Assembly (NCBI GenBank): GCA_002633005.1
Contig: NMRA01000342.1
Location: forward strand, 396,056-460,055
Source: Phoronis australis
Lineage: Eukaryota > Animalia > Phoronida
DNA: 64,000 nt
Reading direction: 5' to 3'
Both the position numbers and the translations under genes were made by a program. Below the pieces are notes generated by a model. The model did not search any database. It was given only the letters and a program-made list of their open reading frames with translations, and was not told where the DNA came from. Positions within the stretch are counted from its first letter, which is position 1. The number at the start of each line of letters is the position of its first letter. This document shows, in pieces, positions 1-64,000 of the stretch.

Positions 1-945
1 TGATCACTAAAGGACATATATAAGACAAATCATCCCCGTTTGAGCACTGCAGAAACCTCCAAAAATCTCACCATAAAACCCACAAAAACGGTTGGCAAAT
101 CAAGTTTCCAGAGTCACTATTATTATTGGGAAGTCCTTAACTTCATTATGCTGATACTGAACCTAGAATACTTGAAAAATATATTTTTGGGGTTTTCACA
201 AAGTCTAAGATGTGGAAAATATGCATAGAGTTGTGTATCTCAAGGATTTACAAAAAACAGTTTGAGCTTCCTAAGTTGATGTGGAGAGTTGGGGTCTGAA
301 GGAAATAACTATGCGAGGCTCGGTCACAGAGAAGTCTAGGACAAGCAAGCAGTGACAAATACAACTCGTTTTTTAGCAATATCAAAGATAAGCTAATGTG
401 CACAAAATACCAAATGATTCAGTACATGCCATTGGTTATTAAATTGTATTTGTCAAAAATGCACTGGGTTGAGCCCGGCACGAGAAACCCCAAAGAGGTT
501 TGAGCTCAATTAGATAAACAAAGTACCGGTAAATTGATTTTAAATAAACAACTGCTTTAAACAGAGAAAAATGACCGGCCATGAAAATTGCGCTCTAAAA
601 TATGACCGGAAACTGTGCTTATCCAAAAATGATCAAATACTTCAGGTGGCTTAAACCACAATGCCAAACCCTTGGTTGGATCAAAATGTGACGTAACATA
701 GGTAAGGGTTAAATACAAGGAAATATATAACATATATTGTAACAGTGGAAGTTTCTAAGTGAAATTATGTTTTCTTCTGCAATTGACGCGCGCGCGTATA
801 TATCCGCAAATAAATAATAATGATAATAATTTTTATAACCAATATAGCCTAGTTAGAGCTTACGCGACAGATCATTCTAATCAGGACTTTCAAGCCGCGT
901 AGCTAATACTGAGAGGTAGAGAAGTTCTCCCTGACTAACCTTTAA

Positions 946-1298
946 AGGGATAGCGATACCTGTTTTGACACACTAACAGATATTAAAAACGACTTTACCA
1001 ACCAATTTCCTGAACCAAAATAATGACCTGTACCTCTCAACAACCCTCAAACGTTTGGAGGAAAATTTGAAAAAAGTCATTTCGAAGTCTGCTAAGCGGA
1101 CAAGCGTGACCTACGCTTTAAGCGAATTTTAAAGCAACTGTGACGAAAGGCCACCCACCAAGGACCATAATGTCCAATTTGTGAGATAGAAAGTGTGAGT
1201 TTTTAGTTGATTCCAGCTTTTCTCTTTCAAAAATGACGCCTGATCAGGTGACAGGACGAGGATTGACTGAAATCGTCAAAACAGGGCTTAGTATCCTT
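946..1298. mobile_element. Non-autonomous TIR element (Kolobok-like MITE)
   Basis: Imperfect TIRs AGGGATA..CCTGTTTTGAC / GTCAAAACAGG..TATCCTT flanked by TTAA on both sides (942-945, 1299-1302). Confidence 0.6.
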
Positions 1299-4200
1299 TT
1301 AAATGGCATATAACGTAAATTAGACTTTTAGTAATCAGATATAAAACAAAAAATCAACTGAATCAACTGACGATGAAGATGGCATATTGTTTGAGCAGAG
1401 ACTAGAAATTCTAATAATCCTTGGAATTATTGAAAGCCAAACAAACCCGAGACAAATACAAGACTGAAACAAATCCAGACAGATGCATAATAAATGTACA
1501 TGTAGGTTTCTTGGGAAAAAGTTGTAGAAATTTTGGTCCGTGGACATTTTTTTTTTTTTAAGAAATTGTTACTACACAAGTTTGGGTAATGTTTTCCTAC
1601 AAGTAGTAAACAATTTGACAACAAAATTGTGATCCATGTTAACGATGACTGTCGGCTACTATTCAAAATGACTTCATCCCCACTGCGTTCTTTAAAATGA
1701 ATTTAAGAATTGCCAGCAAAAAATGCTTTCCATAAACGGTATTGCACATGTAAAGTGAGCACATGCAATATTTGGTGTCCCCAAGAAACTTATTGCATGA
1801 AATACAGAGTTTGAACATGCTGACTCTAATGCACGCTATCATGAATTCCCACACGCGCACCTGGATATAGGTGGCGTTGAAATCAAACATACCCGGTAGG
1901 CTAATGTAGGCCGCGCGCTCGAATACATGTTTCAAGCCTATGGAAGTACTGACCTTAGGTGAGGCGAACCCGACTTAGTTTGTTTGTGTTGGGGTCCGAC
2001 ATTCTCAAAAAGTTTAGGTTCAGTTTAGGGTGCAGGGCCTCACTGAGTAAGCGATGTTCAAAGAATGGTGGGTGTCGTAGGGCTGCTCAAGCTTGCATAC
2101 AAAAACGCGACCCAAAATGTGTATTGTACAGACTCACGATGACGTCAGGTTTTCCTTCACTTTTTAACCATTCTTAAATTTACAGTTAGGGTTTTGATGA
2201 GATACAGAGCGGAAAACTTGCAAAACATAGGTTTGCACACTCAAATGTTTATATTTGACAAAGGTTACATTCTTAATATTATAACTGGCACAAGTGCGGG
2301 GCCTCTTACTAGCCAGGGCCGTTGGAAGCGGGGGGCGGGGGGGGGGGCACGGAACCCCCAAAAATTTTCAGGCGTCAAGATTAAACCGTGGCAACCGACA
2401 TAGGCGTGGGGCCGGGGACAGTTGAGAAAAGAAAGACTTCGAAATACGGATAAGAGAGAAAATTCAAGAGAACCTTTAGCAACTCTGCATCAGTGCATGG
2501 TTTACCTTTTGAGGACCCTGACCAGGACATTGTCGTTAGGGTCTCCGATTTTGCAGCGCAGGTCGTCTAAACGCATTTGAAAACGTTCACGAAATCAATC
2601 ATGCATAAATTTCGAAAAATCGAGAAAATTTGTAATGCGAAGCTTTTACGAAGCGTACTAATTTACTGAATTTTTAAATTCAATAAGTCAATTTTGCGAA
2701 TGCAAAACTACATTTCTCCATATGCCCCTCTGGCAAGAGATAACCGAGACAACTTTTGCTTTATTTTTTTCTCGAACCTGTATATTTCTTGAGAAAAATT
2801 AATGACCTGACAGATAACATCAATTTCTGCGCATTTCCTGATATTTGAAAATTTAGATATTTTCATATTGAGGGGCCCCGCCCTTGAAGGAGGCCATTGA
2901 TGACATTCAAGTGGCCACCCTTTTTGTGTTTTTTTTGACAAATTCTAGGGGCCAATGTTGGAATCGATTACCTCTATTTCCTCTTTTGTGAAATCGTGCA
3001 ACCGGATTTCATGTTGAAGGAAGTCACTCCCTGCCTCGTTTTGGGACCACACGACGGTGGAATGCACTGCCACTCTTTTTTCCAAGATTAATGACATTTA
3101 GCCTTTCATCTCAAGGGGTCCCATTTCAGACGGTACACTCTCTCAGTGGAGCAGTTCGGGGGGGGTGTCCCTTTGTCCACTCTATACATGTAAATCTGAC
3201 ACTGCCAAGTATTCACGATGGAAGTTGAGATTCCAAATTTATCAAAAAAAAACCACAAAAGATTCGTGCACAGCACAGCCATTCGACCAAAACGACCAAA
3301 AATGCGAAAAAACGGTAGGATTGCAGCCATCGAAAGGGTGGAATTTTGAAGAACGTGAAGACCACTATTTGTGAATAACAGCAGAAGAACTATTTCCGAT
3401 GGCTAGTTATAAAATAATGGTAGTGTTTCCCGTACTATAACAAGATTAGTATCTCTTTTGAAGAGGGTTAGTTTGAGTTGTTAGTAAAGAATTCCCACTT
3501 GTGGAAAACACTGTTGTCTAGGCTACTGTTTGTGATGATCGTGTACATGTCGAAAGGGGGTACTCAAAGAACTCTCGCAACCATAAACAAAGATTTCATC
3601 GTTTTTTGTCAGTGGATTTCGAGTTTACCTCCTGAACCGTTATAGGTACCTTTAAAATGAGAAAAATACACCTTAATACGAATGCCCCATCTCCCATATT
3701 CCCGCGGTTACCCGTCAAAAGTCTGCAAGCATGCATGCGGAAATTGCTTACAACATTCCGTTTTAATAAACAAATTCGTTGGTTTTTGATTTACTTGTTT
3801 ATGTAGCTACGAAAATCGATAGAATCATAGATGATTTTTGGCAATTAGAAGCTAATCTTGTAAGAATTGATGATGTTTCAGTGAATTTAATTGCAGCATG
3901 AAGTTGGAAAAACTCTATAATCCGTTCCCCAAATAGTAAAGTACACTTATAGAAGATTTTTGCATATCTAAAATAAATTTCAAAGACATTGATGAAATTC
4001 AAACCGTAGATGGAAAAAATGTTTTAAAAATCCTTAGATAAATAAAATTAAACTCGTTGCTTGAAAAGGTTTTGTTTGCACTTCCTTGATGTTTTAGTTT
4101 CCAGTGTATTGAGCAATGAATTCTTGCTCTTGAAAACAGAATTGATTGATTTTCCTTATTTACGTGCACGCCAAGACTGACGTACCAACTTTAAAAATAA

Positions 4201-4773
4201 GATGTAACCTTGCAGTTGGCCGGCGCAGAATCTCAGTGATCCACGGGAACTGAATTTGAACTCCAGGCATTCACGAAGTGTGTACATTTTTAGGACACAC
4301 TATCCTTTTCCCCAGCCACCAGAAACTGGACTACAAGTCGTGTTTCTTTTACGCATTTTGAAACAGCCCCAAAGGCACTATACCAGTGACTTCAGGACCT
4401 CACCTTTTCAAAAAAAGTTCTTCAAAAAATGACCATAATAAAATAAAGTTTTCCAGAAACTGGATCACAATAAAACGAATCTTGACCCTAGAGCGAGCGC
4501 AGACGGCCGGTACGAGTTGCCGGTCTCGAATGAATTACAGCTGAACTGACCAGCAACTATAGCTTTAGTTCGTCGGGAGTTTCGTATTTTCACGCTGTTA
4601 GATCTCAGCTATAGCTACTTGATGCAGCTCCTCGAGACCGATTCGTATACTGGATCTTGGCCCATTCTTTCTCTCCGTGTTGGTTCACGGTTACTCAACT
4701 CTTTATGGCTTCATCCCCGGGATTATCCCAGGGGCGGATCCAGGATTTTGAGTTGGGGGGGGGCAGGGCAGAG

Positions 4774-5129
4774 NNNNNNNNNNNNNNNNNNNNNNNNNNN
4801 NNNNNNNNNNNNNNNNNNNNNNNNNNNNNNNNNNNNNNNNNNNNNNNNNNNNNNNNNNNNNNNNNNNNNNNNNNNNNNNNNNNNNNNNNNNNNNNNNNNN
4901 NNNNNNNNNNNNNNNNNNNNNNNNNNNNNNNNNNNNNNNNNNNNNNNNNNNNNNNNNNNNNNNNNNNNNNNNNNNNNNNNNNNNNNNNNNNNNNNNNNNN
5001 NNNNNNNNNNNNNNNNNNNNNNNNNNNNNNNNNNNNNNNNNNNNNNNNNNNNNNNNNNNNNNNNNNNNNNNNNNNNNNNNNNNNNNNNNNNNNNNNNNNN
5101 NNNNNNNNNNNNNNNNNNNNNNNNNNNNN
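4774..5129. other. Assembly gap (N run)
   Basis: Run of N following a G-rich GGGGCGGATCCAGG repeat end. Confidence 0.98.
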
Positions 5130-6080
5130 AAAAGACACACGATATTTCGAAACATACTTGTTTCATTCTCAAGTGAAGATAAAATGACGCAGTAATGCCA
5201 CCACAGAGTATAAGCTGACGACACACACAGTGAGACACGGCGGGTGTGAAATACTGCAAAGAATGACTAATGAATTGGGGTAACAGGAAAGTCACGCAAA
5301 CAAGTGTAACGTGCGGCGCGACCCTGTTTGCTGCTCATTCAAAATAGGCTTCTCAAAAGCAATTAAAAGGGACTCTAATACTTTCAAACGCAGCACATCT
5401 TGCTCCACGTAGCGAATTGACGTGTTTTCCACAATTTCTTGACGGGTGATTTTACGTGCGTGGTATTGCAGAAAATGATCTTGAATGGCGCCATTTTGAA
5501 GATGCATGGATAACCGACGGGAAAGATTGCAAACCGTTTGACCAATGTAACATTGTTTGACGTTTGAACGAAGACATTCGTTCATAGGGCATACAAATTC
5601 ATAAACAACACTACACTGTGCAACGGGGCGGACTTTCGCTTTAGAAATATTATTTTTAATGACCAAGTTGGAGGACTTCCTATTCCGATAATAAATAATA
5701 ACATCAAGGTAATCATCAGGCTTGCAAACTTTAACGTTGTCCCTTATGATTTTCTTAAATGGGTGTTCGTCCTGGAGGTAATTATTAGACATGACATTTT
5801 TGTAAAATATCTTTTTGGTGACACCAGTCCGACGTGCAGGGACTTCATAGCTAATTCTGGACATAAATCGCTTAATATGGAAATCCACGAAAGCATTGGT
5901 ATATCCATTATTCACTAGTGTTTGTCTTATGCGATCTACCTCTTGATTGAACAATAGCCAGTTAGACGACACCGAATACGCCCTCTTTAGGAAGTTGACC
6001 ACAACGGCGACCTTATACCGCTCAGGGCACTCACTTTTGGCGTGGAGACAGAAACCTTTATCAGTAGGCTGAGTTGGAGT
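5130..6080 (-). mobile_element. 5'-truncated Penelope-like retroelement (C-terminal RT region plus GIY-YIG endonuclease and 3' region)
   Basis: ORF 5292-6194: TDKGFCLHAKSECPERYK..KRAYSVSS..EVDRIRQTLVNNGY (post-RT region of Penelope-like elements) and VVYEFVCP..C..CYIGQTVCNLSRRLSMH..LESLLI..KPILN (GIY-YIG with zinc-binding Cys/His). The RT catalytic core is absent. Confidence 0.88.
5137..5178 (-). ncRNA. Minimal type I hammerhead ribozyme motif (U3:A8 variant) at the 3' end of a Penelope-like element
   Basis: Minus strand reads CAC-TTGAGAA-T-GAAACA-agta-TGTTTC-GAAA-TATC-GTG: stem I CAC/GTG, core UUGAGAA, 6-bp stem II, GAAA, palindromic ATAT stem III, AUC cleavage triplet. Lies about 115 nt downstream of the GIY-YIG stop codon. 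Confidence 0.65.
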
Positions 6081-7961
6081 TGAGTTGGAAAATCTGTATA
6101 ATGATATTTTACGACTAAAAGGTGATGGTTTCCTCAGTGTCAACCCTAATATACGAGAACAGCTTCGCTCGGAAGGCACTAAGTGTCGCAGCAAAAATCA
6201 TCGATGTGCTCTCTCCAGCTAGCCGGGGAGCCCCATCAGTTTTAATTGCTTTCCATGGGGGCCCTCAGTAAAACATAGAAAGATAGTAAGACAAGCACAC
6301 AGGAAAGACAGAAAAGTAGTGATTGGATTCTCCCCGATGTCGATGCCCCGGGGCCGGCCTTCTGCACTCCACTGATTGCCGGCGACTTTGAGAAAGGCAT
6401 TTTACTAGTTGGTTTAGAGAATCTTTATGGTGTACTTCTATTGGTAAAACTGTTGGGAAGAACAAAGGCCTAATAGTTTGACTGTCGATACACTTTTCTT
6501 CAAATGGTTGCCCCCCTTCATACCACATAGCTGCTGAGTTATCTGCTGCGATTTCAGGTTGCTCTCAAACAACCCACAATTGCAAAAATATGGCAGCACA
6601 TTTAAGCCACGTTTTGAAATCCTTAGTAACTTTGATTTCATAATCTAGTGCTGGCAAAGGGGTGGTAATTTGGTCTTATAACTGTTAATTTTGCAGTTTC
6701 CGCCTTTTTCAGAGACTCGATTCCTTCTCCGGTAAAACGCATTAAGTAATTTCTGTAGTCATACGCACCAGTTTTTATTTGAAACGACTCACAACTTTCC
6801 TTTTCTGGCAGAGTTATCGATAGATAGAGTGGAATAAAGGCATCCAGTCCGGGAATGTGTTTACTGCTAGGCAAACCGCACTGAGACAAGAGGAGCGCCT
6901 CTTGAATAACAATCATGGAGTTTTGTGTGTTTTTACCGGACGCAGGAGAATAGCACTCTTGCTAAAAACATGTTCTGCTGCTCTAGAACAGCGTTATGTG
7001 GAATGATTATAATACACAATGAGTTTCAATCGGACTTCACTAGGCGGGTATAGATGTAGCGTACATGCACAACGGTGTTACTTCAAAATTCACCGTTTTC
7101 CAGTCGTCTGTGGAGGAGAAAGTACTGATCAATTTCTCGGCGCATACCTTCGCGCAGGCGTTCAACAAATTATAAGAGCACCTTTCTCTCTTTGTACCCT
7201 CCCCGGTACATAAGTGCGCTAAACATTTCATGAATTCTTCGCTAGCCGTCTGTCTTTCTTTTATTTTGTTTCGCACTCGGAAACGGAGTTGAAGAGTTCG
7301 AGCTTTCAGAATATTATAACCCGGAATCCCGACAAAATAACATAAGCAATTTTCCACGCTGCTGTTTGAAATGAACCAATGTGCGTTGAAATTGCCATGG
7401 TAATGACCTCTAACAGATTCAAGGCATTGTGGATAAATGTAGGTTTTTACACAGCCAGTATTTCTAGTATTTATACACCGAACGAGATTTGGAGAATTTA
7501 TCACCCGAGGGGCGCTACCCCAGATTGTGAAATCAGCTCTAAAACTCAGAAATCAAAAATCAAAAATTTCAACTTTCGTTATGTATGACGTTAGTTATTC
7601 CTACGCAGTGCATTGGATCACCAATCTCAGCATGCCCATCACGATAATTTCCCCCACCAAATCGTAATCTTTCATGGGAAATTACTCTATGGGTGATTAC
7701 ACGATAGTTATTTTCTGTTCAGCCTCGTATTGAGGGATAACCTACTTTTTGTCATGATGTGCAGAGACATCTTTTGTTGAAAGAATCGTATCCTTCTGAG
7801 CACGTATCGACATTCACTGTATCCATATTGTCTGCCTTTTAGCCTTAGCCTGATTTCGTGAAAAAGTCTGATTCTTAGCCAAAATACAGCAGAAACAGGC
7901 ACCTGAGTGTCGTGAACATGGACACATACAGCCAATTTCATAAAAGCGATTTAAAGTTAAA

Positions 7962-8120
7962 CCTGCCTCCCGTTCAGTAACGCTAGGACCTCGCTAAAAA
8001 GCAAGACTTCGCAAGATTACGTGAGATATTGCCGTGTATTTCAAATGAGAGCACGTGACTTTGACTAGGTTTTAGCTAGGTCCTAGCGTAGGTCCTAGCG
8101 TCTACTGACCGCACGCCTGG
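7962..8120. mobile_element. ~155-bp MITE family A, copy 1
   Basis: TIR CGTTCAGTAACGCTAGGACC / GGTCCTAGCGT..ACTGA(A/C)CG; near-identical copies at 32711-32869 and 50141-50293. Confidence 0.8.
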
Positions 8121-8263
8121 TTTAAAGATAATCTGCATCATAAAGGTGGTTTAACGTTTAGGCCAGTGGTTTAGTAAAACCTGGTTTAACACCTTTTAGA
8201 CCTGATCAGTTTTCATTTCACGAAAGAAGTCTATGTTGCTTAGACATGTATTAAAATCTTAAA

Positions 8264-8673
8264 CCAGGGCCCAGTCTCTAATCTTTGTACTCGAAACGAA
8301 CTCGAAACTATTTTTGGCAATTTCTTTGCTCCTTTTGTGCGAACTTAAGATAATTGGTTATCAGACTGTGCTCGAATACATTATAGTTTATGCATAGGAG
8401 TTTCTTGTTCAAGTTTGCCCTTGAAGACCCTTATATTCGTGCTACAAACTCAAGTAAAAACTCGAAATTTCGAGTTCAAACTCGAACTTATTGCTTTATT
8501 ATTGGGTTTACAAACTGTGAACTAAGGGCAATAAATTATCTACGTAAGTTATTAGTGTACTCGAGCATAGAATAATAGACACTTATCTTGATTTCGCCCA
8601 AAAGAAGAGTAGAAAATGCCAAACCTAATTTCGAGTTCCATTTCGAGTAAAAAGATTGGAGACCGGGCCCAGG
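8264..8673. mobile_element. MITE with ~40-bp TIRs
   Basis: GGGCCCAGTCTCTAATCTTTGTACTCGAAACGAACTCGAAA versus TTTCGAGTTCCATTTCGAGTAAAAGATTGGAGACCGGGCCC (inverted). Confidence 0.7.
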
Positions 8674-11600
8674 TTTGCCTTTAGACTTGGTCAGACCCAG
8701 GTTTAAATATGGCAGGTTTTCACGATATAGGTGCAACTGAATGATCCCGCTGTGTTTACTTACGACGCAGTTTTAGAGCGAGAATGGCCTATTTCAATAT
8801 TTAGTTTTACGACGACACAAGATCAAACGTAGCAAGGTCTGGTCTAGGATTTGTAAGGGGGGTGGGGCGGATCAAGGATTTTTTAAAAAGTGGTCCAAGA
8901 CAACAATTTGAAAATTCTAGGTTTGATATCACTCAAATCAAGGCATAGAAGGGGGTTCCGCACCATTTGTCCCCTTGGATCCGCCTATGCATAGACTAGT
9001 AGGTGTTGTAGGGTGTCCTTCGGGTTCTTCAGAATATGACTGGTCGAGCAGAGCGTCATCGTCGTAAGCGCTACGGGTTTGACTGTATACAGCATCTTTT
9101 GATTCTTTTGACTGAGTTCCACCTCCATTGGTCACCGAATTAAGGTTGCCAGGCAGGGGTCCTGCCCCCCACCCCTTTGTCCACAGTAAAATGACAAGGA
9201 AATAAATTTGAGAATTTATTATGTTGCGGCTAATCGTGAGCATGTACTTTAATGTGTGTACGTGTGTTGGACACGGGCATTACAAAATGAAACATGTACC
9301 CTCATGATGTCCTAGATCTGCCACCGGGTCCCTCATTGTTCTTCTTTGCAATTTTTCACTGATGAAGTTTTCTTTCTGGCCTTCATTTTAGTGATACCCT
9401 TACGCTGTCTGTCGCTGTATTTTTTCGATCGTGGCAACTTTGCAGCAAGTCTTACCACGTCTGCTGCTTACGTTGACTAATTGGCACCGGTTTTCTTGTT
9501 CAGTGAGGAAACATTTCCTCATGAGAAAAGCTTTTAGACCTTTTCGCAAATGTCTACACTGATTCTGTTACTGTGTGTCATTTATATCCACTTGATCAAG
9601 TTTTTATTTACGCACTTTCAATAGTTTCTTTACTTTTTGGGGTTAATCCAGATCGACACAGTAGGGTAGCTTGGCGGATATTGGAAACCTGGTACTAAAC
9701 CTGCTCCCTGGTCTAACAAAACCACGTTGGTGAAATGCAGGTTAGGTCTAAAATTAGACCAGGTTTTGTAAGACCAGGTTTGATTCTTAAACCTGGTTTC
9801 GTTCAACCCACTTTTATGAAATCGGCTGATAGGACGTCGTGGATGACGTGCACTCTGAACTCCACCAATAGGGGGCACCAATCGGTTCTGCCGCATCAAG
9901 TAAGCTGATCGAGGACTCTAGGTTTTCATCGGGTTTAATTTGGCAAGAAAACATCAAGTAGATGAATCATCTGATTTCGGTATATCCTACCACATAATCC
10001 ATTATGTATGTTAGTATACAGTGACCTATTTATTCATCGTTTAGTCAAGGCACATTGGACTTGTGACGCCAGATAGCGACGTGAGCCATTTTGATTTGTT
10101 CGCGGTCGTCATGACTAGTACCGTTGTTGTGCGTCAAATGACTCACGCAAAACAGTGGTGTCAGCCTCTAAGTGAAAGGATTCATGTTTCTCTTCGTCAA
10201 GTTTGTCCTTTTTGTCCAACAAATATGACTGAAACTTGAAAACGTACAAGAAGCTCTTGCCTTCCACTAAAGTGTTGAATACCTGGTCCCGAGACTACAT
10301 TTCCTCAAGTCTAAGAAAACCAGTCATTTTGATTAATTTTTCATGTTTTGGTGAGCCCAAAACGACTTCCACCGACAGTACTCGTAGTCTTGAGAAATTC
10401 TCAGTTCATCGAGTAGAAAGGGTGACAAATAATTCTTGAGTAAAATCGACGAGGTCACTTGGAAAAATACGCGAAATTGCTACTCAGGGTACTGAAAAAA
10501 ATATTCAACTTACAGGGCAACTTCCTTGACGCCTCAACTTCACATTTTGATACCTTACACAACCATTACATCCAATACAGTTACAATGAGTATGAAAAAA
10601 ATAAGATTTTATTGACAGAGTACCCATTCTGCGATTTTTGTTAGAAAAATCAGAAGACGACATTGGTTTTTTCACACCTGCTTTACTATAATTTAAAACT
10701 TTAAATTGGATTGTAGAAGCTTTTTCTACATATGCCAAAACAGCAGCAGCAAAATAGGTAATCTGTTCTTGTTTGATCTCATGGCAACTCCAGAATAGTA
10801 GCGGGACGTCTTGAAGCTAGAACACAGGTGACATTTGGTGGTCGACATATCTGTAGTGAGTACAGACTGGAACAGAGTTTTTGAGCAATTTAAGGCTCTG
10901 AGCAAAGTTTGGTAATAACCGATCCACGGCACGGTTCCATAAAAGTTTCAGTTCACGCTGCAGAACAACAATGTTATTGCGTTAGCACGCGTTACATTGC
11001 CATGATTCTGGAACAATGCATGTGACGTCATGCTACAGTCGGAGGCTACAGTGGGAAATTTTTTAAAAGTGTATCTGTGGGTAATTACACCGAGATTCGA
11101 ATGGAGTGTACGGTTTCGTCGACTTTCTTGAGGCTTTCTTTAACATTTCCCGTGTAAAAAACAAGATATTCAAGATAAAGGAAATTACTCTCAGACTGTT
11201 ATTGAGGCATCTGCTGATTTCAATCTCGCTCTCGATCAGTCTAAGGACAGACTGAATTATCGACAGGTTAATAACCCAATGACATGATTAGATCATGTGG
11301 TTTTCATTACCCAATCGTTAAGTAAGTACATTATTATAATTTGGGCAAAAGTTTGGAAACTCAGATGGAATTTAGTACGTGAAGTTGATGCTACAAGACT
11401 TGCAACAGTGTACAGAGGAAATTGTACAACAGTGCCATCTCGTAGAAGATTCTAAAGATCATCTAGGCAAAGACAAGGGTTAGGTGGCACTGAACAGTTA
11501 GGTTGTGGCACTGAACAGTTAGGTTGCAGCCACGGGGCATTTTCTAGAATTTATGTGCAGGGCGTATGCCAGGTTTGGCTGGTTGTTCCGAAAACAAATG

Positions 11601-13689
11601 CCTGGAAACTGATTTACTTGTGTTTTTGAATGAGAAAATCCAGGTTTATTTAGCCGTGACCTACTAGTACATTTGATGCAAAACGGTGGCTTTCGTTTGC
11701 TTTCAAATCCTGCCTCCATCCACGCACAATCTCAAAGCATAGCTACCTTTTAAACAAACTCACAGTCAACTTCTGATAGCTGCTTATCGGTCTCTGAGCT
11801 CAACATAGTGGTAACTAGCTCTATTTTGACGATAGTCTTCATACGGCTAGCTAGCTGGCTACAAGATCTACAGTGCGCACTTCGACGTTTCGTGTTAAGA
11901 TGGAGACACAGTGAAAGCCAAATTCGTTGGATCGATGATTTCATAGGCCTCGATTGGTGCGAATGCCATCTAAAGTTTTTTGGCGCTAAATGGGGTTTGC
12001 GATGGGGCTGCTGTATAAGTGCTAGGCCTACTTAATTAACAACTGGGGTATGCTACATGTATGACATCATATGCTCATGTTTTTCATTAATACATAGATA
12101 TAAAATTGTCCTTTTGGTACCATAGTAGGCCTTGAACTGATGGCCAAGGAATTCAGGTCACGGAAATAAACGGAAATAGTCGATTATTATCTGATCTCAG
12201 TCGATATACAAAATTGTGCTCAAAATGGCTTTTACTCAGAAAACAGAAAAAGTAAACATAACACCAAGTTACGTATTACATAACTTGGTATATATTTTCA
12301 CGTTTTTAGACTTGATTGACCCTTTGAGATAAGGACTTTGATAAATTCATTTGCGCATGGGAGTTTCAGGGGTCAAACTTATCAAACTTTGTGATAGCCT
12401 TAAAATTGTTTCTGACAATTTGTGTATCTGTGCCCCCCTGTAAAACAATTTTTTCTATTTAGGCTAAAGCTCACGAAACTATATTTGAGACCTACAAGGG
12501 CCTAAACACGATTATCAGATCTGACAATTCTTTCAGTTGAACGCAAGTTGGTCAGAGGCCTAGATTTTAACGCTGTCATTGACAATTTCGAGTTTGAGAA
12601 ATTTAGGAAATCGCCATTAGTGTAAAACATGTCTGACCTATTATCCTAAATTCTGATTGGTGTGTGCAATTTGAGTACCGGAGTTTTTCTGTATCAAGGC
12701 TCACCTGCTGGACTTAGATTTGGCCGAGTGTCGTACTTGTCAAATCAAGCCTATTTCCTGAGCTTCATTTTCATTTTGTCATTTTTGTTCATCTAGCGAG
12801 ATTCTTGAGGTTCGGTTCTAGACAACCAGGGATTTCTCGGCAAACTCACCAAACCAGACAATTAAACTGGTCATTCATTTTACCAAGCGACCTGAGTGCA
12901 GTCGTGGCTGGATGCCGGGAATACAGTAGTTTGGCCTCCAATCTTAGAGCCACTTTCAACCACCTGTCAAACTACCATTTTTGGGTGTTAAAATCATGTT
13001 CCATTTAGGGAAAGAAATGACATTTGCACGTTTATTCTGCCCTAGCAGCAGGTGTGTTTAAGTAATTGTGAAAAAGCCACACCTGTAATTATTTGCGTGG
13101 CTTAGTGTGTGCATGTGAGTGTGTGTGTAAGCATGTGAATATTGTCATTGGTTTGACTTCTATTATTTTTATAATAGTTCATTTGTGCAATGCTTATCGT
13201 TAATTCGGTTTTTTGATCAGTAATTTCATCTATAGTAATGACATATAACCGTGAATAAAGTTTAAAATGAAAAGTTTATCTTGAAATATAATCCAATCCA
13301 TCACTCTGTGTTACTGACAGCGTGCAGTCCACATGCCAATATGTCCCGCTCCTGGCGGATTGCTCCACTTTTTGAATGGAGAGCAAGTTACAAGTCTATG
13401 ACACAAGCTATATACACCGCAAATCATGTTTACATCATAATGCGATGAATACTTTTAGTCATCCAGATGAGTAATAATATTTAGAAAATTGAATCAATTA
13501 CTGGCTTACGGATTGAGTTGGCTACGTTGCGTCCTCTTCTCGAGGACGAGGCCACTGAGGTGTCACGTGACTCGTCTACATGTTCACATCAATTAATCTT
13601 AAGCCAAAAATTCAGAAATCAAAAATTTGCTCAAATTTGGGAAGACCTTGACAGTAATTAAAACATAAGCTCTACCAAAAATTACGCAA

Positions 13690-14230
13690 TGTTAGGCCTG
13701 TGCTCTCATTGCCCAATCCAGATGACAGTGTAATAAATGAGACAACACTTCTTCAATTTTATTTGGAATAATAGAAAACCTAGAGTTAGTAAAACAAAAC
13801 GTATACGCGATATTGAACAAGTAGGTTTAAATATGGTCGATATTAAATTCTATGTTCATAGCCCTTAAGGGTTCGTGGACTAAGCGTCTCCTGAAAACTG
13901 ATAATTCTTGGAATAACTTTCCTGTCACATACAAACTGGAAGAGGGGTTAAATTTTGGAAGCAATTTTAACATTGTTACTGGTAACAGATTTTGGCTTGA
14001 TGTTTCCTCGGTATGGAAGAAACTTGAACATGTTTGTTCCAGTAACAGTTTATAGTATTGTTAATGAGCCCAGTGGTTCAAAACAAACATGAAACTTTTG
14101 CTATATTCAACAGTGGTATAAGAATGGTTTAAGAACGTGAGAGATTTACTGAATGATGACTTTACAATCATTGAAAAGAAAAATTTGGTATAAAGGGTAC
14201 GTGTTTGGCAGGCTTGTGAAATCAGTTCCG
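13690..14230 (+). mobile_element. Decayed L1/Tx1-type LINE ORF2 fragment (post-RT region)
   Basis: Frameshifted peptides VLSLPNPDDSV..LLQFIWNNRKPRVS..RDIEQVGLNMVDI..ALKGSWTKRLL resemble the FIW..K..R/GGL..D..ALK..W..RL block of L1/Tx1 ORF2. Confidence 0.6.
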
Positions 14231-16163
14231 CAAATTGAGTTAGATACCTTTTATCGGACTGAATATGTAAAACAATAATGTTATTTATTAATGTAGAATG
14301 CAGAACAAAATCACGTTAACAACAGATGTCACTAATGAAAAATTATAGAAATATAGAACTTAGTTTTAGCAAAATCAATGGCGCATTAGAAAATCACAAC
14401 GAAAAATCGAACTCAGTACAACCATGACGGTGGTAAATGTTAATGTACGTTTGTATTGTTGTATTGTAATTGTCAATTTGTTACAACAAATGTCGGAAAA
14501 AATGTTCACACCATAATTTTGTTCTTAAAATATCGAAAAAGAAGCCACTAAATCGCGCACTAGTTTAGATAGATTTTTCCCTAGGCGGTGACACGAAGTA
14601 TCCAACGCAATATACCCGACTCCCGTTCTTGTCTCTCAGTGTAGTAACCACAGGAGGTTTGCGTAACACGCACTCAACATCTGTAAACACGGCTCGTGTA
14701 AAATACGTCTTTTATGTTGGTCTTGCTCCGGATTCAACGCTCTCAGTATTGTTGACAATAGGCTGAAAGGTGTAGACCGAGGTTGCCTTTGAGGCGATGA
14801 GCATTCAGCTTTGCTTGTTTAGCGCTGAGTCCGATTCAACACTATACGGCTGTACGGGTCAGCGAATGGACAACCATCGTATAAGTGAAGGTCGCTAGGT
14901 AAATATACCAAATTATATCTGGCTAAACAGATAGACAACACCAGTCGATAGGCATCTTTTGCTGTTCAGACCGAGTATAAGAACAAACTAAGATTTTCTG
15001 AATGTTTCTATCGTAGTGACCTAAAGTGTGTTTTTGTCGTGGTGAAAGCTCTGCGTGACAAAAGCAAAAAAGGAGTGTTGAATGGCTGTTGTTTCTATAT
15101 TTTGCATGTTTGTCGCGGAATAAGACCAAGTAGGCAGGTACAAAAATAAGATTGCCAGAGCAGATACATAATGTAAGCATACTACACAAATGGTTACAAA
15201 CAGAATATAGCAGATTTTTATAGTGCAACAGTTAATGCTTTCGATAACAAATATCAATGAAATTGCTCAGAGTTTCTATTTCGTATGTAGACCATTTTTC
15301 ACCGCTTTTCGTTTAACTGACGAGAAACGAATGCCGTGACAAGTCGCAACAGACAGAAACTGAAAGACGAACAGTTTTAAAAGGTTAAGGATATGTAGGG
15401 CCCTAGGAAAGTGTCCAAATCGGAACATCACATCTCAGAAGTAAGACCCTAGAAAAGAGTCCAAATCGGAACATCACATCTCAGAAGTAGACCATCAGAT
15501 ACTACTGTATTGTTCTCCAAAACTCAATAAAGAATTTTTTTTTAATTTTCCATATTTGTATGATGGCCTCTCAAAATCGTGCTTTTATGATTTTTGTGAA
15601 AACCTCAAATGTTACATAAAGCTAAGACAAAATGATAATTTGGAAAACATTAACAGCGTTTTGGGGATTGCATCTTGCAATTTTATATTAGCCAAAATGT
15701 GTTAATGTTATTGATACAGTCGTTTTACTATCGATGTACCGTTCTTTTTCATACATTTTATTAAAAAGGTTGTGGTTACCTAACCCAAAGACAGATCGTA
15801 GTAAAAGTCAAAAATGAAATTCCACATGCTTTTTACTTTCAGAAAATACACACTTTTACTGAGTTAAATTGTTTAAATTTATAAATATTTGCCTAAATAC
15901 TCAGACATGTCGACAATCAAGGTGCAACTTGACCTTAGATATCGTTCAAGTAATGACGGTGGCCCATTGTGATTGATCGAGCACTTTTGCCTGTTCGTCG
16001 AAAGTAAAGAAAAGATCGGTATGGGACTTGGGACGGGCATTGTATTGCCTCGTTGAACACGTATAATTCAGCCAGATCCGGGTGTGATGAATAACAAGAA
16101 CGGTCGTGGCTGTTAGATTAGACGACATCGATTTAACTTAAAAACTTTTTCATAGAGATAAGG

Positions 16164-16218
16164 ATGGAAGCCAAAACGATTTGTTCACTGTGCGTGATGT
16201 TGATCTCAGTAGGTCTAG
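16164..16218 (+). CDS. Ly6-like gene exon 1 (signal peptide)
   Basis: AGGATGG start context, MEAKTICSLCVMLISVGL, strong donor G|GTAAGT, phase 1. Confidence 0.75.
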
Positions 16219-19200
16219 GTAAGTAGATTGTATTTTGGTTTAAGTCGACGGTGGTCAATTCGGGGTTAAATTACCTGATTTCAGGGCGACACATATGACA
16301 CCTGATATCCATTTGGGTTGCAGAACGGAGCATTTTCCTAGTTGTTCAGTCTTACTTATAGAAGCTGCGCGACTAAAATTGGTGATAGACTGTATGCAAG
16401 ATCTCCTCACAGCGACCATTTCGTCACCCTGGTCGTCGGTACTGTGTACACTTCATGATTATCTTACCTAGATCCCTTGCTTACGTGTTGTCATGATACC
16501 CCACACGGGAAACTTAAACTATTCGCAACTAAGGAAAGTGAAGACTATCCCACAGTTAATTATTAAAATGAGAAAAATTCCAAATATCACATTTTAATAT
16601 TACGGCCACACGTAACACAAGCAGCATTTAGTTCAGTGCCTCCATTACCAAATCGCCCTGTATTGCCAACGCTGAAATGTTTGGATCGCTTAGTTACCAT
16701 TAAATCTGAAAAATTGCCTGAAGTTTCTTCGCAAGTATGAGAATTAGAATTGCTAATTCACTCTCGATTACCGATAAACGTCAAAATGCCGTGCCTAAGT
16801 ACAACAGGGCTCAGAATCAAAACATTGTATTCCAGTCGAACTCGAACTTAAATTTGAAACTCTCCCTTTTACTTTTAAAGAAAGTGTATGTTAAGTGTTT
16901 AGACCAATTTCCTGTCTGATGACCTCTAGATTCAAGCTACAAACTCGAGAAAACATTCGAGATTTTGAATAAAAACTCGAAATTTCTATTTCGGACTCTA
17001 ACCCATGGCTACTATGCTGGGGTCATCAAGTGCAAGCTAGGATTAGACAGACATCCAAATAACCATAATGTATTCCTACACAGCATAATACACTCGTATC
17101 TTGATAGTGCACAACAGTAGAACGGAAAATGTCCAAAATAATTTCGAGTTCGGCATCGAGGTAGACTCCCGGCCGTAAATCCACAGCCTGTATACAATAA
17201 CCCTTAAAGGAGAAGGCAACCATTTTCATGTCATTTTTAGCAAAAAAATAAAGTTCGTTGATTATCCCAGACATATTTTTCAGTTAATTACAGCTTTTTG
17301 TAATTTAAACAATTACTCGTCTGCTACTCCATAAGTGACGTTTTGAGAGGCAAGAATTTCACGCCAATCTCTTTTTATATAAACCGACTGTGAGAGCTGC
17401 CGAGCCAGTCATCGCTCTACCGCGGTTGTGATAAGTCGTCATTTGCTTTTGTTTACGAGTCAGTCAACATGCCACACTCTTGCTGCGAACCGGGATGTAC
17501 TCATTATCGTCTCACGGATAGAGCCTGGAAACAACTGTCCCACTTGCCAGAGTGTCCCGCGACACACTCCCACTGGATGGTTACCTGAGCATACAAACTG
17601 CCTACAACCCGCCGTGTGACTCCCTCGCCATACACCTGGCTGTAATTAAGTGAAAAATATGTCTGGTAACCAATGAACCTTATTTTTGCTAAAAATGACG
17701 TGAAAACAGGTTGCGTTCCCCTTTAAGACTTCTACTACTAGGACGAAAACATAATCTAGAATTGTTGCTGTTCTACCTTTTCGTCCGACACCCCCGTCTT
17801 TTGCGCAGTTTCCGACGGGTTGGCGTCCAGTCAGCCGGTCATTGAGCGATTGACATACGGGATTCGATTACGTCAGAAAGTTTTTCCATCTCAAGTTGAT
17901 ACCTTGGTGAACTCAGTCTAGTCAAAAGATAGCGGTAATATATGAAAACATATAGTTGTATCGGAATAAACCGTCATCATTTTGTTGTCAATGTGAGGCT
18001 CCTGAAAACCTCAGTCACTTGCACAAATCCCTAAACTACGTACATGTACGTGGAGGCGACTTATGTAATTTCACCGAACTTGCGTCTGCTTCACCCTTGG
18101 ATCTCAACTGGATTATACCGATTCGAATGTCCTTTGTTACTCTATCCATAGTTAACCTTACTTGGAGTTTCAATGATTCTCGACGTGAAGTCTCGTCTGT
18201 TGCTCAGTAATCACTCAATGGACGGTTTTGTTCAATGGAAAATTCTCAAGTCGCCATGTATGGTTGAACAAACTTCTACAATTTTTATGGCCCATCGTTT
18301 ATTTACAGGGGATTTTCGAAAAGTTTATTATGGTGATGTACAGTCAATAAAAATTCCCCAAGAAAAAAAATTTGGTGGCCTTTCGGAAACTGGATTGTTA
18401 TTTAGCAGTGGGTTTTAAGAGTAAATAAGTGAGACTAAGAACGTCAACTCAGTGCCGTAGCCAGTGTTGGTGGCATCAGAACCGATGATTGTTTTTTTTT
18501 CTACTTTGGTTGACTTAAAACACTCGCCAGAATTCACTTAATCGGCAGTTTGACTCGATAATCTTGAAATATTTAATTTATGATAAAAACTGAGAAATTG
18601 ATGAAATGCCAGGCATGCAAAGTGAATCCGAAGGGTTTATTTTCCCAAGTGTTCGAAAGTCGCCGTGGGGGTTTATGTTGTTGGGGCTGACTCTTGGATA
18701 ATGTCCGATATATGTAGGCCACAACGGTTACCGATTAATGCCGGGAAGACGATGCGTTTCCTACGTGCCACGTCAGAGTTGGTGGTAGAACGGGTCGTTC
18801 TTAACCCCGGGTTCTCTTCTCAACATCCTAAAGTAGGCATGAGTTGCCTTGTCCTCCAGATTCAAGACACCCCTGGGCACGGAACCGAACCTTCAAGTTC
18901 GTTTTCGTACTTAAAATTTTACCGCTGTTTTCTGTTCTACTTAGTAGGAACTCAAAAGACTGCGCTCAAAATTCAGTCTTCGAGTTCATTTTCATTTACG
19001 CAGATACGCAGTCTACAATGAAGTTCGGACTTGGTGGATCCAATATGAAAATTTTGAGCTCAATAATCTTTATTTAGCAGAATACAAAATGTCGAAACTA
19101 AATTCGATTAAAAGTTCCGAGTCCTTTTATTTTGTATTCGAACACATCTTGTTGGTAAGTTATAAAAATTAATAATTAATTATAAAAATGATTTCATTAT

Positions 19201-22200
19201 GAACCAAACTATCCTAATGACTCGCCTATCTTTACTTTCAGTTGCTGGACAAAATTCAACAGAAGGTAAGGTTTTCTGTTTGGTAAACGAAGCGACAGTT
19301 CGTTTTCTCTGGTCACACCCACCCACGCATTTGTTTCTCTTATAAAAAGTTTAATAAATTAGACAGTTGGTGGTTTGTCCGAAACGAACTTAAGTCATAA
19401 TGCGAAGTGTCCGGAGTAAAGGCTTTGTCTATATAAATGCCCACCAAGGCTTTGTTTAGTAAATGCCCACCAAGACTTAGTCTAGTAAAATTGTGATGGG
19501 TGCAATATAGGGTAATATCGGGGTTCCCAACCGACCTATTGCCATATGTGCTCTGTCGTCTGCACTACCCAATGACGTTTTGTTCATAATGACCCGGATC
19601 TATTTTTGTGCAAAAAGTCTTCGATACTGCACTGAACGCTTAGCTTTCAGTGAGGAGGTAGACGCAACGTACATTTGGTATAAAGCTTGATTTTGACAAC
19701 ATCCTTTTAGATCGAGTTTACTAGTTCAGTCATTCATGCATGAAATCTTTTATTGTTAACAATGAACACGTTGCTGTGTGCGCTCCGTTAGCAGGTACAA
19801 CATCCACCCAAGCGGCGGCGACGTCTGCACCAGCGCAGTCAAACAACGGTAACCTGGTGACATTTCTGGGAATTTATTCAATGTACAAGCTAACTACAGT
19901 GGGTTTTTAATATCACAAAATGTTTTCTCTGTGCAATGTAAAGTAGTATTTCAAAGTTACATAGGCGTTTCTCATCAAACTAACAATTACCTATGTATTA
20001 TACTGAGAGACCTGATGACCTTTTAACATGTTATTGAATTTTTCCAAAAATAATCGAAGCAGTAGCCCAGTATGTTGCTGGCGAGACCTGCAACGCTTGC
20101 ACGGTCTAGCTTTTGATACCAGCGCAAATACCAATTAAGAACAAATTCAGCGAACTTTCTTACCTGATTTACAGCAAATTCCCTTACACAGTCTTGGTCC
20201 TAATGAAGAAACGCTCAATAAATTTTGATCAATTTTGTCAATATTAAAACTGCTGTACGAATGCTTACACACCTTCTAATTTTTAGAAGTGGGAAGACAG
20301 AGTGCCTAACGAACTTCCTTAGACTTTACTTTGAGTTGCATAATTTGAAGGATGCTAACTTAGTGTACACTCTATTCCTTAGATACGAACGTGTAGTGTC
20401 TCTCATCAACTTCATCGTCTTCAGCAGTAATAACAACATTGCCTCGTAATGTAGTGAATGTTGCGTGCAAAGCAACCAAACCTAACAGGTCGAAGGTTCT
20501 TCATCCTTTACCGTATACGAATTCTAACATTTCTTACATTTCCTGCATCACGTATCGCTATAATTTATAACTCATTGCCCTGTTTTGCTTTCAACATCGA
20601 AATGTGAATTAAATGAAAATGACAGGTTTTAAAGTTTTATTTGCGACTTAAAATCCGAATTAAATAAAAACAAGGCTTTAAATTATTGCGATATGTTACA
20701 CAACTTCTTTGAATAGTAATTACCCCTATATTTAAATAGTACGTGTTTTAACTTGTGTGCGTGTTTCGTGTCGCTGGTAACAAGAGGATTACGTTATTTT
20801 AATGTTGTCTTCTATGTTTTGCGCGTGTCAGTAGTTTGGTCTGATTATTGTTATGGACTTCAAGAGACATTGTGAAACATGTTTATTATTGGTCTTACGC
20901 ACTGGTTTACTATATACAGTGTATGGAAGACGTTTTATTGTAAACAGCTCTCCCATGCACAAAAGGGTTACGCTATTTTTAACGTTGTTTTCTATGTTTT
21001 GCGAGTATCAGTAGTTTGTTAACGCCTTCATCGACGTTTTTTACAGCTCACGACATGTCATTCATAGGTGAAGGCGGGGCCAAAGTTATTATCGACAAAG
21101 AGGTGCACGTTGTTAGGATCATACTTTTGTTCCTGAATGTGCTGTTGTTGTTCTGCGGTTTATAAGACATAAATTGAACTTGCAGTAGTGCTGTGTTTGT
21201 TGTTAAGGACTATCATATACATGTATCACAACCTTAGCATGTCAGCTTGAAACATCCACGGTGAAGGCGGTTAAGTCATAGAGGAACGATGGCTTCTGGA
21301 GGCACATAATTGCCAATTTATAGTTAATATTTGAACTATTAACAGGAGCGCATAGAAATATCAAAAAAACGAAAAGTTGTGCAGTGGTCAGGAAGTTTTC
21401 TATTTCAGAAAGTTTCACCGCTACATTGGTGTTCGGAAGAAACATAAATTACACGTAGCTGTAATAAGAAGTTTTTGGACAATCAGTTTTCTTATGGATG
21501 CAAAAGAAGCGCATCCCATTCTGAAAATCATTGCCAGTTGTGACTGAATTTTTTTCTGTTTTAGCCTCCACCGCGGAGCCCACGGCTGAATCAACTACAG
21601 GTAACACTGACGTCGTACGTGACCTTGTTAAAGGGATACGCGCTTGCGCAATCTCTCCCTGTCCGAGGGAGAAAAAAATGTATTGGTTGGTCTCAACAAA
21701 TTATTTACCAATCAGTTGTGAGTGCAAGCGCAGATTCTGGCTCGTTGGCAAGTGTTTAGCGTCGAAAATGAACTTTAAGTAATGGTCCCCAATGGTACCG
21801 TGCCTACTACGGCCGGTCACTGAAGAGGTCGCTTTTAGTAGTAATTGCAGGCGGTCGTACCAGACGTGCGCAGGCCTCGCATGTGGGCCCATTGCACTGA
21901 TCACCTGGAAATATTTTTATGCTTTATTAATATATCGTTAAAACCGAGCTGAGGTGCTAGAAACCTGGCTCAAGGGCTTAGCAGTGTGACCTGGTGGGAC
22001 TCGAACCCACGACCTCGAGTAAAGAAAGCGGGCACTTATCAACCAGGCCACACTGCCTCCTCATAGGTCGCTTTAGTTGCTGAATGACTTCTAAATTGCG
22101 CTCTTCCTTGCGTGTATTCCAAATATTGATTGGAACTAATTGGACAGAAGGGCGGGTGGTGTGCCACCATAAATTAAGTGTTATTTCACTACAACCAGTA

Positions 22201-25200
22201 AAGGGGCTACATGCAAAATCCCTAATTTTTCAAATTTTAGAACATCCATAGACCTTGTTAAGATTAGCGTAAATTTACCTTTTATGAGTTTCTGAGTATT
22301 TTTAACTCCTTTAATGACTCACTTTGTGTATTTACATAAAATCCAACGCACACAAATATTGGGAAGTGCGTAACATTTGATCTAAAATCAGCACACTGTT
22401 GCTTCTCACAAAGGCAATAATAGTGGTAGATCGTGAAGGAGAAAAGAATAAAACACGAAACATGAAGTTGTGAAATCTGAGTTTCTTATTTGGGCCAGCT
22501 AAAAGCCATTTTCATCACAGACTTTTAAGGTTAAATTCATCGCTCTACCAAACCTGTATCTTGTATATTTGAAGCATAAGCTCACTATTGTTTGTTACTG
22601 CTGCCTTGCACAACGCAAAAGTAAAAAATTGTTGTTTCTCTCATACTTTTCGAGCAGTTGATTTTATACAACACACACTTTCAGCATTTTTTGAAGGTGG
22701 CACTATTCGTGTGTCTAATTATTAATCCAGCAAGGTGATAAATATTAGACATGTTTAATTCTTCATCAGTAGCGATGGAGATCGGCGGGTGTATCCTAGC
22801 GAATTTATGACAAGGGGTATACGGAAAACCAAAAGAAAAATCTGTCATCAGCAGTCAGTTTTAGGGGAGTGGTCAAACTGAACCAGCATCACTTACACGA
22901 CCTGAGCTCCATTCAGAAACGGTACACAGACGGCGCTGTCCGCAAAGTTTACTTTCATGAATCAAGATCTTGTAGAGCACTCTTGAATGTAGAGAGGTGA
23001 ATCCAGGACCACGAGCAGGAGGTGGGCTTGCCAATGGACTGGCATTTGGTGCATTAAATTACTACAAAATTGGCCCGAGCACGTTACACCGCCCCCTCCT
23101 CTGGATCCATGTTGGTATATGCGGTTTTGAATAACTACATTGTATAGGAATACGCTGGTATTGGTCAACTTTACTGCAAGTCTTTTTACTTGCGGCAGTG
23201 TACTATATAGACCTAATTGGTAGCCATCAATACAGTTGTACAAAATGCGACCTTTTTGAATTTCCATGTACAGAGTGGTGTTTAATTTTAATTTCAATTT
23301 CCTTGTGGATTTTATATGGACGCCCTTTTAACACAATGTGCAAGTTTGGCACAAACGAATTAATTATTCACAATCTGAGACAAGTTTCTATGAACAAGTA
23401 ATCCTTTCAAATTATCAGCACAGACGAGTACTAAAACAAGTTTGAAGAAAATGAAACTTTTTCTTGCCCGGCCTGTTTCACTTGTTACTTCCGGGAGTAG
23501 TGGTCTAAACCCTTGGGTGAAGGTGGTACGGAGACATGTCGCGCCCCCTATGTTCGATCATAATCAAAGGGGAATTTGACTTGCCAGAATAAATAGTGGC
23601 TTGATTTGAGACGTTCTCTCTTTTTCAGCAAAGCCAGTTGCTCCAACCCAAGCACCAGCCTCAACTCAAGGTAAGTCTTTCGAGATGTAAATTTATTCCC
23701 CGAAAAGTGCCACCTTGAGCCAAATAGGAGTATCAAAACGGTTGTAAACCTGCATTTCATCACAGAAATCTACTTTTCACCTTGTCATTTAGATCACTCG
23801 TCGTTATGAAATTGTTCTGAAGCTCTTAATCAATCAAACTAATCGTGCGGGATGGGGTTATAAAATACGCTGTGCTAACAACGTCATTGCGGAAGGTAAT
23901 GGCTGCCACCATGTATACACAAGCAGTACGCGGATGGAGTTTGAGTCTATACAACGTGCCCTAACCAAGCTGTCACTCCTAGACCTGGAGAATCACACCA
24001 TTATCTTTGCCACCGATTCCATGGCAGTGTTGATGAAAGTTCAATCTGGAAACCTCCCAGCCAACTGGGGTGTCTTCCGATCACGCCACCCCCATCATGT
24101 AGTGATCTGGTCTTTCGTACCTGGCCACGCCGGTGTCTTGATTAATGAGCGTGCAGATTACCTCGCTGGCTCATGCACCACCAACCAACCCTTCTACTTA
24201 TCATTCGGCTGACGTTAAGCTGCTGGCCCGCAAACGCAAACTCGAGCAGACTGCATCCCAACTGGCTGAGTTCAATGATGGCAGCCGACTGCTCGAAGCC
24301 GGTATTATTTATGGCCATGCTGCGAAGAGTCACAAGAAGAACCATATGCCCTAGTGCTGTCAAATCCAATGCTTACAGGCAACGTCAGCCCTGGAGTTCT
24401 GCGCCTTCTGCTGTCACGGGGATGGTCTGGGGAGGGGAATAATGCACCAGTATATCCCCAATGATCCTGTCCGTGACAGGTATTACAGGTATTCAAACTT
24501 CAAGGCTTCGAAAAAGCTGACAATTCATTATTGCTTCAGACCATGTTGTACAAGTCGGCTTGTCACAGACCATGTTGTACAAGTCGGCTTGTCACAGACC
24601 ATGTTGTACAAGTCGGCTTGTCACAGACCATGTTGTACAAGTCGGCTTGTCACAGACCATGTTGTACAAGTCGGCTTGTCACGGCTTCAAGAACGGTGTC
24701 GGGGAAACAACGATCTGACAGTTTTTACAAACCCGGAAATCACTTTTCGTTTTGGATTAAGAATTTTATGCTCTGAATGGTTTAAATCGAGCGCTCGCTG
24801 CATAGACAGAGCGCAGGCGCAAAGTCTGCATAGACAGGGCGCAGGTGCAAAGCCTGCATAGACAGAGCGCAGGCGCAAAGCCGCTTCTAGTTACAATCGC
24901 AAAACTCATGTTAAAGGGTTACTATTAGATGGTATAAATTTCTTGAAGTGACAGTGTACTGGCTTTGATGAAAGCTGCGGACCAGCGAAATCTCTGCTTT
25001 TGCGATATTATTACAAAGCGCATATTTTCGACGTTAGTTCCCAGTCATTCGCTTAAATCGAGGCCGGCGAGTGAATCAATACGCTTTAATGATTGTATTT
25101 CTCTGGCTAAAACGGAAATCGAATTTGTGTTGTATATTCATCAAACTGGTCTTCCTTACTGTGACAGGATTCTATATCCCTTGGCAACAACAAAATATGA

Positions 25201-28200
25201 ACCTCCAGCGACTCAAGTAAGAGTTCTAGATCGGCTATACATCGCCATATTTAGATTTATAAGCTCTGCTATTTATCGCGTGACTTTTAACTCCACCAGA
25301 AGGGGTTGGGCTGCGACCCCTGAGGTCTAATTTCCAATACGCCTTTGGTCTGATCTAAACAAACTCTTGACCTGCCGATGATGCCAATTCAACTCGGCCA
25401 CAATTGACGTGAGACCATAATACAAATGTATGCCGTGATGACTTGAATTAGAAATTGAATTGATTGTATTTTCTCAAACAGTCACGGTCAGTTGGATACT
25501 AAACTGGACGTGAACAGCAAATGCTCTACCGTGGCTGCGATACAGCATCCAAAAATACCACAAAATCGTATTTGTTTGTTTTTTAATTGTTGATTATTTT
25601 TCATATTCATGTGGTTTTTAAGTATCGTAAAACACTTCACATGTGTGTGAATGTCTTTTTAGCGCCACCACAGGCTACGACGCCACCAACAACGTCACCA
25701 ACAACGCCACCGCCTGAGAAAGGTATCTACAGTTTTGTCATCTCGTTTCGATTTTTGAGATTATCCTCGGTCTAAGGGGCAACAAAATCTGTTAGTTTTG
25801 AACAATGTACCCTACACAAAAGAAACTTTTAGTGAATTTTTTCCAGCTTTGAGACATCCTCGCTGCTTCCCTTCGTACCTAGCCAGCACGCGGGTATCAC
25901 GCAGTGGCACGCACTTTAGCATTGGCTAATGTAACCTCAGCAGTCATTAGTTAGCTTTACAACACTATGAGAAAATGGCGGACTGTGAACGATTTTTAGC
26001 CTTGTCATGCAAGTGGCGTCGCAGCAACTATTTCGTTTCTGCAGTGATGTTTAATAGCCGCATGCTTGAAGCACATACATGTACAATAAACACATATCTG
26101 GCCGATTTAACCGGTTTGTTATTCATACTGTATGAATACAGGACAGTATCCTAAACATAAGTCACAGTAGAAAGATGCACTCCGAAATGGCGCAACCACA
26201 ATTTCTATGATTCACATTTCCTGAACATGAAATTAAGCACCGATTTGTCTGTACAACAGACCACATTTACAGTCCATCAGCCATGCCAATTTGTTTGTGT
26301 AAAGCGCTGTCTTTTGAGAATTCGACTAGCCAATAAGAAACGCCGGTGATACCTGCGTGCTGGCTAATGACCACCTAGCGGCACGCGGGGAGCCAGCGAG
26401 TGAGACATCATGTATGGTATCAAATTTATGCAATAGATGGCGCCCTGTTGAATCAACTGGTAAATCTGAAGAACTCTACTGAAAAGGTGGAGCCCAGTGT
26501 TTAATTTGTAATAAGTTTCAAGTTTGAAATTGTATCTATCATGGAGTGGATGCTCGTGAACAACCTACTGGGTCGAAATGTAAGTCGATGACCCTACTCG
26601 CCAAACTTGAGTCATGGGTCTTCTACATGCGTACTGTACTTCAAATCTCTTTATCTTACTCCATATGGTTGTGTGGGATTTTGTACGCCTAAATTAATGT
26701 GTGTGTGTGTGTGTGTGTGTGCGTGTGCGTGTGCGTGTGTGTGAGCGCGTGTGTATATGCACATGTTTCCGGTTGCATACATTGTATTTTCTTTAATCTG
26801 TCTGGGAGTTCGGTTGTCCTCTCGATATCTCAAAAATCCGCTGTCGGATCTTGTTGAAATTTGGGCATAACTAGGGCGATGATTGTCTCTTTTCAATCTT
26901 CCCGGGTTCCCAGTACCAGCGAGGCGGGACTTTTCATTGTTTTCTTTGGCGAGGTGGGTGCGTTTCTAGAAAGATGATTGTCCTGAGATACTATGCATAA
27001 TGGATTTCTTTGAGACTTGATACAAAAGTATGTGGCGAAAATGTGTCGAGGCTAGTGTATTTTGGACGGATGCGTCCCTTTCAGGGCGCCTGTAAAGCAA
27101 GTTTGGCGGTGTCACGCAACTCTGAGCAATATATCGCTATGAATTATATGCGAAGTATATGTTTTCATTCGTGAACATCTTGCCTTACGCAGAGTGCTCG
27201 AGGCTAGTTCAGTAATCGAACTTTCGAGATAGTCAGTACTTTGTGATACGGCGGTTTGATACACTAGCGAACCCAATCATACGGATATCAGGGGCGGACC
27301 CAGGATTTTTAGTTAGGGAGGAGCAGGGCAGAGTATTAGCCAGGATTTTGCCCGTCAGAAATTCGCAGCCCCCAATTGCCAAATGGAATCTGCCGTGGGA
27401 GAGTTTTAGGGGGGGGGGGCATGACTCCTTTGGCCCCCCTTTAAATCCGCCACTGTGAGATAGATGAATACGTGGTATATCAACTTTTTTCCTTGCGAAC
27501 CGCATTCACATAGCAGCATTTATCAAATTGTAATCGCCATTTGTACATGTAGGTCGCTTCATTAAGTGCTATTCATGCGTTAACTGCGACGAACCCTTCA
27601 ACCCGAACGCCAAGGGTGTAGTCATCGAATCGTGCTCCGGGAAATGTGAAAAGAATTACAGATCAGCATTTACAAGCACTGTCAGTGAGTACCTAACGTG
27701 ATCTATTTAATGCTTTTCTGTGTCACATGGTGTCCCTGGACGATCATGTGTCAGTTTAGTCAGTGGTAGATGACTCTGCGTTTATAAATTAAACGAGAAG
27801 TTTCAACTCCAATCATGGGTTCTGAGATTTCACATTGACCTTTCATAAATAGCGAGAGACGTCATAAACACTCACGGATTGTGAAATAGCGGTCACTTAC
27901 CACTCCTACACTGTTTGTAGAGATCACTTTATTATAAATACGGGTATGTTGGTAAATGTACTAACTATCCAAAATCACAGCTTGGCGATCACCTTCATGA
28001 CATTTTCTGAATCTCATAAGTCCATGCTCTGGGATGCGCACCGATCGATTTCCGCTAGCGATAAAAGGTCAATGTATCACTTGCAATACGCAGTTGAAAT
28101 GTAACAGAGGTTTTATTCACTCGACCATCAATTTATAACGTTTTAGATAGAGCATTTTAACAGTTGGCCGATGTCTCGTGCAACTTTTCGGAGCTGAAAC

Positions 28201-29217
28201 GGCCTTACTTGTCTTGCTGATTTCTTACCGTTAATTATGAAGTTCCACGTCATCAACACTTTCTTTCGACTCCCGAATATTTTTGATTTACTTGACTTTC
28301 GAAGAAATGTAGGTTCCAATAATTTCACCAACTCTTGTCATACCATTACCGACTAATCTTATAACGCTAAAACAATTTCTTAAAACATTTTCCTTTCACA
28401 TGACAAACTGTTAAATTAAACGAGATTAACTTTAAAATGTCTAGATAAACCTACTACTTGGTAAGACTTGAGCTTTTAAAAAGCGTTTCAAGTCTAAGAC
28501 ATGGGCGACGGCGCAGCACTGGAAAAAGGGGGGCTATAGCCCCCCGTCCCCCTGAGGTACACCGCTCATAGATCATGGGCGCCCCCCAGCCCCCTATGGT
28601 TTCACGTTTGTTTTCACGCGATGAATTTAAAACGGTGTAGCAACCAATGTTGAATACTTAAGAAGCGCTTTGGATTAAACAAATGCTGAATATTGCCGAA
28701 TAAGCCAGCACTTCAAGTCGAAGTCAACCCGTATATGCGCCATTTTGGAATTTTAGGCCGGTTGCCCAATCCCTGTTAACTCTGAAGCGTTTTCTTGAAT
28801 CGCTTATACTGTCGATGTCCTTTTCGGTAACGGAAATAGAATCCTATCACGGTCAGGAATAGTATGGCACCGATTTTATGAGAGTTAAAGACAAAGTTCG
28901 ATTTTCGTTTTCAGCCAATAAAACGGGGCGATACTCAGCTTTAAAACGACCTAGCTAATGTAACTACAATTATTTACGTATTTCTAGATTTCTTTTGGTA
29001 TAGCAGCCGAATACTTTATTCTTTTACAGATGGTACACGAGTAGACAGGGCGTGTGACGCTAATGCTAAGGACGTCGTTTGCCCTCCTCCTATTTCTTTA
29101 TTTGGGTGGACTACAGTGGATTGTTATTGCTCAACAGACCTGTGTAATAGTGCAGTGACACCTACATGCTTAGGGGTAGTGGTCCTGACTGCCGTTCATA
29201 TCTTGTTCAGTTTGTAA
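16164..29217 (+). CDS. GPI-anchored Ly6/uPAR (three-finger, quiver/sleepless-like) protein with micro-exon-encoded mucin-like N-terminus; join(16164..16218,19242..19265,19795..19848,21565..21600,23629..23670,25663..25722,27553..27684,29030..29217), 196 aa
   Basis: All 7 introns are GT..AG and phase 1, and the spliced frame is open: MEAKTICSLCVMLISVGLVAG-QNSTEGTTSTQAAATSAPAQSNNASTAEPTAESTTAKPVAPTQAPASTQAPPQATTPPTTSPTTPPPEKGRFIKCYSCVNCDEPFNPNAKGVVIESCSGKCEKNYRSAFTSTVNGTRVDRACDANAKDVVCPPPISLFGWTTVDCYCSTDLCNSAVTPTCLGVVVLTAVHILFSL*. Ten Cys from KCYSC to CYCSTDLCN, followed by a hydrophobic C-terminus. Confidence 0.85.
17208..17722. mobile_element. Kolobok-like MITE with ~90-bp imperfect TIRs, intronic
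   Basis: TTAA|AGGAGAAGGCAACC..TTTTTAGCAAAAA..CAGACATATTTTTCA..TTAATTACAG is mirrored at 17640-17722|TTAA. Confidence 0.75.
19242..19265 (+). CDS. Ly6-like gene micro-exon 2 (24 nt, VAGQNSTE)
   Basis: TTTACTTTCAG| ... G|GTAAGG, phase 1-1; completes the signal peptide. Confidence 0.75.
19795..19848 (+). CDS. Ly6-like gene micro-exon 3 (54 nt, GTTSTQAAATSAPAQSNN)
   Basis: TAGCAG| tandem acceptor, G|GTAACC donor, phase 1-1, GC-rich T/S/A codons. Confidence 0.72.
21565..21600 (+). CDS. Ly6-like gene micro-exon 4 (36 nt, ASTAEPTAESTT)
   Basis: TTTTTTTCTGTTTTAG| ... CAG|GTAACA, phase 1-1. Confidence 0.78.
21840..22064 (-). mobile_element. tRNA-derived SINE with LINE-derived 3' tail and target-site duplication
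   Basis: Minus strand: A box TGGCCTGGTTG, B box GGTTCGAGTCC, CCCTTGAGCCAGG central block, tail GTGCAATGGGCCCA..GAGGCCTGCGCACGTCTG, short (ACT)n end. TSD AGGTCGCTTT(T)AGT at 21826-21839 and 22065-22077. Confidence 0.8.
23629..23670 (+). CDS. Ly6-like gene micro-exon 5 (42 nt, AKPVAPTQAPASTQ)
   Basis: TTCTCTCTTTTTCAG| ... AAG|GTAAGT, phase 1-1. Confidence 0.8.
23830..24500 (+). mobile_element. Decayed non-LTR retrotransposon RNase H fragment (I/ingi/Loa-group like)
   Basis: RAGWG..TSSTRMEFESIQRAL..IIFATDSMAVL..VIWSFVPGHAGVLINERADYLA is an RNase H1 motif set; frameshifted downstream. Confidence 0.85.
24537..24681. repeat. Perfect 29-bp tandem repeat x5
   Basis: Unit CAGACCATGTTGTACAAGTCGGCTTGTCA repeated 5 times with no spacers. 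Confidence 0.95.
24798..24881. repeat. 28-bp tandem repeat x3
   Basis: Unit CTGCATAGACAGAGCGCAGGCGCAAAG(T/C) with a few substitutions. Confidence 0.92.
25663..25722 (+). CDS. Ly6-like gene micro-exon 6 (60 nt, APPQATTPPTTSPTTPPPEK)
   Basis: TCTTTTTAG| ... AAG|GTATCT, phase 1-1, internal TTPP/TTSP repeats. Confidence 0.8.
25859..26400. mobile_element. Non-autonomous TIR element with perfect 9-bp TSD (Mutator-like)
   Basis: Termini CTCGCTG / CAGCGAG, sub-terminal IR TAGCCAGCACGCGGGTATCAC / GTGATACCTGCGTGCTGGCTA, TSD TGAGACATC at 25850-25858 and 26401-26409. Confidence 0.8.
26698..26754. repeat. (GT)n compound microsatellite
   Basis: Direct reading. Confidence 0.9.
27289..27454. mobile_element. 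MITE of the CAG(G/T)GGCGGA..TCCGCCACTG family
   Basis: Inverted termini; related ends at about 4729, 8865-8990, 35874-36977, 37061, 38025, 40298-40600 and 44303. Confidence 0.65.
27553..27684 (+). CDS. Ly6-like gene exon 7 (first half of the LU domain)
   Basis: TACATGTAG|GT CGC TTC ATT AAG TGC TAT TCA TGC..; IKCYSCVNCDEPF..ESCSGKCEK; donor A|GTGAGT; 132 nt, phase 1-1. Confidence 0.9.
29030..29217 (+). CDS. Ly6-like gene exon 8 (second half of the LU domain plus GPI signal)
   Basis: CTTTTACAG|; VDRAC..C..DCYCSTDLCNSA, hydrophobic tail LGVVVLTAVHILFSL, TAA. Confidence 0.9.
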
Positions 29218-31177
29218 TGACTGTTTTTTGACCGGATCACGGAGTGAGTAATGCACCGTCTTACGTTATTTGAGACCCGATTCGAAAATTGACCAATCAT
29301 TTGTCACGTTTTATGTCAACTTGTTGTTCATCACTGCTACAAGGCGAAGCACTGTAACGTAGATTCTCATTGGTTGTGATTAACGCCATTATAAATTCTC
29401 TTCACACTGGTAAGAGTAGCTGGTCTTCCAATGCAGCAAAATCGTGTTGCTATAGATATTGATAACATAAAACGTCCTGAATTCCCCTAACAGCCTCACT
29501 ACAAGTAAGTTAGCGAGCTTGGGCAATAGAAACCATGAGCAATGAAGCAGATAAAGCCGATTTTGAATAGGTAAGTTATCTAAATCAAAAACAGTCATTT
29601 GATTGAAGGCACCGGTTATTGAACCATTAACAGAACGAAGTAACATTTGAACATTCTGACTGGTTGATTTTGAGAACTGCAATCAGTGCTCTGCTTTATT
29701 GACACCAAGAGCGATACATCCCTGCCACACTCTTACGATAGCCGATAGCAAAGTCTCAACTAAAACAACAGCAGTACCTTTCCCCCAGGACCTTCATGTT
29801 TACAACAAACACAAAAACCGAGGCATGCGTATTGAGGCGCACATCACGGATTTCTGCTTGTTGGTCATCATCCTTTCCCGCGGTCGCTGTCTTTCAGAGG
29901 TGGCGCTGCGGCGGATATTTCATATTATGCTATTGGTCAATTTTCGAGTCTTGTCTCGACTAAAGTTTGATGGACCCTGGTCTGTGACGCAAAAGTGAGA
30001 CACTGAGCAATGTCCATGGTCCCGCTGTGTCCCCCGGTGGCCACGCCAATGGTGATTACTGGTTAATTGGATTGTTCGTGAAGTGCTGCCACCTTGTGCA
30101 AGAAGATACCGCTTGCTACGCTAAATTGTTAACCAGTAATAACATTTTAATCATCAATGGCCGGAACTCTTCATACTTTGTGGTTTCGTGTCTAGGTTAG
30201 TCTTGTAGGTGTATCTAGTCGCAAATATGTGCAACTTGGCTTTTGATGATTATTACCGTTAAAGTGCTGAAGCAGAATGACGTCAGTCAACACTCTGACG
30301 TAATTGAACACCCATGACACGTGGGAAGCACGGCAGTGACGTTTAAGTGTGTGTGTAGCTAGGCTGCGTTCCGCAGAGCAAGTTTCTTGGGGGGGGGGGA
30401 CGAAATCGTACAATTCTTCGTGAAATACTACAATGTATTTATACGGACAGTACGTGATCACTCTTAGGTCACTTCCCAGTGCCTTGCGTCAACGGATGTT
30501 CATACGTTATCCAAGGTATGAAGCAGGGATTATTTTAGGAGCGCACCCCACGCCATTGGCGTAAAAGCAATTTCCCTGGCGACCATTGTGAATGCTTTGC
30601 TCGGGTAAACGCGCCCATTACAATTGGAAGAGAAAAAAGACAAAAAGCTAACATGGCCCGTGCGTCCTCCAAGTTGGCTCATAGACTTGAGGCCGTGCGG
30701 GTCATTTCACCAATACTCGCGCTTTTCTAAAATGATCCCTGGCGATGTTGAGTTTATTTTGATGTCCATTATTTTATTTTAGCACACATGGGCGTGAATA
30801 TTATTCTTATTAAGCGTTGTACACTAGCTGTTGTATTATATACAGAAACCTGCTCATCTTTTAAAAGAAGGCTTTCACTGTGATGTCTTTAATTGTTTAC
30901 TAACTGGAGGTATTATGTATTCTTTATTTGCACATAAGGTTATTTACAATGGTACAAAGTCATTTATTGAAGTTCATTGGAATGAGGACTTTAAATTTCA
31001 AACGATACTAAAAATATTTTGCTTGTTTTTATAATTAAATTGATTTAAATCGGCATTCTTACACTGTTAAGCTGGGTAAAAAACGAAAATTGAAATAAGA
31101 CTTAAGTCCCGTCCACAAACAGCCCACACGTGAACAACTTAGACTAGTGCAACTTACCCTACTTTTAAGTGGAGCGT

Positions 31178-31308
31178 CCACACACACACACACACACAGA
31201 CACACACAGACACACACACAGACACACACAGACAGACACACACACAGACACACACTCAGACACACACACAAACACACACACACACAGACACACACAAAGA
31301 CACTCACA
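31178..31308. repeat. Compound (CA)n/(CAGA) microsatellite
   Basis: Direct reading. Confidence 0.95.
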
Positions 31309-32710
31309 CGCGAAAATCAACACTTAATGCGAATACGGCGTGCAAAAAAACGCGTCTACATGGGTAACCGCAACTGATAATTGTGACAGTACCTGCTATT
31401 GTCTGGGTGTATCTTGTTCGTTGGGTCATTGTTATGGCACACGTCGGCCTGTTACAGTTTTCATTTGATTGACGAACCTTGACCATTCTTTTACATGGTG
31501 TCAGGATTTCACAAAAACTAAGAGAACTATGACTGCAACTTTAATATACGGGTACAGTCATGGTGTGGTCTATTGACAGCAACGTATATTCACGATTTAG
31601 ACTTTGGAAATGGAAATGCAAACTGTTAGACCTACTCACGGGGCCCATGGCCGAGTTTGAGGAGGACATTAAGTGCAAATACCTGTTTTCTGGGCTGGTC
31701 AAAAGGTTTAGAAATCTGCAATAGTTGATCCCTCATAAGGGGTGAGGACAAGATATTGCAGAACTACTGGACCCGTTTTGAAGCCCATGTTAAACCCAAC
31801 TCCAAGTGAACTTGTGTCTGCGTATGAACTAAAACAAGACAGTGATTCTCTTGAGGAAATCATTACTGCACTTAAATCCTTGGACATTGATGCAGGGTAC
31901 CCCTGAGAACACCACGACACTAGGTTTATGAAAGATTTCTTTAATTAGTATTCGGAGTGAATTCCGACCGTGCCAGAACAGAATGGTTCAAGGAAGGGAA
32001 TGCTCCTACATTTACCCGCACCAGACATTGAACAAGGCCGATGAGTCTGCTGAGTCACACATAAAACTTATGCAACCCTAAGGTATTAATGCCATCTCAC
32101 CCCCAAAGTCTCAGCTGACCCGCTCTTCCTGGTCATCCGGTCCGACCCGGCGAGCCTACTCGCTCTGATCAGAACCGCGAGCATCGAATGTAATCTGAAA
32201 AAACTGTTTGGGTCATCCCCACGCCCTCACAAGTGCCCTGCTAAGAATGCCCAATGTCATAAGTGCTATGATGCGGGTCACCATGGTAGTCGAACACATC
32301 ATGTGTAGCCTAGAGCATGTGAATTGGGAAACGGAAACACGTACATCTACTTGATACGCCCGCCGAGAGCACGAACATTGTGCAGCCGCCAAGTACATTT
32401 CTGGGGTGATAAAAGTGATCTCCTGTCCCACCCGTATCTTGCATGTTGCCACAAACGCAGAGAGGGCCCTCCACTAGCTAGAGCTGAGTGCGAGTCCGGA
32501 AGGCCCGTCTCACCGATTCGTGTCGCCAAAGATTGAGACGTAGGTGCAGAAGCTAATGTTTTACCAAAGGACGTATGACTACAGTTACAGCCAGACTGGC
32601 ACGTCTAAGTACATCAATGTTTACACTGGAAGCTTACGGTGGTACTGAGATCTCCAGTCTGAGCAGTACGTACACCCAATAGTGCTCAAACATTGCGTAA
32701 TTTGTCGAAA

Positions 32711-32869
32711 TCTGCCTCCCGTTCTGTAACGCTAGGACCTCGCTAAAAACCAAGACTTCGCGAGATTACGTGAGATATTGCTGTGAAATTTGAATGAGAG
32801 CACGTGACTTTGACTAGGTTTTAGCTAGGTCCTAGCGTAGGTCCTAGCGTCTAGTGAACGCACGCCGGG
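32711..32869. mobile_element. MITE family A, copy 2, nested in the Gypsy relic
   Basis: Near-identical to 7962-8120. Confidence 0.8.
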
Positions 32870-33259
32870 TGTGTGTGCTGTTGTACTGGGCAACCTGTTT
32901 ACTATGCTAGTCATTCTTCATTCGAGACAGAAATAAGATATAGCAACATTGAAAGAGAGATCCTCGCAGCCTGTTGGTCATAAGAAAAACTCCACCACTT
33001 CATTAGGGCAAACGCGTAATTCTGGCAACAGATCACAAAGCATTGGAAAGCAACTGAAAGAAATCTATCGTTAAACGTCCCCTCGATTACAGCGCCTCCT
33101 TTTGAGGATGTCCAGATGCAATGTAGATGCGATGTACGTGGCTGGAATTATTAATGCAGTTGCAGATGACTTATTCCGTGTCATTAACAAGAGTATGCCG
33201 GACTAGGACTCACCAGACATCTCTGTGATAGGCTTCAATGCTATTACCAATAGAATACC

Positions 33260-33492
33260 TGCGCGCACTCAGCCTAAAAAATGGGGGGCTCGAATTTTTG
33301 AGAATATGGACGTTTTACTAAAAAACGAGGTACATTCAGAGCCGTGAATTGTGCATTTGCCGAATTTTTAGTGGGCTTTTGTCACGTTTTCTACTTCTTC
33401 GGACTTTTTGTTTCTCTCAGGCGGACCTTTTTGTCCACTTCGCCAAATGGAGGGCTCGTTCGAGCCCCCTGACCCCCAAGGGTGCGCGCATG
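33260..33492. mobile_element. Small TIR insertion nested in the Gypsy relic
   Basis: Ends GCGCGCAC / GTGCGCGC; the CAGCCTAAAAA..CTCGAATTTTTG block recurs at about 40366-40515. Confidence 0.55.
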
Positions 33493-34564
33493 GAATACGT
33501 GCAAGACCTGCCAAGCTTCATGAGATAAGAGTTGACAGCAGACGTTTTAAGACTATCTGACTATCTCATCTGAAGGATGTTGTGTTTGATGGTTGTCGCG
33601 AAACCATAAAAACTGACCCCAAGACCTGAGGGAGTACTGAATTTCAAGGAGGACATCAGTGTGGAAAACGGCTTACTTTTCAAGGAGCACCGGGTTAATA
33701 TCCTCCCACCATTGAGAAAACAAATGTTAGAGCTGATTCATCAAGTCGCCTTAGAGTCGAGAAAAGTTTGCTGAAAGTCAAAAAAGTGTATTCTGGCCCG
33801 GTATTTGCAATGAAATAAAGCTGATGACCCAGACCTGGTGTGCTTAGAATTATCTAAGCAGCAACAAAAGGACCCACTCCCACCGCACGCCATACCGACA
33901 TACCCCTGGCAACGAGTTGGCACAGATTTATTTGACTTCCAGGGACCTACGTATCTGCTTGTTGCTGACTACCACAGCAAATTCCCGTTCATGACCAACT
34001 TTTGCGGAAAATGTGGATAATGAACCGCGCGTTACAGTTCAAAAGAGTTTGGAAAGTGTGGGTGATTACTCATAGCAGCAGCTCTCCGATGTACCTTCAG
34101 AGTAACGTTTTCGCCGGAAAAACGGTACAAACCGTGAAACAGATCCTGAAAAATACACATGAATCTGGCGAAAACTTCTATCTTGCGATGTTGAACTACC
34201 GTACAACGCCTTAAGACAAACAGTTGTTCTCCCCGCCAACTATGCTCAATTCGAGAAGTTATCGTACCCAGTTACCTACATGTATCAGATGGTCCCACGG
34301 TGTGGAAGAAAATCTGGAACAAATTCAGGTGCGGTAAAATCGTCAAAAGGCGTATAACGAAAGAAATGCAAGACGTCCACACCCAGCAACCGGTTGTAGT
34401 TTACCAACCCAGCTCTAAGACTTCGACATCGGCTACAGTCATGAAAAAGGCTGACGAGCCACGCTCATACGTTTTGAAAACCCAGGATAGGGCTGAATAC
34501 TGTCGTAACCGCTCTATGGTCAAACCTTTTAGAGTCATCGCCAGATTCTCATGAACCCTTTTGA

Positions 34565-34700
34565 CGCACGCATGTAAGCGAGAGCAAGCCAAGTGACGGA
34601 GTAGCGAACGTCCAACGCGCTACTGTTTGGGAAATGATGTTTGAGTCAAGTTCACCGATGAAGTTGTTGCTTCCAGCTGATTCACCCTGCAACAGTGCAA
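34565..34700 (-). pseudogene. Decayed partial duplicate of the LamG2 middle exon (58062-58409), including its splice acceptor
   Basis: GEsAGSnnfIGELDSNI / frameshift / PNssALDVRYSvTWLA versus GEAAGSYKLIGELDSNIHIPNNGALDVRYSITWLA; the intron flank TGCACTGTTGCAG resembles TACACTATTACAG. Confidence 0.85.
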
Positions 34701-35873
34701 CTGTTGTTGTAAGCGTGTTGTGGTAGGTATTAAGACTAGGACCCACTACCATCACACTTTTCAAAATTCAACTCCAAAGCTAACAGCTCACACGTCTAAT
34801 AGTAATCGAAGAGAGCCCGCACGCAATTGGCCATTTTCAAGTAGTCTCGGGTAAAGTTAAATAGACTAGAATTTCCGGCGCGGACACAGGTAACGTGGCA
34901 CTGCAGCAAATTTGGCTTAACAATTTCCTGGAGGACGATTTTCAATCACTTACAATGTTTGTCACCGTCCTGATGCTAAGCATCATTTTTCCAGTTTGCG
35001 TACAATGGTGACTGCAAAGTAGGCCAACAAACTTGAACTAGAAGGTGACTGCCAGTGAGGACCGCAATAACTCTTTGTGCAATCTTGTTGCTGACGTCAT
35101 GGCATATATGATGGTGATGATGGCGATTCTGATGCTGATCAGTGTACGTTTACCTTCTGGCAATTAAAGTTATTGCAATAGGAGACAGCTGGTTGGATAC
35201 TGTGAGTGGTGGTGAGAAGCACAGATGTTCAATTGTCGATGCGTTGGAATACAAATTGAGTGAAACTTTCAGAAGAAAGTACAGTTTTATAGCTCAACTA
35301 ATTCACCAAATGACCTCAAATTTCGGGATTGAAACGTGTTTGCATAAACAAATCGCACCGAGGTTTTCCGTAGATAAGCCCACCCGATGAAACGCCCATG
35401 ACGAAGCAGATTTTGTATGAAATGAACTTACCTTGAAACCATGGAAAACTGCCACTAGATAAAACGGACAGACTTCTGCACTGCTTAGATTGGATTAGTT
35501 TATACGAGGTTATCGAATTAATACGGCAGACTAATTTCCGTTTATAATAGGGGTATCGGTGAACTTCTTATGGTTCATTCGCGTGTGCACGTGCTTGTAG
35601 CTTGAGCGTGTCTTTATATGATAAGGAGCAAGAATACACAAGGCCACGCTATCGTCCATTATGTCAAGTGGTTAAGGTACTTTTACGTCTTTGGTACGGC
35701 CTTCACTGTGAGGTCACCCCATCAGTGCATCAATTGTTTATAGTATTGCATATTTTTATATTGAAAACGAAAACGTGCTTGTTCGACCCATTGAAATGTG
35801 GCGTTACCCGTCGTCTCAGTTAACAGTATTGTTCATTTTTCGTTTAGGGTACACAATGAAAATATTGGTTTTG

Positions 35874-36977
35874 CAGTGGCGGATCTACGGGGGGGGGGTN
35901 NNNNNNNNNNNNNNNNNNNNNNNNNNNNNNNNNNNNNNNNNNNNNNNNNNNNNNNNNNNNNNNNNNNNNNNNNNNNNNNNNNNNNNNNNNNNNNNNNNNN
36001 NNNNNNNNNNNNNTAGGTCTCGCGACGGACCAGGCCAGCTTGATTTGTGTAGATGTTGAGTTTCAGTGTACTTCTGGTCCCTCGGCGAACTAGTCTTGTG
36101 ATTTTTTTACCAAAGTGTGCTTTGTAAAACTATTTATCTCAGCCAGTACTGTTTGGTCCCGCGACAGATCGACTATTTTTATAGGGATAATAAGCACAGG
36201 TGTACTCTTTGTCTCGTGACGGACCAGGTCAGCTTTTTGTGTACTCTCAGTGTACATCTGGTCCCTCTGCAAACTAGTCCAGTGTATCTTTTCACCACTG
36301 TGCACAGGATGTTTTGGTTTCGTGAAACTGTTTTCATATGATTTGTTTCCTGATAGATTTGACGTTTTTCAATTGTTTGTCAACGTGATTCAGCTTAATA
36401 AAGTGATACCTAATTATTTATTGTCGCTTTTTGACTATGAGTTGAGAGCACCATCGTTCGCCAGTTTTTCTTGTAACGAGACAGAACACATGTTTATTTC
36501 CGGACGAACAGTACGGGTCTTCGTTCTTAACAACTTGAGGCTGCTGTTACGCGATCATCTGATATTCAAGTTTTTACGCCCCGTCGGTGCTCCTTAATTA
36601 TGCTCTTGAATATTTGGAAATTGTCTAAACCCCTGTGTACACACCACACTTTTCGTATGCTAAAAAAGGTGTGTGTAAGCAGATGTTCCAACAAAAATTT
36701 TTGCTGGTGGCGTGACTCATACCCAGATGTGCACAATATGGTATCACGAAACGTATGTGCCAAGTTCATGTGACGAAATCTAGAAGGGTTTTTAATTATC
36801 CTAAGAAAAACTCCAGAGACATGTTAAGTGCCAGAAACTTACCAGGATGCATGGAAATTTCACTATTTGGTTACAAACCCCCCTCCCGACCTCCCCCCGC
36901 TCGGCGCCACGCGCCTACGATTCGACCTTGGCGGGAATCCTAAACCCCCCCTTGCTGAAAACGTAGATCCGCCACTG
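35874..36977. mobile_element. Putative ~1.1-kb TIR element spanning an assembly gap (N run 35900-36013)
   Basis: Perfect 16-bp TIR CAGTGGCGGATCTACG / CGTAGATCCGCCACTG; flanks TTGGTTTTG / CCGGTTTTG (7 of 9 match). Confidence 0.55.
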
Positions 36978-37724
36978 CCGGTTTTGGATCGGTTTTTGGC
37001 CATGTACAGTAACAATAATGTTTTAGATTTTATTTATTTCTTGTACTGAACACAGTGTTACATAGGCGGATTTAGGAGGGGGGCCTAGAGGGCCTGCCCC
37101 CCCCCCCTTGGCTGCCACAAAAAATAAAACAGCCAGAGCGTAGGGAAATGCTGAGTTTATTAATTAACCCCGGTAATTAAAATTATACGGATGAAAAAAG
37201 ATTTAAATGTGTGCAGTTTTAGTGTTGGGGGGGGCTCAAATCCAATTTCAAGTGTCAAATTCGGAACACGGCGCATTCGTAACGGAACTATGGCTAAGTG
37301 TAGGCTCTCTCGCGATATCCCAGGCGACCGTTTCCGTCGTCTGCTCCACTGTGCAATGAAGAAAATTTAATTCATTTTTTAAAGAAAATGGAACCTGAGT
37401 GACGATGAAAAAACAGAATCTGCTGGTAAGATGTGAATTTTAATCGAAGCCTTAGTGAATCACTTAGAAACTTGCAATACTCTCTTTGTCAAACCTTATC
37501 TTAAGATGATTTCCAAAGCAATCCCGTCATTATTGCCAACACGAAAAACGGATTTGGTGTTTTGGGCATTTGAAGACTATTTTAAATACGACAAATTTGT
37601 TAAGAATTGATGGCACGGCAAAATATAAAACGTGTAATAAGCATTAAAAAAGAAGTAGGTTTCGCACGCAAACGCTGTGGACCATAAACAAGTAGGTCTT
37701 CTAGTAACAATTAGTAGTTAAATC

Positions 37725-37795
37725 GTGGTGGAGTAGTTGTAACGCACGCCCGCTCTATCCGCCAGGTCGTGAGTTCGAGTCTAAGGTACCGTCAA
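37725..37795 (+). mobile_element. tRNA-like SINE head relic
   Basis: TGGTGGAGTAG (A-box like) and GAGTTCGAGTC (B-box like); no intact cloverleaf. Confidence 0.4.
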
Positions 37796-39014
37796 ATTTT
37801 TCTATTTGACACGTTCTCCGTGTTTTTTTTCCTTTTTTGCTTGGATAATACTTCAGGAATCAAGGAAAATGCTTGATTTTTAGAGGTAAAAACAGAAAAA
37901 TTTCCTGGGCGAACCCCCCTCCCGACCTCCCCCCATTTGGTGCTATGCGCATCTACAATCATGGTTCAGTTTGCGCAAATGCTTACAGCCGGACAAAATG
38001 TTGCCCTCCCCCTTGTGATATCCTAGATCTGCCACTGTGTTATACATTCTTTTTCCGTTCTGGCTTTCTATAATACATATACAGTCCCTGGTTCTCTAAA
38101 TTTATTTTACGTCCCTATTTCGCTTCACACAGCTCGTTACACGGGAGACAACTTCTTCAAGTCACAACAAAAAGACAGGGGGCACAAGTGAAAACCCAGA
38201 AACAACCGAACAGTAGTAACTTTGACAGTTTCTCCAGAAACGTCCTTTTTCTACGAAGTGGCCAAGCGCGGAGCTTTGCATGGTTATTGTTGGATACCCG
38301 GGGTGGCTAAAATGGTATGTCAGGCAACCAAATCTGTACATAGAGTCTCGTCCATGCGGAATTTGTTGCAGTTACGGCTATATAGGGCCCTAAAAGGTAT
38401 CCACATTTGGTCAACTTCAGGATTATTTTTAAAAAATTCCATTTTTGTATGAGAAGCTATATAATATATAGTTTTATGATTTTCGTGAAAAAATCAACAG
38501 TTATACAAAATGAAAGCGAAATAATGTAAAAAATGTGAGTGCATTTTTTGAGGTTTCATCTTGAAAATTTATATTTAGCGAAATTTGGTCATGTTAGTGA
38601 TACCGTTGTTCAGAAATACCGGAACAACGCTCTGCGCTTGCGCGAATCCAGCCTCGCCAGTCTCTCATTCAAAGGCATGTTGAACTTCCAAAAAGAGCTT
38701 TCTTGCAGGTCAGTGGAGTAACGGAGTTTATTTGGCCATAGGCGACCTAATGTGTGAGCATAAATGAGCCTTCTCTGAAAATTAAAGTGAAGCGTGTTAA
38801 ATTATATTGGTGTAGATTAGATTTAACTTACATTGACTTGTTTATAAAATACTTGGGTATTTTTATGTCAAATAAGAGATTATCTAACATGCCGTTGACA
38901 ACTTGATTTGTCCTTTACCATTTACTAAGACGAACAGAATTGTCAAATGAGGTTCTTATGTACAAGTACATGTACCTTGATATCAGCATAGTTACGTAGC
39001 AGTCCTTAACTCAA

Positions 39015-39455
39015 ACTTCGTTGAAAACGTACACGACTGCACTTTTTGTTTGGCGGCTTAATACAGACTCGCTCGAGAGATATAGCAGACAAACAAAGTA
39101 AAACACTGGTTATATTTTGAGATCGTATGTCTCATCATCACGAAACGAGTGAAATGAACATAATATGAAGAGAACCATAGACATCTTGAAGCGAACTATA
39201 CAGTGAAATACACGGCGACTGACAGCAGGCAGAGGGGCATACATATGCAGTGAGTGTGAACGTATCACACTGTAGGAAACCCACAAATACATAAAAAAGA
39301 GCCAGGTGCGGTTGTGTTTTGATTTGTTTTTCTGTTATGTCTTTCGGTGTTTTGCTTCATAGTTGCACGCCTGAAGAAAGGAGATTGTTTAGAGACTACG
39401 AGTGAGTCTGTATTAAGCTGTCAAACAAAAAGTAGAGTGATGTTTTCAACGAAGT
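39015..39455. mobile_element. Element with ~60-bp inverted ends and hammerhead-like relics (inverted Penelope-type terminal repeats?)
   Basis: ACTTCGTTGAAAAC..ACTTTTTGTTTGGCGGCTTAATACAGACTCGCTCG is inverted at 39398-39455; decayed hammerhead at 39108-39141 (-) and an isolated CTGAAGA at 39371 (+). Confidence 0.55.
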
Positions 39456-39822
39456 ACCTTGATAACGGAACAATTTTTACTTATTCCTTTCACATTTGAA
39501 GCGTATAACTTACTGGAGTTTTCATAATTGTCAGTGTATTGTATGAACTCTACAGGTTCCCGTCACCCACTTGTATACAACTATGTACATTATTGCAAAA
39601 GTAACAGAATTTGTAAGCCATCGAGATGAATTTAACATAAAACTTGTCCTGAAGATATGTCCTTTCTCACATGTCACTTTGAGGGCTCACGGTTTTAATT
39701 TATGGTTGCATTTTTAAAGTTTTAAAATTCATTTTTCTATGCGCCGTAAATCCCTCATTCCATTTTTGGAGATTTCATATGAAGAATCTGAGATGATTAA
39801 AATGGCACATGAAACACACAAT

Positions 39823-40106
39823 CTAGTACTTCGTGTTTTGGTCCATGTCAGGCACCACACTGAAATGTTCATATTCTGAACCACGGTCTTCAAAATCATC
39901 CTCAGTCAGTTGATGATGTGGCTTGTCTCCTAGTTCACATGTTTGACTAACGGGGGCGTAATTGATCCCATGGCACGATACGTTCTGGACACACTGTGCG
40001 AGGCACTCTAGCTCATTCTGTGTTGTTGTAACCGTGTGTATATTTCTGCTTGCCAGAACTTTGTTTCCAATTACAGCTTTCATTTTGCTGAAGGACGACA
40101 TTGGAC
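39823..40106 (-). CDS. Terminal exon: PAN/apple domain
   Basis: NKVL..I.T.T...ELECLAQCVQNVSCHGINYAPVSQTCEL (C-x3-C-x5-C..NY..C.L); acceptor CTCATGTAG|, stop TAG. Confidence 0.88.
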
Positions 40107-41720
40107 CTACATGAGAGAAAACAATATTACATTCCATAGTCCAAATCACAATAACTCTTGCATCAACGAGTCGGCACTCTTGAAGACGCATTGCTTAAAC
40201 AAAACCACTTGTATTGTTCGCACACACGTTATTTGACATTTACAAATTAAAACACATTGCTCAGGAACATACGCTTCAGTATTTGACTTGCCTTTTTCAT
40301 GGGCGGATCCAGGATTTTGAGTTATGGGGGCCAGGGCACAGGAATAACAAGAATTTCGCCACATGTGCGCGCCCAGCCTAAAATGTAGGCATGCAGGGGT
40401 CTCGAATTTTTGGGTTTGTGAAGCTTATTACTAAAAAAACTATAAACGGGGTTTGTTCAAGGCATATGCATTGTGCATTCACCCCTCGAGCCCCCCTGGG
40501 TGTACGCGAACGCATATGCTAGTCAGCAATTCGCACCCCGAACTGCCAAATGGAATTTTAGGGGGTGCATGGCCCCCTTGCCCCCCCAAATCCGCCACTG
40601 TTTTTTTTCTTACGAGAATCTGACACTACGAATGGAACGGCCAAGAATTAAATTAATATTAGAATAGGAAGATTTACAAAATAAATTAGTATTTCGATTC
40701 CTAATACTCACCTTCTCTGTAAACACAGTTTTTCATGGCCTGCTTTATCTGATGCGCATTGAGAGCGATGTCGTACAGTTGAACACAAGAAATTTTCCCT
40801 TTAAAGTAACGGGTGTCAGACATATCATCCCGTCGTCCAATGCGCACGCCGTAACGAGTCTCCAACTCTAGTTGGCCTACATAATGACTATAAACTCTCT
40901 CACCGTCAATCCAAAACTTCGTCATGCCTGTGTGGTAGTCATACGTTATGGACACGTGCTGCCACCTATCTGATGTAAGCACAACCGAGGAAACGCCCAG
41001 GCCGTGATCGCCGTCACCATCGCCGATGTTAAAACGTATAAAAAGTTTTTTTTGACATGGGCCTAAAGCCCATATGTGAAGGCCATACGTCGATACCCCG
41101 TTGAGCTTCATATAGTTAAAGATAGGTCCGTCAGAGCCAGAAGAACGTGGATATAGATAGGACATCCAAGTAAACGAATACCGGACGTCAATGTTACCAC
41201 CAACGTTGGGAATTTCAACGTAGTCTGTAGTTTGACCAAAGAATTCAAAGGCGGTGTTTTTATCGTTTTTTAGTCCAGAAGTTAAGGAGGTGTCGCCGTG
41301 CACGCTAAAAGATGTTCCTCTCCCTGTTACGTCAGATGTCACATAACGAGCACTCATTGGCCAAAGTGCAACTGGACGAGGTAACGAAGAACCTGCAAAG
41401 TTATTATAACTTTAAAACCCGTTCAAAATGAACAATTTCCAACAACTTCATGAATTAGTCAAGAACTGTTCAGTTCCACGTCATAAACATTCGTATGATG
41501 TGTGACTCTTAATCATTCCATGAAAGAGGGTCTAGTTATAGTCTATGTGTTTAGAGTTCGCCTTTAAAATCCATTGAACATTGTGAATCCAATTGGTTTC
41601 TTTAAGGGTAATAATGGCAGCTACCAGAAATCAATTATGCTACCATGCACCAGGAAAATATTACGGGGTTCTAAGCTCAGAAAATTGTCGCTTAACCGGA
41701 GCGGGTACTGTGCTTGGAGC

Positions 41721-41783
<63 letters not shown>

Positions 41784-44700
41784 AACAAACACACACAAAC
41801 ACACACAAACACACACAAACACACACAAACACACAAACACACACAAACACACACAAACACACACAAACACACAAACACACACAAACACACACAAACACAC
41901 ACACACATAACGTCATATAACAGCAAGCCGAAGCTTATGGCAACAAAATATCGCCGCGATGATACTAATAAATTCTTATGAACTGCTAAAAAATAACGCC
42001 CCCTTCAGATTGTTTGTTCATAAATTGGACTGTACTGATTGTTTTTGTAAATTTTAAAAATACAGTGATAGATAACGACACACATTTTCATATAAGCTTT
42101 ATCACAAAAACTCATTCATGAATTTCAAAATGAAGCTTTTAAAACGACTTGGGTCTGAATCAAAAGTCGCAAATAGAGAATGCGAAGACATTTGGTTCGC
42201 ACACGAAATGCAACTTTTACAAAACTGCAGACTGCATAGCGCTGGGATAGTCTTGTGGTGCATGATAAGTCTATACATGTAGATCAATAAATGAAATTAT
42301 GAACGGCTTTCTTGAGTATACTGACTCTTGCCTGGAGCTCCAACTTCTTGATGCCGGCTGATGGTCAATGGTGTACCATGAAGGACCACTGATTCCCTCT
42401 GCGCGTAGACAATGAATGCATAAATTTAGTGAAGGTTACTCAACAAATCAGTGCATTTGTGTCAGTTTGGGCGTCAACCATGCCATGTGTGGTAAAAATG
42501 ATAGACTTCTGGCTGTTGGTCCATTCGAACCGAGAGAGGTCGCCAACAACTTTGATGTATCTGTCAGCACAGTGAAACACCTCCTTCTGGTGCTGTCTAT
42601 GACTATCCAAGAAATGGTCGTCCACGCGCTACTGTACAAAACCAAGATAGGCACGTTAGAAGTTTGGTGATGCGCAATCGGCAGATTACAGCCAGGGAAG
42701 TCACAGAGTGATTGCGAGGGCAACAACTGAACATGAGCTACCAGGTGGTGAAGAATCGCCTTCATTTAGCCGACATAAGAGCACATGCGTCCTGCAAGGA
42801 AACCAACTGTGACCGCTGTCCATCACCAAACCCGAATGAGATGGTGTAGGCAACACGTTCGCTGGATAGAACAGTGGAGGACCGTGATGTTCTCTGATGA
42901 GTCTCGTTTTTGTTTGCGGCCCATGGAAGACTGTGTGGAGACGGTGAGGCGAAAGATTTGAACACGACTGTTGCATTACGCGCGTGGCACCACACAATGG
43001 AGGCAGTGTTATGGTGTGGGGCGGAATCTCCTTCAACGGAGAATGTCTAAAGCCCAGCGCTACCACACTCAAGTTTTGAAAATCGTAGCCATAACTTTCG
43101 TTCGGACGCTTGGACAAAATGGTATCCTGCAAGACTACAACGCAAGGCTGCACCGCGCAAGGCCATAGAAAACCATCTGCAAGAACAAGGCATACAGCGT
43201 CTACTGGCCAGCAGGAAGTCCTGACCTGAACCCTATAGAACAGCTGTGTGGCCAGTTTGCTCGACGAGTATGTCGTCGTGTCAAAACCAGAACACATTGA
43301 ACGATCACCGCATCCTGTAGGAACAGGAGAGGGGAACAATCCCCCAGCACAGGATTCAGTGCTTAATTAGGAGTATGCGTGAGAGATGCATTGTTGTGGT
43401 GAACGCGGGTGGTGACAGTACACGTTACTGATGAGATAGACTGGAACCGATCCGATTAGTGTTACGTTATGGCAGGCCGCCATTTTGTGACTTTTGTTTT
43501 TGAGCTACTTAACTTGATCGCCAACTTAAATTCGTTTTACGGTACAATGTCTAGCAAATGTGAAATCAAAAGATGTGTCTTGAATTAAACTTTCCTGTGA
43601 TGAAACAACTGTTTTATTTTATTATTCCTTCGTTATATCCTGAAAAGTATGAAGGAGGTGTTAGTTTTTGAGTAGTTCATATGGGATAAATAGGTTTTAC
43701 CTATATAACATAAGGTGTTGATTAAGATGGGCTACTCATCTTAAGGCAGCATCAACAATGCACAGGCAGAGAAGAAATGAATTCCGTAGAAGCAACGATC
43801 TAGCAAAGATACAGTAGTGCGATCTCGTGTTTCGTTTGTAATACACGGTGATATCACAAAGCACGTATAGGCTGTACTCACCTTGGACGAATTTTGTGGC
43901 TGTTGTATAAAGTTCCCACCTCATGGACTGGTGTCCAAACCATGTCATAGGGAAAACACGGACGTAGCGAGCGTAAAACGGTCTCTTAAGTTGGTGTTTG
44001 ATAACAGTGTCTTGGTCGTAATTGCCGGTAAACGTGTAAGGGGATTCACCTGGAAAAAGGTATACCTTGAAACACTGTTGCGATGATGCAAACCTACATG
44101 TAAAGCGCAGGGAATTTGGCGACATTTAGTAGGTAATCACACTTTAGCGTAACATGCGCCCCAGTACACTAAATCTTCAAATGATGAGTCACGTGACATT
44201 TTGTTCTTGACTTGCTTGTCTTTGAGGTCGGAGTAACATTTTCAAAACCTGAATAAGTTTCCGTCGACGTAATTTCCTGTCAATAAATATGGATGATCAT
44301 CAGAGACGGATCTAAAGGGGGGCCATTGGGGTCATGCCCCACCACCCATAAAATTTCCACAGATTCCAGTTGGCAGTTCGGGGGTGCTAATGTCTGGTGG
44401 CCAAAATCCTCCTGTTTTATTTTGAGCGCAGTTTGCGACTAGGCGATCGGAAAGCGGAACATTTCACCTTCAATGTGTTCGTATATCCTGAAAAACCTAT
44501 TTTATTGGCAGAATTAATACTGGTTTGGAAACGGCGACAGAAACCATTTCCGTTTCGACAGAAGCAGTATTTACATCTACAGTGGCCATTGTTTTTCACG
44601 GCCTCTAGAGGGCACTTTTTCCATCGTAATGGGACTGAACTACATTGCATTCATACCAAACAGACAACATACCGTAACTATACAATGAGAGGCTACTCTC

Positions 44701-47700
44701 CGTGTCTCCATACTGTAACCGGTAGGACATCACGTACTGATTGTGGTATTTGGAATTTCGTCCCTGTGTTGCAATAGCGAGGATATAGTAGACCTTCCCT
44801 AGGTCAACCTACATGTAAATCACATAGGGTAAACAACTGTATAATACAAAAAGACAGTTAACTTTTTGAAGGCATCTTTGGCTAATTTTAACACAGTTTA
44901 CTTCGTGTTTAGTTATTCTGGACCTTAGAAGTCCGTATCTATCAAAGGGAAATCCGAATATAATGATTATTTAAGGCTAATGTAGGACCCTACATAAATG
45001 GTCAAATTTGGCTAAATTCGGAACATCAGATCGAATTCACATGAAAATTTCAGATACTATGCTTTATGGGTTGTTATAAAAAACGTTGTTATGTATTATT
45101 TTTAAAATGTTCCATGAGGGGTTATGAAAATGGAATGTTCATGATTTTCGTGGAAAATGTTTAAGTTGCTATAACGAAAACGAAAAGATGTTTTAGAAAA
45201 CTGCGACAGCGTATTTGAGGTTTCACATTGATCATTTGCAGCAAATAAAATTTGACCATGTTATCGATATCATACAGACTACGTACAGTACCTTTCTTTT
45301 TTGAGAAATTTTGGTAAAAAGATATGGTCAAGTGACCTGATTGATATAAGATTGGTAGAAAGTCAGAAATCACATTCTACAGGCTTTCTTCGTTCAGAAA
45401 AGTATACTTTTACTGGGTTAAAATGTAAAATTTCCTAGATACGTTGCTAAATGCGCAGGCATGTCGATAAGGTCCTACATAACCTTGACGTGGGCGGTTG
45501 CATGGTCTGCTGTTAGCTTTAAGAAAGCGCCATGTTGTCGACGAGATCTCGTTTCCCGTTTCTGTAAGTCACCCGTGCTATGACTGGCGTCACACACATA
45601 TTTGTTCCCTGCCTTTTGTTGATAGTTAGCATTAGATACTGTTAAAAAGTGAAAAATGTCGAATATTTGAGACTTGTTATAAGGGTGAATTTCTTCCATT
45701 TCGCGCTTTTATTACACAAGTATTATTCAGTTGGTTGTACTATAATGCATTTTTATGAACGGCAGTTTTCGCCATTCACTGTCCGTACAACGTACGTCTG
45801 CATTTCAAGTGCCCCAATCGCATAGTAATATCATTTTCAGGTTTTCGTCCGCAACCTGTGTTTGCGGGGAAACGACTGGGATCTGTCGCTATGTTTACAC
45901 GTTACGGCGCTCTGATTGGCTGGAATTAATAGCTTCATGGATATGCCGGGTCTTTTCACTTAGTCGTTAAATCGAAGCTGGGGTTGGAAATTGACCGGCG
46001 TCTCACCCATCAGAAGATGAAATGTAAAGTTCATAGTTTACTCGGAAAGTCTTGATCATTGCGTAATACTTTCACCTTGAAGGATTTTGTGATGAATTTC
46101 ATTTGTACAGAGGTCGACTAAAAAGATTTAAAATGCCTTTAAAGTAAATACGGTATGCCGTTTTAATTAGATTAAAACGCCTATTTTCTTTTAATGGTGA
46201 ATTTAAGTATCGTACCAAGCCACTGGTTTGGGCAATAAGTTTATAGTAAGATTAGAAGTACGCTTAGATTAGAAGAAAATTAGAATTTCCATCATCGTAG
46301 TCTCCATAGTCGTCACTGTCATCTTCATTCAATCCTCATAGTCAACCGGGGATGCGTTCCGTGAACCCAAAAACAGTAGCTTATCTTAGGGAAAAGAAGT
46401 GGCAATTTCGATCCCACAGTTCATTATTTCAAACTAACCGACCAATCAGTAAAATCATGAACACACTCGCACACATTTACCATTAACTAGCGTGATTTTG
46501 CAAATTCTTGTAAGATCTTTCATTTCTCGCAAGAATTTATGTCTACGGACAGCTACCCAGCAAAGGCATCTGGTTGTTTCGTCATCACGACTACCGGCTT
46601 ATGAACCAGCGACGTAGTGGGTTGGCTACGCAAGCTGAAACAAGTGCAGTCACTACTTTCGTCGTTGTCGTCATTTTCGTCGTCATCATTTTCTTTTGCA
46701 TCAATGTCACCATTATTGACGTCGTCTTCATCATTAAAATCCTTAGCATCATTTTTCATACATAACATGTCGGTCGAAGCACGCAAACGAACTTTCACAA
46801 ACTTTACATGTAGGTCATTTTCAAGTCGACCAGACGACAACTTGAATTACTCACCTCATTTACCAAATGTCATCTGTGTTTTATGTGCTCTATCTCTTCA
46901 CTTTTGCCAAGTTGCTTGCAACTTTGCGATTTCAAGTTTGTAATCAGAGATGATGATACACCTACCTGTATCCAACAGTAAGAGGTACATCCGGCCTTTG
47001 CGCTCCATGCACCCCTGTACGTGCCTCCCGCATGAAAAGCACGTGTATGAAGCCGACTTCGTTCTGGCCCGTGAGTGTCAGACCATTCGTCTCCGCTGAA
47101 TGAGCTGTTCGCCAGAGGGGATATTAAGGCTCTGTTGAATGGCTCTACAATGTACAAATGGTGTTTCTTTAGTATGCTTGCGTACAATTTCACGAAGAGA
47201 ATAACAATAAGTTTGAGACGGTCGCAAACTATTGCAAATGAACCAGTGCATGATAAAACATAAAATACAAGATGTATTTACTCGCCTTATTTCTGAATTT
47301 GGTTTGCTTCTGTAAGAAATCATGTTTCGTTGAACACTGTCCTGTAGGCGAATTAGTATTAATACATTTCGCGAATGTATCGTAAACTTTAGGTGGAGAT
47401 GATCAATGGTATTTTTCAGAATTCTTATGAAGTTATGACGGGCTGTTTAGCCTCAAACTCTTGTGTCCTTCTGAACTCTTAACAAGAGGACAAAGACATT
47501 AACTGTTTGAGCGCTGTTTAGCCAAAACGACTATTTTGTAGGGTCACCTTGTTTCGAACAATGGCTAGTGTGAAATGTTTAGATTTTAATTTTTCGGTCC
47601 TCAAAAAATTAAGTCGTGGAATGGGGTAAGTTTACACTTCTAGCTTCCTATTGGACATTTTACCATAATTGGAATATTCTGAAACGACCTTTCGAAAACA

Positions 47701-50700
47701 TCTAAGGATATTCCGAGAATACGCACATGGGCTGTCTTTTCGGTGGACCTATTTTCGTAATGGATCTAAAGGTGTTACCTTTGACTAAATAAACTGTTTC
47801 ACCGCTGTTTTTTATGAAGCACGTTGTAAGTCATGTTTCACTCGCTGGTGTAGCGTTCTATTAAACGGCTTGATTAATCTGAGTTCATACTGATTGATTG
47901 TCAGTGATAGCGTCGACACGTTTCAGCACTTCAAACAAAGGAAGCAGCATTCAACAGTCTCCTCAGAGTTTCAAATTGATTTCAGATGAACTGTCTAATG
48001 AAATTAGATTTGAGTTTCATTTCCAATTTCTGACTGCAAAAATGACTGCAAAATAAAACTGCTATAAAATGATTCATGCGGTTTCATACATGTACGACTT
48101 TTTCTACTCTTGGAGGTTTTTTAAGAATATTGTGAGGTTTGATCAGGAAATGTTTGAAGAAAGATAAACATTTGTACCTGACTTAGCACACAGAGCTCTT
48201 GCGTTGAGAATTTGTGATTGAGACAAAGCAACGTTATATAATTGTAAACACGAGAGGCGTCCTCTAAATAACCGCGTGTCGTTTTGACGCGCACCCACGC
48301 GCACTGTTCCTGTAGTATCCAACCCATGGACGCCTATGTGGTTGTAGGCAGTTTCCTTGGCGTCAACCCATATCTGGAATTCCAAAACAAATCATAGTGT
48401 CGCTCATATTAGCAAACGGTTGACCAGGCATGAGACTGTAACGGCACATATAAGAAACATGAAAGATGGGCCACGCGCAGTGATTGCCTATTAACATTAC
48501 ACAATGACGCATTACATGCAAATGTTTGATAAGTGAATTTCAGAGAAACTGAGATGATTTAAGAATATAATTCATACCCGTATCTGCATAAATGTTATGA
48601 CGAATCAAGTACGGAAATCAAGCCCTTCAAAAGAGTTCATTCATTTCATGATTCGACGTTTTACCGTTCGCTGGTGACTCTGCCATTTGTATTTTCACCT
48701 TTCGGTGAACTCGTGAACTAATGCATCCACTTGGCTCATTGGGTGTCATTCGGGTCACCACAAATTATATGACATCACAATGACAACTATCGTGACCACA
48801 AGATGAAAGACGATTTTTGATTGGTCGTTTAATAGAAAGGTAAACGCAGAAGCGAAATATGACCGTGAACGACATTTTATTTCTCCATAAGTATAATTGT
48901 TAGTTCGTGCACGCTGAGTGTGGTGACATGCAACTTGTGATCGCATTGATATAACCAAGGGATATTTGTGATATGCATGTCACATGATATGATATCTTTT
49001 CCAAAATATTGTTCCTTAGCTCTTGGACGTTTTTTAAAACCTCTGCACAACGTTATGGGTAAAAAACGGATAACTGACTGCCGGGACCAATCGAGTGATC
49101 GGCGTACTGTTTCAAGACCAAACATTCCCTTCTTCCATGAATTACTCGGCCGATATAATCATACAATAGAAATATTGATTTCCAAATTTGGCCAACATGT
49201 TGATTTTATACCCCACAATGTGAAAATGACCTCGGCCATCCTCACTTATTCTGGTCTGATTGACGTTAGTGAAAGCCAATAAATGTTATTAACACTAGTA
49301 TGCGTGTGTTAGAATCCATTATGGTTGGTGGGTTTCCTTCCACAGACTAAGAAAAGGTTGATTTTGAACGTTTTCCCAATACGCGCGCACGCTGAAATCC
49401 GACTGGGGTCGTTATGAAATATTTTGGGCCCCTGATCCTTTTTCTTTTCCCTTGGCCCTCATCATAGTCACCATTCCTTCTAATTTTTTTCTTTCTTACC
49501 TTATACTCTCCCAAACTGTAGTCATACGTCACAGCTAAGTAGTTCCACTTGTTAAGCGGGAAGGCGTTCCCATGGGTGGTATTCACGACCACGTTTTGAG
49601 AACGGTCACGCATTTTGACGTCTACGGAAGCGTTGGAGTCAACGACAATTTGCAAGCCTGCATACGAGAGCACTGGCCCAGACATATAATCCGTGGTGTC
49701 TGAAACGAGAACAATCTTGGATTAGTGTGACGAGAAACCATTAAACATTGTGCAATTGTCCTTGTGTTTGAGCGATCGCTGAGGGTGTACCTAAAGTGTG
49801 AAACGCTCACGTCCCTTTTGGCACTTCAACGTCGTATGGAGTCTCTTGAATTCAAACATGTTGGTGCTCTTGAGTTCGTTACTACTTGTAAGCACTACAA
49901 TAGCTTTGAATTCGGGATATTCCATTAGAGCAGAATTGATGGCCAGTTTACAAATGCATTGTGAAACGGTTGTCAGCTAGATCACATCCGCAGATGTCAC
50001 TGAAAATTTGGTGACGTGAGTTTCGTTCCGTAGACTCAAGAATCACGGGGTCACGCGCTTCGCTTGCAACGCAGGGAAATATCTCGCAGTCATGCGTAAT
50101 CTTGTGTGTCTGCGCTTCTCTTGAGACTACGAGTTGCAGACCAGCCTCCCGTTCAGTAACGCTAGGACCTCGTTAAAAAGCAAGACTTCGCGATATTACG
50201 TGAGATATTTCCGTGTAAGTGAGAGCACGTGACTAAAACTAGATTTTACCTAGGTCCTAGCGTATGTCCTAGCGTTACTGAACGCACGCCAGGCGTTTTA
50301 GGTTGTGAATTTTAACTTCAGAGTAACCGGATGGTGTGTGCCACGATTTGCTCCAAGTATTGAAGCTATGCATTTGTAAATCACTTTGTTATTATTATGA
50401 TTGTTCTTTAGCCATGGTCACACCATAAATCATGTTGTAGAGGACCTATATTTAAATCAAGGTGGGTTCAAGTGAGGAAGGCTGTTATCCGTCATATATT
50501 GCTTACATGTACATGTTACTAAGTTTTCTGTGATGTCAACGGATGATTACGAACCGACAACCGTCCCATAATGCATTTGGAAAACGACAGCATCGCTGTA
50601 GATGAATCGCTTCATCGTAACATTTACCTGAATAAACAATAACAAAGCACTTAAAAACGAAACTGGTATTGAATAAAGATTCATGAGCGTTTGCTTACCG

Positions 50701-53700
50701 GAACTTCAACCTAGTCCTACATTTACACACCACCTTTGTAAAAGGCATGTGGACCATTTATCGTCGTCAGTATTGTTTTATCAATAACTAAAAATTCCAT
50801 TATTACTAGCTTTTTGGTTGAAATTTACATTAATTGTAATTCTCCATGATTTCTAACTCACCAGTCAGTTTTTTCAACATTCAATAAGTATTTGATTGTT
50901 AAAAAGAAATCAAGCTCGTACTTTTGACGTAAACAAATGCCGCAAAAGTGAACGAAAACTCCATGTCTAGGTAGTAGCGACTGGGAATCTCCACGTGAGA
51001 ACTGGAACTTGCGTTGAAACACAAGGCGCCGTCCATACGACCCCGGGGTCCTCGACAGTAAGTAACACCAGATAGTAACGCGTCGTTGGCAAACGGTCCA
51101 AGATCGGCTCCCTTGTAGAATCCATTGAGTTTCCAAAACCCTAGTGGATCCGGTGGATCAACTATAAGGAAAGAATATAGGTAACAGTGAAGTCTGATAT
51201 ATTTGTTATAAACATGACTTGCGCAAACGAAACTGTCTTTAAAAAGGCCACTTGCGATCATTAAACTGGTCTCAACTTGCTCTCGCTTTCTCTCGCGAAG
51301 AATAATTCCTGAGGTTTGGGAAAATTGCCAAATCGTTTGATGTTTGAGACCTTGCTTGGTGCATGAAACGAGAAGCCATGACAATCCAGTTTGTTGAGTC
51401 TGGTCTCAAACAGTAATCGTGTGAAACTGTTTGTTTTCCGAAGGCCAAAAATCACCTATGATCAGAGCTAGAAACAAGTCGAGATCAGTCATTTACGGGA
51501 AATGGTCTAAATCAAAAGTTAATCTGTGAGGCCGATTATACAAGGTAAATCTATCCTGCGTTGGAAGTCGCTATGACTAAAATCCGATCTGATACATCTA
51601 TATCGGAAACTGTTAATCTAGAAATAGTAAATGAGGCCGTGGTATACTTTGGAGGAATATCAGTCAGGCATCAGCATTGTGTACCCTGCAAAATATTGAA
51701 TAAGCTACCACAAGTAGATCTTTCAGTGATGGTGGTGATTAAGCAAACTTTGTTTATTTATGAACGTATGGTGGATATGGTTCGTCACTCCATCTGTTAT
51801 CACAAGTGGATGCATTCCATTGGAGATGCACGCTGTAAGTTCTAAATTTTTGGGCTAGTTACAAGTTCAGTAAGCTTGTCTGAGAAATCTCGTAACTAGA
51901 TGGAGACACAAATTTTTAGAATAGGTAAATTAGCAATCATGGTCACTTGGAATTGGAACACAATGAAACGAGATCGAGCGAATTCGTACGAAACTCGTGT
52001 TTAAATTCTGACTGAGAAGTTTCGGTACTTCCCAGAATCGTTTGCCTATCGGACGTACGAAATACTAGATTATCATTAAGTTTCAATATATAAGAAGGTT
52101 CATAGACCAACAAATTTTCACAATAATATCTCCTACACATCGTATTTCTAATTCTCAATAACCAAGCTGACAGTGGCTATTTATATAAAGAAATTTGTTA
52201 GAAAATCACGAAGTCGCAGTTAAAACGAAAGTATAGCAATGGAAGTCGCACGCGTAAACGTAAGATAAGCAATGCAAAAGTTTTAAGAATCTTGGAAAAT
52301 CTTTAAATGTGTCGTGCGCACCCAGTCGTCGATAGTCGCGATCCAGTCCTATTGATGGAGACCAAGGTTGTTTATTTTTAAGGGTTATAACGAAAAAAGT
52401 GAACAGTGAACAATAATTGAAATCAGAAAGTACAAGAAAGCATTCAATTAAGTGAATTGGGTTGACATTTAATTAAGTAAAAACAGGATATGAATGAAAC
52501 TACGCTGACCCGTGACCAAATACAACATGCATGCACCAGGTGAGATTTTTAAAAGGAGTTCCAGGTTTTAACTAACGATCAGATAAACGTACTTATGCTG
52601 CTGCAGCGACTGTTCCACCAAAGTGGAGTATGGCGTCCGCCCACCTCCGGAGATCACCCCCAGAACGCCACTATCGGACTTCTTTTAAGGGTCACGTAAT
52701 ACATCTCTCGAAAATTGCAGTTTTCCCCCACCCCCTCTTGCAACATGTTAGGCCCACCTGTTTGGACTGTCATTTTTATGAATAATAAATAAAGAGATAA
52801 TCTATATTGCTGGTCGAATGGTAAGTAAATAATGAATTGGCCTGCTGGGGTAGTCTCAAATGTAATTAGCACATTGATTTCTTGTTATTTGTGTGTTACT
52901 AAAACAGATCTTTCGATATACGGTATAAAAATTGAGGTAACGGGATCAGTGAACGATCGATTAACGCGGATTCACAGACGTAAATTATCCAAGGTATTGT
53001 TTTTCCCAGTCAATAGTTTATTGATGTTGCGACAAGACTGATCATTCAGGCGTAACCTGGCTTACTTTCCATAAACCACATACGTACTTGCACATGCGTA
53101 TAGTCCTTCAAGTGACGCGTTGTGCTTCCGCTTTAAGTGGCTAAGTCCATGTTTATGGTTCGGTTTTGAATGGTGCTTGTACATGAGTATAGTCCTTTGA
53201 ATAGTGTGGACCAGAAAATAGACAACGTTAAAACTGCAGCTGTACATGTATCTTCACCTTTTGTCAAAAATTATTTGCGCTTTATGAGACTTTTCGCAAT
53301 CTCGCGTCGAATTGGGCCACCAGCAAACGACACATTGCCGACATTTAATATGAAAAATGAGACGCAAAATTTCATAAAAAATGATATCTTTGATTCAGTA
53401 AAATTTATTTGTCATTTTCTTTCACTTGTAAATCATCAATCTCTAGTTTGAATGCGGTTAACGTGTCGTCGGGATCCTTTGACTTGAGCATTGTACTCAG
53501 TAACCAGTGGTAACCTACTTTAGCAGACGATATTTTCACGGTGGAAGTTTAGCATGATAAGATGTGTATTAAGCTAGACTAGTTGCTTAAAACTTTATAG
53601 ATTCACTTTATCACTATTTGGCTTAAATTTTCAATTGGTTTTGATTAAAAACATTATTTTAACAATAATAACTCGGCGTTTCTTGAAAGGTCAAGACCTC

Positions 53701-56700
53701 CGACCCCGCGCTTCTGACATATAAAGTAGTCGAGAAAGGTAGATCGACTCATTGCAATGTTTATCGTTCAGTATGTAGTATAAATAGATTATTGCATGTT
53801 CTCAGTTGTTATCCGCTTCTCTAGATCCCTCGTGGAGTTTGTAGAATTATAATTCTCCAAAATCCACTCGGGCTCGGGTAACGACTTCGCCATGTAATAA
53901 TCTATATTTAAATTACCGCGTCATACATGTTATTTTTGGCTGTGACGTGATCCCGATAATGTTTGACTATTTTGTGCGAATATAGGGAGATTCGCGTCGC
54001 TTTAAACGCATAACCTGTGACCCCCTCTTTAAGTCTGATTTGGTAAGATATCGAAAATATTTTTATTTTGGTATGGTTCTCAATCTTTCTTATTAGTTTC
54101 AAAATAAAATTAACACAATTACTTTGTCTATAAATGTTCTCAAAGTTAAGCTGCAAGAAAGCACTCTTTCCAAAATCCTTATTTTGCCGGGGGTCGCTTG
54201 ATCTTATCGAACTAAAATGGATTTTAACAGATACGATTTTATGTTGTTATATTTTTCATATTTATTTTAAACTCCAAATAAATTTCGCATTCTAAGATTT
54301 GACCATTTTTTGCCGGAAATCGACTTTTTTCACATTCAACATATATTTCTATCTAGCGGATAAATATTGCGATAACTGGACACCCTGGGATTTGTTATTC
54401 AGTTCACGTTTACCTTCGCGTTTGCGTAAAAATATTTCTGCTGCAAAACCCATTTTTGTTACCGTAACGTGAATCGGCACGCGCAGTTAAGTATGCGTCG
54501 TAATTCACGTTCACGTCGCTTTGCCAAACCTCAATAACACAACGTGAGCATTCTGTGCAAAGCGAAACAAATTGCGTGCTCAGTTACAGAGAAAATGCGA
54601 GTCTTTCGGTAACATCATTGCAAGCACAGGTGATTGAGAAGTAAAATTTCGAAGAAGTCCTTACCTACGATAATACAAATGCGAAATATGAATTACATGG
54701 TGCACAGTATAGTAGCATAGAAGTGGCTTTTCTGGCCGACTTTTTAGAAATTTAAATAACAAATACTCTGGTCTCCTATTTATATATAGGTGAAATTATT
54801 TCTCTAATCTTCACGTACATGTAAAAAGACACGCAAATTATGAAAAAATAGGAAGGGCGCAATAAAACATTTGGGCGCAGTTAACTGAGCAGATTTCGAT
54901 TGATAGGATAGTGTTTCTAATGATGCTTTGGAAAATATTACATTAATGGTCAAAAAAGATCAATTGTAGTTTTTTTTACCTCCTATAACAGTAGTAGATC
55001 TATTTTGAAAGGAGTAGAAATTTTATTCAGTCATTATCGCGTGTTCAGTTTGGCAATGTTTATTTCTTTAGGTAACGAGAAAAAAATTCTCCAGTACTTA
55101 CCACTTGGTTCGCAACGATGGCGAAGTTTTTGTATATCTACCTCCGGCAGCGCCATGTCGAACATCCGGACGCACGTGATCTGACCTTTGAAATATCTCG
55201 CATCACTCGCTGTCTCGTCACGCGCGCCTATTCTCGCATGGTACTGTGTCCCAAGTTCGTAAGTGCCCACCGTTTCTTCTAAAACATTGGTTCCCTCGTG
55301 ATACATCTGAAATGAATGTGTATGTAAAAAGAACGAAAGTTATTGAGGTAGGCCAAGTTTGAAGCAAACCCCTACAGTTTGGCCCAGTGGGATGAGCCTT
55401 AGGCGCGCTCCAAAATTTAGACATTTGTGAAACACTAGCGGCAAGAAACCGTGACTTAAGGAATGAAAACAGTTGCTGTTTTACAGTGCGTAACACAATT
55501 CCCTTTATTCACGGTTCCAGCCTCGCCGACAAACACTTGCTTGTATGTCAGAAGTAGACTGACACTAGTTTCAGTTTAATGAGTTCTGCTTTTTTGTTTT
55601 GTTTTGTTAGTCTACCAGCAGATAGCACCAGATTGCCACGACCCATGATGTCAGGACATTGTTGAGGTATATTGTTTACAGTAGAATAGTAGGGAACTTT
55701 CTAGGAGATTCTAGTAATGTAGTCTGGAACTGGAACATTCTAGAGCCTAGTATATGTTTGCGGAATGGCTGAGTAGATTCCAGAAATTTCTGGAAATTAC
55801 TTGAATTGGTGAAAAGCTCTAGAGCATTGTAAGAGACTGTAAATGCTCAAGGACGGGTAAGTGACGGTTAGATAAGTTCAATTGAAGTTGAAAGACAATT
55901 GAAGTTACAGTAGATTTGCAGTGAAGAGAATAGGTTGTTGCAGTGCGCGTCAGTAGAGAGCTAGAAAGCTATTGAATCAACGAGTGTAACGGTTGTTGGA
56001 AGTGTCTCAGACATTGATCACAAGTCAAGGCTTGGGAGCACTGGATGGGCCATATAGTCGGACATTTTGTTTGAGTAGACTTGTGAACGTGAGGTCGAGA
56101 TTGATAAAATGATTAACTCCAGCAAGCCTTTAGTCTATCGTCGCAACGACGGTAACAACTTGCGCCCACCCATCCACGGGAATAAACACGACAATGTGAA
56201 GCGGCACTTTGATGCTGTCTTGCACTAATTGGGATCTTGCGTGATGACGCTAAACTCGTAAGAAACTCGCCATGCAGAAGGCTAAAGTGGTACCCACCCA
56301 GAGACTAACTGGCCGCGATCTATTCTGGCTCATCTCTGGTCAAAGAAATGACGTGGAGTAACTGAGCAGTAAAACTTGTACCACCCAAGGGCATAGATTG
56401 ATGTTCTTCAAAATAAGTTTTTTTTCCTTAAAGTATGTTTTGATGTCCGCTGAGTAAGAGCAACACAATGTATTCTCACTGTCCGTGTATGCTGTGCTGA
56501 TGTTAGTACTCAACATTGGTGCGACACCTACCAGCATAGAATTGTATGCATATAAAACGAACTTCCGTCACGCGCGAACCAGATTGCGCGGCGCACGCGT
56601 AGTAGTGGTTTGCATCCGTTGGTTCCGGTGTTGTTTCTTGCTATGGAATAATATATGTAGGAATAGAGTCGAATTTTTGTTCAGCAAAAACGAAGGAAGT

Positions 56701-59700
56701 TTAGCTAAGAACTGTTTTGATCGAAAATTTCTTTCAAACAATTTTTTGTTTGAAATATTTTTGGTTTAATGGCTCTAAGCGTTGTGAAACGGAGGATTAT
56801 CTGTTTGCAATTCATCGATTCTTTTTTCTACATGCACGAACTCGAGTTTAGCTAAACGAATGCGACGGACCGCTTCACTCGGAGATCTGTATCGTTGTCT
56901 TTATGTGTGTAAAATCCACCTAAAGAGTTACCACTACAACCTTTTTTCACAGGTGTGATTGCTATTGAACCCAGCGAGCATCATTTCACAGAAATGAAGC
57001 GGAAGAATTTCCTTCCATTAACCCAAGCTCTTGACGAAGAAAGTTTCTATCGCGTCAATAATGTTGACTTGGACTACATCAACATCACGCTTGAACTAGA
57101 CAAAAATCATTCGTCGCAAGCTCGTTTCCAGGGATGAAAAGGAGACCAGAGGTTAGCGTAAATAGGCCATTATTACGACTACAACAGTGGTATAAAATAG
57201 TAAAAAAAAAAACAGTGCAGGTGGTCTGATGTCATTTGCGGTGCATCAGACCACCTCATGGTTGGGCCCATTGCACAAAACATCTGAGCAAAAGCACGAG
57301 AGCCAAATTATGGCTCCTCGTGAAGAAAGTTTTCAAGTCTGCCAGTCTCCTTTAGGAAAAGGGACAGTAAAGAGCAGTAAAATATAATTATCTCTGGAAA
57401 AGATGGACAATGACAAACCGACACAAGAGATGTTGAAAACAGCTCATGCACATCCACAATGTATATTTTAGTCAATATTTGGATGAATAGTTCATTCTAA
57501 CTACGTCAGCAACCAACAAAGACAGAAACTTCGAAAGGTTAAACACTGGTTGGTGAGTGACGCTCAGAAGCAATATGGAGACAAAGTTAATATTGTTAAT
57601 AAAATGTAATGAAAGATAACTATAATTTGAAATAACAGATATTGACGTGGGTGAGGTACGTCACCGAAATTGTAGCAACAGATAACAACTGTAAATATCA
57701 ATTTGTATTTATTTCGAAAGTATGTGTTGACTTAGGCCTTTGCGTAACCGGACGTAGTAAAAAAGCGTGGTTTACTGCGCGAGTTGCTCCAGTCTGGCAA
57801 GACGATTCGGGGAGTAATTCTAATATTATATTGGTGCATTCTCACAAGAAACTATTTGGTCTTCTTGCATTGAACTGGCGTAATCTCACCAAACATCCTC
57901 ATTCTACTGAGCTCTACTGTTGAGAGCAAACTCCAGTATTAAAACAAAATGCACACTTTCGTGAAAGGCAAAGTAAACATTGAGAGAAAAGTTTCACTAA
58001 TGGCAATTGTGGTTGTGCGTTAGCAGTAATCGTGCAAATCACTTGAAAACTCCCTTCATACCTTTAAAATCCCGGTATCATAATCGTAAGTAACAGCTAG
58101 GTAGTTCCAGGCATTGACGACTAGTTTTTCCACATTTCTAGATAACACAGAAGCTCCATTTGACCGAGACCAGAATCCTGCATAGAATTTAAGTTGTGAC
58201 GGGTGTTGCCAAATGATGAATCCATACTCATGTCGCTGATCATTTCCCGCGGGAAATTCGAAGTTAAACAAAGGTCCTGAGTTCGATGCACCGACGTACA
58301 CGTGAGCCAGCCACGTGATGGAGTAGCGAACGTCCAACGCGCCATTGTTTGGAATATGGATGTTTGAGTCAAGCTCACCAATTAGCTTGTAACTTCCAGC
58401 TGCTTCACCCTGTAATAGTGTAATTTGTGTTACTGCTGTAATATAGTTCTCAGTTTGAATCATGCGCACGAGTATCAAGGTCATAGACCATGACCAACAT
58501 ACTAATTCACTGCGAGTCACTAGAGAAACCAAGGAGAATTTTCCAACGTGATCAAACCAAAAGGTTAAAAAAGCTTCTGAATCTTGAAAAATTGGGTATA
58601 AGACACGTCATTAAAATTTTGACGAGCCACTGGAACCTTTGCCCGACACAGACACGTTACTGGGCATACATGAATGGGGAGCCCAGTGTGTCCCGAGTGC
58701 GGTACTGACGTTGAAACCCCTAAACACCTAGTGGAGTCTTGCTCAGCTTTTTATAGACTAAGGAGCAACATACTGGATGGCACTGTTACATGGCTACAAC
58801 ATACATGTATAGTTCCTGGCAACAAATGGAAACGTCTGTCCGTTTTCCTAAAGCAGACTGGCAGACTTGAAAACTTCCTTCATGAAGAATCTGTTGATCG
58901 ATAACGGGGCGCTCGTAGGTGTATAGTGTAATGGGCCCAACCATGAGGCCTGCGGACGTCTGATGCACCGCAAAATGACACCATACCACCTTCAATCTTT
59001 TTAGAGTGGTTGGTCACGTAATTATGTGGACGAATGACAGTAACACACATGAATTTCTGAATCAGCTATTTATGCAACCCTGGATAACCAGCAAGAAACC
59101 GTAATAACCAGAACTGGATATCAATTCTTAACAATTTACTAAATTGTTTAAAGTCACTTTTTTAATATTGAACACCAGAAACTCCCAAATACTTTGCCCA
59201 CGGCATGCTGCTGAGATTTTGAGCTAGATTTGGTATATGGGGTACCTGCTAACACTGTTTTAAAATCAACGGTTTTGATACACTGAGCACTGAATGACAA
59301 ACGAGTGAAAAGTTGCTATGTGGAAAGGTCCCATCTGAAATCCGAAACGACCCTTTAAAATTCAGGTAGTTCAAATATTCCATGTGCCACAAAGAAATAC
59401 AATTCCGTATGCTTTAGTTTCAGCTACTTGTCACACTCAAAATGAACAGGCGTGCCACACTAAGCTCGGCATTGTCCAGGACAGAAAATGTTTACACTGG
59501 AAACGGCCTGCCAAAAACCCAAATAGTTCCCCAAAACTGGAGCAGCTTAAACATTCGAAGTACCGCAAAAACCAATTCCTTGTGTTTCGACCACATGCTA
59601 TCAGTTAGTAAATGGCCTATGACACATAACACATACTCTGGGATGGGCTCAACAGAACTCTACAAGAATCGTACCCACGAAATGCTGCTGCGAACGTGAG

Positions 59701-62410
59701 CTAGACTAAACGTTCACTGTACCAGACAGAGCTAGTTTAAAATGAATAATTCTACCGCAGTTAGCATCGAAAAGAACAATTGCCCTCTGGAAAGGGTCCG
59801 CCAAAAAGCCTAAAATAGCCCAATCAATTTCGACCGCTGTCTAATCTAGCTCAACGTTCCAACATCATGCCGTGGGTGAGATGTTTGGGGGTCTGTCGGG
59901 CCGTTCCCAAAGTTATTGCCATATACAAATTAGTGGCATGAAGTGAATCATTTGGAATTGGTTTTGTGCTACCTCGAATGTTTGAGGTAGCTATTTGGGT
60001 TTCTGGCGGGACTGACTTCACACGGTGACATTGGCCTGTTATGTGTCATTCAGTGCACAGCGCTGTGGGATTGATTTGCGACCAGTTTTCGACGGTAACG
60101 GAACTACATGACCTAATTTACATGTTGTTCGTACTTTAAACATCATTCCGTGGATAAGATTTTTGAGGGTTTCTGGTAAGTAATTTGTCTGTTTTATTTT
60201 GTCTGTGACCAGTGGCATATACTGAATCACGCGGAGATGTTTTTGTGTAACCTCAAATAGTTTAGCTGGCTCATTTTAGAGGGAATCATTTTAAGTTTCT
60301 GTCGGGACTTTTCCAGAGTCAAATTTATCTGTCATAGGTCTTGCAGTGTTCAATGAGGCACCATTGTTGATTTTAAGGAAACTTTGGTCGGTGCCTCGAA
60401 CATCTAACAAAGATAAATTTTTGGACCAACTTGAAGGTTCCCTGGAGATACTCATTTTGTGTAAACTGGGGTGAAGGCTAAATGTTCCTATTATCCGATG
60501 CAGGTACCTCCTTCATGTCTGCTAAGAGCTCTGGGTTGGTGATCTATAAGCACTGTAAGTATAGCACAGCAATGCATGTTTTCTCACCATGTAGCCATCT
60601 GCAAGCGACACCTTGGGACCTAACACGCCGTGATTGTTATTACCCGAGACGTCGTTACTTCCATGACGGTCGTTGAACGGCCACCATCCGACCGGATACG
60701 GCAGTTCTGGAACGAGAGATGATAAAACTGGATGAGACAGGGATTTTTTTCGAAAACAACCTCGGTTAACATAACCATGGCGACTACTAGGGTTACGCAA
60801 GTGATATTTCCACATGTGTCTGACTTGCAGTGAAGATGAACGTGTTCCTGAGCCTGGGAAGTGTATACTCTGTGGGACTGTGCGGCGGGGACGTTAAGGA
60901 CTTGGAGTGGATAGAAATTAACAGCTACACTGATGGTCAAAGAAAAGATTTAATGGACAAAACTAAATAATGAATTAGTTCATTCATTGAGGCTAGAAAT
61001 ATGAGTACCTTTATACTCGTGCTCAACTGAGACTTATGATCCCTAATTTTTGCCCTCTGTGATACATCTATATATAGATATCATGATGTAGAGACCAAAA
61101 CTAATTATTGGTCGTTATACAGGCCATATGGTGACCACAATCACGTGACATATAAGAACACAATTAGAACGAAGTACACGTAGTAGGTAAAATTGGTTCA
61201 TCACGTTGAATCCGCGCGTATGCCAAATAGCGCTGAAATGGCTAAAGACGATTATGGTCAAAGGTTTATGGTAGCATTGTCCAATGTAAACCAGTAGCAA
61301 AATCATAACTAATCCATGAATGATGGTAAAGTTATCAGTTATTCAACTCTATAAGACTGAGAGAAGTTTGATTACAGCTGCATTTCACCTGCCCTGATTA
61401 TCTCAACTAAAACACGGAGTAGGCATCAAGTTATTCTCACAAAATCAGTCCTATAGCATCCCTTACCGTGAGAGGATTTCCTTTCTGTCATAAACAAGAT
61501 TGTCGAAGCAGTCAGTGACTCAACAAAAGGCTTTATATTTTATTAGAGTAGGCCAGCCCAAAACTTGCGAATTCAAAAATGGCACACCATGGTACACATT
61601 GCCTATGACTCGAGTTGGTATCGGAAATAAAATCTTATCATGGTAATAATGGAAAATGTCTGGATCAATTAAATCCCCTTTAACATCTTGTGAATGTTAG
61701 TATTGAATTAATTGGATATGTTATCCCAGTTAATAGATTTATACTAAAATGCGTATTACCTTGTGGTATACAGTTGTATTTTATACTTTCCAACTCTGCG
61801 AAGGAGAGTTCTCGGTCATACAGATGTGTGCAGTACAGTCGACCGCCATTAAGTCTTCTAGCATCAGTTCCTAACGCCCCCATACGTGCAGTTCCGTCAG
61901 TTCCACTCGCAACTCTGCCAACAAACTTTTCAAACGTTTTCACTGAGTTTACATACATCCTAAGGATCCCCGACTCATAACTGTAGGTGCTGGCTACGAA
62001 GAACCAGTTGTCATCACTGAAAGACCCCGTTTCTTCGTAATAATGTGAGCCTCCCCCTCCATTAGGATAATATAAAGCAGTAGATAAACAATCTGCCGTC
62101 GGGTACTGCCACACAATGAATCCGTGAGGAGCCGAACCGCTCACCATGTTGAAAAGTGGGGCTTGGGTAACGCCGCCTGTTGGGTAGAACCATGCTGCGT
62201 AAGAGACGGAATACTTAACGTCCAGCTTTCCGTTGTTCGGAATTTCAACATAGGAGTTCTCTGTTCCAGCAAACTTCACTGCTCCTTGCACTTGCCCCTG
62301 CGGTCCGGTGTCATACGCAACATTACTGAACGTAGCGTGATTTCCGTTTCCGCTGAGGTCTTTTCCTCCATAGGTGGAATCCAGTACCCATAATCCAACT
62401 GGACGGCGAC
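39823..62410 (-). CDS. Multidomain lectin-like protein LamG-LamG-LamG-F5/8 type C-LamG-PAN/apple, 5' incomplete; complement join(62410..61760,60706..60588,58409..58062,55306..55102,51161..50922,49699..49500,48373..48178,47144..46966,44808..44673,44049..43882,41392..40712,40106..39823)
   Basis: 12 exons totalling 3,407 nt; all introns GT..AG with compatible phases and an open spliced frame to TAG at 39823. The LamG/ConA-like pattern PVG.W...D.SGN.NH..S.VEIPN.G.LDV.YS..W..TYDY..G..RIGAR..D.R.FKG.I.C..LYD.AL occurs four times. Confidence 0.9.
40712..41392 (-). CDS. Exon: complete LamG domain 4 (681 nt, phase 1-1)
   Basis: LPRPVALWPM..YVEIPNVGGNIDVRYSFTW..WQHVSITYDY..VRIGRR..YFKGKISCVQLYDIAL; CTTTGCAG| and G|GTGAGT. 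Confidence 0.93.
41721..41907. repeat. (CA)n plus (CACACACAAA)n microsatellite
   Basis: Direct reading. Confidence 0.95.
41979..43679 (+). mobile_element. Full-length decayed Tc1/mariner transposon in an intron
   Basis: TA|TGAACTGCTAAAAAATAACGCCCCCTTCA ... TGAAGGAGGTGTTAGTTTTTGAGTAGTTCA|TA (imperfect TIRs, TA TSD); transposase motifs WRTVMFSDESRF, GSVMVWGGIS, LQDYNARLH, WPAGSPDLNPIE; frameshifted. Confidence 0.93.
43882..44049 (-). CDS. Exon: F5/8 type C (discoidin) domain, C-terminal third
   Basis: FTGNYDQDTVIKHQLKRPFYARYVRVFPMTWFGHQSMRWELY; phase 1-1. Confidence 0.93.
44673..44808 (-). CDS. Exon: F5/8 type C domain, middle
   Basis: VDLGKVYYILAIATQGRNSKYHNQYVMSYRLQYG (absent from the ORF track); phase 0-1. 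Confidence 0.92.
44975..45484. mobile_element. Kolobok-like MITE (related copies at about 15390-15935 and 38375-38978)
   Basis: TTAA|GGCTAATGTAGGACC ... GGTCCTACATAACC|TTGA; internal blocks ATGATTTT(C/T)GTG shared by all three copies and TCGGAACATCA shared with the 15.4-kb copy. Confidence 0.65.
46966..47144 (-). CDS. Exon: F5/8 type C domain, N-terminal third
   Basis: HGPERSRLH..GAWSAK..CWIQ; CAG|GTAGGT; phase 1-0. Confidence 0.9.
48178..48373 (-). CDS. Exon: LamG domain 3, C-terminal part
   Basis: IWVDAK..VRVGARQNDTRLFRGRLSCLQLYNVALSQSQI; phase 0-1. Confidence 0.92.
49500..49699 (-). CDS. Exon: LamG domain 3, middle
   Basis: SGPVLSYAGLQI..NKWNYLAVTYDYSLGEYK|GTAAGA; phase 1-0. Confidence 0.9.
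50141..50293. mobile_element. MITE family A, copy 3
   Basis: Near-identical to 7962-8120. Confidence 0.8.
50922..51161 (-). CDS. Exon: LamG domain 3, N-terminal part
   Basis: PDPLGFWKLN..GPRGRMDGALCF..SHVEIP..LDMEFSFTFAAFVY; phase 1-1. Confidence 0.9.
55102..55306 (-). CDS. Exon: LamG domain 2, C-terminal part
   Basis: MYHEG..ARIGARD..DARYFKGQITCVRMFDMAL; TTTCAG| and G|GTAAGT; phase 0-1. Confidence 0.92.
55649..56193 (+). mobile_element. Probable solo LTR in an intron
   Basis: TGTC...GACA termini, clustered TTCTAG/TTCCAGAA motifs, TATAT box at about 55750, AATAAA just inside the 3' end; flanks ATGA/ATGT (imperfect TSD). Confidence 0.55.
58062..58409 (-). CDS. Exon: LamG domain 2, middle
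   Basis: SNIHIPNNGALDVRYSITWLAHVY..SGPLFNF..NAWNYLAVTYDYDTGILK|GTATGA; 348 nt, phase 0-0. Confidence 0.93.
58450..58992 (+). mobile_element. 3' end of an I/Loa-group LINE (CCHC zinc knuckle plus 3' UTR stem-loop)
   Basis: ILTSHWNL..SPVCPECGTDVETPKHLVESCSAFYRLR..FLKQTGRL, then the tail GTGTAATGGGCCCAACCATGAGGCCTGCGGACGTCTG. Confidence 0.8.
60588..60706 (-). CDS. Exon: LamG domain 2, N-terminal part
   Basis: ELPYPVGWWPFNDRHGSNDVSGNNNHGVLGPKVSLADGYM|GTGAGA; phase 1-0. Confidence 0.9.
61760..62410 (-). CDS. Exon: complete LamG domain 1 (651 nt, phase 1-1)
   Basis: RRPVGLWVLD..KDLSGNGNHA..SYVEIPNNGKLDVKYSVS..WFFVASTYSY..ARMGA..LYDREL; TTCCTTAG| and G|GTAATA. Confidence 0.93.
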
Positions 62411-64000
62411 CTAAGGAACATAATTATTTTCAGTTGGATAACACATCAATAGTACCTGGTTATTGATACGTTTGTGATATAAAATAGTAGACACCAATTG
62501 ACCTGTTGAATCAGTTTTGTAGATGTACAAGTGGCAATCAAGAGTCATTTACCTGACGCGAGTCGGTTATTCATATACAGTTCACGACAAAAATAAAACA
62601 AAATTAACCGGTATTCCTGAGCTCGAGCAAAATTGTCTTGATGACCGCTGAGTACAAGCGGAATTCGCCATCTGAGTAGCTAGGGTGGTGCTTCACAACG
62701 ACTGAACACTGGTCATGGCGGTATTTTATCCGATCGCTTTTATGTGCATTACAACATATTCTACACGTGCTTTATTCCCACAAATGCTACACAATAATGC
62801 GCAGACGAGATTTTAAAGTATAACATTACACTTCTTGTAAGCATTTACCGGATAGCGAGGCGCGCCGTGTTAACAAAGGATTCTGGGATGGCGGTCATCT
62901 CGACAGGCATCGCCAGCAGACGTAAGTATGCAATATGAAGAGATCACGTCATTTTTGTTTCTCTATAATGTTGCAGAAGCTCAATTTGCCATCGATACGA
63001 ATGAACAAGAAGCCTGACTCCATTGAAAATGAAGTGCCAGATTACCAAGGAGACGATCGCCTGCGTGATCTTCGCATCCCACAAATTTGGACTCCGCGAT
63101 GCGCCCACTTCGATTTTCGCAATCGTTAATTTATTGAGGACCCTTGAAAATTGCAGGTTTAGCTCATTTCGGAACACCGTATCTCATAAAAGGCTGATCA
63201 TATTCATATGGAATTTTCAGATACCATGTTGCATGCATTTTCCTCCAAAACGCGCTTAGGAATTGTACTTAAATTTTCTACTTTTACATGAGGCGTTAAC
63301 AAAAGTAGGACTTTCACGACTTTCATGAAAGAACGAAATATTATTTCTGAAAATTGTTACAGCATTTTTAAGATATACTCATGAACATTTACGTAAGTTT
63401 AAATTTGATTACATTATTGATAACGCTGTTTTTCCGTTTGCTTAAATTTGCTAAAAAAGACATAGTCACGGGAATCTGAATTAATTGCAAATTTGTAGAA
63501 AATCTAAAATCAAGTTCTACTTGTTTTCTGCATTCATAAAAGATATCCTTCTGCTGTGTTGCATGCATGGTGTTACAGATATCCTTCCGCAGTGTTGAAT
63601 CTATGGTGTTACAGATATTTGTCTAAATACACAGATTTGTCAATAAAATATGAATAAGTTTTAAAAAGTCAACACCATTTATTAATCTACAATTTCATAT
63701 TCTTTAGTTAGTATTATAATTGTATACTTTCTTGCTTTGTCAACATGCTGGGCTTCACGGATTTAGTGAAAATTGCAAACTAATTCCTTATCTCTGTGAT
63801 TGCTTAGCCAAATTAGCTAAAAACACAACATATAGCGATGATGTGAATATGAAGTAGTTTGAAAATTGCCAAATGTTTCGAGAACGTGTTTTGTGGCGAA
63901 AATTATCCTCCAAAAGTCATTGAATCGTGTCCAGTAAGTATCGTGACCTGGTGCTGGGAAATAACACTGCATGATGCCGGCTATTTTGACCAGCAAGGTA

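What the first reader, a model, noticed from the sequence alone, without database searches (positions are those of the whole stretch)
16164..29217. Hidden micro-exon gene: GPI-anchored Ly6/three-finger protein with a modular, splice-tunable mucin arm
Seen in sequence: five tiny exons (24, 54, 36, 42, 60 nt) are spread over 6.5 kb of repeat-filled intron. Each has a length divisible by 3, each is phase 1-1, and each encodes a T/S-rich peptide. They sit between a signal-peptide exon and a 10-Cys LU domain with a GPI signal. Established knowledge: Ly6/uPAR and quiver/sleepless proteins are GPI-linked modulators of ion channels and receptors, and arrays of symmetric micro-exons that generate variants by skipping define schistosome micro-exon genes. 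Inference: exons 3-6 can be skipped in any combination without frameshift (16 combinations), which would tune the length and O-glycosylation of the arm. The arm is N-terminal, so it is membrane-distal to the LU domain rather than a stalk beneath it, which seems unusual. The N-glycosylation sequon N-A-S exists only when exon 3 joins exon 4.
Basis: partly seen in the sequence, partly recalled or inferred. Interest (0 to 1): 0.82.

Follow-up and report, generated by a model that had tools for sequence, protein, structure and literature searches.

The report
Three-finger surface protein with sugary arm
An invertebrate gene, spliced in RNA from seven exons, encodes a likely membrane-tethered three-finger (Ly6) protein with a likely sugar-coated floppy arm built from short exons; the RNA shows one form that always skips one candidate exon, not the proposed mix-and-match set, so this is a modest variant of a known design.

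Summary
The gene is real and expressed. All eight exons lie where described, and every intron is phase 1. RNA reads support six joints: E1-E2, E2-E4, E4-E5, E5-E6, E6-E7, E7-E8, with 40-68 reads each in the best run. The mRNA seen encodes 178 aa, not 196: the 54-nt exon 3 is skipped. No joint using exon 3 and no other skip reached the 3-read listing threshold in 3 of 3 read runs; the 95% upper bound is 9-15% per event in the best run. So the 16 combinations and the exon 3-4 N-A-S sequon are not observed. Exon 3 is unlikely to be chance (3-4 of 2000 simulations) and has the weakest splice sites: a regulated or retired cassette. The Ly6/LU call holds on the cysteine pattern, gene layout and homologs, but no Pfam cut-off was reached and the fold was not shown. 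A disordered N-terminal arm before an LU domain is known (GPIHBP1; SP-10, whose arm length varies by splicing). It fails the schistosome MEG definition.

The parts
16164..16218 (+). Exon 1 coding part: start codon and most of the predicted signal peptide; phase-1 donor
   Evidence: Sequence and hydropathy; E1-E2 joint 50+1+1 reads
19242..19265 (+). Exon 2, 24 nt, phase 1-1: end of predicted signal peptide and N-S-T sequon; included in all joints listed
   Evidence: E1-E2 and E2-E4 joints
19795..19848 (+). Candidate exon 3, 54 nt, phase 1-1, T/S/A-rich, tandem acceptor (also 19792); skipped in the RNA examined
   Evidence: No joint listed; weakest splice sites, chance 3-4 of 2000 simulated introns
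21565..21600 (+). Exon 4, 36 nt, phase 1-1, T/S/E/A arm segment
   Evidence: E2-E4 40+1 reads, E4-E5 47+2 reads
23629..23670 (+). Exon 5, 42 nt, phase 1-1, P/A/T/Q arm segment
   Evidence: E4-E5 and E5-E6 (51+10 reads) joints
25663..25722 (+). Exon 6, 60 nt, phase 1-1, P/T-rich arm segment next to the LU domain
   Evidence: E5-E6 and E6-E7 (68+12+2 reads) joints
27553..27684 (+). Exon 7: first half of the LU domain, Cys 1-5
   Evidence: Joints E6-E7, E7-E8; Cys pattern; atlas leads 0.81 with QVR in 28% of members (lead only)
29030..29217 (+). Exon 8 coding part: LU Cys 6-10 plus Asn, predicted GPI signal, stop
   Evidence: E7-E8 47+7 reads and one contig; homolog P0002 E 5.8e-5; atlas 0.93
29218..31050 (+). 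3' untranslated region, about 1.8 kb; end approximate
   Evidence: Sense read depth to about 31000 in X4 and contigs of X1; ATTAAA at 31034
16082..16163 (+). 5' untranslated part of exon 1 (start not mapped); holds a 9-codon upstream ORF at 16087-16116
   Evidence: 10 reads cover 16082 in X4; sequence

Best explanation
The gene makes one main spliced mRNA (exons 1-2-4-5-6-7-8) for a 178-aa protein that is likely GPI-anchored, with a likely three-finger (Ly6/LU) domain and a 51-residue Thr/Ser/Pro-rich N-terminal arm predicted to be disordered and O-glycosylated, and exon 3 is likely a regulated optional cassette that would lengthen the arm in tissues not sampled. SHOWN: exon structure, splicing, skipping of exon 3, cysteine pattern, uneven expression between samples (E6-E7 joint 68, 12 and 2 reads in similar amounts read). 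INFERRED from family knowledge: secretion, GPI anchoring, the fold, and binding of a membrane partner (receptor, channel or junction protein) by the fingers. INFERRED mechanism: the arm leaves the disulfide core beside the GPI linker and acts as a glycan brush of roughly 10 nm (51 residues at the 0.2 nm per residue measured for CD45RO) that props up or shields the LU domain and so sets partner access; exon 3 would add 18 residues and one N-glycan site. The symmetric phase-1 exons are the expected result of exons accreting in a phase-1 intron after a signal-peptide exon and do not by themselves imply skipping.
For: Six joints with 40-68 reads in X4 and no other splice joint listed. Ten cysteines then Asn over about 80 residues, last intron between Cys 5 and 6, GPI-type tail in the last exon, matching the LU definition in PMC6600238 section 2. 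Whole-domain match to P0002, a tunicate LU protein: 44 bits, local score 146 against 33.6 +/- 7.2, 0 of 1000 Cys-fixed shuffles reach it (P0002 was picked by a search with exon 8, so this is not independent). P0002 and the L001 last exon hit Pfam QVR weakly (E 0.0016; E 0.0084). Arm 35% S+T, 59% S/T/P. In simulations of Lypd6, the head and mobile N-terminal region contact the membrane and lift the fingers (PMC9819746 passage). Exon 3: open symmetric frame, same composition, chance 3-4 of 2000, weakest donor (6 of 9, tied with E7) and T-poorest acceptor.
Against: No Pfam hit for exon 7 or 8 alone; the homolog hits are below Pfam's cut-off of 27.3 bits. No read joint with exon 3 was listed, so its use is not shown. 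Signal peptide, GPI site and O-glycosylation were judged by eye and hydropathy, with no predictor. No partner is known. Three of the four hits are unrelated repeat proteins with similar scores. No relative with the same arm was found, so conservation of the arm is untested.
Confidence: 0.55

Rival explanations
1. Same protein, but exon 3 is a retired exon: once coding, now always skipped, so the gene has one invariant isoform and the arm is a fixed spacer.
For: No exon 3 joint in 3 of 3 read runs; depth in its bin (3.17) equals the neighbouring intron bin (3.22) in X4; weak splice sites.
Against: The frame is open, symmetric and still bounded by AG and GT, with a composition like exons 4-6; three runs of one study, one with useful depth, cannot cover all tissues; up to about 15% inclusion is not excluded in X4.
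Confidence: 0.3
2. One reading: exons 3-6 are skipped in many combinations, as in schistosome micro-exon genes, giving up to 16 arm variants.
For: All skips keep the frame (for the arm exons; phases); exon 3 is skipped; in X3 the E4-E5 joint (2) is low against E5-E6 (10), p = 0.06 versus X4; CD45 and SP-10 vary such regions by splicing.
Against: No skip of exon 2, 4, 5 or 6 listed against 39-67 inclusion reads in X4; 95% upper bounds 9-12%. Small exons are only 30-37% of the coding sequence and 5 in number, against 10-20 in MEGs.
Confidence: 0.08
3. The arm, not the fingers, is the working part: the protein is a small GPI-tethered mucin-like glycocalyx or lectin ligand, and the LU domain is a folded pedestal.
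For: Arm is 51 residues with 18 Ser/Thr; two different amino-acid-changing variants sit in one codon at the LU start and one in exon 4; the LU domain is highly diverged (36% to the best hit).
Against: All ten cysteines and the canonical layout are kept; LU domains are generally the interaction surface; high divergence is normal for the family.
Confidence: 0.07

Closest known systems
Invertebrate single-domain GPI-anchored Ly6/LU proteins (Pfam QVR PF17064 type: Drosophila quiver/sleepless, boudin, crooked, coiled, crimpled; best sequence match XP_039274274.1, Styela clava)
   Same: Signal peptide, 10 Cys ending C-x-C-x4-C-N, LU split over two exons by a phase-1 intron, GPI-type tail in the last exon
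   Different: Four used (five possible) extra short exons add a T/S/P arm before the domain; P0002 has no arm. Orthology to quiver or any named gene is not shown.
Human GPIHBP1
   Same: GPI-anchored single LU domain with an extra N-terminal disordered segment encoded between the signal exon and the LU exons (PMC6600238)
   Different: GPIHBP1's arm is acidic, one exon, and steers lipoprotein lipase; here it is neutral, T/S/P-rich, and split over 4-5 exons.
Human SP-10 (ACRV1)
   Same: N-terminal disordered segment before an LU domain whose length varies by alternative splicing (PMC6600238 Fig. 4 legend)
   Different: SP-10 is secreted and varies by splicing events in one exon (exon 2); here the arm is made of separate cassettes and only one form was seen.
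CD45 exons 4-6 (regions A, B, C)
   Same: N-terminal O-glycosylated mucin-like segments in front of a folded ectodomain, differentially spliced (bioRxiv 10.1101/2023.02.23.529489)
   Different: CD45 is a transmembrane phosphatase, its variable regions are 47-66 residues each, and its isoforms are proven.
Schistosome micro-exon genes (MEGs)
   Same: Very short symmetric exons after a signal-peptide exon, in long introns
   Different: MEGs have 10-20 such exons making most of the coding region, give pools of variants, and are reported only from flatworms; none of these was met here.

Membership tests
Ly6/uPAR (LU, three-finger) | Ten cysteines in 60-90 residues, non-glycosylated Asn after the tenth | tested here: met
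   Cys at 96, 99, 102, 118, 122, 143, 152, 166, 168, 173 of the 196-aa model, then Asn outside a sequon; definition from PMC6600238 section 2
Ly6/uPAR (LU, three-finger) | Signal exon plus two LU exons, phase-1 introns, GPI signal in last exon | tested here: met
   the intron falls between Cys 5 and Cys 6; extra exons lie between signal and LU exons
Ly6/uPAR (LU, three-finger) | Pfam clan profile (QVR, UPAR_LY6) above the curated cut-off | tested here: inconclusive
   No hit for exon 7 or exon 8 alone; whole domain not scanned; homologs P0002 19.9 bits and L001 17.5 bits against cut-off 27.3; atlas neighbours carry QVR or UPAR_LY6
Ly6/uPAR (LU, three-finger) | Three-finger fold with 1-5, 2-3, 4-6, 7-8, 9-10 disulfides | tested here: inconclusive
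   Model of homolog P0002 failed, mean pLDDT 47.8; PDB sequence searches gave only BMP receptor LU domains at E 0.026 or worse
GPI-anchored proteins | Signal peptide, small-residue attachment site, hydrophobic tail without cytoplasmic part; anchor attached | tested here: inconclusive
   Pattern and hydropathy fit; no predictor or experiment available
quiver/sleepless orthologs | Orthology and modulation of Shaker or nicotinic receptors | not testable with these tools
   Too few homologs for a tree; function needs experiment
Schistosome micro-exon genes | Most of the coding region in 10-20 very short symmetric exons | tested here: not met
   5 exons, 216 of 591 nt (37%); 162 of 537 nt (30%) in the observed form; definition
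Schistosome micro-exon genes | Pool of splice variants by exon skipping | tested here: not met
   One set of joints in 3 of 3 read runs; limited to one study and to events above about 9-15%

The most novel reading that the evidence does not exclude
In cell types or stages not sampled, the arm exons are spliced combinatorially, so a free-living invertebrate would use a MEG-like cassette array to give one GPI-anchored three-finger protein a cell-specific glycan arm that tilts or masks its binding fingers: a splice-set rheostat on a Ly6 modulator.
Probability: 0.08. Interest if true: 0.7.

Novelty: new variant of a known kind. Interest (0 to 1): 0.3.

Why it matters
The gene's protein was not returned by the protein search, and very short exons in repeat-rich introns are easy for annotation to miss, so surveys of invertebrate three-finger proteins built on annotated proteins and Pfam domains (PMC13719153, parts 1-3 of 4 read; no such arm is mentioned there, supplements not seen) may overlook this architecture. 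It is an independent case of a disordered arm added in front of an LU domain, as in GPIHBP1 and SP-10, and offers a simple test of whether such an arm changes how a GPI-anchored LU domain meets its partner. Without evidence for more than one isoform it is a modest finding.

Tried and rejected
No own genome is held, so paralogs could be sought only in the window: none convincing. No indexed RNA holder was listed; raw-read runs of the same species label were laid instead. Protein word searches: exon 8 against longer proteins, 0 of 22 candidates; P0002, only itself of 5; alignment A1, only P0002 of 37. P0001, P0003 and P0004 were dropped as unrelated repeat proteins. PDB sequence searches were not significant. 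The structure model of P0002 was too poor to use, so no fold search was run. A further candidate exon near 25168-25217 was rejected: not phase 1-1, part of an inverted repeat, no reads in X4 (bin 25061-25467). Origin of the arm exons by tandem duplication is not supported: of 10 pairs only E3-E4 exceeded codon shuffles (7 of 500), which does not survive ten tests. An exon 3 read-through form ending in intron 3 was considered (open for 20 more codons, AATAAA at 20217 and 20663; sense reads there) and left unproven. My first exon 2 and exon 7 boundaries were off by one or two bases and were fixed. Literature searches for an invertebrate Ly6 with a mucin or micro-exon arm listed no such paper; the library holds open-licence papers only, and PMC4476152 has no passage with N-terminal, mucin or threonine.
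Full report
Observation. With corrected boundaries they are 16164-16218, 19242-19265, 19795-19848, 21565-21600, 23629-23670, 25663-25722, 27553-27684 and 29030-29217; all seven introns are GT-AG and phase 1, and the frame is open for 196 residues. Exons 2-6 are 24, 54, 36, 42 and 60 nt. A scan of both strands of the window for symmetric phase-1 candidates of 36-120 nt with at least 65% Ser, Thr, Pro or Ala found only exons 3 (two acceptors), 4, 5 and 6. The cluster is not chance.

RNA. One contig set and three raw-read runs were offered; the three read runs are from one study and 18-19% of each was read. Laid on 15200-31200 at 90% likeness, reads gave these joints (X4, X3, X2): E1-E2 50, 1, 1; E2-E4 40, 1, 0; E4-E5 47, 2, 0; E5-E6 51, 10, 0; E6-E7 68, 12, 2; E7-E8 47, 7, 0, the last also in one contig of X1. 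Fifteen further joints were hidden in that answer, so I laid the three read runs again on 15700-27900 at 97% likeness. That table is complete and lists six joints: the five above that lie in the stretch (49, 39, 47, 51, 67 in X4) and one 10-nt back-joint in a repeat. No joint uses exon 3, and none skips exon 2, 4, 5 or 6. A joint is listed only from 3 reads at 2 start places (or 50 reads), so I took 2 reads as the most an unlisted joint could have; the 95% upper bounds in X4 are 15% for exon 3 inclusion and 9-12% for the other skips. X3 and X2 have too few reads at the 5' end to bound anything. The observed mRNA encodes 178 residues. Expression differs strongly between the samples, whose tissues are not given.

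Exon 3. It is open, symmetric and of the same composition as exons 4-6. A candidate like it arose in 4 of 2000 and 3 of 2000 simulated introns of the same length (Markov orders 1 and 3); the filter was set after seeing the exons, so this is a rough figure. Its donor matches the consensus at 6 of 9 places (tied lowest, with exon 7) and its acceptor has the fewest T (4 of 14). Depth in its bin equals that of the intron bin before it. It was very likely a coding exon at some time; whether it is still used elsewhere is open. The N-A-S sequon needs the E3-E4 join, which was not seen. N-S-T in exon 2 and N-G-T across exons 7-8 are in the observed form.

Family. The domain has ten cysteines spaced C-x2-C-x2-C-x15-C-x3-C-x20-C-x8-C-x13-C-x-C-x4-C-N over about 80 residues, with the intron between Cys 5 and 6 and a hydrophobic tail in the last exon. 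This fits the LU definition and gene layout in PMC6600238 (section 2 read; passages). Pfam gave no relevant hit for either exon alone. The protein atlas put exon 8 next to small eukaryotic clusters at 0.93, one with QVR in 14% of members, and exon 7 at 0.81-0.82, a lead only. A search of 1.84 billion representatives with exon 8 gave 4 hits; three are unrelated repeat proteins, and P0002 is a 130-aa Styela clava protein with signal-like and hydrophobic ends and a weak QVR hit. P0002 aligns over the whole spliced domain, above 1000 of 1000 Cys-fixed shuffles. One metagenome contig holds a related last exon with the same phase-1 acceptor and a weak QVR hit but no upstream exon. A structure model of P0002 failed, and PDB searches gave only non-significant BMP-receptor LU domains. 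Membership in the LU family is very likely; orthology to quiver or sleepless is not shown. No second LU gene was found in the window.

Mechanism. Shown: one spliced form, with a 51-residue arm of 35% Ser+Thr and 59% Ser/Thr/Pro (the signal cleavage site was set by eye). Inferred: secretion, GPI anchoring, O-glycosylation, and binding of a membrane partner by the fingers, as for quiver/sleepless, the septate-junction Ly6 proteins and starfish Lystar5 (PMC9410279 passages). Cys 1 and the 9-10 loop both belong to the disulfide core, so the arm likely starts close to the anchor and is not simply beyond the domain. In simulations of Lypd6 the head and the mobile N-terminal region touch the membrane and lift the fingers (PMC9819746 passages). 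I therefore favour a glycan brush of about 10 nm (0.2 nm per residue, from CD45RO) that sets the tilt of the domain or access to it, with exon 3 as an optional 18-residue extension. This last step is untested.

Comparison. GPIHBP1 and SP-10 carry an extra exon for a disordered N-terminal segment in front of the LU exons, and the SP-10 segment varies in length by alternative splicing. CD45 varies N-terminal O-glycosylated regions by splicing exons 4-6 (passages). Symmetric exons, phase 1-1 among them, are enriched in disordered regions in human genes generally (PMC3632108 passages), and LU exon sets are mostly phase 1, so the phases need no special explanation. Schistosome MEGs have 10-20 very short exons making most of the coding region and yield variant pools (PMC4350168 and PMC10526429 passages); here the short exons are 5 and 30-37% of the coding sequence, and no pool was seen. 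A 2026 survey of 387 invertebrate genomes finds LU proteins in all of them, often tens per genome, and does not mention such an arm in the three of four parts read (PMC13719153; supplements not seen; it classed proteins by domains, so arm-bearing members may sit there unremarked). PMC5850857 (passages) and PMC4476152 (term search) added nothing on arms. Searches listed no paper on an invertebrate Ly6 with a multi-exon mucin arm; some searches were for analogues and seen as listings.

Verdict. A real, expressed gene that the protein search did not return, with an LU domain and a short-exon arm: a new variant of a known kind. The part that made it striking, combinatorial splicing, failed the test I could run. 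Interest 0.3.

Noticed in passing
window:39823-62423 (minus strand): A run of LamG/pentraxin-like exons (Pfam Laminin_G_3 at 40701-41408, 49350-49718, 55037-55336, 58059-58604, 61683-62423), with an F5/8 type C piece at 43739-44122 and a PAN domain at 39826-40191: one or more multi-LamG secreted proteins, convergent with the Ly6 gene.
   Followed up: partly
window:19363-20583: Sense-strand reads at depth 2-3 over intron 2 and the start of intron 3 in X4, and at 19770-20583 in X2 where spliced reads are almost absent; may be slow splicing around exon 3 or an intronic 3' end (AATAAA at 20217, 20663).
   Followed up: partly
window:27558-27559 and 21573: Two different amino-acid-changing variants in one Phe codon at the start of the LU domain (X3, X4) and an Ala-to-Thr variant in exon 4 (22 of 57 reads in X4); likely alleles.
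   Followed up: no
window:16087-16116: Nine-codon upstream ORF in the 5' untranslated region, covered by reads; TATA-like stretch at 16061-16068.
   Followed up: no
window:19789-19794: Tandem acceptor (TAG CAG) at candidate exon 3 would give 54- or 57-nt forms.
   Followed up: no
window:23796-24209 and 5292-6197: Retroelement remnants: an RNase H fragment in intron 5 (E 1.8e-7) and a GIY-YIG-like ORF on the minus strand upstream (E 0.0039, below cut-off).
   Followed up: no
window:24537-24682 and 24798-24882: A perfect 29-nt tandem repeat in five copies and a 28-nt repeat in three copies within intron 5.
   Followed up: no
L001:1066-1307: Last exon of another animal Ly6/QVR-like gene with the same phase-1 acceptor, on a 3.6-kb metagenome contig.
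   Followed up: partly
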